From an uncultured Acidimicrobiaceae bacterium (GTDB lineage Bacteria > Actinomycetota > Acidimicrobiia > Acidimicrobiales > RAAP-2): DNA of 64,000 nucleotides. The stretch is from assembly GCA_963717035.1 (NCBI GenBank), contig CAVQVK010000051.1, positions 70,685-134,684 on the forward strand, written 5' to 3'. The notes under the pieces were generated by a model. That model saw only the letters and a list, made by a program, of their open reading frames with translations. It searched no databases and had not been told where the DNA came from. Made by a program: the position numbers and the translations under genes. Every line of letters starts with the position of its first letter. The first letter of the stretch is position 1. Positions 1-64,000 of this stretch are shown one piece after another.

Positions 1-1
1 T

Positions 2-136
2 GACGTGGCCGGAACCCACGACTTCCCGACCGTCGCCCAGGCCGAGGCGTTCGCCGCCGACCCGGCACTAAGGGAAGCCATGGATCGCGCCGGCGTTACC
101 GGCGCTCCTCGGATCGAAGTGTTCGAGGACATCTGA
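2..136 (+). CDS. 3' end of an unidentified CDS (partial, runs off window start)
   Basis: Open frame from the window edge to TGA at 134-136. Tail reads ...DPALREAMDRAGVTGAPRIEVFEDI. No family recognised. Confidence 0.35.
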   Translation, partial: DVAGTHDFPTVAQAEAFAADPALREAMDRAGVTGAPRIEVFEDI

Positions 137-175
137 GCCACACCCGTCGGTTGGTGTGCATGCCCCTGAGGCAAT

Positions 176-658
176 TCAGGTCAGCTGGTCGTCTACGGCC
201 CGGGCCTCGATGTCCAGCCGGCGGAGGAGGCCGGGCACGATCCGTCGCTCGGCCATGCGACCGATACCGGGGATGGACACGACCAGCTCGCCGTCGAGGG
301 TCCGAGTGCTGCCCGCTCCATCGGGGGTGACGACGAAGTCGGCTCCACCGTGGAGTTGTCGCGGGTTTTTCTCCGCCTCGAAGCGGAGCGTGCCCGACCC
401 CACCGACCGGTCGACCCTGATCTCCTGGATCCAGGCCAGGCGACCGGAACCGACCAGGCGCCGGGCCATCGGGTCCAAGCTCCCCACGAACTCGTACCGG
501 AGCCGCAGCACGGAGGCGTCTGCGTCCTCGCCTTCTTCGAGCACTTCGGGCCGGGACAGGTCGGGAAGATCGAGGCCGAGATGGAAGGCGGGATCGGCCA
601 GGATCGCCGATACGGATTGCGGCGACCCATTGAAGCGGTGCTCAACGTGGAAGCGCAC
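176..658 (-). CDS. SRPBCC-fold / DUF2505-like protein
   Basis: C-terminal 160 aa of the 332-aa ORF. GTG at 658 avoids overlap with the divergent gene at 731. Sequence VRFHVEHRFNGSPQSV...LRFEAEKNP...VVSIPGIGRMAERRIV resembles DUF2505/polyketide-cyclase-like proteins. Confidence 0.55.
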   Translation of the reverse strand: MRFHVEHRFNGSPQSVSAILADPAFHLGLDLPDLSRPEVLEEGEDADASVLRLRYEFVGSLDPMARRLVGSGRLAWIQEIRVDRSVGSGTLRFEAEKNPRQLHGGADFVVTPDGAGSTRTLDGELVVSIPGIGRMAERRIVPGLLRRLDIEARAVDDQLT

Positions 659-730
659 CGCCGGATCTTGGCATAGTCCCGCTGACCCGGCCGCTCGCCG
701 GTTGCCCGTCGGCACCGGGAGGAGGGCATC

Positions 731-1582
731 GTGGCCTACATCCTGATTCCCCTTCCTCAGCTCGATTTCGACCCCACCGAGGTGGCGGTGAGCTGGAAGG
801 TCCTCTCCGATTTGGGCCACCGGGTGCGCTTCTCCACCCCGACCGCTACGCCGGCTCGGGCCGACGAGCTCATGGTGACGGGCCGCGGGCTCGATCCGTG
901 GGGGTTCGTACCCGGTTTCTCCCACTTCGTCGGGATCGGACGTCTCCTCCGCGCCGATGGGCGCGGGCGGGCGGCCTATGCCGAGCTCCTCCGGGCGCCG
1001 GCCTTCTTGAACCCGATCGGCTGGGCCGACGTCGCCGTCGACGACTTCGACGGCCTGTTGCTGCCTGGTGGCCATCGAGCCCGAGGTATGCGCCAGTACC
1101 TCGAAAGCAGCATCCTCAAAGACATCGTCGTCGGGGCCTTTGCCGCCCAAAAGCCTGTCGCCGCCATCTGCCACGGGGTCCTGCTGGCCGCTCGCAGTAT
1201 CGACCCGGCGACGGGTCGTTCAGTGCTCTACGGCCGACAGACGACGGCACTCACCTGGTCCCTCGAGCGGCGAGCGTGGCGCGTGGCTCGCTTCACCCGC
1301 TTCTGGGACCCGAACTACTACCGCACCTACACCGAGGAACCGGGCCAGCCGGCCGGTTACATCTCGGTGCAACAAGAGGTCACACGAGCTCTTCGGAGCC
1401 CGGCCGACTTCTGTGACGTGGTCTCCGGTACGCCCGATGCCGCGCTCAAATCGAGCGGGAGGGCCCGGGACACAATGGACGACGAGCGTCCGGCCTACGT
1501 GGTCGAAGATGGGACGTACATCTCCGCTCGTTGGCCCGGCGACATCCATACCTTCACGAAACGCTTCTCTTCAGTTCTGTAG
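731..1582 (+). CDS. DJ-1/PfpI (type 1 glutamine amidotransferase-like) family protein
   Basis: Intact 283-aa ORF. Has the LLLPGGH..G and nucleophile-elbow-like AAICHG motifs typical of the ThiJ/DJ-1 fold. Confidence 0.7.
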   Translation: MAYILIPLPQLDFDPTEVAVSWKVLSDLGHRVRFSTPTATPARADELMVTGRGLDPWGFVPGFSHFVGIGRLLRADGRGRAAYAELLRAPAFLNPIGWADVAVDDFDGLLLPGGHRARGMRQYLESSILKDIVVGAFAAQKPVAAICHGVLLAARSIDPATGRSVLYGRQTTALTWSLERRAWRVARFTRFWDPNYYRTYTEEPGQPAGYISVQQEVTRALRSPADFCDVVSGTPDAALKSSGRARDTMDDERPAYVVEDGTYISARWPGDIHTFTKRFSSVL

Positions 1583-1640
1583 ATTCTCGGCTCTGTCGAT
1601 TCTCGGCGCTGTCGATTCTCGGCTCTCTAGATTCTCGGCT
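1582..1640. repeat. 16-bp tandem repeat, about 3.7 copies (GATTCTCGGCNCTNTN)
   Basis: Read directly: gattctcggctctgtc / gattctcggcgctgtc / gattctcggctctcta / gattctcggct. Sits between convergent genes ending at 1582 (+) and 1665 (-). Confidence 0.9.
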
Positions 1641-1664
1641 GAAGCATGTGATCGTCGGCCGCAC

Positions 1665-3278
1665 TCACTTACTGGCGGCCGAGCACCCAGCACCAAGCTG
1701 GAGAATCTCCCCATTATGTGACCGCTGGACCCGGAAGACCCAGATCCCGCCTTCGTGGACGAGCAATGGATCGTGAGCTTGTTTGAGCTGATCCACCGCT
1801 GAGAGCGCAGAGGCGATGGGCACCGACTCGATGCCCTGTCCGGGGGCGAGGATGACGGCTGTGTTCTTTTGTGCGAGCGGCAACGTCTCGCAGGGCACTA
1901 AGTAGGAGAAGACCGACGCGTGGGTGCCGAAGCGACCCACCACCCCTTGCGAGGCGATGACCGCCCACGAGGTGGGGATCTCGCTCTCGGCGTGGACCAG
2001 CGCGACCTGGGCGGACGGTGTGACGACGACGAGCCAGGATGCCGGAAGGCCTGGATCAGTCGTGAACGCCAACGTAAGCGAATTCACCAGCGCCACGATG
2101 CCGACCACCACGCCCAGCGCCTTACCCGCTCGCCCTCGGCGAAGTAACCACACGACTGCGAGCGCCGACCCTACAGCGAGGAAGACGACGGCGGTGAAGT
2201 TCTGGAAACCTCCGGACATGAAGGCGATGAAGACCGACGGACCAATGAGTCCGTTCGCCAGCACGTCGAACACGACCACACCTACTCCCCAACCGGTGAC
2301 TAGTCCGATCACGCCGCCGGCTCTGAGGATCTGGTAGATGGGTTGATGGCGGTGCCACAAGACCTGCAACGCCAGCGATGGATGTTGGACGATCCCGAAC
2401 GCGATGGCCAGCACGGCTGAGATCCCCGTTTTGTTTTGGACACCGGCCAAATAGCCGTAGGAGGTCACCAGCGGGGTGCCCTGTGACATACCGAGTGCGA
2501 CGATGACTCCGAGCCAGACCAATCCGCCCAGGAAGATGGCCAAGCCCTGACGTCTCCGGCGAGGCACGAAGACCGCCACGCCAAGTCCAAGGCCGACGGT
2601 CAACAGGGTGCCGGCCGCGCCCGTCGTCAGTGCGAGCACGGCCCACACATACGGTGACACGCGCCGACCCCGCCACATGGCGCGTGCAGCCAGTAGGAGG
2701 AACAAGGCGCCGATGGGTTCGGGGTGGAAGTCAAAGAATGCCGCCTCGAATGCAAAGGGGTTCACGGCAAGGGCGACAACCAGGCCGGCCACCACCCCGG
2801 CCTGAGCGAGCTGTCGCCCAACGAGTCTCTGCTCCACGGCCTCGACGACCCAGGTTCCGGCAACCCACGTACAGCCGGCAAGGGCGACGTCCTGGATTAC
2901 GAGGAGACTGAAGGACGAGTGGGTGATCGGCCACAAGAGCCCGATCGGCCACAAGATATAGGTGGCCTGCATACGCCAGAGCGGACTATTGGTAAGCGTG
3001 TCGAATGGGTTCAGATGGCCGTGACCGATGAGCCACTGGGCCTGACTGTATTGGGCAAAGTCGGTGGTGAGGGCGAACCGGCGCCACTGCGCCCACGCAA
3101 CCGCGAGCATCAGTCCAAGCTGGGCCATCGCTGCGAGCGCGACGGCTACTCGAAGGACGATCGGCAACCGCAGGTACGGACCGAGCAGATTTCGACGGGG
3201 CGATGGCTGGACGACCGTTTCAACCGTTTCAACCGGGTCAATGTTCGATGGCGCGCTCAACGTGGGCAACCCGTCCAT
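1665..3278 (-). CDS. Polytopic integral membrane protein, DUF2079-like (possible GT-C-like glycan-handling protein)
   Basis: Long ORF with more than 10 hydrophobic segments and an FDFHPEP motif. ATG at 3278 chosen because the upstream gene ends at 3440. Family assignment is from memory only. Confidence 0.55.
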   Translation of the reverse strand: MDGLPTLSAPSNIDPVETVETVVQPSPRRNLLGPYLRLPIVLRVAVALAAMAQLGLMLAVAWAQWRRFALTTDFAQYSQAQWLIGHGHLNPFDTLTNSPLWRMQATYILWPIGLLWPITHSSFSLLVIQDVALAGCTWVAGTWVVEAVEQRLVGRQLAQAGVVAGLVVALAVNPFAFEAAFFDFHPEPIGALFLLLAARAMWRGRRVSPYVWAVLALTTGAAGTLLTVGLGLGVAVFVPRRRRQGLAIFLGGLVWLGVIVALGMSQGTPLVTSYGYLAGVQNKTGISAVLAIAFGIVQHPSLALQVLWHRHQPIYQILRAGGVIGLVTGWGVGVVVFDVLANGLIGPSVFIAFMSGGFQNFTAVVFLAVGSALAVVWLLRRGRAGKALGVVVGIVALVNSLTLAFTTDPGLPASWLVVVTPSAQVALVHAESEIPTSWAVIASQGVVGRFGTHASVFSYLVPCETLPLAQKNTAVILAPGQGIESVPIASALSAVDQLKQAHDPLLVHEGGIWVFRVQRSHNGEILQLGAGCSAASK

Positions 3279-3439
3279 CCACGGACTGTAGCGTCGCACC
3301 GTTATCGCTACACGTGTTCCGATGAAACCGGTGTCACCGACCACATACGGCCCGATGGTGAGCGTGTTGTCATCGGCAGCTGGGCCACGAAGGCCACACG
3401 CTGCCCCAGTTGCTAGAGCGGGAGAAGAAGTCCAAATTT

Positions 3440-6416
3440 TCAGGGTGCACAATATTGTCCTTCAGGGAATTGCAGGGTGTTCAATGATGCTCCCCAACCG
3501 ATGAGCACGTTTTCCTCGGACTTCGCCGGGCAGCTGGCACCCCATGCGATGTAGCCGGTGATGTTTGAACCGCTCACATTCTTCACCGGACCGGGAAATG
3601 CGACGGCAATGAAGGCAGCTTGGCCGACCGAGGCAAGACCGAACGTGTTGTACTCATACTGGTCGGCATAGAACCCGGCGTGCAACGAAGGGTCAATAGA
3701 AGCAAGGCCGGCACCCCATCCGCTGATGTATGCATCCCAATTGCTGGTTGAACTACCCGGTCCCGAATCGAGCCCTGAGTGGGAATCGGGATAGCCCTCG
3801 GGGTCAATGATGACGAATGCCGGCTTGAGGGAGAGACCCTGACCGGCATACCCGTCGATCGTCTGGGCCACGTATTGGCCAGCCTGATACGCAGCAGTCT
3901 CGAAGCAATTCGCGGTCGGGCATAGCTGGCCTGACGAGTTGGGTGTGCCATCGGAGTTCATGTTGACTGGCCCGCTGACCGTCCAAAACGACAGCCACGA
4001 AACGCCGTGGTTGGCCGAGGCGGCAGCCTCACCAGTCGGAAGGTCACCACCGGGATACAAACCGGTGTAGGGCGACGATGAGGTCCCCAGAGCCCCGGTG
4101 TCAGCGATGATCGGCCACCCATCGGCGACCGCCTGGCTGGGCGAGGGGACGGAGTAGACACCGACGGAGCGCACCAGGAATGCCTGGGTGTTCGATGTCA
4201 CCCCGCCGACGGTGACCGACACAATCCCGGCGGAGTTGGGAACGAGGGCCCACACATTACCCGGGCCCGACGGAATCGGCGCGGTGAAGGTGATCGCCGT
4301 GTTCGACCACGAGTTGATGGTGAACGAGGCAGCGTCGCTCGGAGCACCCCAGCTAATACCCCAGTCGGCCAGCGACAGATAGCTCGATCCCTGGGTGGCG
4401 CCGAAGCCAGAGCCGGTGACAGTGACCTGGGCCCCGGCGGCAGCCGAAGTCGGACTGATCGAGGTAGTGGCGGGATGTGTCGGCAGCCCGTCGACCAGGA
4501 ATGCCTGGATGTTCGAGGTAATCCCGCCGACGGTGACCGACACGACTCCAGCGGTATTAGGCACGACGGCCTGGTTGCCCCCCGGCCCCGACGGCGTGGG
4601 CACGGTGAAGGTGATCGCCGTGTTCGACCACGAGTTGATGGTCAGCGCGCTGCCACCCGGATTACCCCAGTTGTTGCCCCAGTCGGCCAGCGACAGATAG
4701 CTCGATCCCTGGGTGGCGCCGAAGCCAGAGCCAGTGAGGGTGACCCGGGCCCCGGCTGCAGCCGACGACGGGGAGATGACCTGCGCGGCGGGGTTCACCA
4801 GGAATGCCTGGATGTTCGAGGTAATCCCGCCGACGGTGACCGACACGACTCCAGCGGTATTGGGCACGACGGCCTGGTTGCCCGACGGCGTGGGCACGGT
4901 GAAGGTGATCGCCGTGTTCGACCACGAGTTGATGGTCAGCGCGCTGGCACCGGGAGCTCCCCAGTTGTTGCCCCAGTCGGCCAGCGACAGATAGCTCGAT
5001 CCCTGGGTGGTGCCGAAGCCTGAGCCGGTGAGGGTGACCTGGGCCCCGGCTGCAGCCGACGACGGGGAGATGACCTGCGCGGCGGGGTTCACCAGGAATG
5101 CCTGGATGTTCGAGGTAATCCCGCCGACGGTGACCGACACGACTCCAGCGGTATTAGGCACGACGGCCTGGTTGCCCCCCGGCCCCGACGGCGTGGGCAC
5201 GGTGAAGGTGATCGCCGTGTTCGACCACGAGTTGATGGTCAGCGCGCTGCCACCCGGATTACCCCAGTTGTTGCCCCAGTCGGCCAGCGACAGATAGCTC
5301 GATCCCTGGGTGGCGCCGAAGCCAGAGCCAGTGAGGGTGACCCGGGCCCCGGCTGCAGCCGACGACGGGGAGATGACCTGCGCGGCGGGGTTCACCAGGA
5401 ATGCCTGGATGTTCGAGGTAATCCCGCCGACGGTGACCGACACGACTCCAGCGGTATTGGGCACGACGGCCTGGTTGCCCGACGGCGTGGGCACGGTGAA
5501 GGTGATCGCCGTGTTCGACCACGAGTTGATGGTCCAGCGCGCTGGCACCGGGAGCTCCCCAGTTGTTGCCCCAGTCGGCCAGCGACAGATAGCTCGATCC
5601 CTGGGTGGTGCCGAAGCCTGAGCCGGTGAGGGTGACCTGGGCCCCGGCTGCAGCCGACGACGGGGAGATGACCTGCGCGGCGGGGTTCACCAGGAATGCC
5701 TGGATGTTCGAGGTAATCCCGCCGACGGTGACCGACACGACTCCAGCGGTATTAGGGCACGACGGCCTGGTTGCCCCCCGGCCCCGACGGCGTGGGCACG
5801 GTGAAGGTGATCGCCGTGTTCGACCACGAGTTGATGGTCAGCGCGCTGCCACCGGGAGCACCCAGTTGTTGCCCCAGTCGGCCAGCGACAGATAGCTCGA
5901 TCCCTGGGTGGCGCCGAAGCCAGAGCCAGTGACGGTGACCCGGGCCCCGGCTGCAGCAGAAGTCGGACTGATCGACGTCGTGGCTGGATTCGAGGAAGTC
6001 ACCAAGAACGCTTGGGTGTTCGATGTCTCGCCACCGACGGTGACCGACACGATCCCCGCTGTATTGGGAACGACCGCCCACTGGTTACCGGGGCCCGAGG
6101 GGGTCGGTACCATGAAGGTGATCCCCGTGTCCGACCACGAGTTGATGACGAGCGAGGCGCTGTCACCCGGAGCACCCCAGTTGTTGCCCCAGTCGGCCAG
6201 CGACAGATAGCTCGATCCCTGGGTGGCGCCGAAGCCAGACCCGGTGACGGTGACCTGGGTCCCTGCTGCAGCAGAAGTCGGACTGATCGACGTGGTGGCT
6301 GGGCCTCCAGCCGCGGCTATCGCAGGCGCCCCCATCAGAATCGCAACGAGCGCGATCCCACATGCGAGCGCCGACACCACGAATCGGTGAGTGACCCGAT
6401 TGCTTCGATCGCTCAC
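3440..6416 (-). CDS. Secreted multi-IPT/TIG-repeat protein with a C-terminal ~290-aa globular domain (possibly glycoside-hydrolase-like); broken by 3 single-base indels as assembled
   Basis: GTG at 6416 preceded by AGGAG. N-terminal signal/TM segment (FVVSALACGIALVAILMGAPAIAAAG). Seven ~100-aa units (ISP.SAAAG..VT.TGSGFG..QGSSYLSLADWGNNWG...TINSWSNTAITFTVP...VSVTVGG.TSN.QAFLV). The reading frame is spread over ORFs 5838-6485, 5752-6081, 5259-5738 and 3440-5548. Confidence 0.8.
4190..6290. repeat. Array of ~300-bp coding tandem repeats (7 units), including a ~600-bp two-unit super-repeat present twice almost identically (about 4693-5295 and 5296-5893)
   Basis: Unit boundaries recur about every 295-313 bp (the motif cagcgacagatagctcgatccctgggtgg near 4378, 4690, 4992, 5295, 5590, 5893, 6206). 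The copies differ by a few substitutions plus 3 one-base indels. Confidence 0.9.
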
Positions 6417-6721
6417 GGAGTCTCCTGTACGAGAAATGGGCCTGGTTGTCAGGCCCACCGGGCAGGCGAACCGCGGTGTTGCCACGCTCGTTACGGCTAG
6501 ACACCCGGGCAGGTCCGGGCCATTGTAGAGGAATCGTTGCCGGCAATGGTGACACGTGCTCCGGCGGGCCTGGAGTGAGAGGTGATCTCAGCCTCGAGCT
6601 GTCCAACGTTTACCAATCCTCCTCCATATACCCGACGCCCAAAAGAGCCGGTAGCATCGGCGGCGGAATCGCCCGTGCGCGTACCTTTCTATGAAGTTGT
6701 GCACAGACCCGAGGAGCGACT

Positions 6722-7867
6722 TTGTCCGATCTGAGCGACACCGCGACTGCGCGTATCACGTACGCGAAGAATTTCGAGGATGTGCGGCTATGGAAAGCCT
6801 TGGCTCACCTCGAAGCTCGGACCTATGTCGACATAGGAGCGGGGCATCCGACCAGCCTTTCGGTGACTCGGCTGTTCTACGACCGGGGCTGGCGGGGCAT
6901 CAACGTGGAGCCCGGACCGAATTTTCCCGCTCTAGCTCATGAACGATCCGGCGACGTAAACCTCAATCTTGCCGTCGACACCCACGATGGTTCCGCCAAG
7001 TTCTATGTCGCCGAACCGTACCCGGACCTTTCGTCGCTCAACCCGGAAGCGCCGTCTGCTGATCCGGAGCACGTCGCACGTATCCAAACGGTCGAGGTGG
7101 AGACGTCCAGGCTCGACACCATTCTGTCCACTCACCTGGGCGACCGCCCCATCGCCTTCTTGAAGGTCGACACCGAAGGGACGGAGCTTGATGTCCTTCG
7201 TTCGAACGACTGGGACCGGTATCGACCACTCGTAGTCGTGGTCGAGGCAATCACGCCCGGGACCCACACCCCGTCTTATGACGCGTGGGAACCCGTCCTT
7301 CTTTCTGCCAACTATGTCTTCGCCACCTTCGACGGAATCAACCGCTTCTACGTCGAAGGCGGGCACCTAACCTGGTCGAGGTGCTTCAGGCGCCCGTGGC
7401 ACCTGTTCCGCCCATCGACACGTTCACGCCGTACCCTCAAGTCGAGGCCGAGAGGAAACTTCTCGACAGCCAAGCGGACGTCTCCCATTACGTGGGGGGC
7501 ATTCTCCAGATGGACGCTGAACTGAAAGCCGAACGCACACTGCTCCGTGCCGCCCACATCGAGATTGACCGCCTCGCCACTATCAACGGTGAGCTCGCGG
7601 CATCCAACAGTGGGCTCGAAGCATCCAACCGTCAGCTTTCGACACCGCGTGGACGAACTGCTGGCTTCATGGTCGTGGCAGATCGGCAATCGGGTGATGG
7701 CAGTGCCTCACAGGGCCCGCCACGCACTCGGAGAAGCGAGATATCGCCCGTCCTCTCATCGGAGAGAGCGTCAAGGCTGCCAATCGCCTTCGGCGGATCC
7801 GCTCCCGCTCGCCCGAGAGGCTCCGGTCGGCATACCGGGCGGCGACGGTGGCCGGGTCACCGCTTGA
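6722..7867 (+). CDS. FkbM-family SAM-dependent methyltransferase with a C-terminal coiled-coil extension (2 frameshifts as assembled, near 7365 and 7640)
   Basis: TTG start. Motifs VDIGAG...FYV...FLKVDTEGTELDVL. The continuation (LVEVLQAPV...AELKAERTLLRAAHIEIDRLATINGELAASNSGLEASNRQLS, then HRVDELLASWSWQIGNRV) lies in two other frames. Confidence 0.7.
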
Positions 7868-7880
7868 GACCGTGAAGACA

Positions 7881-9338
7881 ATGAATCGCAACTCCCCCTA
7901 CCTCTGGGGAACCCCCGCGCCCGTTTCCAACCAGCTCGATACCCTGTGGATGAGCCTGGCCGCCCGGAGGCGGGACCGTCCCCGGCTGGTCGAGAGCGAT
8001 GAACTTGGGCTCCTCGAAACCTTCGTCACCAATTACGAAGGAGACCTGGCTGATTCGATACACCAAATTCTTACCCTGCGCCGTCCGTCCGAGCTGGTCG
8101 CTCCTTCGGCCCCACCGACCACACTGGTGATCGACGTACGAGCCCTGCAGATACCTGAATGGTGTGGCACCAAGACCCATGCCGCCAATATCCTCCAGGC
8201 GACCCTCGCCTGCGTTGAAGACCGTTGCCGGACGTTGTTCCTCACCTCGCCGGCATATCCGCCACTCGACCCTGAGCTTGCCGCGCTCGGCGACGGCATG
8301 TACCAGGACAACGAGATCCAATCGGTCGGGGCGTTCCTCCAGTTGGCACCCTTCGTGAAATGCATGGAGCGCTCCGACCTTGACTTGCTTCGGGCACCGT
8401 GGATCAAGAGAGCCACCGTCTGGCTCGACGCCATCCCCGGTTACTACCCGTACGCGTACCTATCCGATGCGGAAACGTTCATCTGGTATCAGCTGGGATT
8501 GGAGAAACTGGCCCATCACGAATGGATCCTTGCGCTCTCCGAGTCGGCGGCCACCGACGCACTCGATGTCTTTGGCCGACACGAGCAGGTAATCGTCACC
8601 GGTTGCCGGAGCTCGATCGGAATCGCGTCACAAGACGGACGGCCGAGCTGGCTTCCGTCCGGTCCATATGTCCTCGTACTGGGAAATGCCCTTCCGCACA
8701 AGAATCTGGCCGCCGCGGTCGTCGGCTTCGTTCCCGTCGCCGATACGAGACCTTCCGGATTCCAACTCGTCATTGTGGCCAATATCTCTCCCCAACAGCA
8801 GGAGGCGCTGTGGCAACTGGGAGACAGCCTTGGCCTAGATCCTGATCAGCTGGTGTTTCTCAACCAGGTTACGACGGAAGAGCTGGCCTGGATCCACGCC
8901 GAGGCCAAGGCAGTGGTGGTGCCGTCAATCCACGAGGGCTTCTCCCTCCCGGTCCTCGAATCGGTACAGGTGGGTACCCCGGTCGTGCTTTCGGACATCC
9001 CCGCTCACCGCGAACTGCTCAAGGCGGACAAATGGTTCTTCCCCGACGACGACCCGGCGGGACTTGCCAACGCACTCCGAACCGTTATCGCCGATCCCAC
9101 AGGCAACCTGATGGCTCAACGTTTACAGCTCGGAGAGCGACTCAGCGGACTCACGTTCGATGCCAACGTGACAAGTGCCGTCGAGGCACTCATCGCCGAT
9201 CTCGCCGCGAGCGTCGCGCTTGTCGAACCGGACACGGAAGAGGAGCCGCCGGACCGCGCCACCTCGACCCTTCTCATTATCCAAAGTCTGCGAGCTGGAG
9301 GACTTCACGAATCCACGTTTCGAGCCGATGATCCGTGA
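7881..9338 (+). CDS. Glycosyltransferase (GT-B fold, GT4/GT1-like C-terminal domain)
   Basis: Intact ORF; alternative GTG start at 7848. C-terminal motif VVVPSIHEGFSLPVLESVQVGTPVVLSDIPAHRELL is the classic EX7E-type GT-B signature. Confidence 0.7.
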   Translation: MNRNSPYLWGTPAPVSNQLDTLWMSLAARRRDRPRLVESDELGLLETFVTNYEGDLADSIHQILTLRRPSELVAPSAPPTTLVIDVRALQIPEWCGTKTHAANILQATLACVEDRCRTLFLTSPAYPPLDPELAALGDGMYQDNEIQSVGAFLQLAPFVKCMERSDLDLLRAPWIKRATVWLDAIPGYYPYAYLSDAETFIWYQLGLEKLAHHEWILALSESAATDALDVFGRHEQVIVTGCRSSIGIASQDGRPSWLPSGPYVLVLGNALPHKNLAAAVVGFVPVADTRPSGFQLVIVANISPQQQEALWQLGDSLGLDPDQLVFLNQVTTEELAWIHAEAKAVVVPSIHEGFSLPVLESVQVGTPVVLSDIPAHRELLKADKWFFPDDDPAGLANALRTVIADPTGNLMAQRLQLGERLSGLTFDANVTSAVEALIADLAASVALVEPDTEEEPPDRATSTLLIIQSLRAGGLHESTFRADDP

Positions 9339-10137
9339 CGTCTTCTCGCATGAGCTCATCCGCTTCGGCACTGAGTTTCCCCGCGGGCACGAATGGCGGA
9401 AGTACTGGGAAGTAGCGATCGCAATCCTGACCTTCAAAGAGTCTGGACTGCTTGACGGCACTCGTGAGCTCCTCGGGATCGGTGCGGGCAATGAACCAAC
9501 ACTTTTCTATCTGACGCGGTTCGCACGCCGAGTACTGGCAACCGATCTCTACCTCGGTGAGGGATGGGAGGAGAGCGCGGACTCGAGCATGCTGACCACA
9601 CCCGAATACCACTGGCCCTTCCCCTGGAATCCCGACCGTCTCGCCGTTGAAAACATGAACGCACTCGATCTGCGCCTCCCTGACGAGAGTGTTGACGGGG
9701 TCTTCTCCTCAAGTTCCGTCGAGCATTTCGGTGATCGGACCGACGTGTCGCACTCCATCGATGAGGCGTACAGGGTGCTTCGTCCGGGCGGGGTTCTATC
9801 GGTATCGACGGAGTTCCGCTTGCGCGGCGAGCGCCCGGGAATCCCCAATCTGCTGATGTTCGACCAAGGCGACATCGACGACATCTTCGTGGGGACTCGT
9901 GATTGGAGCCTGATCGAACCATTTGATCCGCACGTCTCGTCACGGACTATGGCTACGGCCACCGACCTTTTCGCACGTATCAAGGAGCAAGACGTTCAAG
10001 TCGATCGCCTCGGAGGTCTGTGGACTCACCATATCCAGTACTCGCACTATCCCCACATCGTCCTGAAGACACCTGAGCACGAGTTCACAAGTTTCCACAT
10101 CGCGTTGAGGAAAGCAGGCCAACTCCCCTCAACGTGA
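9328..10137 (+). CDS. Class I SAM-dependent methyltransferase
   Basis: LLGIGAGNEP (motif I) and ...DGVFSSSSVEHF...RVLRPGGVL. The first ATG is at 9328, but the same frame is open and protein-like from about 9283 (KVCELEDFTNPRFEP) with no start codon. The start is uncertain, and a fusion to the upstream GT is possible. Confidence 0.7.
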   Translation: MIRDVFSHELIRFGTEFPRGHEWRKYWEVAIAILTFKESGLLDGTRELLGIGAGNEPTLFYLTRFARRVLATDLYLGEGWEESADSSMLTTPEYHWPFPWNPDRLAVENMNALDLRLPDESVDGVFSSSSVEHFGDRTDVSHSIDEAYRVLRPGGVLSVSTEFRLRGERPGIPNLLMFDQGDIDDIFVGTRDWSLIEPFDPHVSSRTMATATDLFARIKEQDVQVDRLGGLWTHHIQYSHYPHIVLKTPEHEFTSFHIALRKAGQLPST

Positions 10138-10144
10138 GCGGAGG

Positions 10145-12781
<2,637 letters not shown>

Positions 12782-12837
12782 TTATCAGTTGGACCGCCCG
12801 AGACCTGGGCATCCGGCCCCACGGCCATCGTGGTCGC

Positions 12838-14276
12838 CTAGCCGTCTCGCTCGTGGTCGGCCACCTCGTGGCGGAAGGCCACGGACCGGGCCCGGAGGGC
12901 GGTCTCCGGGTCGATCCCCAACTGCCGGGCCACGCTCACCAGTGAGAACAGCAGGTCGCCCATCTCAGGCTCGGGGACCGGCTGCACCTCCCGGTCTGAT
13001 TCCCGATCGGGACCGCCGCTTCCCGATCGGAACCCGCTTCCTCGGCTCCCGCACCTGTCACCGGCACCATCCGGTGGAGGCCGGCCACGATGGCGTCCAC
13101 CTCGAGGGACCCGCCCGGCAGCTCGATGCCGACGGTCAGGGCCTTGCGCTGCAGCTTTGCCGCCAAGGCCAAGGCGGGCATGGCTGCGGGAATGCCCTCG
13201 GTCACGCTGGCCCGGCCCTTCTCCGCCTTCTTGAGCGCCTCCCAGTTGCTCGCCACCTGGTCGGGCGAGTCCGCCACCGTGTCTCCGAAGACATGGGGGT
13301 GACGGGAGACCAGCTTGTCGTGCACACCCCGGGCCACGTCGGCCAGCGAGAAACGCCCCTCCTCGGCGGCCAAGGTGGCGTGGAAGTACACCTGGAAGAG
13401 CAGGTCGCCCAGCTCTTCTTCCAGGTGGGCCACGGCGTGCTCCACCCGCTCGGGCGGCGCTCCGGCGTCGGCGTCCACCGCGACCAGCTCGTCGATGGCC
13501 TCGAGGGCCTCGTAGGACTCTTCGAGCAGATGGCGGGAGAGGGAACCGTGCGTCTGTTCCCGATCCCACGGGCACCGTTCCCGCAGGGTGTGGACCAACT
13601 CGTCGAGCCGGGCCAGCTCGCCGGCGACCGGCGCGGCGAGCTCAGGGATCCACAGCGAGGTGAGGTGGTCGGGCTCGAAGGACCGGTCGAGCTCCTCCCA
13701 CGGGAGGTCCCACACCGCTTCGTCGGCCATCCCCAGGTGATGGAGCACGGTCACCGTCGTCCCGGCCGGCGGGTCGGCGGCCAGCTTCACACCGGAGAGG
13801 ACCGCCTTGGACCAGCACTGGGCCACGAGCAACGGACCGCGCATGCCCGCGGCGTCGGTGGCGAACGACTCGCCGTCGACCAGCCGCACCCCGGCGGCCA
13901 GGGGGTCGATACCCAATCGGGCATAGGCCAGGTCGAGAAAGGAGAGGGCCGGGTGGACGACGACGGCGACACGGCCGGCGACCACGGCATCGTCGGCTCG
14001 GAGCAACGTGACCGTGCGCTCGGCCACCAACGGGGACCCGGGCACGGCGTAGACCACGGGGCCGGAACGGGCCGCGTCGACCAGGTCGGCGACGATGGCC
14101 CGGTAGACGGCATCGAAGGTGTCCTCGTGCTCGTAATGGTGGTCGAACGAGCGCGCCTCGGGCGTCAGCACGGCCGAGGGGTGCCGGGTCGTCCGCACGA
14201 AGAGCGTGTCGGCTCCGGCCATCAGGTCCCGCGCCGACTGGGTGATCAGGTCGGGTCCGGCCGGCCCGAGGCCCAC
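12838..14276 (-). CDS. mazG: MazG nucleoside triphosphate pyrophosphohydrolase fused to an N-terminal tetrapyrrole-methylase-like domain (YabN type); 1 frameshift near 13000
   Basis: GLGPAGPDLIT...VYAVPGSPLVAE (methylase-like domain). Then CPWDREQTH, EE.GDLLFQV and a second EMGDLLFSLV repeat in another frame. GTG start at 14276; ATG at 14346 is possible if another indel exists. Confidence 0.8.
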
Positions 14277-14369
14277 GACATCGATGCGGGAGGCGCGCGG
14301 AGCAGCACTCGGCGGCCGACCGGTCCGCCGCCGTCGGGTCGGTCATGGGCGCGCGGTCACGACGGGCTG

Positions 14370-15476
14370 TCAGCCGCCACTGTTCAAGGCCGCGGCCAAG
14401 AGATCCGTGGCCCGTGGCCCCGGCGGGGGCACGATGCGAGCCACGGACCAGGTGCCGTAGCGGGGGTCGACCGAGACCGAGGACTGCCGGGCGAACTTCT
14501 TCACCTCGTTGGCCACCCGGGTCTGGTTGCCGGTGGCGCGCAGGAGGTCCTGGCGGATGATGGGCGTGGCGTTGGCCAGGGACTGGGTGACCTCACCGGT
14601 CACCTCGAAGATGATCCACGCCCCCGAGGACGCGTTCTGCACCGGCGCGGCCGGGGTGCCCACGGTGAGCGAGGAGACCTGCAGCTCTTGCTCAACCGAG
14701 GCGACGGTGAAGTTGCATCCCAACGCGCCGCCGTTGGGCGCCGAGTTGGTGTCGAGGGAGCTGGCCTTGGCCACCGAGGCGAACGACGCGCCCGCGTTGA
14801 TCTGGGCCAGCAACGCGTTGGCGTGAGCCTGGGTGTCGGACTCGATGGCACTGACGCAGGCCCCTTTGAACTGGGTCGGGTTCTTTGCGTAGTAGTTGGC
14901 GATGGCGGCGGGGGTGATGGTGATCCCCGTGGCCAGCAGCCTGTCCTCGACGGCCTGCGACTGGATCTGGGCGCTCCGCAGCGACGGCGGCAGGCCGGCC
15001 AACACCTGGGCCCCGGTGACGGCCTGGCCGTTGTTCAACTGGCAGAAGGACTGCTGTCCCACCGCGTTGGCCTGTGACAGCTGGGACGAGATCGATCCGT
15101 TGAAGAAGGACTCGACCTCGGATTGCGCCGTGGCCAGCTGAGCGGGTGTCACCTGGATGTTCCGGGCTGCGGCGTATTGGTCGTAGAGGATATTGCTCAC
15201 GCCCTGATGCAAGATGCCGTCCACGAAGTTGACGTCATAGGTGCCCGAGCCCCCCTGGCCCTGGACCTGCACGGCGCTGCCCGCCGCCTCGATCGTCAAC
15301 AGGCACGCTCCGGCCTGTGTGGTCTCATAGGCGCTCAGCTGGTTGTTCAGCGTTCCCATCGCGATGGTCGTGCCGTTGACCGTGGCGGCCGGGGGCGTCA
15401 CCTGGCACGCCGAGGCCAGTCCACCGGCGACGACGAGCAGCACGAGGACGGAGATGGCAGACACGAGGCGCTTCAC
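14370..15476 (-). CDS. SurA-N/PpiC-like secreted or lipoprotein chaperone (putative peptidyl-prolyl isomerase)
   Basis: Intact 368-aa ORF with GTG start. Signal peptide ending GGLASAC (lipobox-like). Has the overall Gln/Ala-rich SurA-N-like organisation. In the gene neighbourhoods I recall, an envelope protein occupies the position between mfd and mazG. Confidence 0.6.
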   Translation of the reverse strand: MKRLVSAISVLVLLVVAGGLASACQVTPPAATVNGTTIAMGTLNNQLSAYETTQAGACLLTIEAAGSAVQVQGQGGSGTYDVNFVDGILHQGVSNILYDQYAAARNIQVTPAQLATAQSEVESFFNGSISSQLSQANAVGQQSFCQLNNGQAVTGAQVLAGLPPSLRSAQIQSQAVEDRLLATGITITPAAIANYYAKNPTQFKGACVSAIESDTQAHANALLAQINAGASFASVAKASSLDTNSAPNGGALGCNFTVASVEQELQVSSLTVGTPAAPVQNASSGAWIIFEVTGEVTQSLANATPIIRQDLLRATGNQTRVANEVKKFARQSSVSVDPRYGTWSVARIVPPPGPRATDLLAAALNSGG

Positions 15477-15488
15477 GGCGGCGATGCT

Positions 15489-15588
15489 ACCGGTTGGCGC
15501 CGGTGGCGTCGGGTGCAGATCAGCACCGGTTGGCGCCGGCGGCGTTGGTTGCAGTTCAGCAGCGGTTCGCGCCGTTGGTGGTCAGTGC
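15489..15588. repeat. 36-bp tandem repeat, about 2.8 copies, intergenic between the mfd stop and the SurA-like start
   Basis: accggttggcgccggtggcgtcgggtgcagatcagc / accggttggcgccggcggcgttggttgcagttcagc / agcggttcgcgccgttggtggtcagtgc (degenerate). Confidence 0.85.
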
Positions 15589-15637
15589 CGGGAACGCCCG
15601 ACGCGACGTGCCGTCAGGGGCGCGGTCAGCGGTGTCG

Positions 15638-18600
15638 TCAGTTGGCACCGCTGATCGTGACCGCCGCCGCTTCGACCGGCGGGGGGATGAGCGATCGCAG
15701 CAGCTCCACCAGGACCGGCGCGTAGCGCTGCTCGGGGCCGTCGGCCACCACCGGGACCAGGAGACGGCGAAGATCCTCGTGCCAGCTGGCTCCGGGCGCC
15801 AAACGCCGTAGCCGTATCTCCGCCGAAGCTGGAAGCCACACCGGCGACATCTTCACCGTCGCCCGCCCACCACCGAGGCCGGATCCCGGGCGCGGCGCCG
15901 ACACGGCCAGGTCGGTGATGCCCAACCGGATGCACTCCACTCGCAGGAGGGCCACGTCGAGCAACGCCACCGCCGGGGGCGGAAGCGGGCCGAACCGGTC
16001 CTCCCACTCGGTGCGCACGTCGTCGACCTCGGCCACCGTGCGCACGCCGGTGAGGCGCCGGTAGGCCTCGAGGCGGACGTCCTCGGCTTCGACGTAGGTC
16101 GGAGGCAGATGGGCGGCGTCGGGCAGGTCGATGGACAGGTCCACGGGAGCGGGACGGGCCTCGCCCTTCAGCTCGGCCACCGCCTCGGACACCATCTGGA
16201 CGTAGAGGTCGTAGCCGACGGCGGCGATGTGGCCCGACTGGTCCCGGCCGAGCAGGTTGCCCGCCCCCCGGATCTGCAGGTCGCGCAAGGCGATCTTGAA
16301 ACCGGAGCCCAGCTCGGTGTGGTCGCCGATGGTCCGGAGACGCTCGTAGGCCTGCTCGGTCAGCACCCGGTCGGCTGGATGGAACAGGTACGCGTACGCC
16401 CGCTGGCCCGCCCTCCCGACCCGGCCCCGCAGCTGGTGGAGCTGACCCAGCCCCAACAGGTCGGCGCGGTCGACCACCAGCGTGTTCACCGTGGGCATGT
16501 CGATGCCCGACTCGATGATGGTGGTGCACACCAAGACGTCGTGCTTCCCCTCCCAGAACTCCATGACCACCTGCTCGAGGGAGCCCTCGTCCATCTGCCC
16601 GTGGGCCACGGCCACCCGAGCCTCGGGGGCGAGCCGGCGGACCTGCTCGGCCACGGCATCGATGCTCTGGACGCGGTTGTGGACGTAGAAGACCTGACCC
16701 TCGCGGAGCAGCTCGCGCCGGATGGCCTCCGACGCCGCCGCCGACTCGAACTCCCCCACGTGGGTGAGGATCGGCCGGCGCTCGGCCGGCGGCGTGTTCA
16801 CCATGGACAGGTCCCGGATGCCGGTCAGGGCCATCTCCAGGGTGCGGGGGATGGGGCTGGCCGTCAGGGTGAGCACGTCCACCCCGTCGGACATGGCCTT
16901 GATCGTCTCCTTGTGGGAGACCCCGAAGCGCTGCTCCTCGTCCACGACCAGCAAGCCGAGCTTCTTGAAGGCGATGTCGGCGGCCAACAGGCGATGGGTG
17001 CCGATGACCACGTCGACCGAGCCGTCGGCCAAACCGTCGACCACCTTTTTGGCCTGGGCATTGGTCAGGAACCGGCTGAGCAGCTCGACGCGCACCGGGA
17101 ACGGCGCATACCGCTCGGTGAACGTCTGGAAGTGCTGGCTGGCCAGCAGCGTGGTCGGGACGAGCACGGCCGCCTGGGTCCCCTCTTGCACCGCCTTGAA
17201 CACGGCGCGGATGGCCACTTCGGTCTTGCCGAACCCGACGTCGCCGCACACCAGCCGGTCCATGGGCAGTGGCTGCTCCATGTCCGCCTTCACGTCCTCG
17301 ATGGCCCGGAGCTGATCGGACGTCTCCACGAACGGGAACGAGGACTCCATCTCGGTCTGCCAGGGCGTGTCCGGCCCGAAGGCGCGGCCCTCCACCTCGA
17401 GCCGCCGGCGGTACAGCTCGACCAGCTCCTGGGCGATCTCGTGGACCGCGGCCCTGGCCTTGGAACGGGCTCGCTGCCACTCAGAACCCCCCAGGCGGTT
17501 GACCGTCGGCGAGTCTCCTCCCGCGTAGGGCGTGAGCAGCTCGATCTGGTCGGTGGGCAGATAGAGCTTGTCGCCGCCCCGGTACTCGAGCAGGAGGTAG
17601 TCGCGGGTGGAGCCGCCCATGGTCCTGGTGACCATGCCGCCGTACTTGGCCACTCCGTGCTGGCGGTGGACGACGTAGTTCCCCGGGGCCAGGTCGTCGA
17701 AGAACCCGTCGACCGGCCGGGCCCGGGTGCGGGCTTGGCGGTGGGGACGGTGGCGCCCGGTGACGTCGGATTCGGCCAGGACGGCCACCTTGGAGGCGGG
17801 GACGATGAACCCCCGGTCGACCGAGGCCACCACGATCTGCGCTCCGGGCCTCGGAGGCGATTGGTCAGCTCCGGGCCTCGGAGGCGATTGGTCAGCTCCG
17901 GGCCTCGGAGCTTTCTGGCCGCCGCGGCCGACCCATCTGCTCCTCTGGGACCGCTGACTCCGGCACCGCCGTCAGCCGCCTCGCCCCCCTCGTCCCCGAC
18001 GATGGGTACGGTGACGCCTTCCTCGGCCAGGATGGTGGCCAGCCGCTCGGCCCCGGTACGGCTCCCGGCGCACAGCACGACGGTGAAACCCCCGTCGACC
18101 AGGTTTCGGACCTGATCGGCCAGTTTGGCCCCGTCGCCCAGGATGGGCTCCCAGCCCCGGCTCTCGACTGCCGGGACCTCGGGTCCTTCTGCCGTCGGGA
18201 CCAGCGAGAGCATGGCCGCGTCGCTCTCGGAAAGAAGCCGGTCGAAGGGCACATGGAGCCGAGGTGCGCCCGCCCCCGCCTCGAGCCCCCAGGTCCCGGC
18301 CAGCGCATCGGCCAGAGCGGACTCCTCGTCGGCCAGCTCCTCGGCCCGTTGGCGGACCCGCCGGGGCTCGACCACGATGACCACCGCATCCTGGGGGAGC
18401 AGGTCGGTGATGATCTCCTCGTTCGGGGACAGCCACGGGAGCCACGACTCCATGCCGTCGAACAGGGCACCGTCGGACAGCTGCTCCCACTGGTGGCGAC
18501 CCCACGGTGCCGTGCCCACCAGCGTGGCCGCGACGCGGCGCACGTCGTCGTCGGGCACCAGCTCGCGACAGCCGAAGAGGGAGACGGCGTCGACGCTGGC

Positions 18601-19242
18601 CGTCGACCGCTGGTCGGCGACGTCGAAACGAGTCAGGCGGTCGACCTCGTCGCCCCACAGGTCGATCCGGACGGGCTCGTTATCGGTCGAGGGGAAGACA
18701 TCGACGATGCCGCCCCGCACGGCCAGCTCGCCGCGGTGTTCCACCAGGGACTCGCGCCGGTAACCCATGCCCACCAGCCGGGCGACCAACTCGTCGACCA
18801 CCAACGAGTCACCTTGGGCGATGGTTACGGGACGGGCGGCGTGGCGCCACGGCCCGAGTTGCTGGAGGACGGCCTTGATCGGGGCCACTACCACGCCGGG
18901 CGAGCGGTCGTCGGGCTGGCCCGCCAGTTGCCACAGCAGCTGGAGGCGTCGTCCCATCGTCGAGACCTCGGGGCTCACCCGTTCGAAGGGCAACGTCTCC
19001 CAGGCCGGGAACAACCGCACTGTTTCGGGGCTGAACACATCGAGGTCGTGGGCCAGCTGTTCCGCCGCGGTGCCCGTCGGGGTGATGACCAGCACGGGCC
19101 GACGGGTGCTGAGCCGGATCACGCCGGCCAGGGTGAAGGCCTGGGCCGGGGTGGACACGGCCAGGGTGGCGCTGGACGCGCCGATCACCCGCGCCATGGC
19201 GGGTTCGTTGCGAAGGAGGGCCGGGAGCGAGCGCAGGCTCAC
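15638..19242 (-). CDS. mfd: Transcription-repair coupling factor Mfd (frame change near 17830-17920 as assembled)
   Basis: N-terminal UvrB-homology region (ORF 17290-19242). C-terminal RID/helicase/TD domains (ORF 15638-17833) with DRLVCGDVGFGKTEVA, LLVVDEEQRFGV, TATPIPRTL-like TASPIPRTL and QLHQLRGRVGR. Confidence 0.9.
17842..17910. repeat. 27-bp tandem repeat, about 2.5 copies, inside the mfd inter-domain linker
   Basis: The unit ctccgggcctcggaggcgattggtcag occurs twice, followed by ctccgggcctcggag. It encodes LTNRLRGPE units in one frame and DQSPPRPGA in the downstream mfd frame. Confidence 0.9.
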
Positions 19243-19281
19243 CTGGTCAGGGTACCGGGATGGTGCGACGAGGCCGACGGG

Positions 19282-19898
19282 TCACGCGAGGCTGTTGAAT
19301 CGGTTCATGGCCACCTCGATGCCCTCGCTCACGATGGCTTCCACCGAGTCGGCGGCCACCGCCTCGGCCACCTCGAGCACCGTTCGCTCGGCACTCCCGG
19401 GGCGCTTCAAGACGTAGTCGGCCCCGGGTTGGCGTCCGGGCGGCTTCCCGATCCCCATGCGACGCGCAGATAGCCGTTGCCGTGCAGGTGGTTGTCGATG
19501 GACTTGAGGCCGTTGTGACCGGCATTGCCCCCACCGACCTTCAGCTTCACCCGACCCGAGGGGAGATCGAGCTCGTCGTGCACCACCACCAGCCCGGCCA
19601 GGCCCTGGTTGTCGCTCAGTCCGGCCCGGCGGACCAGAGGGGCCACGGCCACGCCCGACTCGTTCATGTACACCGTCGGGACGGCCAGCATCACCCGGCG
19701 GCCGGCGATCTGGACGGTGGTGGCCACGGCGTGGAGGCCCTTCTCGTTCTTCAGGCGGCCTCCGTGGCGCTCGGCCAACAAGCCACGGCGTCCGCACCCA
19801 CGTTGTGCCGGGTTCCGGCGAACTCCGGCCCCGGGATTGCCCAGCCCCACCACGAGCAGGTCGGCCGGCGAACCGGTCCGGGAGCGGAAGAGGCTCAG
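19282..19898 (-). CDS. pth: Peptidyl-tRNA hydrolase (at least 2 frameshifts; start uncertain)
   Basis: LLVVGLGNPG, MNESG, VVHDELDLP.G..KLK.GGG..GHNGLKS in one frame. C-terminus RMGIGKPPG...DYVL in another frame. Confidence 0.8.
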
Positions 19899-20563
19899 CC
19901 TTCGCCCTCGCTGCTGGCCTCGCCGGCCTCGGCACGCCACTTCGCCCTCGACGCCCTCTTCGCCCTCGACGCCTTCGCCCTCGAAGCCCTCTTCGCCGGT
20001 GGTGGCCACCCGTGGCGGCTGGCCGGTGACGACCGAGACGTCGTCGTCGATGTCGGCGGTGACCCCTTCGGGCAGCGTGATGTCGGACACCTTCAACGAG
20101 GCGCCGATGATCAGCTCCGAGATGTCGATCTCGAGCGACGAGGGGATCGACGCGGGACGGCCCGGATGGGCAGGGTGAAGAGCTGCTGGTCGACGACCCC
20201 GTCGCCGTGGTGGACCTCGATGGCCTCGCCGATCAGGTTGATGGTGACCTCGGCGGCGATGACCTCGTCACGCCGGACGATCAGGAAGTCGACGTGGGTC
20301 ACCGTGCCCTTGACCGGGTGCCGCTGGATGTCACGGGCCAGGGTCAGGTAGCTGGTCCCGGCGACGTCCAAGGTGAGCAACGTGTTCAGGCTGGCCTCAC
20401 CGGACATGGCCGTCCGGAACTCCCGGGCCACCACGGACACGGGCACCGGGTCGGTGCCGTGGCCGTACACCACTCCGGGGAGCTTTCCCTCGTTCCGCAA
20501 GCGGCGCGTCGAGCTGGTGCCGATGGTTCGGCCGGGCTCGGCGACAAGCGTGGTCTCGGGCAT
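19895..20563 (-). CDS. rplY: 50S ribosomal protein L25 / general stress protein Ctc (at least 2 frameshifts; acidic C-terminal tail)
   Basis: ATG at 20563 preceded by GAGGAG. RRLRNEGKLPGVVYGHG...HPVKGTVTHVDFL, then ...LKVSDITLPEGV... in a second frame. E/G-rich tail ends at TGA 19897-19895 in a third frame. Confidence 0.8.
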
Positions 20564-20668
20564 GCGGAAACTCCTCAGGTAATGCTGACAGGGGCGCAGC
20601 GCCACCGGTCGCCGACCGGCAGGTCGGGGACAGCCGCTGCTGACGGGCTTACAGCATAGACAGTGCGA

Positions 20669-20760
20669 GGGTCCTCGAGCGACCCGGGCCCCCGCACTGC
20701 CCTGGTCCTCGAGCTGACCCGGGCCAAACCACCCGCCGGTCCTCGAGCTGAGCCGGGTCC
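20669..20760. repeat. Three direct copies of a ~22-bp GC-rich motif (GGTCCTCGAGCTGACCCGGGCC) spaced about 34 bp apart in the prs-ctc intergenic region
   Basis: Copies at 20669-20690, 20704-20725 and 20738-20760, read directly from the sequence. Confidence 0.85.
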
Positions 20761-20793
20761 ACAGACCCGCCTGGGCCCCGCCCGGAGCCAATG

Positions 20794-21765
20794 CTAGACC
20801 AGGTTGTCCCCGCCGAAGATCTCCGAGACCGAGGTGTCCTCGAACACGGCGTCGATGGCGTCGGAGATCAATTTGGCCACCGAGAGCACCTCGAGCTTGT
20901 CGAAGCGCCGATCGGGCGTGATGGGCAGCGTGTTGGTCACCACAACCTTGGTCAGCGCCGAATTCTTCAGCCGATCGACGGCCGGGTCGGACAGCACCGC
21001 GTGGGTGGCCATGGCCCACACCTCGGTGGCCCCTCGCTCGGCCAAGAGGTCGGCGGCGGCGACGATGGTCCCAGCGGTGTCGATCATGTCGTCGATGAGC
21101 ACACAGGTCCGGCCCTCGACGTCGCCCACCACGTGGAGGGCCTCGACCGTGTTGGCCTTCACGTGGGACCGGCGCTTGTGCACCACGGCCAGGTCGGCCC
21201 CCAGGTGCTGGCCGAACCGGTCGGCCACCCGCACCCGACCGGCATCGGGGGCCACCACGACCAGGTCCTCGGTCGCTTGGGCCCGCAGGTACTCGACCAG
21301 GACGGGCGCAGCCGTCAGGTGGTCGAAGGGCACGTCGAAGAACCCCTGGATCTGACCGGAGTGCAGGTCCACGCTGACCACCCGGTCGGCCCCGGCCACC
21401 GACAACATGTCGGCCACCAGCTTGGCCGTGATCGGCTCACGTCCGGTGGCCTTGCGGTCCTGGCGGGAGTAGCCGTAGTAGGGGCACACCGCGGTGATCC
21501 GCTTGGCCGAGGCCCGCTTGGCCGCGTCGATCATGATCAGGTGCTCCATCAACGAGTCGTTGACCGGACCGCAGTGGGTCTGCACGATGAACACGTCGCT
21601 GCCCCGGATCGAAGCCCCGTAGCGACAGTGGATCTCGCCGTTGGCGAATTCGCGGAGGTTGGCCTCACCCAGCTCCACCCCCAGCTGGCCGGCGATATCT
21701 CTGGCCAACTCAGGATGTGAGCGGCCCGAGACCAACTCCAGGCGTCGCTGGGGCGTGAACTCCAT
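20794..21765 (-). CDS. prs: Ribose-phosphate pyrophosphokinase
   Basis: Intact. Motifs GEI.CRY..SIRG.DVFIVQ, YYGYSRQDRK and VLIDDMIDTAGT. Confidence 0.92.
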   Translation of the reverse strand: MEFTPQRRLELVSGRSHPELARDIAGQLGVELGEANLREFANGEIHCRYGASIRGSDVFIVQTHCGPVNDSLMEHLIMIDAAKRASAKRITAVCPYYGYSRQDRKATGREPITAKLVADMLSVAGADRVVSVDLHSGQIQGFFDVPFDHLTAAPVLVEYLRAQATEDLVVVAPDAGRVRVADRFGQHLGADLAVVHKRRSHVKANTVEALHVVGDVEGRTCVLIDDMIDTAGTIVAAADLLAERGATEVWAMATHAVLSDPAVDRLKNSALTKVVVTNTLPITPDRRFDKLEVLSVAKLISDAIDAVFEDTSVSEIFGGDNLV

Positions 21766-21775
21766 GGCCCCGACG

Positions 21776-22864
21776 CTACCGCGCCTCGGGCCCGGGCCCC
21801 ACTGTTGCCCCGCGGGGCACGACCTCGCCTTCGCCCAGGACGGCAAAGGGGCCCACCCGGGCCTCGCTGCCGATGTCGGCCCGACGGCTCACCGTGTTGG
21901 CCACGACGGCCCCTTCACCCACCACCGTGTCGACCAAATGGCAGTTGGGACCGATCTCTGCGTTCCCGGCCACCCGGCAGTCGCCCTGGAGGATCACCCC
22001 GGGCAGGAGCACGACATCGGGAGACAACTGCACGTCGGAGTCGATGTAGGTACGTTCCGGGTCCCACATGGTCACCCCCCGGCGCATCCAACGCTCGTTG
22101 ATCCGGTCCCGCAGCTCGGCTTCGGCCACGGCCAGCTGGGCGCGGTCGTTGACCCCGGCCACCTCCATCGTGTCGTCGACCACCACCGACACCACCCGGT
22201 GGCCGGCCTCGTAGAGGACGCCGACCACATCGGTCAGGTAGTACTCCCCCTGGGCGTTGGCCGGACTGAGCCGCCGGAGCGACGGGGCCAGCACGCTCCT
22301 GCGGAAGCAGTAGATGGACGTGTTGATCTCGTCCACGGCCAGCTCCTCCTCGGTGGCGTCGGCGTGTTCCACGACGCGGGCCACGGCGTCGTCACGGCCG
22401 CGGACGACCCGCCCGTACCCCGACGGATCGCCGAGGACCGCGGTGAGCAACGTGGCCGCGGCGTCCGACGCCCGATGGTGGCGGACCAGTGCGGCCAGCG
22501 TCGCCGGGCGCAGCAACGGGGTATCGCCGGGGAGCACGACTACGTCCCCGTCGTCGTCGAACTCGTCGGGGAGCCCGGTCAGCGCCACCGACATGGCGTC
22601 CCCGGTCCCGTGCTGTTCGGCCTGCTCGACGAATTCGATCTCCATTCCCTGGGGAGCGTGCTCCACCAATGTCTTGGTCACCCACTCCGCTCGATGACCC
22701 ACCACCACCACGACCCGGTCCACTTGGAGCTCGGCCAAGGCGTCGAGCACGTGGAGCACCATGGGGCGCCCGCACAGGCGGTGTAGGGGCTTGGGTCGGG
22801 AGGACCGCATCCGGGTTCCCTCCCCGGCGGCCAGCACGACGGCGGACAGTGGGCGGGATGTCAT
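21776..22864 (-). CDS. glmU: GlmU-like N-acetylglucosamine-1-phosphate uridyltransferase. Short form (362 aa) that lacks the distal part of the LbH acetyltransferase domain.
   Basis: LAAGEGTRMRS..PK.LH, GTGDA, EYYLTDV, then only ~100 aa of hexapeptide repeats. The ORF stops at GPFAVLGEGEVVPRGATVG-PGPEAR*, 10 nt before the prs start. Confidence 0.8.
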   Translation of the reverse strand: MTSRPLSAVVLAAGEGTRMRSSRPKPLHRLCGRPMVLHVLDALAELQVDRVVVVVGHRAEWVTKTLVEHAPQGMEIEFVEQAEQHGTGDAMSVALTGLPDEFDDDGDVVVLPGDTPLLRPATLAALVRHHRASDAAATLLTAVLGDPSGYGRVVRGRDDAVARVVEHADATEEELAVDEINTSIYCFRRSVLAPSLRRLSPANAQGEYYLTDVVGVLYEAGHRVVSVVVDDTMEVAGVNDRAQLAVAEAELRDRINERWMRRGVTMWDPERTYIDSDVQLSPDVVLLPGVILQGDCRVAGNAEIGPNCHLVDTVVGEGAVVANTVSRRADIGSEARVGPFAVLGEGEVVPRGATVGPGPEAR

Positions 22865-22947
22865 CGGTCCACGAAAGGCGAGCACAGGTTCATGGGGCCT
22901 ATTCTTCCCACGTCCGGGCCGGACATGTTGTTCATCCGCCCGACGCG

Positions 22948-24557
22948 ATGCCCACCATGCCCGTGCTCACCACCGCCATCGACGCCGAATCCCAGGAGTA
23001 CCAGGCCAATCGGGCGGCCCTGTTGGAGGCGGTCGAAGCCGTCGACGAGCAGTTAGCCCTGGCCCGCGGCGGGGGGCGGCGCCCAGTACGTGGAACGCCA
23101 TCGCTCCCGGGGAAAGCTCCTGGCCCGAGAGCGCATCGAGCTGCTGGTGGACCGGGATTCGGCGTTCTTGGAGCTCTCGCCCCTGGCCGCATGGGGCACC
23201 AACTTCACCGTGGGTGCGTCGTTGGTCACCGGCATCGGTGTGGTCGAGGGCGTGGAGTGCCTGATCTCGGCCAACGACCCCACCGTGCGCGGTGGCGCCA
23301 TGAACCCCATCACGTTCAACAAGGCGGCCCGGGCGTCCGATGTCGCCCTGGAGAACCGGCTCCCCACCATCAGCCTGGTCGAGTCGGGGGGCGCCGACCT
23401 GCCCACCCAGGCCGAGCTCTTTATCCCCGGGGGGCGATCCTTTCGCGACCTCACCCGCCGTTCGGCCCGGGCCCTGCCCACCGTGGCGCTGGTCTTCGGG
23501 AACTCCACCGCCGGAGGCGCCTACGTCCCGGGCATGAGCGACTACGTCGTGATGATCGAGGGCCGCTCCAAGGTCTTCCTGGGCGGGCCGCCCCTGGTCA
23601 AGATGGCTACCGGGGAGGAGTCCGAAGACGAGGAGCTCGGCGGCGCCGACATGCATGCCCGAGTCTCCGGCCTGGCCGACGAGTTGGCCGTCGACGAGGT
23701 CGACGCCATTCGTCTGGGGCGCCAGATCGTGTCCCGCCTCAACTGGCGCAAGCACGGTCCCGGTCCCACCCAGCCCGCCGACCCTCCCCTCTTCGACCCC
23801 GACCAGCTCCTCGGCATTGCCTCGGCCGACCCCAAGGTGCCCTTCGACCCGAGAGAGGTCCTGGCACGGCGTGGTCGACGGGTCCCGCTTCGACGAGTTC
23901 AAGCCCCACTACGGGACCAGCCTGGTCACCGGGTGGGCGTCCATCCACGGCTACCCCATCGGGGTGCTGGCCAACCACCGCGGCGTCCTGTTCTCCGAGG
24001 AGGCCAACAAGGCCACCCAGTTCATCCAGCTGGCCAACCAGGTCGACGTGCCCCTTGTCTTTCTCCAGAACACGACGGGCTACATGGTGGGCAAGGAGTA
24101 CGAGCAACGGGGGATCATCAAGGACGGCGCCAAGATGATCAACGCGGTGACCAACTCGTCGGTCCCCCACCTGACCATCAACATCGGCGCCTCCTACGGC
24201 GCCGGCAACTATGGGATGTGCGGCCGCGCCTACAACCCGCGCTTCCTCTTCGCCTGGCCCAACGCCCGCTCGGCGGTGATGGGCCCGGCTCAGCTGGCCG
24301 GCGTCTTATCCATCGTGGCCCGCCAGTCGGCTGAGGCCCGGGGTCTCCCCTTCGATGAGGACGCCGACGCGGCCATGCGCGAGCAGGTCGAGTCACAGAT
24401 CGAGGCGGAGTCCCTGCCCCTCTATCTGACCTCCCGACTCTACGACGACGGCATCATCGACCCCCGCGACACCCGGACCATCCTCGGTCTGAGCCTGTCG
24501 GTCATCGACAACCAAGCGATCGAAGGCACACGCGGCTACGGCGTGTTCCGGATGTAG
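22948..24557 (+). CDS. Acyl-CoA carboxylase carboxyltransferase (beta) subunit, methylcrotonyl/geranyl-CoA carboxylase-like (2 frameshifts, near 23075 and 23870)
   Basis: [24 protein letters not shown].....[19 protein letters not shown] and [13 protein letters not shown]. An extra G sits in the G-run at 23071-23076. Confidence 0.85.
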
Positions 24558-24562
24558 CGGCC

Positions 24563-26808
24563 ATGCCCCCCATCACATCGTTGCTGGTCGCCAACCGGGG
24601 CGAGATCGCCCGGCGGATCTTCCGCACTGCTCGGTCCATGGGCATCACCTGCGTTGCCGTCTACTCGGACGCCGACGCCGACAGTCCTCATGCCGCCGAG
24701 GCCGACTTGGCCGTCCGGCTCCCGGGCCTCTCCCCCACTGACACCTATCTGCGCAGCGACCTCCTGCTCGATGCCGCCGCCCGCTCCGGCGCCGATGCCA
24801 TCCATCCCGGCTATGGCTTCCTGTCCGAGAACGCCGCCTTCGCCGCCGCCGTTGTCGATGCCGACCTCACCTGGGTCGGGCCGCCGGCCGCAGCCATTGC
24901 CGCCATGGGGTCCAAGATCGGGAGCAAGGAGCTGATGCGTTCCGCCGGTGTTCCCACCTTGCCTTCGATCATCGTCCCCGACCTCGGGGGTGTCGACTTC
25001 GACGAGGCCGACGCGCTCGGGTGGCCGCTGCTGGTGAAGGCATCGGCGGGTGGCGGTGGACGGGGCATGCGCATCGTGGAGGAAATCGGTGATTTGGCCG
25101 AGGCGGTGGTAGGTGCCCAGCGCGAGGCTCAGTCCGCGTTCGGTGACGGCACGCTGTTCCTCGAGCGCTACGTGACTGATCCCCGCCACATCGAGGTGCA
25201 GGTTCTGGCCGACGCTCAGGGGGACGTGGTCGCCCTCTTCGAGCGGGAATGCTCCATACAACGGCGGCACCAGAAGATCATCGAGGAATCGCCGTCGCCG
25301 GTGGTCAGCCCCGAGCAGCGCGAACGTCTCTGTGATGCGGCGACAACTGCCGCTCGTGCCGTCGGCTACACCAATGCCGGCACGGTTGAGTTCGTCCTCG
25401 ACCCGGCGGGCACCGATCCGGGAGGCAGCTTCTACTTCTTGGAGATGAACACCCGGCTCCAGGTCGAGCACCCGGTCACCGAACTGGTCACCGGCTGCGA
25501 CCTGGTCCGGCTGCAGCTCCTGGTGGCCGAGGGCCACCCGTTGCCGGCCGAGGTGCACGCCGCCGTCGCCCGCGGTCCCGTGGGGCATGCGGTGGAGGCT
25601 CGGATCTACGCCGAGGATCCGGCGGCCGACTGGCTTCCCTCGACGGGGACCTTGCACCGGTTCGAGATCCCGGCGGCGTCCTCACCGGGTGTGCCCTCAC
25701 CGGGTGTGTCCCCGATCCCGGCGGTGTCCTCTCCCGGTGGACAATTTCCCATTCTCCCGCCTCTCGGCGAATTGCCCGGGACCCCCAGCCGATTCGCCCA
25801 AACGCGGGAGATTTCCGAAAACACCAACGAGGCGCAGACCCGCGCCGACACCGTCGCTGGCTCCTCGGGCACCGCCACCCTTCGAGTCGACAGCGGAGTG
25901 GAGTCGGGCAGCACTGTCAGCCCTCACTACGACCCCATGCTGGCCAAGGTCATCGCCCACGCTCCCACCCGGGCCGAGGCGGTCGCCTCGCTGGCTCGGG
26001 TTCTGGCCACCAGCGCCATCCATGGAGTCACCACCAACCGGGACCTCTTGGTCCGGACCCTTCGCCACCCCGCCTTCATCGCCGGCGACATCGACACCGG
26101 ATTCCTCGACCGCCATGGCCTCGACGTACTGAGCGCTCCGCTCGCCGATGAGCACGCACTACGGCGACACGCCATCGCCGCGGCTCTGGCCGGTCGCACA
26201 CAACGACGAGCACAGGCGAGTGCAACCCGACCTACCCTCGGGCTGGCGGAACAATCCCTCCCAGCTGGACCAGGCCACCTTCGACGCCCGGCGACCCGAT
26301 CCCCCACCGTCGGCTATCGGTTCGACCGAACCGGCAGCCCACGTCGATCTGGTCGAGGTCGACGGTGTGGCCGAAGCCGTGGTCGCCCTGGCCATCCGGG
26401 CCCGGACGCGGTGCTCCTCACCACTCGAGGGGGTGACCCGTCGCTACCGGGTGGGCCGGGCCGGGGCCCGACGTGTACGTCGACGGTACCGGGGGGCTCG
26501 ACGCCCCTCGTCGAGCAGGAGCAGTTCCCCGTCCCCGCCAGCCAGATCCCGGCGGGCTCCGCCGTGGCCCCCATGCCCGGCGGCGTGGCCCGGGTCAACG
26601 TGGCCGTGGGTGACCGCGTCGAGGCCGGCCAGGATCCTGGTGGTGCTCGAGGCCATGAAGATGGAGCACACCGTGCACGCGGGCCATCGAGGGGCACCGT
26701 GGCCGAGGTCATGGTCGACGCCCGGCTACTCAGGTCGAGTCTGGTCAGGTCCTGGTCGGTGCTGGAGGAGATCGCCGGCCCCGACGAGCAAGCGGATCGG
26801 ATCGGTGA
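24563..26808 (+). CDS. Acyl-CoA carboxylase alpha subunit (biotin carboxylase + BCCP); several frameshifts in the linker/BCCP part; 3' end approximate
   Basis: LLVANRGEIA.RI, ATP-grasp GGGGRGMR, EMNTRLQVEHPVTE and the biotinyl motif LEAMKMEH (near 26650). TGA at 26806-26808 overlaps the GTG of the next gene. Confidence 0.85.
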
Positions 26809-28576
26809 GCCGACCCGATCCGCATCGCCAACTGTTCGGGGTTCTTCGGGGACCGCTCTCGGCGCGCCCGCGAGATGGTCGAGGGCGGACCCATCGACGT
26901 CCTGACCGGGGACTGGCTGGCCGAGCTGACCATGCTCATCCTGTGGAAGGGGCGTCAGCGAGACCCGCTCGCGTGGTGGGCGCGAACCTTCCTCACCCAG
27001 ATGGAAGACGTCCTCGGCACCTGTGCCGACCGGGGCATCAAGGTGGTCACCAACGCCGGTGGCCTCAACCCCGCCGGACTGGCCGACCAGGTCCGGGCCC
27101 TGGCCGAGAAGCTGGGGCTGGGCATCACCGTCGCCCACGTCGAGGGCGACGACCTGGTCGCTCGCATCGGCGACCTGCAAGCGACAGGGCCACGACCTGG
27201 CCCACCTCGACACCGGGCCGGCCGCTGGCCGAGGCCACCGGCGAGGTGGTCACGGCCAACGCCTACCTGGGGGCATGGCCCATCGTCGAGTCGTTGCAAG
27301 GCGGGGCGGACGTGGTCATCTGCCCCCGGGTCACCGATGCGTCGCTGGTGGTGGGGCCGGCCGCCTGGCGCCACGGCTGGGACCAGACCGACTGGGACCG
27401 ACTGGCCGGCGCCGTGGCCGCGGGACACCTCATCGAGTGCGGGCCCCAGGTCACCGGGGGGAACTACGCATTCTTCACCGAGGTCCCCGGACTCGAGCAC
27501 CCGGGCTTCCCCATCGCCGAGGTCGCCGACGACGGGTCGTCGATCATCACCAAGCACCCCGGTACCGGCGGCGAAGTGTCGGTGGGCACGGTCACCGCCC
27601 AGCTGCTCTACGAGATCGCCGGCCCGACTACGCCAACACCGACGTCGTGGCCCGCTTCGACACGATCGAGCTCGAACAGGACGGCCCGGACCGGGTACGG
27701 GTGTCGGGGACCAGAGGCCTGCCCGCGCCGAAGGACGTGAAGGTGTCGATCAACCTGTTGGGAGGATGGCGCAACACGATGACCTTCGTCCTCACCGGGC
27801 TGGACATCGACGCCAAGGCCGCGCTCACCCTCAAGACAATGGCGGAGAAGCTGGGCGGCACCGACCAGTTCGCCGACTACGAGACGCTGCTGATCCGCTC
27901 GGACAAGCCCGACGCACCGACCAACGCCGAGGCCTCGGCCCAGCTCCGGGTCACCGTCAAGGACGCCGACCAGTCGAAGGTGGGTCGCCGGTTCGCCGAC
28001 GCGGCCACCGAGCTGGCCCTGGCCGGCTACCCCGGTTTCCACCTGACCTCGCCTCCGACCGACGCCACCGCTTACGGCGTGTTCTGGCCGGCGCTGGTCC
28101 CGGCCGGGCTGGTGGAGCCGGTCGTGGTCCACGCCGATGGCACCCGGGTGGCCGTTCCCCACCGGGCGTTTCGCTCCAGGTACCGCCCGGCCCTCCCCGC
28201 CGTTACGCCTGGTCGCCGAGTACCCGGCCGAGCCGGTGGCCCGGGTGCCCCTCGGCACGATCATCGGCGCTCGATCGGGCGACAAGGGAGGCAACGCCAA
28301 CGTGGGGCTCTGGGCCGGACGGGATACCCACTACGTCTGGCTGCGCGACTTCCTCACCGTCGAACGGTTCGCCGAGCTCCTGCCCGAGGCCGACGGGCTC
28401 GAGATCCACCGGTACGAGCTCCCGAGGGTGCTGGCCTGAACTTCGTCGTCGTCGGACTGCTGGGCGAGGGGGTGGCCTCCTCCACCCGGCCCGATCCACA
28501 GGCCAAGAGCCTGGGCGAGTACGTTCGGAGCAGGCTGGTCGACATCCCCGTCCACTTCCTGCCCGACGGCCGCTGA
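26805..28576 (+). CDS. AtuA-like acyclic terpene utilisation protein (DUF1446); multiple frameshifts
   Basis: IRIANCSGFFGDR...EMVEGGPIDVLTGDWLAELTM, ANAYLGAWPI, RVTDASLV and ECGPQVTGGNY, spread over 3 frames. The C-terminus ends at 28576. Confidence 0.7.
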
Positions 28577-28613
28577 ACGGGCTGCCGCAGCGACAATCGC
28601 AAGGAGCCGCGCC

Positions 28614-29779
28614 ATGGACTTCACCCAATCCGACGAGCACGTGATGCTGCGCGAGGCGGTCAGCGCCATCGCCTCCAAGTTCGGCCACGAGTACTACGTG
28701 GCCAAGGCCCGAGCCAACGAGCGGACCGAGGAGCTCTGGAACGCCATGGGCGAGGCCGGGTTCCTCGGGGTCAACGTCCCCGAGGAGTACGGCGGCGGGC
28801 GGCATGGGCATCACCGAACTGGCCATCGTGAGCGAGGAGCTGGCCGCGGCCGGCTGCCCGCTGTTGATCATGGTGGTGTCCCCGGCCATCTGCGCCACCA
28901 TCATCGCCAAGTTCGGTACCGAGGAGCAGAAGCAACGGTGGCTTCCCGGGTTTGCCACCGGGGAGATCAAGATGTCCTTTGCCATCACCGAGCCGGACGC
29001 CGGCTCCAACTCCCACAATTTGTCGCTCACCGCCACCAAGGACGGCGACATCTACCGCCTCAACGGGTCGAAGTACTACATCTCCGGCGTGGACGAGGCC
29101 GACGCCATGTTGGTGGTGACCCGTTCGGGCATCGACAAGGAGACCGGTCGGGGACGCCTGTCCCTCTTCGTGGTGGACACCGATCGCCCGGGACTGGAAA
29201 AGACGGTCCTGCCCGTGGAGATCACCGCCCCCGAGAAGCAGTACACGCTGTTCTTCGACAACGTCCAGGTCGATGCCGACCGGTTGATCGGAGCCGAGGG
29301 CGAAGGTCTCCGCCAGGTGTTCTTCGGCCTCAACCCGGAACGGATCCTCTCCGCCTCGCATGGCCAACGGGATCAGCCGCTATGTTCTCGACAAGGCGGC
29401 GAACTACGCCGGGGAGCGCGAGGTATGGGGCACGCCGATCGGGCGCCACCAGGGCATAGCCCACCCCCTGGCCAAGGCCAAGATCGAGGTGGAGCTGGCC
29501 CGGCTGATGACCGACAAGGCCAGCTGGCTGTGCGACAACGCCGGTGACACCCCCGAAGCAGGCGAGGCGGCCAATATGGCCAAGTACGCGGCGGCCGAGG
29601 CCACGGCGGCGGCGCTCGACCAGGCCATCCAGACCCATGGTGGGAACGGCATGTCCTCCGAGTACGGGCTGGCCGACCTGTGGGGCATGGTGCGCCTGCT
29701 GCGGATCGCGCCGGTCAGCCGGGAGATGATCCTGAACTTCGTGGCCCAGCACTCGTTGGGCCTCCCCAAGTCGTACTGA
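28614..29779 (+). CDS. Acyl-CoA dehydrogenase (2 frameshifts, near 28800 and 29355)
   Basis: FAITEPDAGSN, YISG and QTHGGNGMSSEYGLADLWG...RIAPVSREMILNF. Confidence 0.85.
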
Positions 29780-29916
29780 CCGGCGGACCGGCGGGGTAGG
29801 CGGTACGCTGGTCACTGCGGATCGCCCGTCCGAACAGAAGGAAACAGAAGGACCTGGTGACACTCTCCGGGCACCGCAACCCGCTCCGCATCACCGAAAG
29901 GCCCGGCAACGCCCCC

Positions 29917-31749
29917 ATGCAGTCCCGTGACGACATTCGCAACGTAGCCATCGTGGCTCACGTCGACCATGGGAAGACCACGCTGGTCGACGCCATGCTC
30001 TGGCAATCCGGCGCCTTCCGGGCCAACGAGTCGGTCAACGAGCGGGTGATGGACTCTGGCGATCTCGAGCGGGAAAAGGGCATCACCATCCTGGCCAAGA
30101 ACACGGCAGTGGTGCACAACGGCGTCAAGATCAACATCATCGACACTCCCGGCCACGCCGACTTCGGCGGTGAGGTGGAGCGGGGACTGACCATGGTCGA
30201 CGGCGTGCTCCTGCTGGTCGACGCGTCCGAGGGCCCGTTGCCCCAGACCCGGTTCGTGCTCCGCAAGGCCCTCCAAGCCCGACTGCCGGTCGTCCTGGTG
30301 GTCAACAAGGTGGACCGGCCCGACGCTCGCATCGACGAGGTGGTCAACGAGGTCGAAGAGCTCTTCTTGGACCTCGATGCCGACGAGCACCAGATCGACT
30401 TCCCCATCCTGTTCTCCAACGCCCGGGCCGGGTGGGCCGCCACCGAGCAAGGGGTGGAGGGCACCGACCTCGAGCCGCTGTTCCAAGCCATCCTCGACCG
30501 CATCCCCGCACCCCAGTTCGATCCCGATGCCCCGCTCCAGGCGATCGTGTCGAACCTGGACGCCTCTCCCTACCTGGGCCGGCTGGCCGTCTGCCGGGTC
30601 CACAACGGCACCTTGCGCAAGGGCGCGCTGGTGGGCTGGTGCAAGCTCGACGGCACCATCGAGCGGACCAAGATCACCGAGCTGTTCGTCACCGACGCCC
30701 TGGACCGGGTGGACGCGGCCGAAGCCGGCCCGGGCGAGATCGCCGCAGTGGCCGGCATGGCCGAGGTCACCATCGGAGAGACGCTGGCCGACCCCGACGA
30801 CCCCCGGCCCCTGCCCGTCATCACCGTGGACGAGCCCAGCCTGTCCATGACCATCGGGATCAACACCGCGCCCCTGGCCGGGTCGGACGGATCGAAGCTC
30901 ACCGCCCGCCAGATATTCAGCCGGCTAGAGTCCGAGCTGGTCGGAAACGTGTCACTCGCGCGTGCTCCCCACCGAGCGCCCCGACACCTGGGAGGTCCAG
31001 GGGCGGGGCGAGCTCCAGCTGGCCGTGTTGGTCGAGACCATGCGCCGCGAGGGTTTTGAGCTGACGGTGGGCAAGCCCCAGGTCGTAACCCGGGAGATCG
31101 ACGGCAAGGTCCACGAGCCCATGGAGCTGGTGGCCGTCGACGTCCCCGACGATTACCTGGGCGTGGTCACCCAGCTGATGGCGCTCCGCAAGGGAATGCT
31201 CGATCGAGATGGTCAACCACGGCACCGGTTGGGTCCGGATGGACTACCGGGTCCCGGCCCGAGGGTCTGGTTGGGTTCCGCACCGAGTTCATGACCGAGA
31301 CCCGGGGTACCGGCATGTTGCACCACGTGTTCGACGGGTGGGAACCCTGGCACGGCGAGCTCAAGACCAAGCGCAACGGCTCGATGGTGGCCGACCGGCG
31401 TGGCATTACCACCGGCTACACGCTGATGAGCCTGCAAGAGCGGGGCATCCTGTTCGTCGGACCGTCCACCGAGGTCTATGAGGGCATGGTCATCGGTGAG
31501 AACGCCCGGGACGAGGAGATGGACGTCAACCCGACCAAAGAGAAGAAGCAGACCAATGTGCGCTCGGCCTCGGCCGACGAGGCCATCCGGCTCACTCCCC
31601 CCCTCCTGCTCTCACTGGAGCAGGCTTTGGAGTTCATCGCCGACGACGAGTGCGTGGAGGTCACCCCGGCGAACGTCCGGCTCCGAAAGGTTGTCCTGGA
31701 CGGGCACACCCGGGGACGGCTGCGAAGCCGGAGCCGCAACCCGCGCTGA
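29917..31749 (+). CDS. typA: Translational GTPase TypA/BipA (about 3 frameshifts between 30950 and 31290)
   Basis: IRNVAIVAHVDHGKTTLVD, DTPGHADFGGEVER and NKVDR. The C-terminal domain ...VEVTPANVRLRK is in a second and third frame. Confidence 0.9.
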
Positions 31750-31862
31750 ACCTGGCGCGCCCGGCGACCGCCGGTAGCGCTTACGAGAATCTTCACAACC
31801 ACTCAGGTCTCTCTCGGTGAGCTCCCAGCTAACGCACAGAGGGGCCGGTCATAGTTTCCATC

Positions 31863-32480
31863 GTGACCAACAGATCCACACTCCGGACGATCTGGCTCGT
31901 CCGTCACGGTGAAAGCACGTGGAACGTACTCGGCCTGGTGCAAGGCCACGCAGACGAAGCCACCCTCACCCGGCAAGGTCGTCGCCAAGCACAGCTCCTG
32001 ACTCACCGGCTCGGTGGTCGCGTCATCGAATCCATTCACACCAGCGATCTCCGTCGCGCCCGAGAAACGGCGGCGATCCTCGCTGAGTCCCTGGGTCTCG
32101 AGGGCCGCCTGCACACCTCACTGCGGGAGCGGAGTATGGGCGTGCTCGAAGGCTCCCCGGTGAGCTCGCTCGACCCCAAGGTCACCGGTATCGAGGGCGA
32201 TCAGGTCGTGGACATCGATGCCCGGCCGAGCGATGGGGAGTCGCTCGCCGCCCTGTACCGACGGGCCGGCGAGTTCATCGACTGGCTGTGCGATCAGCCG
32301 GCTGACGCCGACGCAGTGGTCGTTACCCATGGCGGGACTGTTCGGATGATCCGCGCCTACTGCGCCGAACGTCCGGTTGAAGGCATGACCTGGGACACGG
32401 TGCCCAACGGCAGCCTGTGGCGTGTCCAGGTGCCGCGTCGTGACGCAGCTCACGGTCCGGCAGCAGTTCGAGCAATGTGA
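31863..32480 (+). CDS. Histidine phosphatase (phosphoglycerate-mutase-like) family protein
   Basis: Intact, GTG start. LVRHGESTWN (RHG motif) and VVVTHGGTVR. Confidence 0.75.
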   Translation: MTNRSTLRTIWLVRHGESTWNVLGLVQGHADEATLTRQGRRQAQLLTHRLGGRVIESIHTSDLRRARETAAILAESLGLEGRLHTSLRERSMGVLEGSPVSSLDPKVTGIEGDQVVDIDARPSDGESLAALYRRAGEFIDWLCDQPADADAVVVTHGGTVRMIRAYCAERPVEGMTWDTVPNGSLWRVQVPRRDAAHGPAAVRAM

Positions 32481-32493
32481 GACGGAGGATCAG

Positions 32494-33270
32494 ATGAACC
32501 CGACAGCACTCCAGCTACCCCGACGTGAAGCCAAGCCGAGGTCGGCCGGCATCACCATGATGGTCGACGGGGGTCTGCCTACCCGGTACTTCGCCGACGT
32601 CATCGCCAGTGGCGCCGAGTACCTCGACTTCGTCAAGTTCGGTTGGGGAACGGCCATCGTCACCAAAGACCTGCGCGAGAAGATCGACATCTTGCGCAAT
32701 GCCGGCGTCGACTACTACTTCGGGGGAACCCTCTTCGAGAAGTACGTCTTCCAGGATCGGCTCGATGCCTTTCGCGACCTTTGTCATGAGTACTCGTGCC
32801 AGTTCGTGGAGGTGTCCAACGGGACGATCGATCTCAGCAACTCGGAAAAGGCCGGGTACATCAGGAAGCTCTCCGACGACTTCCGAGTGATCTCCGAGGT
32901 CGGGTTCAAGGACCCCAATCGGTCCGAGAACCTGGCACCTAGTCTGTGGATCGAGTGCACCCACGAGGACCTCGACGCCGGGGCCTGTCTGGTCACCCTG
33001 GAAGCTCGGGAGAGCGGCAAATCGGGCATCTGTCGACCTGACGGTCAACTTCGGTTCGGTCTGATCGAAGAGCTGCTGGCCAGCGGACTTCGCCACCAGG
33101 ACCTCCTGTTCGAGGCACCCTCGGTGGAGCTGCAGAACTACTTCGTGAAACGAGTGGGGACGGACGTCAACCTGGGCAACGTGGCTGCCACCGCCATCTT
33201 GGGGCTCGAGACCATCCGGCTCGGGCTCCGGGCCGACACGCTGACCTGTTTCGACAGCGGGGCGGCGTGA
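32494..33270 (+). CDS. comA: (2R)-phospho-3-sulfolactate synthase (ComA family)
   Basis: Intact. ATG preceded by GGAGG. KPR..G.T...D.G, YLD.VKFGWGT, VE.SNGTI and ...ISEVG.K... match the ComA/YitD family as I recall it. Confidence 0.75.
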   Translation: MNPTALQLPRREAKPRSAGITMMVDGGLPTRYFADVIASGAEYLDFVKFGWGTAIVTKDLREKIDILRNAGVDYYFGGTLFEKYVFQDRLDAFRDLCHEYSCQFVEVSNGTIDLSNSEKAGYIRKLSDDFRVISEVGFKDPNRSENLAPSLWIECTHEDLDAGACLVTLEARESGKSGICRPDGQLRFGLIEELLASGLRHQDLLFEAPSVELQNYFVKRVGTDVNLGNVAATAILGLETIRLGLRADTLTCFDSGAA

Positions 33271-33674
33271 GAGACGGCGGTGACGCCTTCCACCTGGCCA
33301 TCCCGGCCTATGACCTGGCCGAGTCGGAGCATTTCTATGTCGATCTGCTCGGTTGCAAGCTGGCCCGGCGCTACCAGGACCGCATCACCCTCGACTTCTT
33401 CGGTGATCAGGTGGTGTGCCACCTGACCGACCGGCCGGCGGACACCGGAGGCGAGCTGGACCTGTACCCGCGGCATTTCGGGGTGACCTTCCGGCGGGGC
33501 CGGGACTTCGACGCCGTCCATCGATTGTGCGTCCAGCGGGAGGTCCCCGTGTTCCGACAGGTCTCAACCCGGTTCGAAGGGAAGGCCGAGGTGCACCGAA
33601 CCTTCGTGGTTCGAGACCCATCGGACAACCTCATCGAGTTCAAGCACTACGCCGATCCCCGGATGATGTACTGA
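33267..33674 (+). CDS. VOC (glyoxalase/bleomycin-resistance/dioxygenase) family protein
   Basis: Intact 135 aa. The GTG overlaps the comA stop (GTGA). FHLAIPAYDLAESEHFYVDLLGC...RHFGV...DPSDNLIEF. Confidence 0.6.
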   Translation: MRDGGDAFHLAIPAYDLAESEHFYVDLLGCKLARRYQDRITLDFFGDQVVCHLTDRPADTGGELDLYPRHFGVTFRRGRDFDAVHRLCVQREVPVFRQVSTRFEGKAEVHRTFVVRDPSDNLIEFKHYADPRMMY

Positions 33675-33675
33675 T

Positions 33676-35277
33676 ATGTCCGTCGACAGCCAACTGCGCC
33701 GGCGGCCGACCACGACCGCACCCGGGAACGCCATCGCCGAGTTGGTCCGGTCCCGGTCGCTGCTCTACGGCGATGCCGTCTATCTGACCGAGGCCAGAGG
33801 GTTCAGGCAGGTCTCGTTCCGCGACCTCGAGCATCGGGTGGCCTCCCGGATCGCCGGGCTCGACGATCGAGCTGTGGCCGCGGACGCAACGGTGGGCATC
33901 GCCGTCGCCGACCCTCTTGAGTTCGCGGTGCTCTTCCTGGCCGTCATGGCCTCTGGTCGCTGGGTGGCCCCCCTCGACCCGAGCAGTTCGCCCGAAGCCA
34001 TCGCCACTGCCGTATCCCGCCTCGAGATCGCCCTCATGGTGTCCGACGGCGGGCCCCGGGTCACCCCCGACCTCGACTGGACCGACGCCGGGGGAGACCC
34101 TCGCTCGTGTGCGCCGGTGCCCATCGAGCGTGCGCTCGAGGAAGGGGCCCTGAGCCCCGCCGGAATGGGAGGCGCCCTCCTGGCCTCGTCGGGAACCACG
34201 GGAGTGCCCAAGGTGGTCCCCGTCTATCAGGGCCGTCTGCTCCACGCCGCCCGTGCCGTCGCCACCCATCACCGTCTCTCGCCCGGGGACACGGGGTTCA
34301 ACCCCCTCCCCCTGTTCCACATCAATGCCGAGGTGGTCGGGTTGCTGGCCGGCCTGGTGGCCGGGTCCAACCTGGTGCTCGACGACCGGTTCCATCGGAC
34401 CGGGTTCTGGGCGTTGATGGCCCGCCACGACGTGACGTGGATCAACGCCGTCCCCGCCATCATCTCCTATCTGGCTGATCCCGATTCCGACGAGGCCGTT
34501 CCACCCGGGATCCGGTTCGTCCGCTCAGCATCAGCCCCCCTGCCGGCGGCCACCCTGTGCCGGTTCGAGGCCAACACGGGCATCCCCGTGCTCGAGACCT
34601 ACGGCATGACCGAGGCGGCCAGCCAGATTGCAGCCAACCCGCTGACCGGAACACGAAAGCCCGGTTCGGTGGGACGGCCGGTTGGCGTCGAGCTGCGGAT
34701 CTCCTCTGACGAGGGTCCAGACACACCGGCGGGGGGTGCGATCGAGCGAGCCCCGATCGACTCCGCACGCCCGGGCCACGTCGAGATCCGAGGGCCGTCG
34801 GTCATCACCGCCTACGGCGGCAACGGCCACCGCGACAAGTTCACCGACGATGGCTGGCTGAGAACCGGAGATCTGGGCTTCTTCGACGACGACGGCTATC
34901 TCTATCTGGTCGGGCGCACCGACGACGTGATCAACCGGGGTGGCGAGAAGGTCTACCCGAGAGACATCGAAGACGCCATCCTGGTCGACGCCGACGTCGC
35001 CGCCGCCGCGGTGGTTGGCGGCGACGACGCAGTGCTCGGCCAGGTGCCGGTGGCCTTCCTGGCGCTGAAGAACGGTGTCGATGTCGCTCACGCCGATACC
35101 GTCGCGTACATCGTGAACCGGATACGCAAGCACCTCGATGCCACGTTGGTACGCAGCCAGCAGCCGGTAGCCGTGCACGTGGTCGAGCGATTGCCGACCG
35201 GAGCCAACGGGAAGGTGCAGCGGCGGTCCCTCCGCCAGCAGCGGCCCCCGACCCTGTTCAGCCTCGACTGCCGATGA
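33676..35277 (+). CDS. Adenylate-forming enzyme (AMP-dependent synthetase/ligase, ANL superfamily)
   Basis: Intact 533 aa. SSGTTGVPKVV, YGMTEA, TGDLG..D.DGYLYLVGRTDD.INRGGEKV.P.DIE and the C-terminal catalytic GK. Confidence 0.85.
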   Translation: MSVDSQLRRRPTTTAPGNAIAELVRSRSLLYGDAVYLTEARGFRQVSFRDLEHRVASRIAGLDDRAVAADATVGIAVADPLEFAVLFLAVMASGRWVAPLDPSSSPEAIATAVSRLEIALMVSDGGPRVTPDLDWTDAGGDPRSCAPVPIERALEEGALSPAGMGGALLASSGTTGVPKVVPVYQGRLLHAARAVATHHRLSPGDTGFNPLPLFHINAEVVGLLAGLVAGSNLVLDDRFHRTGFWALMARHDVTWINAVPAIISYLADPDSDEAVPPGIRFVRSASAPLPAATLCRFEANTGIPVLETYGMTEAASQIAANPLTGTRKPGSVGRPVGVELRISSDEGPDTPAGGAIERAPIDSARPGHVEIRGPSVITAYGGNGHRDKFTDDGWLRTGDLGFFDDDGYLYLVGRTDDVINRGGEKVYPRDIEDAILVDADVAAAAVVGGDDAVLGQVPVAFLALKNGVDVAHADTVAYIVNRIRKHLDATLVRSQQPVAVHVVERLPTGANGKVQRRSLRQQRPPTLFSLDCR

Positions 35278-36611
35278 CCGCTCTATTGCCGATGACCGCA
35301 AGCGTCGACGCCCTCATCGATGTCGACGATGCCAGCGCGGCACCCGCACCCGACCGCCCACCGCGCTCGACGCCGCCCGACCACGATGCTCCGGTCACCC
35401 CCGAACCCGCGGCCGCAACAGGCACCCGCAAGCGCCTCGATCACATCGACGCCATGAGGCCGGTGAAGCAGGCCGGCGTGATCGGGACTCACACCCTGCT
35501 GGCCTTTGCCCCGGTGGCCGCCACCGTCGCCGCCGGCGCGTCGCTGATGTTGTTGCACGTGACCCGCGAGGCCTTCTTGTTCGTGTCGGCCTGCATGCTC
35601 ACCTTCAGCTACGGCCAGACCAAGCGCATGGACCCGGGCCCGTTCTTCCGGCGCCGGTTCTGGTCAGTGGGCGTGCCCTACCTGTGCTGGACGCTCATCT
35701 ACTTCCTCTTCTTGCTCCCCACCACCTACCAGAGCCTGCCCACTGCCCTGGGGCACCTCGGCTACCTGATGGCCACCGGCTACTACCAGCTCTACTACCT
35801 GATCGTGGTGGCCCAGTTCTACGTGGTGTTCCCGCTGCTGTTGCTGCTCGTCCGGCGCACCAAGGGTCACCATCGCGCCCTGTTGGCTGTCAGCGGTGTG
35901 ACGCAGCTGCTCACCGTGAGCCTGATGCACTGGAACCTGCTGCCGCCGGACATGCGCGGGTTCTGGGCCAGCCGCGAGATCACCTCGTACCAGTTCTACC
36001 TGATCGCCGGCATGGTGGTCGCCCTCCATCTCGATGCCGTGCACGCCTGGTTGACGAGCCACGTCCGCCTGGTCGTGGTCGCAACCTTGGCCAGCGCGGC
36101 GATCGCAGAGGCCTGGTACTACCTGGCCGCCGACAACGTGATCAGGTGGCTCGGATCGAGCTCGGACCCGTTTCAGCCGATCGTCATCCCCTTCAACATC
36201 GGGGCCATCGCCTGCATCTACCTGATCGGGGTGGCCCTGGTCGACCGGCATCGTTCTCATCGCTTCCGCGCCATCGTCCAGTCGGGATCTGACAACGCCT
36301 ACGGCATCTACCTGGCCCAGATGATCTTCATCACCCTGCTCGGCTGGCTGGGATGGCGGAACCTCGACAGCGTGTTGCCGTGGCCGCTCGTCGCCGTCGT
36401 CACCGTGGCCGTCGTGTTCGTCGCCTGCATCGCCCTCACCGCCGTCTTGGCCCGGACCCCGTGGTCCAAGGCGCTGACCGGGCGATCCCGGGCCTCGTGG
36501 CGGTCGTTGCACCCGCGCCGAGACGCTCCAGCGGCTTCAGTCGGTGCCACCCCTGCCTCCGGCGCCCGGACATCAGTGTCGAAGGGCGACAGCCCGCTGG
36601 AACCGGCGTGA
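35274..36611 (+). CDS. Acyltransferase family 3 (AT3) integral membrane O-acyltransferase
   Basis: Intact 445 aa; the ATG overlaps the ligase stop (ATGA). RLDHIDAMRPVKQAGVIGTH motif and about 10 TM segments. Confidence 0.75.
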   Translation: MTALLPMTASVDALIDVDDASAAPAPDRPPRSTPPDHDAPVTPEPAAATGTRKRLDHIDAMRPVKQAGVIGTHTLLAFAPVAATVAAGASLMLLHVTREAFLFVSACMLTFSYGQTKRMDPGPFFRRRFWSVGVPYLCWTLIYFLFLLPTTYQSLPTALGHLGYLMATGYYQLYYLIVVAQFYVVFPLLLLLVRRTKGHHRALLAVSGVTQLLTVSLMHWNLLPPDMRGFWASREITSYQFYLIAGMVVALHLDAVHAWLTSHVRLVVVATLASAAIAEAWYYLAADNVIRWLGSSSDPFQPIVIPFNIGAIACIYLIGVALVDRHRSHRFRAIVQSGSDNAYGIYLAQMIFITLLGWLGWRNLDSVLPWPLVAVVTVAVVFVACIALTAVLARTPWSKALTGRSRASWRSLHPRRDAPAASVGATPASGARTSVSKGDSPLEPA

Positions 36612-36617
36612 ATCCGA

Positions 36618-37505
36618 CTAGCCGCCGCCCAGGGCCGTCTCGATGGCCTGGCTGATGACTCGGTAGCCATCGGCGTTGGGGTGCTGGTTCGGCCCGTAGG
36701 GCCGTGCCGCGCACATCCAGGTGAGCGCACAGATGCGGGCCACGTTGCGCGGGACGATCCCCACCCCGTTCACGACGGTCGGCTCGGTGCTCGTCGTATT
36801 GAACGACCCGGCCACGTCAGCCATAGGGATCCCGTAGCTGGCGTAGATCGAGTGCAAGGACTGGTCGAGTTGGGAGAGGGCGCTGAGGCTGGCCGAGGCC
36901 AGCACCCGCCCGCCCGGACCGCGGAGGTAGGCCCCGAGGTACGGGTCATAGTGACCGATGCCGACGATCCGCAGCCCCGGACCACCGGCCGCCTGCAGCG
37001 CGGCGAGGATCTGGGGCAGCTGTTGGTCGACCAGCTGAATGGACTGGTCCACGCACGCCTGGTTGACCTGTCCGTGTCCGATGCAGGTCCGCAGGTTGTT
37101 GAACCCGAGGTCCACCGTGACCAGCACAGTGCTGTGGGAGTGGAGGAAAGCGACCGCAGTGGCCAGCTGGGTCCCCCCGGGATAGGTGCAGTGGCCGCCG
37201 CCCTCGAGCATGGTGGCCGTGGTCGCTCCGGGGCATCCGATCTGGGCCAGCTGGAGGTTGGGCCAGGTGGATTGCATCTCGTTGACCAGGTCGTCGGCAT
37301 AACCGGCTTCGGTCGGCTGGCCATGGGGTCGCGCCGCAGTGGGCTGAAAACCCACCGACGCCGACCCGCCGACATCCAGGTAGTACTGGGAACCGGTGGT
37401 GGCCGCGTCGGCTCTCCCGGGCATCCATGCTCCGCCCAGCAAGAGAGCGAGCCCCAGGGCTACGGCGAGTGGCAGTGTTCGCCACAGCCGTCGCGGTGGC
37501 TTCAT
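36618..37505 (-). CDS. Secreted SGNH/GDSL-like hydrolase
   Basis: Signal peptide MKPPRRLWRTLPLAVALGLALLLGGAWMPGRADA. Block I-like VGGSASVG. Block V-like QHPNADGYRVISQAI. Confidence 0.65.
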   Translation of the reverse strand: MKPPRRLWRTLPLAVALGLALLLGGAWMPGRADAATTGSQYYLDVGGSASVGFQPTAARPHGQPTEAGYADDLVNEMQSTWPNLQLAQIGCPGATTATMLEGGGHCTYPGGTQLATAVAFLHSHSTVLVTVDLGFNNLRTCIGHGQVNQACVDQSIQLVDQQLPQILAALQAAGGPGLRIVGIGHYDPYLGAYLRGPGGRVLASASLSALSQLDQSLHSIYASYGIPMADVAGSFNTTSTEPTVVNGVGIVPRNVARICALTWMCAARPYGPNQHPNADGYRVISQAIETALGGG

Positions 37506-37608
37506 TGAATATCTCCTACGTGGAAACCGGGGCCCGGGACGCGACCGACGTGGGCCGACCAGCTGGCTAATCGTACTTGATGACCGCCCACAGTCGGAGT
37601 CAGGCTCT

Positions 37609-38844
37609 TCAGCGAGAGGCGAGGAAATGCGCAACCTGGTCCGTTACGAACGAGATGTCGTCATCGGACATACCGTGATTGGACGGCAGGACGAGCCCAG
37701 CCTCCATGATCCGGTCTGACACTGGAAGCCCTCGAGCAGGAGATCGATAGCCAACTCCCTTCAGCATGGGCTGTCTCGTCGCATTGCCCGTCCAGACCGT
37801 CCTCGTTTCCACGCCGTGACCGTCGAGGAACTCCTGCATGGCCGGGCGATCGAAACCCGCGTCCGGTCGAATTGTCAACGGATAGCAGAGCCATGCCGTG
37901 TCAACCTCGGGCAACTGTCTCGGCACCACGAAGCGGTCCTGGTGCTGACCGAAGAACTCGTTGTAAAGACGGAAGTTCCTTTGTCGCCTGAGCTGATTGT
38001 CTGGAAGCTTCTTGAGCTGCTCGAGTCCGAACGCCGCCCCCATCTCGGACGGCTCGAAATTCCATGCCAGCTCATCGAAGATGAATTGGTTGTCATAGTT
38101 GATTCCGTCCAGGTCTTCCCAGAAGTTCCGATCCCGTCTCTTCGATCCAAAGAAGTGCAACTCCGACCGCCGCCCCCACCTTCGCAAGAGCAGCGCCCGG
38201 TCGCGGTCTGCTTGTTCGTTGACGAGGAGCATGCCGCCTCCGCCCCCACAGGTGATGATGTGCGATGAAGCGAAGCTGGTCACGCTGAAGTCGGATCGCG
38301 ATCCACTGGGGGTCCCTCTCAGGATGGCCCCCAGAGCGTCACACGAGTCCTCGATGACGGCGATCCCATGATGATCGGCGATTGTGCGGATGGCATCCCA
38401 ATCGGGAACGTTCCCAATTAGATTTGGGATGAGGAGAGCGCGGGTCCGGTCGGTGATCATCGCTTCGATCTGGCCCACATCGACTACGTACGTGTCCGGT
38501 TCGACATCGACGAAGACAGGAACGAGACCGGCTCTGACGATCGGGGCGATATCGGTTGAGAAGGTAACAGCTGAACCGATCACTTCGTCTCCCGGCTGCG
38601 CGCCTAGAAGTTCAACTGCCAGGTACAACGCCGAACTTCCGGAGTTCACCATGACTCCGGCATCCTTGCCAAAGAGAGCGGCGATCGCCCGCTCCATCGC
38701 ATTGACCCTCTTGCCAACCCACAATCCTCTGGGGTCCCGCAAAACCTCCACTACCGCATTGATCTCTGCTTCGTCGTGGACACTTGCTGCGTAGAACACT
38801 TGTCGAGGTGCAGTGCCCTCACCCATGCTGTCGTCCTCCCTCAT
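37609..38844 (-). CDS. DegT/DnrJ/EryC1-family PMP-dependent sugar 3-dehydratase-like protein (RfbH/E1/ColD type)
   Basis: Intact; alternative ATG at 38826. Aminotransferase fold motifs (NSGSSAL, IEDSCDALG). The Schiff-base lysine position reads His (SFASSHIITCGGGGG). NFWEDLDG...YDNQF block. Lower G+C by eye. Confidence 0.7.
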   Translation of the reverse strand: MREDDSMGEGTAPRQVFYAASVHDEAEINAVVEVLRDPRGLWVGKRVNAMERAIAALFGKDAGVMVNSGSSALYLAVELLGAQPGDEVIGSAVTFSTDIAPIVRAGLVPVFVDVEPDTYVVDVGQIEAMITDRTRALLIPNLIGNVPDWDAIRTIADHHGIAVIEDSCDALGAILRGTPSGSRSDFSVTSFASSHIITCGGGGGMLLVNEQADRDRALLLRRWGRRSELHFFGSKRRDRNFWEDLDGINYDNQFIFDELAWNFEPSEMGAAFGLEQLKKLPDNQLRRQRNFRLYNEFFGQHQDRFVVPRQLPEVDTAWLCYPLTIRPDAGFDRPAMQEFLDGHGVETRTVWTGNATRQPMLKGVGYRSPARGLPVSDRIMEAGLVLPSNHGMSDDDISFVTDQVAHFLASR

Positions 38845-39068
38845 AAGCGTTTGACGAGTCGTTGACGATGTTTGCGCTCCATGGCCCGAGGCGGCCCGAG
38901 CGCCGCTGCCGAGCGTCAGATGCGTGTTGATTATGGCCGAAGGAAGCATCGAAGCATCGCGCCAGCGGATCGGGCGTAGTCATGGGGTTCTGACGAGTAC
39001 CTGCCATGTTGAAGCCCCCCGCCCGGGGGGCCAGCGGGCCTGTAGCACCCTCTGGGTAGATTCTTCTG

Positions 39069-41871
39069 GTGCCCTCGATCCTGTCCGGCCCGCCTGAGCT
39101 CGGCCGCAGCGTCGTGGTGCTGCCCGGGGGCCCCGTTCCGACACCCTGGGAGGGCGCACCCCATCTCGTGGTCGACGCGGCGACGCTGGTGAGCCCTCGC
39201 CAAGCGGTCGACACGCTCCACGCGGCCTGGGCCGACCGCCGCACGATGGTCGTGGAGCTCGGCGTCGACACCGACCAGCTCCGGGCCCGACAGCGATGCG
39301 ACGAGCCGCCATACGCCCTGACGCCCGCCTTCGAGCTGGAGCTCGAGCGCCTTCAGTTCCTGGTCTGGGCCAATGCCTACGATGCCCGCAACGGCGAGCT
39401 CATCTGGTGGCACGGGCGCAAGGCCGCTCGCCGCTTCGCCGAAGAGGGTGTGGGCCTGGGCGGCGACGCCGACATCACACTGGCCGACGGCACCGCAGTC
39501 TTCATCGACGGCGGACCCTCCCATCCCCCGCAACTGGGATCGGGGCTCGAGGTCGTCCATCGATGGAACGCCGAGGCCGGTGTGCTCCGCTTCGCCCGAC
39601 ACGGAGCTCCCGGTCTCGCCGCGGCACGAGCCGACGGGGAGGGAGCCGACGGGGCCTCACCGGACCCAGGATCCGGCGCGGCGTTGGCCCCCGACCAGCT
39701 CGCCGCGGTGGTCCACGGCTCGGGACCGGCCAGGATCATCGCGCCGGCGGGGTCGGGCAAGACCCGGGTCCTGACCGAGCGGCTCCGCCACCTGGTGGCC
39801 GATCGGGGCGTCGACCCCGCCGCCGTGACCGTCCTGGCCTACAACGCCAAGGCCGCCGACGAGCTCCGGGACCGGTGCACCGACATCGTCACCGCCGGGG
39901 GCCCGGCCATCCGCACGCTCAACAGCATCGGGCTGTCCATCTGCAACCAAGCCGGAGGTCGCGACCGGCTCCGGGTCTTGGACGAGGTAGGGGCGCGGCG
40001 AGCTGGTGGGGTTGGTGTTCGAGATCAGGCACCGGGCCAACACCGACACCGTCGTGCCCTACCTCGAAGCACTGTCGGCCATCCGGCTCGGGCTGGTCGA
40101 CCCGGAACGAGCCGAGGAGGACTACCCCGATGCCACCGGCGTGGCCGAGGGGTTCGACCGCTACCGTGAGGCGCTGGTGGCGGCCCACTCCGTCGACTTC
40201 GACGAGCAGATCTTCCGGGCCATCGAGATCCTGTTGACCGACCCCGATGCCCGGGACCGGGCCCAAGAGCGGTGCCGGTACCTCTTGGTTGACGAGTTCC
40301 AGGACTTGAACCCCGCCCATCTCCTGCTCATCCGGCTCCTGAACGCCCCCGGCTTCGACTGCTTCGGGGTGGGGGACGACGACCAGGTCCTCTACGGATA
40401 CTCGGGCGCAACCCCGGAGTACCTGATCCACTACGACCGCTACTTCCCCGGTGCCGCCCACCATGCGCTGGAAGTGAACTACCGGTGCCCCCCGGTCGTG
40501 GTCGGCGCCGCGGACCATCTCCTCACCTACAACCGGGAGCGAGTGGTCAAGACGATCCGGGCGGCACCGGGGCGTACCTCCGAACCGGAAGGGCTCATCG
40601 TCCGAACGGCCACCGGCGAGCAACTGGCCTCGGTAGCCACGGACATCATCTCGGGCTGGCGGGAGGGCGGCGCGGAGCTGACCGACATGGCCGTGCTGAC
40701 TAGGGTCAACTCGGCACTGCTGCCCATCCAGGTGGCACTGAGCGAGGCGGGCGTTCCCTACGCATCCACCCTGACCGCCCGGGTGCTCGGGCGCACCGGG
40801 GTGCGCACCGCCTTCGCCTACCTGCGCATGGGGGTGAACCCGGAGCGGATCGCTCGTCGGGACATCGAGGACACCGTGCGCCGACCCTCCCGGGGCATCG
40901 CCCCCAACGTGGTCTCCATGTTGACCAAGCGATCCCACACGTCGGTCGAGGAGATCAGGCGACTGGCGGGAAGCCTTTCCGGCCGGGACGTCCCCAAGTT
41001 GTCGGCCTACGCCGACGACATCGAGCGCGTCGCCGCCGCCTGCGCCAAACCCACGGCGCTGGCCCTGCGCACCATCCGGGTCGAGCTCGGTCTGGGTGAG
41101 ACCATGGACGTCCTCGACGCTTCCCGGGACGAGCCCGACCGGTCCACCCACAACGACGATCTCCAAGCCCTCGAGTCGGTCGCCGCCTTCCACCCGGACG
41201 TCGCCACCTTCGCCACGTGGCTGCGCGGCGTACTCGAACGGCCGCACGCGGAAGGTCCCGCCATCTTGCTGTCCACCGTGCACCGCATCAAAGGTCGCGA
41301 GTGGGACCGGGTGATCGTCTTCGGGGCCTCATCCGACATGTTCCCCCACCGGCTGGCCGAGGACATCGAGGGCGAACGGCGGGTATTCCACGTCGCCCTC
41401 ACCCGAAGCAAGGTGCAAACGGTGGTGCTGGCTGACGCAACATCGCCATCGTTCTTCGTGGACGAGCTCGATGGGAGCAGGTCGCACGACCGCCCCGAGC
41501 GGCTCGCCCCACCGAAGCGCGCCGACGGCCCGGCGGGAGCAGCGGCCAAGAAGCCCAAAGCCGGTGACCGGTATCAGCCTGTCGAGGCCACCGCGGCCAG
41601 CGGCGACCTTCGGGCCTGGCGAACGGAGAAGGCCCGGGAGGCGGAGATGCCGCCATACGTGATTCTCAGCGATCGCCACCTGGAAGGCATCGTCGAGGCC
41701 GCCCCGACCACCTTGGCCGCGCTGGCCACCTGCAAGGGGATCGGCCCGATGAAACTGGAGCGGTGGGGCGACGAGATCCTGGCTGTGCTCGGCCGAGCCC
41801 GCGGGGCGACGGCAGCGACGCCTGAGCGGACGCCCTCCGTTGTGCGCACGGCGTGGGTTCCCGGCGTGTGA
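39069..41871 (+). CDS. UvrD/Rep-family helicase with a ~200-aa N-terminal domain of unknown function and a C-terminal HRDC-like domain (1 frameshift near 40000)
   Basis: APAGSGKTRVL (motif I), LLVDEFQD (II), VNYRCP (III), STVHRIKGREWDRVIV (V) and VALTRSK (VI). The tail LRAWR...AREAEMPPYVILSDRHLEGIVEAAPTTLAALATCKGIGPMKLERWGDEIL is HRDC-like. Confidence 0.8.
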
Positions 41872-41892
41872 TCCCGACGGACAAGGGATCCC

Positions 41893-42396
41893 TCAGCGGC
41901 CTTCCGATCCAACAGTGGACCCAACAGTGGACCCAACAGTGGACAGAGTGCGTTGGCGAGTCCACGTGCCCAGCACGATGAGGGTCTTGGTCCCCGTTAC
42001 CCGGCCACTACGGCGCAGCTGCTCGATGACCTGACCGAGCCGCTCGACGTCGGGCACCCGGATCCAGACCAAGGCGTCGGGGTCACCGGCCGTGGTGAAC
42101 ACGGCCTGGACCTCGGGCAGGCGGATGGCGGCGCTGCGGATCTCCCCCATGTCCGCGGTGCCGGCGAAACGCACCTCGGTGAAGGCCTGGATGGGGCGGC
42201 CGACTTTGGCGTGGTCGACGACCACGGTGTAGCCGGTGATCACCCCGGCCTGCTCCATCCGGTCGATCCGCCGCTTGACGGCCGAGGTGGACAGGGCCAC
42301 CCGCTCGGCGATGTCGCCCATCGTCCGCCGGGCATGCTCCTCGAGCAGCGCCAGGATCTCATGGTCCGTCCGGTCCAGCTCCACTTCGTCCTCCAC
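41893..42396 (-). CDS. Lrp/AsnC-family transcriptional regulator (BkdR-like by context)
   Basis: LDRTDHEILALLEEHARRTMGDIAERVALSTSAVKRRIDRMEQAGVI (HTH_AsnC) plus a RAM domain. GTG at 42396 with AGGTGG 7 nt upstream. The ORF-track ATG at 42447 would put AT-rich repeat DNA into the coding sequence. Confidence 0.8.
   Translation of the reverse strand: MEDEVELDRTDHEILALLEEHARRTMGDIAERVALSTSAVKRRIDRMEQAGVITGYTVVVDHAKVGRPIQAFTEVRFAGTADMGEIRSAAIRLPEVQAVFTTAGDPDALVWIRVPDVERLGQVIEQLRRSGRVTGTKTLIVLGTWTRQRTLSTVGSTVGSTVGSEGR
41909..41944. repeat. 12-bp tandem repeat x3 (CCAACAGTGGAC) within the 3' end of the lrp ORF
   Basis: Read directly. Encodes STVG-STVG-STVG at the extreme C-terminus of the Lrp-family protein. 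Confidence 0.9.
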
Positions 42397-42397
42397 C

Positions 42398-42504
42398 TGA
42401 TCACCACCTGTTCTGATCACCACTTTGATCACTACTTTCTTGATCACTATTTTTTGCGTCTTACGTACCTATTTCGTAATTCTATTGCGTCATTGAGGCA
42501 ATAG
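42398..42504. promoter_or_regulatory. Divergent lrp/ldh control region: four TGATCAC motifs plus a perfect 7-bp inverted repeat (CTATTGC-N9-GCAATAG)
   Basis: TGATCAC at 42398, 42414, 42426 and 42441. Inverted repeat at 42482-42504. Locally AT-rich in an otherwise G+C-rich window. The function is inferred only. Confidence 0.35.
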
Positions 42505-42552
42505 CGATGATTTGTGTTCACTTCTCACCCGGAAACCATTTGAATTGAGAAC

Positions 42553-43710
42553 GTGAACGGGTGTCGGTTGCAGCTTCAGGAGACGGATCAGAGGGAGACG
42601 GATCCAGACGAAACCGTCCCGGAGGAGAGAGCTCGGGAGGAGATCGGTCCGGAGAAGAAAGCCCTGGAGAAAGCTCTGGAGGGCACAGAGCAACTGACCG
42701 TCTGCCACGACCGGGCCAGCGGATTGCGGGCGGTGATCGCCATCGACGATTCGACTCTGGGACCGGGACTCGGAGGGGTGCGCTGGCTCCCCTATCCCGA
42801 TGAGCACGCGGCGGAGACCGAGGCCTGTCGGCTGGCCCGGGTGATGACGCTCAAGAACGCCTGCGCCGACCTCCCCTACGGTGGAGCGAAATCAGTCCTC
42901 TTGCGAGACGACCTGCCCCGCGGAGACGACGATCTCGACGGTGACGCCCGCCGCCACGCGCAGCTGCGGGCCTTCGGGCGGTTCGTGGACCGCCTCGGGG
43001 GTGCCTACATCCCCGGCGTCGACATGGGCACCTCGGTGAAGGACCTGGCCGAGATCGGTATCATCGCCCACCAGGTGTCGTGCGATCACGAGGACCCGTC
43101 GCCCTGGACCGCCCTCGGGGTGTTCGCCGGCATCCGCTCCACCCTGTCGGCCATCGGCGACAATCTGCCCGGCGCCCACGTAGTCGTTCAAGGAACCGGG
43201 CACGTCGGTGCCGACCTCGCCCGGCGGTTGGCCGAGGCGGGTTGCCGGGTGACGGTGACCGACGTAGATCCGGTCCGAGCCCACGCCGTGGCCTGCGAGA
43301 TCGGCGGCCGGGTCGTCGATCCGAAGGACGCGTTGACCACACCGTGTGACGTGCTGGCCCCGTGCGCCATCGCCAAGGTCATCGACCGCTCCACCGTCGA
43401 GAACCTGCAGTGCCGCGTCGTGGCCGGTGGGGCCAACGATGTGCTGGCCACCCGCGACCTGGCTGCGATGTTGGCTCAACGAGGCACCGTCTACGTTCCC
43501 GACTTCGTGATCAATGCCGGCGGTGTCATCCAGATCCACGCCGAGCGCTCGGGGTGGGGACCCGACAAGCTCGAGGAATCGTTGCTCGCCATCGGGGACC
43601 GGGTGGCCAGGATCGTCAGCGAAGCCGACCGGAGCGGGCGGACCCCGGTGGCGGTGGCCGAGGAGATGGCGTCGCAACGGCTGGGGCGCCCGATCGCCCT
43701 GCCCACCTAG
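42553..43710 (+). CDS. Leucine/valine (Glu/Leu/Phe/Val family) dehydrogenase; start uncertain
   Basis: GLRAVIAIDDSTLGPGLGGVRW..Y, K.A...LPYGGAKSV and the Rossmann motif VVQGTGHVG. The acidic ~45-aa N-terminal extension may be non-coding. Confidence 0.8.
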   Translation: MNGCRLQLQETDQRETDPDETVPEERAREEIGPEKKALEKALEGTEQLTVCHDRASGLRAVIAIDDSTLGPGLGGVRWLPYPDEHAAETEACRLARVMTLKNACADLPYGGAKSVLLRDDLPRGDDDLDGDARRHAQLRAFGRFVDRLGGAYIPGVDMGTSVKDLAEIGIIAHQVSCDHEDPSPWTALGVFAGIRSTLSAIGDNLPGAHVVVQGTGHVGADLARRLAEAGCRVTVTDVDPVRAHAVACEIGGRVVDPKDALTTPCDVLAPCAIAKVIDRSTVENLQCRVVAGGANDVLATRDLAAMLAQRGTVYVPDFVINAGGVIQIHAERSGWGPDKLEESLLAIGDRVARIVSEADRSGRTPVAVAEEMASQRLGRPIALPT

Positions 43711-43805
43711 GTCGATGAGGCACGCCCGGCGGCACCAGAGGGTCGCAGCCGACGGGCCTTTAGCCGGCGGGCTCGCAGTCGACCGGTCCTCATCCGACGG
43801 GCCCC

Positions 43806-46800
43806 TTGCCGGCGACGAACGAGACACGGGTCGGCTCCCCGGTGAGCCTCGACGATGTCTACGGCACCGGCGACGGCCGTGCCCTCATGTCGGGCATCCA
43901 GGCGATCGTGCGGCTCGTGCTCGACCAGCGCCGACTCGATCGCGGCCGGGGACTCGACACGGCGGCCTTTGTCAGCGGCTACGAGGGGTCGCCGTTGGCC
44001 GGCCTCGATCTCGAGCTCGGGCGGGCGCGCCGCCGCCTCGACGAGGAGGGCGTGGTGTTCACCCCCGGGCTCAACGAGGAACTGGCCGCCACCGCGGTGG
44101 CCGGCACCCAGTTGCTGGCCGACGTGCCCGGCCACGACCACGACGGGGTGGTGGGCTTCTGGTACGGCAAGAACCCCGGCCTCGACCGGGCCGCCGACGC
44201 CATCCGTCACGGCAACTATTCGGGTACGGCTCCGCTCGGGGGGGCGGTGGCCCTGATCGGCGACGATCCGACCTGCAAATCGTCCACCCTCCCCAGTTCC
44301 TCGGTGTCGATGGCCAGGAGCCTGAGCCTCCCGCTGCTGTCACCCGGCTCGGTGGCCGAGGTGGTGCATCTGGGTCTCCATGCCGTCGCCTTGTCGCGCT
44401 ACTCGGGCCTGTGGGCCGGTCTGCAGATCGTCGCCGACGTGGCCGACGGCGCCGCAGTGGTCGACCTGGGTGCGGCGATCGCCGACATCCCGGTACCCGA
44501 CCTGACGCGGGTCGCCCGCACCCCGCTGCTGGTGGGCCCCCGCGCCCTCGAGGCCGAAGCCGACCTGTTCGATGTCCGGATTCCCCGGGCGCTCGAGTAC
44601 GCCCGGCTGGCATCGCTCAACGCCATCACCATGGACTCGCCCCGGGCCCGCCTCGGCATCGTGGCCTCCGGGTACACCTACAGCACCGTCTTGCGGGCGC
44701 TCGAGGACATGGGACTGGACGCCGCGGACCGCGCCCACCTGGGGCTGCGGCTCATCAGGATCTCCCTGCCGTGGCCGCTCGACGCCGCCGAGCTCCGACG
44801 CTTGACCGCGGGGCTCGACGAGGTGCTGGTGATCGAGGACAAGGCCTCGTTCATCGAGTCCCAGGTCAAAGAGGCCCTCTACGAGCTGAGCAACCGACCC
44901 GTGGTCGTGGGCAAAGTCGATCCCGAAGGACGCGCCCTCGTCCCGGCCAGCGGATCGGTCGACAGCGACACCGTCACCCGGGTCCTGGCCGCACGCCTCC
45001 CCGCCGACCAGCTCCCGGCCGCGGCCAGAGCGCGGCATCGCCGCTCTCACCAGCCGGCAGCGACTGGTGCTGCACCAGGATCGGCCGCCGGCCCGCACAG
45101 CGGCGTTCTGCTCGGGCTGTCCCCACAACATCTCGACCCGGTCGGCGGACGACCAGCTGGTGGGGTTGGGCATCGGGTGCCACATCATGGCCAGCTTCGA
45201 CACCCACGGTCGGGGGCACCAGGTGGGGATGACCCAGATGGGCGGTGAGGGCGCCCAGTGGACGGGAATGGCACCGTTCGCCGGTGGCCAGCACTACGTG
45301 CAGAACATCGGGGACGGGACCTTTTTCCATTCCGGCTCGCTGGCCGTGCGGGCGGCCGTCGCCGCCGGCGTCGACATCACCTACAAGCTTCTCTACAACG
45401 ACGCCGTCGCCATGACCGGTGGCCAACAGCCCGAGGGTCGGGTGGCGGTTCCCGAGCTGACCCGGTTGCTGGCCGACGAAGGGGTCCGCCGGGTGATCAT
45501 CACCACGCCCGATCCGAAGAGCTATCGCGGGGTCTCTCTCGATCCCATCGCCCAGGTCCGCCATCGGGACGAGCTGCAAGACGCGCTGACGAGAGCTGGA
45601 ACAGGTCGGCGGGGTGACTGTGCTTGTCCACGACGACCGCTGTGCGGCGGAGGAACGCCGGCTCCGTCGGCGCGGCCGACTGCCGGAGCCCACCAGCCGG
45701 GTCTGGATCAACCCGAGGGTGTGCGAGGGCTGCGGGGACTGCGGGGAGAAGTCGAGTTGCCTGTCCGTCGTCCCGGTCGAGACCGAGCTCGGGCGCAAGA
45801 CGATGATCCACCAGGGATCGTGCAACGACGACTTGTCGTGCCTGCGCGGGGAGTGCCCGTCCTTCGTGATGGTGACCCCCGACCGGGGAAAGAAGCGCCG
45901 TGCCGGTGCTTCGGCGCCGGTGATCGAGTCGGCAGTCGTGGACCCACCGGTCGACCTGGGTGCGCCCGCGGCAGCGCCGCACACCCGACGACCTGCTCGT
46001 GCGTATGCCGGGCATCGGGGGCACAGGGGTGGTCACCGTGTCGCGCATCGTGCAGATGGCGGCCCACATCGACGGTCTCTATGCCGCGGGCCTCGACCAG
46101 ACCGGCCTGGCCCAAAAGGGCGGCCCGGTCATCTCCGACGTGCGCATCGGCACCCGACCGATCGAAGCCGCGGTCAAGGCCGGTGCTCGCTCGGCCGACC
46201 TGCTGCTCGGGCTCGACCTGCTCGGTGCGGCCAGCGACGAGAGCCTGGCCGTCGCCGATCCGGGACGCACCGTAGCGGTGGTCAACACGGCCGGGGTGGC
46301 CACGGCGGCGATGGTACGGGACCCGTCGATCCCCTTCCCCAAGGACACCGCCCGCATCGACCGGTCCACCCGAGCGTCCGAGAACGTCTACCTCGACGCC
46401 CAGTGGATCTCAGAACGGCTCTTCGGTGACCACCTGCCCACCAACATGGTGATGCTCGGAGCGGCCTACCAACAGGGGTGCCTACCGATCACGGCGGGCG
46501 CCATCGAAGAGGCAATCCGTCTCAACGGGACTGACGCTCCGAAGAACCAGGCCGCGTTTCGCTGGGGACGGGCGGCCGTGATCGATCCTGGCGCCGTCAC
46601 GGCCGCATTGGCTCCGGCCGCGGCGCCGGCGGCGGCTCCGCCGCAATCGCTGCGTCGACTGCTGGACAGCGCCCCTGCCGTGTTGTTCGAAATCCTGGAG
46701 CTGCGCACGGCCGATCTGGCCGGCTACCAGAGCACCGCGTATGCCCGCCGCTACCTCGAGGAGGTGCTCGAGACCGCCCGGATCGAGAGCGAGCGGACGG

Positions 46801-47354
46801 GCGACCAGACCTTCCCGGTGACCACCGCCTTCGCCCGAGGTCTCCACAAGCTCATGGCTTACAAGGACGAGTACGAGGTGGCGCGTCTGCATCTCGACTC
46901 CGTCCAGCAGGCGGCGCTCACCGCCGAGTTCGGCGAGGGAGCGGCTTCCAAGGTGCTGCTCCAGCCGCCCGTGCTCAAGGCCCTGGGGCTCAAGGGCAAG
47001 ATCCACCTGGGCCCCGCGGCCGGTCCGGCCTTCCGGGTGCTGCGGGCCGGTCGACACGTGCGGGGCACCCCCTTTGACCCCTTCGGATGGGCGGAGATGC
47101 GCCGGACCGAGCGGGCGTTGGTCGACGAGTACCGCTCGCTGGTGACCACGTCACTCGAGCAGTTGACCCCGGCGTCAGCCGGTGTCGTGACCGCCATCGC
47201 CGCATTGGCGGAGGAGGTCCGGGGCTACGAGGACGTGAAGCGGCGCAACATCGACCGCTTCCGCGTGCGCGCCATCGAGCTGGTCGGACTGCTCGTCCAG
47301 CGCTCCGGAGACGGGCCGGCCGGCACCTCACACGGTTGGCCGATCGCCGGCTGA
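43806..47354 (+). CDS. Indolepyruvate/2-oxoacid:ferredoxin oxidoreductase family protein, fused alpha-beta type (~1180 aa; 3 frameshifts near 45050, 45600 and 45960)
   Basis: [47 protein letters not shown], 4Fe-4S-type [10 protein letters not shown] and C-terminal ...[10 protein letters not shown]. Confidence 0.8.
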
Positions 47355-47477
47355 TACTCAACCCAAATGGGTTTGTCTCCGGCCGCATCCTACGGATAGC
47401 ACCCATCCACCTGGTAGTTTGCCTGCCCTGGGCACCGGAGAGCTGGCCGAGCGGCTCGCGGCCAAGGGGAGTCGTCA

Positions 47478-48377
47478 GTGGCAGACAACGAGCCGAAGGA
47501 ACCGACCGCCGGGGCCAAGCGCCCGTGGGCCGTCGGGGCCGTCGCACTCATCCTCTTTCTCGGCGTTGCCATCGTTGTTGCCGTGACCATCCCACGAGGC
47601 GGTTCGACCACGCAACGGTCCACCTTCGTGGTGGCGTCGTCACCATCCAGCGCAAAAGATCCCGCCGTTGAGCTCCGGTTGACCGTGGACTCATTGGCGG
47701 CGGCGACCGGCGGTGTCCAGGCCCGATTGCAGGCCGGCCCCGGAGATGCCCTACCTCCGGAGGGGGCGACGGTGTTCAGTTCCATCGGCTCGACACCGTC
47801 GCTCGTCGTGCGCCCGAACCAGATCGACCAGGAGCGCACCGTGTTCCTCTCCTTCGAGCGGGGCGCAGTCTCGGACTACCCGTTCGATTCCTACCGCGTT
47901 TCTGTCGATCTGATCGCCCTGAACGGAATCGACACCAGCCTGACCACGGTCAACCGCAAGGTCTTGCCCCTGAAGATCGAAGGGTCGAGCGTGGCGGCCG
48001 GCACCATCGTGACGGCCAGCACCCACACGGGTTCCGACGGCGTTCTCAGCATCACCTTGACCGTCAGTCGCTCGCTGGTGAGCCGCGGGTGGACCTTGGC
48101 CATGATGGCCATCTATTGGGCGCTGGCCATCCTGGCCGGGTCCATCACCTACATGGTGGTACGGCGTCGACGACCGATGGAGACCCGGCTCCTGGCATGG
48201 TTGAGCGCCATGGTCTTCGCGTTGGTCGCGCTCCGAACGGCGGCGCCGGGGGCACCACCCGTCGGGACCTTTCTCGACTACGACGCATTCTTCGAATCGG
48301 TCGGCATCGTGGCTGCCTCTCTCGTCGTCCTGATGATCTTCTATCTGGTCGACCCGTCGCAGCGCCCGCCACCGTGA
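47478..48377 (+). CDS. Membrane protein of unknown function (possibly DUF4436-like)
   Basis: Intact 299 aa, GTG start. One N-terminal TM segment, a central soluble region with a DYPFDSY motif and 3 C-terminal TM segments. Confidence 0.5.
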   Translation: MADNEPKEPTAGAKRPWAVGAVALILFLGVAIVVAVTIPRGGSTTQRSTFVVASSPSSAKDPAVELRLTVDSLAAATGGVQARLQAGPGDALPPEGATVFSSIGSTPSLVVRPNQIDQERTVFLSFERGAVSDYPFDSYRVSVDLIALNGIDTSLTTVNRKVLPLKIEGSSVAAGTIVTASTHTGSDGVLSITLTVSRSLVSRGWTLAMMAIYWALAILAGSITYMVVRRRRPMETRLLAWLSAMVFALVALRTAAPGAPPVGTFLDYDAFFESVGIVAASLVVLMIFYLVDPSQRPPP

Positions 48378-48446
48378 CACCGACGGCTACCGCTCGGTAG
48401 AACCACCAACGCTCGTCATGCCGCTTAATGATCCAGTCCGCACGAG

Positions 48447-48519
48447 CTCCGGGGGGAGGGCTCGAACCTCCAACATCCGGCTCCAAAGGCCGACGTTCTG
48501 CCGATTGAACTACCCCGGA
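48447..48519 (-). tRNA. tRNA-Gln (anticodon UUG), no encoded CCA
   Basis: Manual cloverleaf on the reverse complement: acceptor TCCGGGG/CCCCGGA; D stem GTTC/GAAC; anticodon stem TCGGC/GCCGG with loop CTTTGGA; variable loop ATGTT; T arm GGAGG-TTCGAGC-CCTCC. Confidence 0.85.
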
Positions 48520-48700
48520 ATGACCCGCCGGCGGCACTGCTGGCGCCCGCGTCAGGACCATAGGCTAGGCGACCGCCCTGCCGTCCTGATCCGGCCGCTG
48601 GCGCCGGCTGCCACGGCACTGCGCCTCCGCCCCGGTAGGCTCCGCCAGCGATGCAACGTACTCCCTCGCAGGTCACCAAGCACATCGCGGTGCTCCTCCG

Positions 48701-49372
48701 ATGAAGATCCTCGTGGTCGACGACGACCCATCGGTCAGCGCCGCGCTCAACCGCGCCCTGCGGCTCGAAGGCTACGAGGTGGCGGTGGCCGGCGACGGTC
48801 CCGCCGCCCTGGAGGAGATCGCCGTCAGGCCACCCGACGCCGTCGTATTGGACATCCAGCTGCCCACGCTCGACGGGCTCGAGGTCTGCCGCCGGATGCG
48901 GGCCGCCGGCGACGACACGCCGGTCCTGATGCTCACGGCCCGGGATGCCATCAACGACCGGGTCCAGGGGCTCGATGCCGGCGCCGACGACTACCTGGTG
49001 AAGCCCTTCGCCCTGGCCGAGCTGCTGGCCCGGCTCCGCGCCTTGCTTCGGCGCCGGCACGACGACGCCGGCGAGATCCTCCGGTTCGGCGATCTCTCGC
49101 TTGACCCGGGGAGCAGGGAGGCTCGGCGGGGCGACCGTGAGTTCACCCTCACCCGCATCGAATTCGATCTCCTCGAGCTCTTGTTGCGCCATCCCCGTCA
49201 GGTCCTCACCCGGGAGGTCATCCTCGACCGGGTGTGGGGCTACTCCTTCGACTCGGGCACCAACTCGTTGGCCGTCTACGTCGGCTACCTGCGCCGAAAG
49301 ACAGAAGAGGGTGGCGAGCCCCGGCTGATCCATACGGCCCGGGGCGTCGGTTACGTCCTTCGCGAGCAGTGA
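48701..49372 (+). CDS. OmpR/PhoB-family response regulator
   Basis: Intact. MKILVVDDD...[10 protein letters not shown]...LTARD...[10 protein letters not shown] plus a winged-helix C-terminus (...ARGVGYVL). Confidence 0.9.
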
Positions 49373-50745
49373 CCTTTCGGGCCCGCTTGGTCATGGCGGC
49401 CACCACCGCCGTGGTCATCGCCGTCGTGCTGGCCGCGGTGGCCGCCTACGTGGTGTCCAACAACTCGTTGATCGGCTCCATCGACGACACCTTGACCCAG
49501 CAGGCCCAAGCCCTCGCCAGCCCGAACACCCAGATCACGAACGGATGCACCACCACCTCGGGGCAGTGCATCCAAGTGGTGCCGCCCAACGGCGACACTG
49601 GAACCGGCGCGGTCGTCGTACCGGTGACCCCCTCGGTACTGGCCGTGGCTTCCGGGCAAAGACCGGGGTACTTCAGCAATGTGACCATCCACGGTGTCGA
49701 TGCCCGCGAAATCGTGTACCCGGTACCCAACTTCATCCGCTACACGCTGTCCGACGGTGGGCCAGGCCTCATCGACCGGGGCGCTCTCCAACTGACGGCG
49801 CCACTGACCGGGGTGAACAAGGAGCTGCGGAGCCTCGCTCTCGACCTGTGGGTCATCGCCGCCGTCGGCGTCACCCTGGCTGTCTTGTTGGGGTTGCTCG
49901 TGGGCCGCACCGCGTTGGTGCCGCTGAACAGCCTGACCGAGGCGGTCGAGGAGCTGGCCGAGACGACGGACGTCTCCCAGCGTCTGGATGCAGGCGGCCC
50001 CGACGAGCTGGGTCGGCTCCGGCGGGCCTTCAACCGCCTCCTGGCCGCATTGGACTCCTCCCGGGATGCGCAACGTCAGCTGGTCCTCGACGCCTCCCAT
50101 GAGCTCCGCACGCCGCTCACCAGCCTCAAGACGAACATGGAAGTGGCCCGCCGGCTCAACGAGCTGGCTCCCGAAGAACGCGACGTCCTGATCGGGGACG
50201 TGCTCACCCAACTGGACGAGCTCACCAGCCTGGTCGGCGACCTGTCCGAACTGGCCCGAGGCGAGGTGCCCGCTCTGGCCTCGGGGATCGTCAGCTTGGA
50301 CAGCGTGGTGGCCGACGCGGTCTCGGCGGCCATCACCCACGGGCGCAGCCGCAATGTGACCTTCGCCGCCACCATCCAACCGAGCCTGGTGTCCGGGTCG
50401 AGGAACCGCCTCGAACGGGCCATCGGCAACCTGCTCGACAACGCGCTCAAGTGGAGCCCGGACGGTGGCGTGGTCGAGGTGTCCTGTATCGCCGGGACGG
50501 TCGTCGTGCGCGATCACGGACCAGGGATCAGCGACGACGACCTCGTCCACATCTTCGACCGGTTCTACCGCGCCCCCGCGGCCCGGGGCCGACCGGGATC
50601 GGGGCTGGGCCTGGCCATCGTGGCCCAGGTGGCTCGGGAAGAGGGGGGATCGGTCATTGCCGGTCACGCCCCCGGGGGTGGAGCGATCTTCCGGTTCGCC
50701 CTGCCCGAGCTGCAGGTCACCGACCTCCCGGTGGACACCGACTGA
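49369..50745 (+). CDS. Sensor histidine kinase (HAMP + HisKA + HATPase_c)
   Basis: GTG overlaps the response regulator stop (GTGA). Two TM segments, H-box [11 protein letters not shown]-box [14 protein letters not shown] and GSGLGLAIV. Confidence 0.85.
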
Positions 50746-50795
50746 GCACCCTCGCATGGCGCGGTGGCCCATTGGCGGCTAGTCTGCCGCTCGAC

Positions 50796-50897
50796 ATGGG
50801 ATCGTTGATCAAAAAGCGCCGCAAGCGCATGCGCAAGAAGAAGCACAAGAAGATGTTGAAGGCAACACGCTGGCAGCGGCGGGCCGCCGGCAAGTAG
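50796..50897 (+). CDS. 30S ribosomal protein bS22 (Actinobacteria-specific 33-aa microprotein)
   Basis: [33 protein letters not shown]. Same length and pattern as mycobacterial bS22 ([33 protein letters not shown], from memory). Confidence 0.8.
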   Translation: [33 protein letters not shown]

Positions 50898-50975
50898 CGC
50901 CCGGTCGGGGATGCTCGTTCCCTGGCCAATCTTCGATGTAGCCAGCCCTTCGGTGTACTCAGCCCTTTGGTGTGG

Positions 50976-51785
50976 TCAGCGTGGACCGGAGTCCTTCCGA
51001 ATTGTCCTGACCGCCACCAGAGCTCCCTCGGTATCGCCGAGTCTCAAGTAGCGCTGGCCTTCCGTGCCCAATTCCGCCGGGGTCCCCTCGAGGAACCACG
51101 TCGAGCCACTCCCGGCCAACAGGGGCCGAGCGCCGGTGACCTCGGCGAACCGGTCACGCCAGCCAGCCAGGCGAGGTTCGACATCGAGTGCGGCCGCCTC
51201 GAGCTCGTTGGTCCCCGCTCGACCGTGCTCTTTCGATCCGGTCTGCCCAAGCCGGTCCCAGGCGCGATAGACGGCTGCCGTGTTGACGCCGAACGGGGGC
51301 AGAAGCAGGACGAAGCATCGCTCCTCGAATGGCAGGGGCACCACCGATTCGCCGATCCCTCGCACCGAGGCCCGGCCTCCCACCACGCAGAACGGCACAT
51401 CGGCACCTAACCGGGCGGCGACGTCGAGATCGGTGCACCCGGCCCAGCGCAGCACCGCGGCGGCGTCGGAGGAGCCTCCCCCCAGGCCGGCCCCCGGCGG
51501 GATCCGCTTGATCAGCCGGACGTGGGACTGGCGGCCGACGGCCGTCAGTGCCTTGGTCACCAGGTTGTCCGGGCCGATCGGAACGGCTCCCGGTTCGGCG
51601 CCGCCGGGCAGCTCGGTGTGAACCGTCAGTCCGGTGCCCGGCTCGAACACCAGGGTGTCGTGAAGATCGAGCGCCACCATCTCGGCGTCGATGTCGTGGT
51701 AGCCGTCAGGGCGCACGCCGGTGACCCGCAACGACAACGTGAGCTTGGCCGGCGCCGACAGCTCGACTGCCTCCGAGCCGGTCAC
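50976..51785 (-). CDS. ispE: 4-diphosphocytidyl-2-C-methyl-D-erythritol kinase
   Basis: Intact. APAKLTLSL.V.G.R.DGYH and IPPGAGLGGGSSDAAA (GHMP motif). The GTG overlaps the rsmA stop. Confidence 0.88.
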   Translation of the reverse strand: MTGSEAVELSAPAKLTLSLRVTGVRPDGYHDIDAEMVALDLHDTLVFEPGTGLTVHTELPGGAEPGAVPIGPDNLVTKALTAVGRQSHVRLIKRIPPGAGLGGGSSDAAAVLRWAGCTDLDVAARLGADVPFCVVGGRASVRGIGESVVPLPFEERCFVLLLPPFGVNTAAVYRAWDRLGQTGSKEHGRAGTNELEAAALDVEPRLAGWRDRFAEVTGARPLLAGSGSTWFLEGTPAELGTEGQRYLRLGDTEGALVAVRTIRKDSGPR

Positions 51786-52612
51786 GGGCTACTCACGCCA
51801 GCCAGCATCCTCCACTCGTCGAGTGTCAGCTCCTCGGCCCGGGCGGTGGGGGCGATACCCGCCTCGTCGAACGCATCGGGATCCACGAGGTCTGAGAGCG
51901 AACGCCGGAGCATCTTGCGACGGTGGGCGAAGCCCCCCCGCACCACGGCGAACAGGCGATCGTACGAGTCGCTTCCCGGTCCCGCACCGGCACCGGACCG
52001 ACGGACCAGGCGCACGAGGACGGACTCGACCCGGGGCCGGGGCACGAACACCGAGGCGGGCACGCGCCCGACCACCTTGGCCGTGGCCCAGTAGGCGACC
52101 TTCACCGACACCGCTCCATAGGCCTCGTCGCCGGCCCCCGCGGCCAAGCGCTCCCCCACCTCACGCTGCACCATCACCAGGAGGGAGCCGACCTGCGGCG
52201 CCTCCTCCAGCACCCGGATGACCAGGGGCGTGGCCACGTTGTAGGGGAGGTTGGCCACCAGCGCCCACGGCTCGGGCTCCTCGTCCCCGAGCAGCTCGGG
52301 CCAGCTCAGCCGGAGCGCATCGGCCTCGACCACCCGAACCCCTCGGGGCTCTACCTGTTGGCGGAGCACAGGCAGCACGTGCCGGTCGATCTCGACAGCG
52401 GTGACCCGCGCGCCGGCGTCGGCCAGGGCCAGGGTGAGCGAACCCAACCCGGCCCCGATCTCGACGACCGGTTGCCCACTGTGCACCTCGGCCAGCCGGA
52501 CGATGCGGCGCACGGTGTTGGCGTCGGCGACGAAGTTCTGGCCCAGGGCCCGGCTGGGGTGGAGGTCGTTGTCGGCCAGGAGCTGGCTGATGTCTGCCGG
52601 ACCGTGGGTCAC
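51782..52612 (-). CDS. rsmA: 16S rRNA (adenine1518/1519-N6)-dimethyltransferase
   Basis: Intact. LGQNF, VVEIGAGLGSLT and ANLPYNV. Confidence 0.9.
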   Translation of the reverse strand: MTHGPADISQLLADNDLHPSRALGQNFVADANTVRRIVRLAEVHSGQPVVEIGAGLGSLTLALADAGARVTAVEIDRHVLPVLRQQVEPRGVRVVEADALRLSWPELLGDEEPEPWALVANLPYNVATPLVIRVLEEAPQVGSLLVMVQREVGERLAAGAGDEAYGAVSVKVAYWATAKVVGRVPASVFVPRPRVESVLVRLVRRSGAGAGPGSDSYDRLFAVVRGGFAHRRKMLRRSLSDLVDPDAFDEAGIAPTARAEELTLDEWRMLAGVSSP

Positions 52613-52634
52613 CCGGGCGCCCTTACCGAGGCCA

Positions 52635-53522
52635 TCAGATGTTGAACATGGTCCGGGCGGTACGGGTCGACGATTCCGCCACCGCTTCAGCCGTCAGCCC
52701 CTTGGCTACGGCCACCGCCGCGCCTACCAGTGGGACCCGGGCCGGCTCGTTGACCGAGCCTCGATGGGGGACGGGGGCGAGGAACGGCGAATCGGTCTCC
52801 ACCAATAACCGGTCCAGGGGGCACAGCTCAGCCGCCTCCCGGACGTCCCCGGCGCTCTTGAACGTCACGATCCCGCTGAACGAGAGGGATGCACCGATGT
52901 CCAGGCACCGCCGGGCCTCCGTCGGGCCTCCGGTGAAGCAGTGAAAGACCGTGCGCTCGGGGACCCCGGCAGAGGCCAGCACGTCGAACGTGTCGTCCCA
53001 GGCCTCCCGGGTGTGGATGACCAACGCCAAGTCGTGGGTTCGGGCCAGCTCGATCTGGGCGGCAAACGCGTCCCGCTGCACGTCCCTCGGCGAGTGGTCG
53101 TAGTGGTAGTCGAGCCCGCACTCCCCGACGGCCACCACCACCGCCGGTCCCTGTTGGTCCGCTCGCAGCTCGTCGTCGAGCAGGGCCGCCGCCGCTTCGA
53201 TCCCGTCGGAGGCGTCGTGAGGGTGCAAACCCACCGTGGCCCAAGCCTCGATGCCCTCGGCCCGAGCCGCCGAGCCCGAGGCGCGAAGGCGACGGACCAT
53301 GGCCACGGCCTCGGCCGAGGACCCGGCCCCGGTGCCCACGCAGACCAGCCGGGTCACGCCCGCCTCGGAGGCACGGGCCAAGGCCGCGTTCAGCGCGGTG
53401 GCATGACCGGCCCCGGTGGGCCCGGAGTGCGCCTCAGGACCGTCGGCTCTCGTTGCCGCGTCCAAGAACTCGTCTTGCAAGTGGCAGTGGGAATCGAACC
53501 ACTCCAGGACGGCATCGCTCAT
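52635..53522 (-). CDS. tatD: TatD-family metal-dependent hydrolase/DNase
   Basis: Intact. DSHCHL, GECGLDYHY, VIHTR, FHCFTG and ETDSPFL. Confidence 0.85.
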   Translation of the reverse strand: MSDAVLEWFDSHCHLQDEFLDAATRADGPEAHSGPTGAGHATALNAALARASEAGVTRLVCVGTGAGSSAEAVAMVRRLRASGSAARAEGIEAWATVGLHPHDASDGIEAAAALLDDELRADQQGPAVVVAVGECGLDYHYDHSPRDVQRDAFAAQIELARTHDLALVIHTREAWDDTFDVLASAGVPERTVFHCFTGGPTEARRCLDIGASLSFSGIVTFKSAGDVREAAELCPLDRLLVETDSPFLAPVPHRGSVNEPARVPLVGAAVAVAKGLTAEAVAESSTRTARTMFNI

Positions 53523-53593
53523 CGCGCGCCTGCCGCCCTGTTCACGACGTACATCCCGCCCTCTCCGCCATGAGCATGGTCACCGCGCGCCCG

Positions 53594-55102
53594 TCACGCC
53601 TTCCGCCGCGGGAACAGCGGCTGGCCTTTCTCCACCGGGAGGCCTCCCGGATAGCGGCCCCAAGACGCGTCCTCGGGGAGCCGGCCCTCTGCGGGGCTTC
53701 CGCTCAGACCGATCCGACGCCAGATCTCGGAGGCGGCGGTGGGCATGGCCGGTGAGATGAGGAGGGCCACGATCCGGAGCACCTCGAGGGCACTCCCGAG
53801 GACGGCATCGACCGCCGGTCCTGGTTCGGCCTTCCACGGCTCGGCCGTCTCGAGCTCGGCGTTGGTCTCCCGGATCAGGCGCCACGTCGCCTCGAGGGCC
53901 AGATGGGGAAGGGAGTCGTTCCAGGCGGCGATGGCGTCGGCTGCTCCCGCTACCGTGACCGAGGCCAGCCGGCTGTTGGCGTCGGGCGCCGGGCCGATGC
54001 CGTTGCACTTGCTGCCGACGACAGTGGCCACGCGAGCCACCAGGTTGCCGAGGTTGTTGGCCAGGTCGGCGTTGTACCGGGCGGTGATCCCCTCGGCCGA
54101 GAAATCGCCGTCGGAGCCCAGAGGCGTGTCCCGCAACAGGTGGTAGCGCACCGGGTCCACGCCGTAGTCGGCCACCAGGTCGCCCGGAGCGATCTGGTTG
54201 AGGCTCGACTTGGACATCTTCTCGCCTCCCACCAACAGCCAACCGTGGACCTGCACCTGGGCCGGCGGGTCGATCCCCGCGGCCATGCACATTGCCGGCC
54301 ACCACACACAGTGGAAGCGGATGATCTCCTTGCCGATCAGATGATGGACCGCGGGCCACCATGCGGCGAAGCGCTCCTCGTCCTCGCCGTAGCCGATGGC
54401 CGTCAGGTAGTTCACCAGAGCGTCGTACCAGACGTAGAACACATGGTCGCTGTCCCAGGGAACGGGAACGCCCCAGCTGATCGAGGTGCGGGTGATGGAG
54501 ATGTCATTGAGCCCACCCTTGATGAAGCTCAGGGCCTCGTTGCGCTTGGCCTCGGGCACGACGGCATCGGGTTGCTTCTCGTACCACTCGATGAGGCGGT
54601 CCTCGAAGGCGCTCAGCCGGAAGAAGTAGTTGTCCTCCTCGAGGACCTCCACCGGCGTTCGATGGACCGGGCACAACATGCCGTCGAGCAGCTCGGCCTC
54701 GGTGTAGTACTGCTCGCACGAGACGCAGTACAGCCCGCTGTAGGTGTCCTTGACGATCCAGCCGTTGTCGTAGATCTGCTGGAGGAACTGCTGGACGGTC
54801 CGGTGATGCCGGGGCTCGGTGGTCCGGATGAAGTCGTCGTAGCTGATGTCCAGCTCGTCCCACGCCGCCGCGAAGCGGGTCGAGAGGCTATCGGTCCACT
54901 CCTGCGGGGTGACGCCATGCTCCTCGGCCGCCCGAGCTACTTTCTGGCCGTGCTCGTCCGTGCCCGTCAGGAAAAAGACGTCGTCGCCCGCCAGCCGGTG
55001 CCAACGGGCCAGCGCATCGGCATTGACCGTCGTGTAGGCGTGGCCGACGTGCGGGGCGTCGTTGACGTAGTAGATCGGGGTTGTGACGTAGAAGCGGGGC
55101 AC
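53594..55102 (-). CDS. metG: Methionine--tRNA ligase (short, single-core form)
   Basis: Intact 502 aa. PIYYVNDAPHVGH (HIGH motif), KMSKS and the anticodon-binding domain. Confidence 0.92.
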   Translation of the reverse strand: MPRFYVTTPIYYVNDAPHVGHAYTTVNADALARWHRLAGDDVFFLTGTDEHGQKVARAAEEHGVTPQEWTDSLSTRFAAAWDELDISYDDFIRTTEPRHHRTVQQFLQQIYDNGWIVKDTYSGLYCVSCEQYYTEAELLDGMLCPVHRTPVEVLEEDNYFFRLSAFEDRLIEWYEKQPDAVVPEAKRNEALSFIKGGLNDISITRTSISWGVPVPWDSDHVFYVWYDALVNYLTAIGYGEDEERFAAWWPAVHHLIGKEIIRFHCVWWPAMCMAAGIDPPAQVQVHGWLLVGGEKMSKSSLNQIAPGDLVADYGVDPVRYHLLRDTPLGSDGDFSAEGITARYNADLANNLGNLVARVATVVGSKCNGIGPAPDANSRLASVTVAGAADAIAAWNDSLPHLALEATWRLIRETNAELETAEPWKAEPGPAVDAVLGSALEVLRIVALLISPAMPTAASEIWRRIGLSGSPAEGRLPEDASWGRYPGGLPVEKGQPLFPRRKA

Positions 55103-55154
55103 CGCCGGTAGCGTACCGACCGGATCGGGCTCATCCGACCGCCGGGGGGTTGGC

Positions 55155-55700
55155 TCACCAATTGGCGACGTGGCAACCGCCCATCCCGGTGCGCTCGGTG
55201 TAGCGCTGGTGGTAGGCCTCGGCCGGCCAGAACGTCGAGGCCGGGACGACCTCGGTCACGATGGGACGCCGGAACCGGTCCTGGAACTGCTGGATGGACT
55301 CCTTGGCCTGGAGCTCCTGCTCGTCGCTGTAGGTGAACACCGCGGAGCGGTACTGCGTGCCCACGTCAGGTCCCTGCCGGTTGGGGGTGGTCGGGTCGTG
55401 ATGTCGCCAGAAAGCCTCGAGGAGCTCGGGATAGGACACCACCGTGGGATCGAAGGTGACCAGGACGGCCTCGGCGTGTCCGGTGCTCCCCGAACACACC
55501 TGCTCGTAGCTGGGATTGGCCACGAACCCTCCCTCGTACCCGGAAATGGCATCGACCACGCCCGGTACCTCCCGGAAGAACTCCTCCACGCCCCAGAAGC
55601 ACCCGGCGGCGAACGCGGCAAGGGCCAGACCCTCGGGGACGTCCTCGGGCTCGATTGCCGGTGCCTGCGTCGTGTCCAACTGCGACCGTCCGAACATCAC
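55155..55700 (-). CDS. msrA: Peptide-methionine (S)-S-oxide reductase
   Basis: Intact. GCFWGVE, GY.GG...NP.Y..VC.G.TGH.E and HDPTT.NRQG.D.G.QYRS. Confidence 0.9.
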   Translation of the reverse strand: MMFGRSQLDTTQAPAIEPEDVPEGLALAAFAAGCFWGVEEFFREVPGVVDAISGYEGGFVANPSYEQVCSGSTGHAEAVLVTFDPTVVSYPELLEAFWRHHDPTTPNRQGPDVGTQYRSAVFTYSDEQELQAKESIQQFQDRFRRPIVTEVVPASTFWPAEAYHQRYTERTGMGGCHVANW

Positions 55701-55745
55701 GCCTCACTCTCGCTGCATTGCAGGACCCACGGCCCTACCTCTTTC

Positions 55746-56723
55746 TTAGTCAACCTTCTCACCGGGCTGCGCATTCCGGTCGTCGGGGTCGGCGGCGCTG
55801 GTTTTCGAGGCCAGGGCCAGGTCGTATACCCGACGACGGGGTATCCCGAACTGAGCGGCCACGGCGTCGACCGCCCCCCGGGTCCGCTCGCCCGCCTCCA
55901 CATGCGTGGCCACTGCCGCCAGGATGTCAGCGTCCTCCACGACCGGCATGGCCGTCGGCGGCGCCCCCTCGACCACCAGGACCACCTCTCCCCGGACGGT
56001 GGCCGCGCCGGCCCAGGCCCGAGCCTCGTCGAGGGTGCCCCGCCAGACCTCCTCGTGGAGCTTGGTCAGCTCCCGGGCTACCGCCACCCGACGAGCCCCA
56101 CCACACCAGACGGCCAGGTCCCCCAAGGTGGCCGCGACCCGGCCGGGGGCCTCGAAGAGCACGGTCGTCCGCTCCTCTCCGGCCACCTCCTCCAGCCGCC
56201 TGCGGCGATCGCGGCCCGAGCGAGGCAGGAATCCCTCGAAGCAGAATCGATCGGTGGCCAGGCCGCTGACCACGAGCGCAGCGATGACTGACGACGGCCC
56301 TGGGACCACCGACACGGTCGCGCCCGCCGCGGCCGCGGCCGCGACCAGACGACTCCCGGGATCCGAGATCCCGGGCATGCCGGCATCGCTGATGACGGCC
56401 ACCTTCCTTCCGGCCCCCACTTCCTCGAGGATCTCGGCGACGCGGTGGTCCTCGTTGTGCTCGTGCAGGGACCGCAGCGTCGGCCCGGAGATCCCGGCGT
56501 GGGTCAACAGCTTGCGGGAGTGCCGGGTGTCCTCGCAGTAGATGACCTGGGCTGCCGCCAACGTGGCCACCGCCCGGGGCGAGAGGTCGCCCAGGTTCCC
56601 GATCGGGGTCGCCACCAGGACGATGCTGCCCGCCTCCTGCCCGCCCGCCTCCTGCCCGCCACCCGCATCATTGCCGCTTCCTCGGCCGAGACCGGCGTCG
56701 CCGGTGCCATCGCCCTTGTTCAA
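55746..56723 (-). CDS. rsmI: 16S rRNA (cytidine1402-2'-O)-methyltransferase with a Gly-rich N-terminal extension
   Basis: LVATPIGNLGDLSPRA...IYCEDTRHS..LL, SDAGMP.ISDPG and PGPS. TTG at 56723 overlaps the DUF192 stop (TTGA); alternative ATG at 56759. A 15-bp tandem duplication at 56631-56660 encodes GGQEA twice. Confidence 0.85.
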   Translation of the reverse strand: MNKGDGTGDAGLGRGSGNDAGGGQEAGGQEAGSIVLVATPIGNLGDLSPRAVATLAAAQVIYCEDTRHSRKLLTHAGISGPTLRSLHEHNEDHRVAEILEEVGAGRKVAVISDAGMPGISDPGSRLVAAAAAAGATVSVVPGPSSVIAALVVSGLATDRFCFEGFLPRSGRDRRRRLEEVAGEERTTVLFEAPGRVAATLGDLAVWCGGARRVAVARELTKLHEEVWRGTLDEARAWAGAATVRGEVVLVVEGAPPTAMPVVEDADILAAVATHVEAGERTRGAVDAVAAQFGIPRRRVYDLALASKTSAADPDDRNAQPGEKVD

Positions 56724-57045
56724 CGCAACTCCAGGGTGTCGCCGACCGCCAGGCCCCATCGCTCGAAGGACCCTGCTTCCCCCTCGATCACCAGACGGGC
56801 CCGTGGGCACGGCAGGCCGAGCCGCCCCGGTCGCATCCGACGGACGCGGACCACGACGAGGTCCCGGTCGCAGTAGGCGACGTCGACGGGGAACCGCATG
56901 CCGAAGGTGTGCACGGCTCGGACCCGCTCGAGTACCAGGGCACCGCTATAGGAGTCTTTGCCCTTCAGCCCTTGGCTGAGCGGGAGCGCGGCCGGACGAC
57001 CTCGGCTGCGGCCAGCACATCTCCCTCTCGTAGCAACCAGTTCAT
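56720..57045 (-). CDS. DUF192 domain-containing protein (1 frameshift near 56960)
   Basis: MNWLLREGDVLAAAEV... then, in a second frame, ...VHTFGMRFPVDVAYCD...VIEGEAG...GDTLEL, as in DUF192 proteins. Confidence 0.55.
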
Positions 57046-57102
57046 CAAGACGGGGCGTGGAGGTTCACGGGTGGAAACCTAGTCGAGTAGCATTGCCGAG
57101 CT

Positions 57103-57186
57103 ATGTCGAAACGAACCAACAAGCGCAAGATCCGCGCTAAGAAGAAGGCCAACCACGGCAAGAAGCCGAATTGCGGCCGGGGCTGA
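57103..57186 (+). CDS. 50S ribosomal protein bL37 (Actinobacteria-specific ~25-aa microprotein)
   Basis: MSKRTNKRKIRAKKKANHGKKPNCGRG. The KANHGK(R/K)PN core matches mycobacterial bL37 (MAKRGRKKRDRKHSKANHGKRPNA, from memory). Too short for the supplied ORF track. Confidence 0.7.
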   Translation: MSKRTNKRKIRAKKKANHGKKPNCGRG

Positions 57187-57296
57187 GCCCAACGCTGCAT
57201 CTTTGAGCCTTTGGGTTCGAACGATCAGGTACTCCTGTCCCAGTTAGACCGGATGTCCCATCAGGTACTTCTGTCTCTGTGCTCGGCCGTGCTCGG

Positions 57297-58172
57297 TCAG
57301 GCGCTGCCTTCGGATGGGATCCACTTGGCCTTGTTCTGGCGGAGGACGGCGTCGAGCTCCGTCGGTAGGTCCGTGATGATCCCGTCGACCCCGAGATCGA
57401 CGAGCTCCCGCATCTCACTCCCGTCGTCAATGGTCCAGACGTGGACGGCGACCCCGGCACGGTGGGCCGCCTCGATGAACGCCTCGTTGACGATCTCGAG
57501 CTCCCCCACCCGGCGGGGAACCTGCAGGGCCACGTGCCGCAGATGGGCCGGGGTCTCGCCGGCCACCACCGACTGGTGGAAGGCAGCAACCGACTGCGTG
57601 CCGGCCGAGGTGGGGATCTCGGGCGCATAGGTCGAGAACGCATTGGTGGCGGCGTCGAGGAACGAGGCCACGATGACATCGTCTCGTCGCCCGAAACGCC
57701 TGAGCGTGGCAGCCAGCGCCTCCTCGTAGGGCGCCACCGTCGGCGCGGTCCGTTTGATGTCGAGGTTGAGGATCACCTCGGGGAACTGTTCGAGCACCTC
57801 GTCCAAGGTGGCGATCCGGAAGTCGGGGTCGTCGGGCGCTCGGCCTCGGAAGGGGTAGCTGGCCGGTGGTTGATCGTGATCGACGTCCGAACCCGGCACC
57901 CACCAGTAGGCGTTGTCGAGCTTTTGGACCTCAGCCAGCGGCATGGTGGCGATCTCACCGGATCCGTTGGTGGTCCGATCCACCGATGTGTCGTGGCTGA
58001 CCACCAGATGGCCGTCGGCGGTGGCATGGACATCCAGCTCGATGGCAGTGGCCCCGGCGGCCAACGCATTGCGGATGGCGTACAGCGTGGACGACGGCGC
58101 CTCCCACGCACCACCTTGGTGCGCGTAGGCGATGATCCGGCGACCGAGCCAGGAGATCGAGCTCGTTGTCAA
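57297..58172 (-). CDS. Glycerophosphodiester phosphodiesterase family protein (start uncertain: TTG 58172 or ATG 58283)
   Basis: AHQGG...PSSTL.A...A...GA..IELDVH.T.DG.LVV.HD..VDRTTNG and NLDIK...VHVWT.D...GVDGIITD. Confidence 0.8.
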   Translation of the reverse strand: MTTSSISWLGRRIIAYAHQGGAWEAPSSTLYAIRNALAAGATAIELDVHATADGHLVVSHDTSVDRTTNGSGEIATMPLAEVQKLDNAYWWVPGSDVDHDQPPASYPFRGRAPDDPDFRIATLDEVLEQFPEVILNLDIKRTAPTVAPYEEALAATLRRFGRRDDVIVASFLDAATNAFSTYAPEIPTSAGTQSVAAFHQSVVAGETPAHLRHVALQVPRRVGELEIVNEAFIEAAHRAGVAVHVWTIDDGSEMRELVDLGVDGIITDLPTELDAVLRQNKAKWIPSEGSA

Positions 58173-58263
58173 CGCACGACCACCGCCGTGGAGTGGGGCA
58201 AAGCCTTCGCCTGAAGCGGGCTCACGAGCACGTTCACAGAAGAACGGTAGCCTCTGCCGGGCA

Positions 58264-58869
58264 ATGCTTGACCATGTATTCATTCAGTTGGTGACCTCGC
58301 TCAAGGAGTCCTTCGAGTCCGCCCTGCTCCAGCGGCAGGCGGTCGAAGAGCGGTTCCAGGTCGACGTGTTCCTGGGCGACGTCAGCTTCGAGACCTCCTA
58401 CAGTCTCCCCGGCGAGCAACGCCCAGCGCGGATCCGGATGGACACCAGCTTGGACTGGCCCACGTGGAGCCAGACTGCCTACCGCAGCTGGTCCATCGGC
58501 GAAGAACCCGAGGAGCCCCCCGAGGTCTTGGTGGAGATCGCATTCCGGGCCCAGAACCTCGACGCCATTCCCGAGCTCGGCCCGTTGCTCGGCGCCCTGC
58601 CTGCCGACCTCTCGGTCCTCGGCGGCGATCCGCTGACACGGAGTGCCCCCACCGTGGAGCAGGTGTTCAACGGCGATCCCCGGGGCCCCGAATGCGCGGT
58701 CGAGGTCAGCTACGAGGGGGCATGTCCCCTGGACGAGACGATCCTCGAGCATCCCTCCGACCTGGCCGAGGCTTTGGCACCGCTGGGCCGATCGGTGGCA
58801 TCGGTATTGGTACGGCTGGGAGACCTGCCCTTTGCATTCCGCCCGCCGGAGCCCGCAGACCCGAGCTGA
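58264..58869 (+). CDS. Hypothetical acidic protein
   Basis: Intact ~201-aa ORF from ATG 58264 with coding-like composition. No family recognised. Confidence 0.45.
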   Translation: MLDHVFIQLVTSLKESFESALLQRQAVEERFQVDVFLGDVSFETSYSLPGEQRPARIRMDTSLDWPTWSQTAYRSWSIGEEPEEPPEVLVEIAFRAQNLDAIPELGPLLGALPADLSVLGGDPLTRSAPTVEQVFNGDPRGPECAVEVSYEGACPLDETILEHPSDLAEALAPLGRSVASVLVRLGDLPFAFRPPEPADPS

Positions 58870-58901
58870 GCGGTCTTGGACTTCGGCTCGGCCGCAGCGC
58901 C

Positions 58902-59955
58902 CTACGAGAACAGCCCGGCGGCAACAGCCAGGGCCCGCAGGTCGGCCTGGGGACGGGCCCCGACGTGGGCGATCACCTCGGCCGCACACACGCAACCGAG
59001 CTTGGCGCTCTCCTCGGGCTCGAGACCGTTGGTGATCCCGTAGAGGAAGCCCGCGGCGAACAGGTCGCCGGCTCCCGTGGTGTCCACCACCTTCTCCACC
59101 GGTGGGGCAGGCACGGCCACGGGACCGCTGGCGGTCACAACCACACTGCCGGCGGCCCCCCTGGTCAGGGCGGCCAGGACACCGGTCTCCTCGATGGCGG
59201 ACACGGCTGCGTCGAAGTCGGTGACCCCGAACAGGAGCATGATCTCTTCTTCGTTGGCAAACAGGACGTCGAGATCACCGTTCAGGAGCTCCAGGAACTC
59301 GGCTTGGTGGCTCCGCACGCAAAAGGGGTCCGACAGCGTCAGCGCCACCGCCGCGTTGTTGGCGTGGGCGATGTCCATCGCCTCCCGCATGGCCACCTTG
59401 GCCGCGTCCTGGTCCCACAGATAGCCCTCGAAGTAGGCCACCTGCGTGGAAGACAGCCGACCGGCATGGAGGTCGACGGACGCGAAGTCCGAGGCCACCC
59501 CGAGGTGAGTGGCCATCGTCCGTTCGGCGTCTTCGGTCACCAACACCAAGCAGTGCCCGGTCACGCTCTTTCCCGCTTGGCCGGCGTGGGCCTGGGCTCG
59601 AAGGCCACCCCGATGGAGCGGATGTCGTGGGTGAACGTCCGGCCGAGCTCGTCGTCGGCCACCCGGCCCAGAACGCGGCACGGCCGCCCAACGCGGCCAG
59701 CCCGGCGACGGTGTTGGCCGCTGATCCGCCCGATGCCTCGATGGTTGGCCCCATAGAGGCGTAAATGGCCTCGGAACGCTCGAGGTCGACGATGGCCATC
59801 GTCCCTTTGACCAGGCCCAACCGAATCAAGTCCTCATCGGCGGCCGATGCCAGCACGTCGACCAGGGCGTTGCCGATGGCAACGACATCGAGCTCGGTGT
59901 CTGGGCGGGGGCGTGGCTGGATGTCGACTGGTATCGCTTCGTGGTCGTTCTGCAC
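58902..59955 (-). CDS. PfkB-family carbohydrate/adenosine kinase (about 2 frameshifts near 59590-59680)
   Basis: VVAIGNALVDVL...GGSAANT in one frame. LFANEEE and DTTGAGDLFAAGFLYG in another. Confidence 0.8.
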
Positions 59956-59978
59956 GGTGCGACGGTAGCCTGCCGGAG

Positions 59979-62593
59979 ATGAGCGCTCCCACCGACGACG
60001 ATCCGACCGCGTACCGCCTCCCGTACTCCGTGGTGCCCAGCCGGTACCACCTCACCCTCGTTCCCGATCTGGTCGGCGCCACCTTCACCGGTGATGTGAG
60101 CATCGACGTCAGCGTCGCGGAACCGGTCACCGCCATCGTGTTGAACGCCGCCGAGCTGACCATCGACTCGGCCACGGCTCACCCCGGCCGGCAGCGATGG
60201 CGCCACCGCGCTCGAGCCCTCCTCGATCACCCTCGATGCCGACGAGGAACGGGTCACGCTCACCTTTCCCGATCCTGTTCCTACCGGTCCGGCCACCCTC
60301 CATCTGTCGTTCACCGGCATCCTCAACGACAAGCTGCACGGGTTCTACCGGAGCACCTTCACCGACGACGACGGCAACGAGCAGCTGATCGCCACCACCC
60401 AGATCGAGGCAACCGACGCCCGTCGGGCCTTCCCCTGCTGGGACGAGCCGGACCGCAAGGCCGTCGTTCGAGGTGACCCTGGTCGTCGACGAGGGGCTGG
60501 CCGCCTATCTCCAACGGCGCCGATCGTCGAGGAGCCCCGGAGCCTCGGGCGGACGGCCTCCGGCGGGTCGATCCGCTTCGCCCCGACCATGCCGATGTCC
60601 ACCTACCTGGTCGCCTTCATCGTCGGGCCCCTCGTGGCCACCGAGCCGGTCGACGTCGACGGCGTCCCCCTGCGGATCGTCCACCCGCCGGGCAAGGCCC
60701 ATCTGGCTCCCTACGCCCTGGAGGTCGGGGCCCACGCCCTGCGCTTTTTCGCCGACTACTTCGGCATCCCCTACCCGGCCGACAAGCTCGACCTGGTCGC
60801 CATCCCCGACTTCGCCTTCGGGGCCATGGAGAACCTGGGCTGCGTCACGTTCCGCGAGATCGGTCCTCCTGGTCGATCCGGCCAGGCGGCCCGGGTCGAG
60901 CTCGAGCGGGTCGCCGACGTGGTGTGCCACGAGATCGCCCACATGTGGTTCGGCGACCTGGTCACCATGAAATGGTGGAACGGCATCTGGCTGAACGAGG
61001 CGTTCGCCACGTTCATGGAGGTCCTCGCGCGTCGACGCCTTCCGCCCCGAATGGCAGCGGTGGGTCAGCTTCGGCGTCGGACGCGAAGCGGCCATGGCCG
61101 TCGACGGCCTCCATGCCACCCGGCCGGTCGAGTTCCCCGTGGGCCGGCCCGAGGAGGCCCAGGGCATGTTCGACGTCCTGACCTATCAGAAGGGCGGCAG
61201 CGTGCTGAGGATGCTGGAGCGCTACCTCGGGGCCGAGACCTTCCGGGACGGGCATCCGCGACTACCTGACCACCCACAGCTACTCCAACACCGAGACCGC
61301 CGACCTGTGGGACGCCCTGGAGACGGTCGAGCGGCCAGCCCGTGCGGGAGATCATGGACACGTGGATCTACCAGGGCGGCTATCCGCTGGTTCGGTTGGC
61401 TGAGGACGATCGGTGTCCCAGGAGCCGTTCTCGTATCGAGGTGAGCCCGGAGGGGCCATCGGGTCCTCGTGGCAGATCCCCGGCATTGGTCCGGTCGACG
61501 TCGGGAGGAGACGGCGATCCTGTTCCGGTCCTGGTGCCCGCTGACGGTGCGCCGGCCGCCGCCCTCCGGGCCACCGACCCACTGGTCAACGCCGGCGGCT
61601 CGGGTTTCTACCGAGTCGCCTACCCCACCACCGTGGTGGAGCGGCTGAGCGCCATCCTGCCCGAGCTCGAAGCCCTCGAGCGCTACAACCTGGTTTCCGA
61701 CTCGTGGGCCGCGGCCCTGGCCGGCCAGGCGCCGGTGAGCAACGTGTTCCGCCTGGCTGGCGCGCTCAGCCGTTCCGGCGAGCGCGACCCAAGCGTCTGG
61801 TCCGTGGTGATCGGTGCCCTCGGCTTGCTCGACCGGGTCGTTGCCGATGCCGACCGTCCCGTGCTCCAAGAGGCCGTGCGCTCCCTCGTGGGCCCGATCG
61901 CCGATCAGGTGGGCTGGGACCCGAGGGACGACGACGGGGAACGGACGCCGTCGCTGCGCTGCGTCGGTCCTCCGGACCCTGGGCACGATCGGTGCCGACC
62001 AGGAAATCCGGGACGAGGCCGCTCGTCGCTTCGCCGCGGCAAAGCCTGGTGGCGCCGACGGGACCGCCCTCCATCCCGACACCGAGTCGGCCGTGCTCGA
62101 GATCGTGGCCACCACCGGCGGCACCTCCGAGTTCGAGGTCTATCTGGAGCGGTACCGCAAGCCGACCAACCCCCAAGAGGAGAACCGGTACCTCTATGCC
62201 CTCTCCGCGTTCGACCAGCCCGATCTGGCCCAGCGGACCTACGACCTGGCCACGTCCGAGGTCCGTACCCAGAACGCGCCGTTCGTGCTGCAGCTCCTGG
62301 TGGCCAACCGGTTGACCGGTCCGGCGACCTGGGAGCGGATCACCACGGACTGGGATTCGTTGGTCGATCGGTTCCCGGCCAACATCCTCCCCCGCATGCT
62401 CGATGGCGTCCGCACGCTGTGCCGGACTCCCGAGCAGGCCGCGGCCGTCGCCGCCTTCGTCACGTCCCACCCCCTGCCCGCCGGCGGGAAGACGGTTGAG
62501 CAGATCCTCGAACGCCTGGACGTGAACGTGGCCTTCGGTCAACGAGTCGGCACCGGGCTGGCCGAGATCCTGGCCGGCGTGGCCCTCGGTTGA
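59979..62593 (+). CDS. pepN: Aminopeptidase N (M1 family); many frameshifts as assembled
   Basis: YRLP..V.P..Y.L, GAMENLG and HEIAHMWFGDLVTMKWWNGIWLNEAFATFME (HEXXH-X18-E). The ERAP1-like C-terminal domain continues to 62593. The pieces lie in all three frames. Confidence 0.88.
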
Positions 62594-62641
62594 CTGCGTT
62601 GGCCGTCTCCGAACCGGTCAACCTCGTGCCAGGCTGAGACG

Positions 62642-63313
62642 ATGGACACCGAGCAGTCTCACACCGGCCAGGGCGAACAGCCCACCGCGGCCACCGAGCG
62701 GCGCGACGAGCTCTTCGCCCTGGCTCGGGCAGCCGAGGGCTTCATGCCCGACAACGAGGGCGAGGCGCTCTATGAGGCGGCCCTGCGGGCCGGGCGCGAT
62801 GCCCACTCGGCCACGTTCGTCGAGGTGGGTGCGTGGTGTGGCAAGTCGACGGTCTATCTGGGGGCAGCGGCCGAGGCCTCCGGGGCCGTCCTGTTCAGCC
62901 TGGACCACCACCACGGCTCCGAGGAGAACCAGCCCGGGTGGGAGCATCACGATCCGGGCCTGATCGATCCCGCTACCGGGCGCATCGACACCCTGCCCCA
63001 CTGGCGGCGGACGGTCGGCGGCGCAGACCTGGAGCCGACCGTCGTCGGCCTGGTGGGCGACTCCCCGGTCGTGGCCGGTCGCTGGGCGACGCCACTGGAG
63101 TTCTGCTTCATCGACGGCGGCCACGGCGACGAGCCCGCCTGGGCCGACTATCGCGGTTGGTCCCCACACGTGCGGGTCGGCGGCCTCCTGGCCATCCACG
63201 ACGTGTTCCCCGACCCGGCCGACGGCGGTCGGCCTCCCTACGACTTGTGGCGCTACACGCTCGACTCGGCGCGTTCGAAGAAGAGAGCGGGTGCGGCTCG
63301 TTGCGAGTGCTGA
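62642..63313 (+). CDS. Class I SAM-dependent methyltransferase-like protein
   Basis: Intact 223 aa. FVEVGAWCGKST (motif I-like) and FCFIDGGH...LLAIHDV. Confidence 0.6.
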   Translation: MDTEQSHTGQGEQPTAATERRDELFALARAAEGFMPDNEGEALYEAALRAGRDAHSATFVEVGAWCGKSTVYLGAAAEASGAVLFSLDHHHGSEENQPGWEHHDPGLIDPATGRIDTLPHWRRTVGGADLEPTVVGLVGDSPVVAGRWATPLEFCFIDGGHGDEPAWADYRGWSPHVRVGGLLAIHDVFPDPADGGRPPYDLWRYTLDSARSKKRAGAARCEC

Positions 63314-63329
63314 CGAGGGTGGAGGCCCC

Positions 63330-64000
63330 TTAGACAGTGCCCGAGGCGCCACGAGGAAAGGCCGCCTCGGTTGGGGCCTCCGGGGCCGGTTCGGTGAGGT
63401 CCAGATGGGTGGGCAGTCCCTCGCCGCGGAACAGCCCTGATGCCGCGGTAGTGCGACTCAGCGCATCAGCGGCCAGCACGATGGCGCCGGCGGTGTAGGT
63501 AGAACGCTCCAAGGGAGGGAACGTGGCTTCCTCCGGATAGACCATGCCCGTCCAGTAGGAGCCGTCCTCGGTGCGTAGCCCCTGGGCCCACTCGAGCAGG
63601 GTGAGGGCGACGTCGTCCATGCCGATGGCGTCCAGGGCCAGAACGCACTCGGCCGTCTCTGCCGCGGTTACCCATTCACCGGTCGAGACACACCGGACGC
63701 CGAAACCCTCCATCACGAACGTCGACCACCCGGCCTCGATCCGATCTCTGGCCGCCTGTCCAGTCATCGCCCCGGACAACACCGGGTAGTACCAGTCCAT
63801 GGCGAACTCTTGTTTCGGCGCAAAGGCCGACGAGGGCTCGTAGGCCACGGCGTGAGCCAGACGGCCCGCGGCCCACTCCCAGTCGGGCCGCTCGTGGCCC
63901 AGCTCCTCGGCGCAGGCGATGGCGCAACGGAGACTGTGGTAGATCGACGACGAGCCGGTCAGGAGGGCGTAGTTCTCGAGATAGCCGGACGGATCCAGGG
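63330..64000 (-). CDS. Hypothetical protein, 3' part (runs off window end); possibly an (alpha/alpha)-toroid prenyltransferase/terpenoid-cyclase-like fold
   Basis: The frame stays open to the window edge (...LDPSGYLENYALLTGSSSIYHSLRCAIACAEELGHERPDWEWAAGRLAHAVAYEP...AMDWYYPVLSG...). The fold guess is weak. Confidence 0.45.
   Translation of the reverse strand, partial: LDPSGYLENYALLTGSSSIYHSLRCAIACAEELGHERPDWEWAAGRLAHAVAYEPSSAFAPKQEFAMDWYYPVLSGAMTGQAARDRIEAGWSTFVMEGFGVRCVSTGEWVTAAETAECVLALDAIGMDDVALTLLEWAQGLRTEDGSYWTGMVYPEEATFPPLERSTYTAGAIVLAADALSRTTAASGLFRGEGLPTHLDLTEPAPEAPTEAAFPRGASGTV

Follow-up and report, generated by a model that had tools for sequence, protein, structure and literature searches.

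The window analysed here is a stretch of 64,000 nucleotides from the genome of an uncultured Acidimicrobiaceae bacterium. An ORF check of this window found the six genes of interest exactly where the initial annotation had placed them (Table 1). Its description of five intact co-directional genes with short overlaps and gaps, followed by a convergent SGNH gene 6 nt from the AT3 gene, is borne out by the ORF coordinates and by reading of the junctions. Direct reading of the sequence places the TGA of the phosphatase gene (32478-32480), a GGAGG (32484-32488) and the ATG of ComA (32494) in succession, and a GTGA overlap between ComA and VOC at 33267-33270. The VOC and ANL genes are separated by 1 nt (33674 to 33676), ANL and AT3 overlap by ATGA (35274-35277), and the stop codons of AT3 (36609-36611) and SGNH (36618-36620, reverse strand) leave 6 nt between the convergent genes. 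Such packing implies co-translation. A DegT/RfbH-like gene, absent from the earlier description, lies immediately upstream of the SGNH gene.

Table 1. Features of the locus (positions in the window).
Feature	Position	Strand	Description
Histidine phosphatase (branch 1)	31863..32480	+	205 aa; PF00300 His_Phos_1
GGAGG ribosome-binding site	32484..32488	+	5 nt ahead of ComA ATG, sequence read
Phosphosulfolactate synthase, ComA/YitD family	32494..33270	+	258 aa from ATG; PF02679
VOC (glyoxalase-fold) metalloenzyme, ComA-linked subfamily	33267..33674	+	135 aa; PF00903
ANL adenylating enzyme, oxalate/malonate-CoA-ligase clade	33676..35277	+	533 aa; AMP-binding PF00501 + AMP-binding_C PF13193
AT3 integral-membrane acyltransferase	35274..36611	+	445 aa; PF01757
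Secreted SGNH/GDSL protein, convergent with AT3	36618..37505	-	295 aa from MKPPRR; PF13472
DegT/RfbH-like gene	37609-38949	-	Immediately upstream of the SGNH gene, same strand

In a profile search with the six proteins all domain assignments scored above the Pfam gathering scores, so the assignments first made by eye for ComA (PF02679), AT3 (Acyl_transf_3) and SGNH (Lipase_GDSL_2) hold. When 30 of the larger ORFs left in the window were scanned with Pfam, only housekeeping genes came up, with no sulfite source and no comB, comC, comD or comE, and E. coli AcpP, used as a tblastn query, gave no match to an acyl carrier protein in the window or in any of the related loci, in agreement with what had been noted earlier.

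Conservation of the gene set

We assessed conservation around ComA relatives in 80 species-level genomes (Acidimicrobiaceae, Streptosporangiaceae, Trebonia, Nocardiopsis and others), using as denominator the loci assessable for each gene. Since the same gene set was found again in 70 of 71 assessable loci, the arrangement is far beyond chance. The VOC gene adjoins ComA in 78/79 assessable loci and the histidine phosphatase gene lies directly upstream of ComA in 72/77, while a convergent SGNH gene of the window type is found in 49/69. ANL and AT3 are both there in 71/71, so the trio of ComA, ANL and AT3, whose recurrence had been put forward for a neighbourhood check, does recur. The order is ANL-AT3 in 55 loci and AT3-ANL in 16, and the surroundings of the module are of five or more unrelated kinds; two gene orders in such varied surroundings therefore reflect selection on co-occurrence, not inherited synteny.

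Adjacency of ComA and VOC is common to three phyla. In Alicyclobacillus acidoterrestris the ANL, MFS and AT3 genes, on one strand, face GDSL, ComA and VOC genes on the other; the Ktedonobacterales arrangement is ANL-AT3-HTH-ComA-VOC, and one metagenome contig carries GDSL, RR, HK, HTH, ComA, VOC, ANL and AT3. The reverse test, starting from metagenome relatives of AT3, found ComA or VOC adjacent in 27 and the ligase in 28 of 35 assessable loci; the AT3 relatives without ComA or VOC inside 6 kb amounted to 8/35. The carriers of the tightly packed gene set are soil Gram-positive bacteria of three phyla. Recurrence in Actinomycetota genomes, Alicyclobacillus, Ktedonobacterales and the metagenome contig supports the view, already proposed from the window, that the five genes form one conserved functional module. 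Its supply and delivery halves each occur alone as well: some genomes have ComB-ComA-VOC with no ANL or AT3 nearby, as exemplified by Ferroacidibacillus, whereas two loci (L166 and L163) have ANL-AT3-SGNH without ComA or VOC.

ComA and the histidine phosphatase

ComA matches PF02679 over its full length (E 6e-79, model positions 2-243 of 243), and the solved structure that matches it best is the B. subtilis PSL synthase (1U83, E 4e-76), followed by M. jannaschii ComA (1QWG, E 5e-45). Its score of 217 bits lies below the archaeal ComA equivalog cutoff of 280 bits, and the ComA homologues of bacterial CoM clusters (plasmids, alkene degraders) are only 38-39% identical to it. From family membership it follows that the predicted reaction is PEP + sulfite to (2R)-phospho-3-sulfolactate.

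The phosphatase matches His_Phos_1 (E 6e-42), its translation has all motifs (RHGES, SDLRRA, ERSMG and THGG), and among solved structures it is closest to small-molecule phosphatases (those for alpha-ribazole-P, phosphoserine and glucosyl-3-phosphoglycerate). None of the actinobacterial loci yielded a ComB. Because Ferroacidibacillus has ComB (PF04029), ComA and VOC as overlapping genes in that order, the histidine phosphatase can be seen to occupy ComB's slot, which it does in the 72 of 77 Actinomycetota loci counted above. These data support the original suggestion that the RHG phosphatase stands in for ComB, as the proposed phosphosulfolactate phosphatase.

The VOC enzyme and the ANL ligase

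The VOC protein matches PF00903 (Glyoxalase/VOC, E 1e-11) and is ~60% identical to an uncharacterised Alicyclobacillus structure (3RRI, E 4e-49). It belongs to a narrow subfamily, with only 8 representative clusters at E<=1e-30 among 1.84 billion proteins, in which H9, H70 and E124 are invariant together with R34, H52, Y67, R69, R102, K126 and Y128. Besides 3RRI, its nearest folds include FosA/FosB, where a small oxyanion substrate is chelated at the metal. We propose that it probably converts sulfolactate to sulfoacetate. A precedent exists in the misNOPQ cassette (ACP, acyl-CoA ligase, ComA, glyoxalase) of the cluster for misaugamycin, a type V glycopeptide, in Streptomyces sp. WAC00631; misaugamycin-B is predicted to receive its 2-sulfoacetyl tail from this cassette, and the roles given to the mis enzymes are likewise predictions (PMC9136965). 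The tail is 2-sulfoacetyl or malonyl, and the sulfonated congener is favoured when sulfite is fed (PMC9136965). Because of this precedent, we judge shortening of the C3 acid to sulfoacetate likelier than the isomerisation of sulfolactate that had been suggested at first. Since a 2-hydroxyacid dehydrogenase gene adjoins the VOC gene or the module in a few lineages, the substrate could instead be sulfopyruvate, and since ComB-ComA-VOC occurs without ANL or AT3 nearby, the pathway may also end with the VOC product.

The best solved relatives of the ligase are oxalate-CoA ligases (5IE0, E 1e-64; 8AFF; 6QJZ), followed by MenE and malonyl-CoA synthetase; it reaches no NCBIfam equivalog cutoff. Malonate and sulfoacetate are isosteric. 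The comparison supports placing the enzyme with the small anionic-acid CoA ligases, and we infer a sulfoacetate (or sulfolactate)-CoA ligase. The initial annotation, which had the enzyme activate sulfolactate or a derivative, thus appears right as to class. As the VOC enzyme probably yields sulfoacetate, following the misaugamycin precedent, sulfoacetyl is more likely than sulfolactyl as the transferred group.

The AT3 and SGNH proteins

AT3 (Acyl_transf_3, E 2e-27) has ~9-10 hydrophobic segments, and no phylum departs from its D59, R62, H73 (R-X10-H spacing), H95, R98 and E99. The SGNH protein (Lipase_GDSL_2, E 4e-10) is identical over 295 aa to P0391 in public data. It has a single N-terminal hydrophobic segment (residues 10-28) and invariant S48 (GGSAS), N136, H275 and six Cys, and the nearest folds to its AF2 model (pLDDT 85.7) are secreted lipases, including phospholipase A1, and esterases, at TM 0.5-0.6. 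It is therefore predicted to be a secreted esterase or lipase of generic type, without specific likeness to OatA/OafB. The PF13472 proteins that other lineages have near the module are unrelated to it, and the SGNH proteins of different lineages have no homology at BLAST level. The association of AT3 with the ligase stands, but the SGNH protein, proposed as a split partner of AT3, is not a universal one; it is a lineage-specific accessory, possibly an extracytoplasmic transferase or a trimming esterase.

A proposed pathway and its alternatives

The best explanation, which taken as a whole we hold about equally likely to be right or wrong, is a self-contained module whose one half would supply a sulfonated acyl group that the other half, through AT3, would attach to an envelope acceptor. 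ComA would join sulfite to phosphoenolpyruvate to give phosphosulfolactate. All later chemistry we infer. The displacement of ComB suggests that the histidine phosphatase would take off the phosphate to give sulfolactate, which the VOC enzyme, with its 2-His-1-Glu site and several invariant Arg, Lys and Tyr residues, would turn into the acid to be activated; most likely that acid is sulfoacetate, arising from an O2-dependent oxidative decarboxylation, and this is the weakest step. The oxalate/malonate-type ligase would then make the CoA thioester of the short sulfonated acid, and from this thioester AT3 would pass the acyl group, in ester linkage, to an acceptor at the membrane or outside it. 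A glycopolymer or glycolipid of the cell envelope is the likeliest acceptor; genes for acceptor synthesis are not a consistent feature of the module loci. In Acidimicrobiaceae, the secreted SGNH protein may either finish the transfer or trim the modification.

The same module might instead move the C3 sulfolactyl group, the ligase taking sulfolactate directly and the VOC protein epimerising sulfolactate or sulfolactyl-CoA or tailoring it in some other non-oxidative way. Methylmalonyl-CoA epimerase, to which it would be likened, also consists of a single VOC domain and is similar in size; the module genes include no obvious redox partner, the scheme first proposed requires no C-C cleavage, and the ligase clade accepts C3-C4 acids too, such as malonate and o-succinylbenzoate. 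We consider this quite unlikely: the VOC H-H-E triad fits FosA and the extradiol dioxygenases, which share that ligand set, and not the H-Q-H-E site of methylmalonyl-CoA epimerase, the ComB-ComA-VOC operons without ligase argue that VOC acts on a free acid and not on a CoA ester, and the only chemically characterised product tied to a ComA, VOC and ligase cassette is 2-sulfoacetyl. If, on the other hand, the sulfo-acyl-CoA is real, its acceptor could be a lipid of the membrane or a small molecule (for instance a glycolipid, a sulfonolipid-like compound or a secreted metabolite), and SGNH would be a neighbour with a hydrolytic or unrelated role. Enzymes that acylate antibiotics and Nod factors are among the AT3 proteins lacking a fused SGNH domain, glycan-synthesis genes are not consistently linked to the module loci, a PlsC-type acyltransferase lies near type C loci, and the lipase-like fold of SGNH agrees with such a reading. 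The module nevertheless has housekeeping surroundings rather than those of a biosynthetic gene cluster, which requires the acceptor to be an ordinary component of the cell; in 24 loci it is flanked by envelope-type two-component systems, and four lineages have an SGNH protein, secreted or anchored, close to it, even though these proteins are not related to one another. We regard this alternative as unlikely.

Two unrelated functions could also merely be co-located, with phosphatase, ComA and VOC making a soluble sulfonate (a compatible or spore solute) and ANL-AT3 acylating the envelope with an ordinary acid. The halves do occur separately, and in Bacillus spores sulfolactate is a known end product. 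This reading is already disfavoured, and we hold it improbable, given translational coupling across both the VOC/ANL and ANL/AT3 junctions, the joint occurrence of the halves in nearly all loci through rearranged gene orders and three phyla, and a ligase type suited to a small anionic acid. Coenzyme M biosynthesis, or a catabolic or detoxifying sulfonate pathway, is extremely improbable. ComA is the first enzyme of CoM synthesis and has homologues in the CoM clusters on alkene-degrader plasmids, but these are the distant ones mentioned above, the score is under the archaeal cutoff, neither comB/C/D/E nor xcb-type genes were found among the scanned ORFs of the window or in the 80 loci, and neither CoM synthesis nor sulfonate degradation has a use for an AT3 acyltransferase.

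If the preferred reading, attachment of a sulfonated acyl group to the envelope, is true, aerobic monoderm soil bacteria would bear a permanently anionic sulfonate decoration on their envelope, a cell-surface decoration so far undescribed. The initial annotation had put forward the whole pathway as a candidate undescribed one; novelty appears limited to the AT3/SGNH coupling, as the trio of ComA, VOC and ligase has been reported (PMC9136965).

Comparison with known systems

Compared by description, misNOPQ is like the module in combining a phosphosulfolactate synthase, a glyoxalase/VOC protein and an acyl-CoA ligase in one operon. In misNOPQ an ACP carries the product to a peptide built by an NRPS, within a natural-product cluster, whereas the module has AT3, no ACP and, in addition, a dedicated histidine phosphatase. 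ComA-ComB of methanogens and YitD-YitC of Bacillus subtilis spores share the first-enzyme family and the phosphatase step that follows. In the module, however, a histidine phosphatase of unrelated fold replaces ComB, there is no ComC/D/E, and VOC, CoA ligase and AT3 come after, so sulfolactate would be an intermediate and not the end product.

The invariant Arg-X10-His of Acyl_transf_3 is shared with OafA/OafB, OatA and the succinyl-transferring OpgC, ExoH and SucT (Rv1565c), the last itself an AT3-type protein, and the AT3(-SGNH) envelope O-acyltransferases likewise have an extracytoplasmic SGNH protein nearby. SucT succinylates LAM and arabinogalactan, placing an anionic acyl group on actinobacterial wall polysaccharides (PMC10503756). 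These envelope systems draw on acetyl- or succinyl-CoA from central metabolism and require no genes for making the donor, whereas the module's donor would come from four dedicated enzymes; their SGNH domain is fused (PF19040), while that of the module is a separate gene of generic PF13472 type.

The D-alanylation of teichoic acids by DltABCD, which serves envelope charge tuning, is analogous in architecture: an ANL enzyme activates a small acid by adenylation, which a polytopic membrane acyltransferase then hands on to the outside, and the last step falls to an SGNH-like extracytoplasmic protein. DltB is an MBOAT protein and not an AT3, DltABCD needs the carrier protein DltC, and the group it adds is cationic, whereas that of the module would be strongly anionic. 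SauT of Cupriavidus necator is an AMP-forming sulfoacetate-CoA ligase of sulfoacetate degradation, so sulfoacetyl-CoA is a real metabolite. The thioester is also discussed in PMC10413351. By description, the proposed module ligase would resemble SauT in being AMP-forming and making sulfoacetyl-CoA, but SauT is catabolic and tied to a sulfoacetaldehyde dehydrogenase, whereas the module ligase is tied to an acyltransferase.

Organization of the locus

The histidine phosphatase, ComA (phosphosulfolactate synthase), VOC, ANL ligase and AT3 genes, faced by a gene for an SGNH protein, are a real, widely conserved module that crosses phyla. We re-read the junctions from the bases of the window, which is high-GC DNA (about 68%), and all six open reading frames proposed in the initial annotation are where it had placed them, with the ComA, VOC and ligase genes coupled. 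The domain assignments, checked by HMM, all exceeded the Pfam curated thresholds (His_Phos_1; ComA, E 6e-79, full length; Glyoxalase/VOC; AMP-binding and AMP-binding_C; Acyl_transf_3; Lipase_GDSL_2). A scan of positions 31000-39500 for promoters and terminators gave nothing above shuffled expectation.

Features of the locus and of the surrounding window
Feature	Position	Strand	Remark
Phosphatase stop codon	32478-32480	+	
GGAGG	32484-32488	+	
ComA ATG	32494	+	
GTGA overlap	33267-33270	+	
Gap	between 33674 and 33676	+	1 base
ATGA overlap	35274-35277	+	
AT3 and SGNH stop codons	36611 and 36618		convergent, 6 bases apart
DegT/RfbH-like PLP sugar aminotransferase or dehydrase	37609-38949	-	RfbH model, E 8e-81
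tRNA-Gln	48446-48519	-	anticodon TTG
Two-component system	48764-50745	+	12 kb from module
Broken-looking housekeeping genes	29857-31749; 26875-28644; 39069-41871; 10145-12745		frameshifts
Region of lower GC	1-10000		GC 0.60-0.67

The next gene on the SGNH strand, upstream of SGNH, is DegT/RfbH-like and had been missed by the initial annotation. We considered it as a module member and rejected it: since it occurs only in the window and in its two closest relatives (contigs L001 and L007) and its codon usage is atypical (GC3 0.69, against 0.81-0.90 in its neighbours), we place it outside the unit. It is probably a recent insertion.

Several housekeeping genes of the window look broken by frameshifts. 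typA/bipA is in three ORF pieces, an atuA-like gene and a uvrD-like helicase gene are split, and the C-terminus of enolase forms an in-frame fusion with DivIC and DUF501. In the related contig L001, typA, atuA and the helicase have whole orthologues. Indel errors of long-read sequencing are the probable cause. All five genes of the module are intact. The first 10 kb, of lower GC, encode a TIG-domain protein, an FkbM-type methyltransferase, a GT4 glycosyltransferase and, weakly and under the Pfam cutoff, a DUF2079-like membrane protein, and may be an acquired glycan-related island. Apart from a tRNA-Gln, the window has no RNA gene and no Rfam match. The regulator and kinase of the two-component system are 55% and 40% identical, respectively, to the pair that flanks the module in Streptosporangiales-type loci.

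Conservation of the module in other genomes

With ComA as the anchor, we scanned one genome per GTDB species, in which at least 593 stretches encode relatives, and took the best 80 of these (63-91% identity) with 10-kb flanks for tblastn with the window proteins. The window ComA is 90-91% identical to that of uncultured soil Acidimicrobiaceae MAGs. Among these best 80 relatives, the VOC gene lies immediately 3' of ComA in 78 of the 79 assessable loci and the histidine phosphatase gene immediately 5' in 72/77. The recurrence of ligase and AT3 with ComA, on which the initial annotation had called for a survey, is complete: both are 3' of ComA in all 71 assessable loci (71/71), with VOC too in 70 of them. 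ANL precedes AT3 in 55 loci and follows it in 16, and at least five unrelated contexts surround the module; co-occurrence through both orders and all these contexts indicates that the module moves and yet is kept as a unit. The most constrained members over the best 80 loci are ComA (63-91% identity) and VOC (57-89%), with more drift in the ligase (40-86%), AT3 (28-85%) and the phosphatase (38-71%).

In 24 loci of the Streptosporangiales type the module is flanked by a divergent HAMP-HisKA kinase and an OmpR-type regulator, beyond which another secreted GDSL protein is encoded in 17 loci. This arrangement hints at control of the module by envelope stress. In locus L027 (6649-9317) and some 35 further Acidimicrobiaceae loci the module comes with a second AT3 paralogue, 30-40% identical. 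This paralogue is either immediately 5' of the module, where it overlaps a gene for a class I/II aminotransferase, or located between the AT3 of the module and SGNH. Two taxon labels look doubtful: Candidatus Saccharibacteria for L083, a 151-kb contig of GC 0.58 in which the module is present, and Silvibacterium for L068, a contig of 1.7 kb.

Contexts outside Actinomycetota were retrieved with the sequence of 3RRI, from Alicyclobacillus, as bait. In Alicyclobacillus acidoterrestris, the ANL, MFS and AT3 genes are on one strand and GDSL, ComA and VOC on the opposite one, facing them. A Ktedonobacterales contig has the order ANL-AT3-HTH-ComA-VOC, and a metagenome contig of 1.2 Mb carries GDSL, response regulator, kinase, HTH, ComA, VOC, ANL and AT3 genes. 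Ferroacidibacillus (locus L094) has only ComB (PF04029)-ComA-VOC, as overlapping genes. In Sulfobacillus-like genomes the VOC gene is found with genes for a 2-hydroxyacid dehydrogenase, sometimes an MFS protein, and MurJ-type flippases; ComA was absent within 8 kb of it. More distant VOC homologues on plasmids of Geminocystis, Variovorax and Thioclava were discarded as a clue to context, being uninformative (LysR regulator, FAH-family neighbour).

In the reverse direction, we aligned the module AT3 proteins and used the alignment to scan metagenome contigs. Of 35 AT3 matches with enough upstream sequence, 27 had ComA or VOC adjacent and 28 the ligase. Two loci (L166 and L163) carry ANL-AT3-SGNH without ComA or VOC and, together with the Ferroacidibacillus operon, they show that the module consists of two separable halves: a supply half of phosphatase, ComA and VOC, and a delivery half of ANL, AT3 and often SGNH. 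The supply half may have further outlets. Around lone AT3 relatives (L132, L171 and L136), a search for clues to the acceptor found only unrelated genes.

Many of the names in this set (Alicyclobacillus, Sulfobacillus, Ferroacidibacillus, Trebonia and MAGs from peat or palsa) suggest to us, reading from the organism names, a link to acid habitats. Another tie of the ComA family to acid conditions comes from Corynebacterium glutamicum, where the ComA homologue cg2797, in an operon with cg2796 and repressed by DtxR, is induced 3.2-fold at pH 6 with respect to pH 7 (PMC2627906); its gene context differs from that of the module.

Family membership and active sites of the module proteins

ComA matches PF02679 with 265 bits (cutoff 25.2) over model positions 2-243 of 243, and its best solved relatives are the phosphosulfolactate synthase of Bacillus subtilis (1U83, E 4e-76) and then that of a methanogen (1QWG, E 5e-45). 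The initial annotation had asked for a check of the active-site residues. The motifs shared with the solved relatives all align and are conserved (FVKFGWGT, GGTLFE, VE(V/I)SxG, EVGxK, EARESG, FEAP and LETxRxGLRxDT); in EVGxK, the Lys falls opposite K137 of M. jannaschii, which we take to be a catalytic residue. ComA is also the first enzyme of coenzyme M biosynthesis, in which an AT3 acyltransferase has no part. We rejected that pathway because the window ComA reaches 217 bits with the archaeal/CoM-type equivalog TIGR03849, under its cutoff of 280, and because no partner gene (ComB, ComC, ComD, ComE or Xcb) occurs in the window, as the initial annotation had said of comB/C/D/E, or in the 80 loci. 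The best-matching plasmid homologues, from the alkene degraders Nocardioides sp. JS614 and Mycolicibacterium chubuense NBB4, are 38-39% identical.

The phosphatase belongs to branch 1 of the histidine phosphatase superfamily (PF00300, E 6e-42), with a complete RHG catalytic set (VRHGES, SDLRRA, RERSMG and THGG), and resembles small-molecule phosphatases for phosphoserine or glucosyl-3-phosphoglycerate. Phosphosulfolactate closely resembles 2,3-bisphosphoglycerate, one phosphate ester being replaced by a sulfonate. The protein gave no match to the ComB family (PF04029). It sits in the position that ComB holds in Ferroacidibacillus, and we therefore accept the proposal of a non-orthologous replacement of ComB, as a functional analogue by position only. 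A single-ORF fusion of the phosphatase with ComA (protein P0119) was rejected as Rosetta-stone evidence, its contig (L004) being full of fragmented genes; the only other such case (L063) is also from a long-read MAG.

The VOC protein (PF00903, metal-dependent branch of the superfamily) is about 60% identical to 3RRI, an uncharacterised structural-genomics entry, and its AF2 model (pLDDT 87.7) matches 3RRI at TM 0.84; the nearest folds besides it include the fosfomycin-modifying metalloenzymes FosA and FosB. Invariant residues are H9, H70 and E124, a 2-His-1-Glu set, plus R34, H52, Y67, K126 and Y128, while R39, R69, R102 and H110 are nearly so. By analogy with FosA, H9, H70 and E124 would bind the metal, and the invariant set and the FosA/FosB-like folds fit a metal site chelating a small polyanionic substrate. 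The subfamily is narrow, with only 8 representative clusters at E<=1e-30 among 1.84 billion proteins.

The ligase (both ANL domains, PF00501 and PF13193, with an invariant K513 in GKV as the A10 catalytic Lys) falls in the oxalate/malonate-CoA ligase clade of ANL enzymes. Its best solved relatives are the oxalate-CoA ligases 5IE0, 8AFF and 6QJZ (E 1e-64 to 6e-58), followed by MenE (2-succinylbenzoate-CoA ligase) and then the malonyl-CoA synthetase MatB, all of them CoA ligases for short acidic substrates. It reaches no NCBIfam equivalog cutoff and thus belongs to no named orthologue group. AT3 proteins have about 10 transmembrane helices and a conserved Arg-X10-His in the first; the module protein (PF01757, 96.8 bits against a cutoff of 31) has about 9-10 hydrophobic segments, and its R62-X10-H73, H95, R98 and E99 are invariant across phyla.

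In the SGNH protein, which has the corresponding fold, S48, G90, N136 and H275 (of blocks I, II, III and V, respectively) and six Cys are invariant and residues 10-28 form a signal-like N-terminal segment; an Asp three residues ahead of the His is absent. It had been proposed as the split partner of AT3. A secreted SGNH gene does converge on the AT3 gene; the two-domain AT3-SGNH architecture (OafA/OatA type) is not what we found, the SGNH being a separate gene of the PF13472 type and not of the PF19040 type fused to AT3. The window type is present in 49/69 loci, with unrelated PF13472 proteins in its place elsewhere. The confident AF2 model of the window protein (pLDDT 85.7) has a general likeness to secreted lipases and esterases, and the fold search, with neither OatA nor OafB in the top 50, did not separate transferase from esterase types. 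The role of SGNH may be final transfer or trimming. A protein identical to the window SGNH was already in public data (P0391).

A proposed route to a sulfonated envelope ester

From its family membership, ComA would convert PEP and sulfite to phosphosulfolactate, and the histidine phosphatase, judging by the displacement of ComB, would release sulfolactate. The VOC protein could then shorten this C3 acid to sulfoacetate, in the simplest stoichiometry sulfolactate + O2 -> sulfoacetate + CO2 + H2O, with Fe(II) in the 2-His-1-Glu site. As far as is known, the carriers named here are aerobes. Loss of C1 would have to precede formation of the thioester, which agrees with the ComA-VOC-ANL gene order and with ligase-free ComB-ComA-VOC operons. 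Alternatively, given the occasional adjacent 2-hydroxyacid dehydrogenase, sulfopyruvate might be the true substrate of VOC. D-2-hydroxyacid dehydrogenase genes (L002 8282-9244; L087 6953-7933; L095 5541-6524) adjoin the module in type B Acidimicrobiaceae and, in Sulfobacillus-like genomes, the stand-alone VOC gene with MurJ flippases; in L095 an MFS gene lies between dehydrogenase and VOC, and a sulfotransferase gene is nearby. These neighbours may mark a sulfopyruvate route.

The ligase would make sulfoacetyl-CoA, an isostere of malonyl-CoA, AT3 would move the group onto an acceptor at the membrane or outside, and the secreted SGNH, where present, would finish the transfer or trim the modification. 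We find this mechanism as a whole plausible, with the case for it and the doubts about it in balance. The pathway reading of the initial annotation is partly upheld: the module is conserved, and the transferred group is likely to be sulfoacetyl rather than sulfolactyl.

The short list of bacterial envelope decorations comprises acetyl, succinyl, D-alanyl, lysyl and pyruvyl groups. Tentatively, and on balance with more doubt than confidence, we propose that an envelope polymer is esterified with permanently charged sulfoacetate, a modification not known to have been reported, in many aerobic soil monoderms that are often acid-tolerant (Acidimicrobiia, Streptosporangiales, Alicyclobacillus and Ktedonobacteria), and that the ComA-linked VOC, whose orthologue from Alicyclobacillus has been crystallised as 3RRI, is a new oxidative decarboxylase of sulfolactate, dependent on O2, which provides the biosynthetic route to sulfoacetate that has been missing. 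If the proposed mechanism is correct, a C-sulfonate ester would be a new chemical class of envelope decoration and, being anionic at any pH, could matter in the acidic soils, peat and mine waters that many carriers inhabit. It would also give functions to 3RRI, a structural-genomics orphan, to a non-canonical phosphatase for phosphosulfolactate and to an AT3 with a custom-made donor. The sulfonate supply cassette, met once before in an antibiotic cluster, would prove to be mainly a module of primary metabolism over three phyla, and sulfite and PEP would have a sink in the uncultured Acidimicrobiaceae that abound in soil. The hypothesis is directly testable, since Alicyclobacillus acidoterrestris can be cultured and has the cluster.

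Comparison with known systems

SucT is an AT3-type protein. Anionic acylation of wall polysaccharides in actinobacteria has a related precedent in SucT/Rv1565c, which adds succinyl groups to LAM and arabinogalactan (PMC10503756). In our searches of the literature on sulfoacetyl- or sulfolactyl-modified polymers, on sulfolactate with VOC and on phosphosulfolactate or ComA with (membrane) acyltransferases, only the misaugamycin paper was relevant. The misNOPQ cassette of Streptomyces is predicted by the authors of that paper to provide misaugamycin-B with its N-acyl tail, 2-sulfoacetyl; feeding of sulfite favoured this congener, and the alternative tail is malonyl (PMC9136965). The pathway had been taken as a candidate undescribed one; the trio of ComA, VOC and ligase had already been noticed, for a C2 sulfonated acyl group, and what we did not find in the literature is the link to AT3. 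A misNOPQ-type cassette has ComA, VOC, ligase and ACP in one operon, with a 2-sulfoacetyl product. ComA, VOC and ligase are present and coupled in the module, as putative counterparts of the Mis proteins, and no ACP was found there. A sulfonate-acid supply cassette and a membrane acyltransferase, each of a kind already known, are combined in the module.
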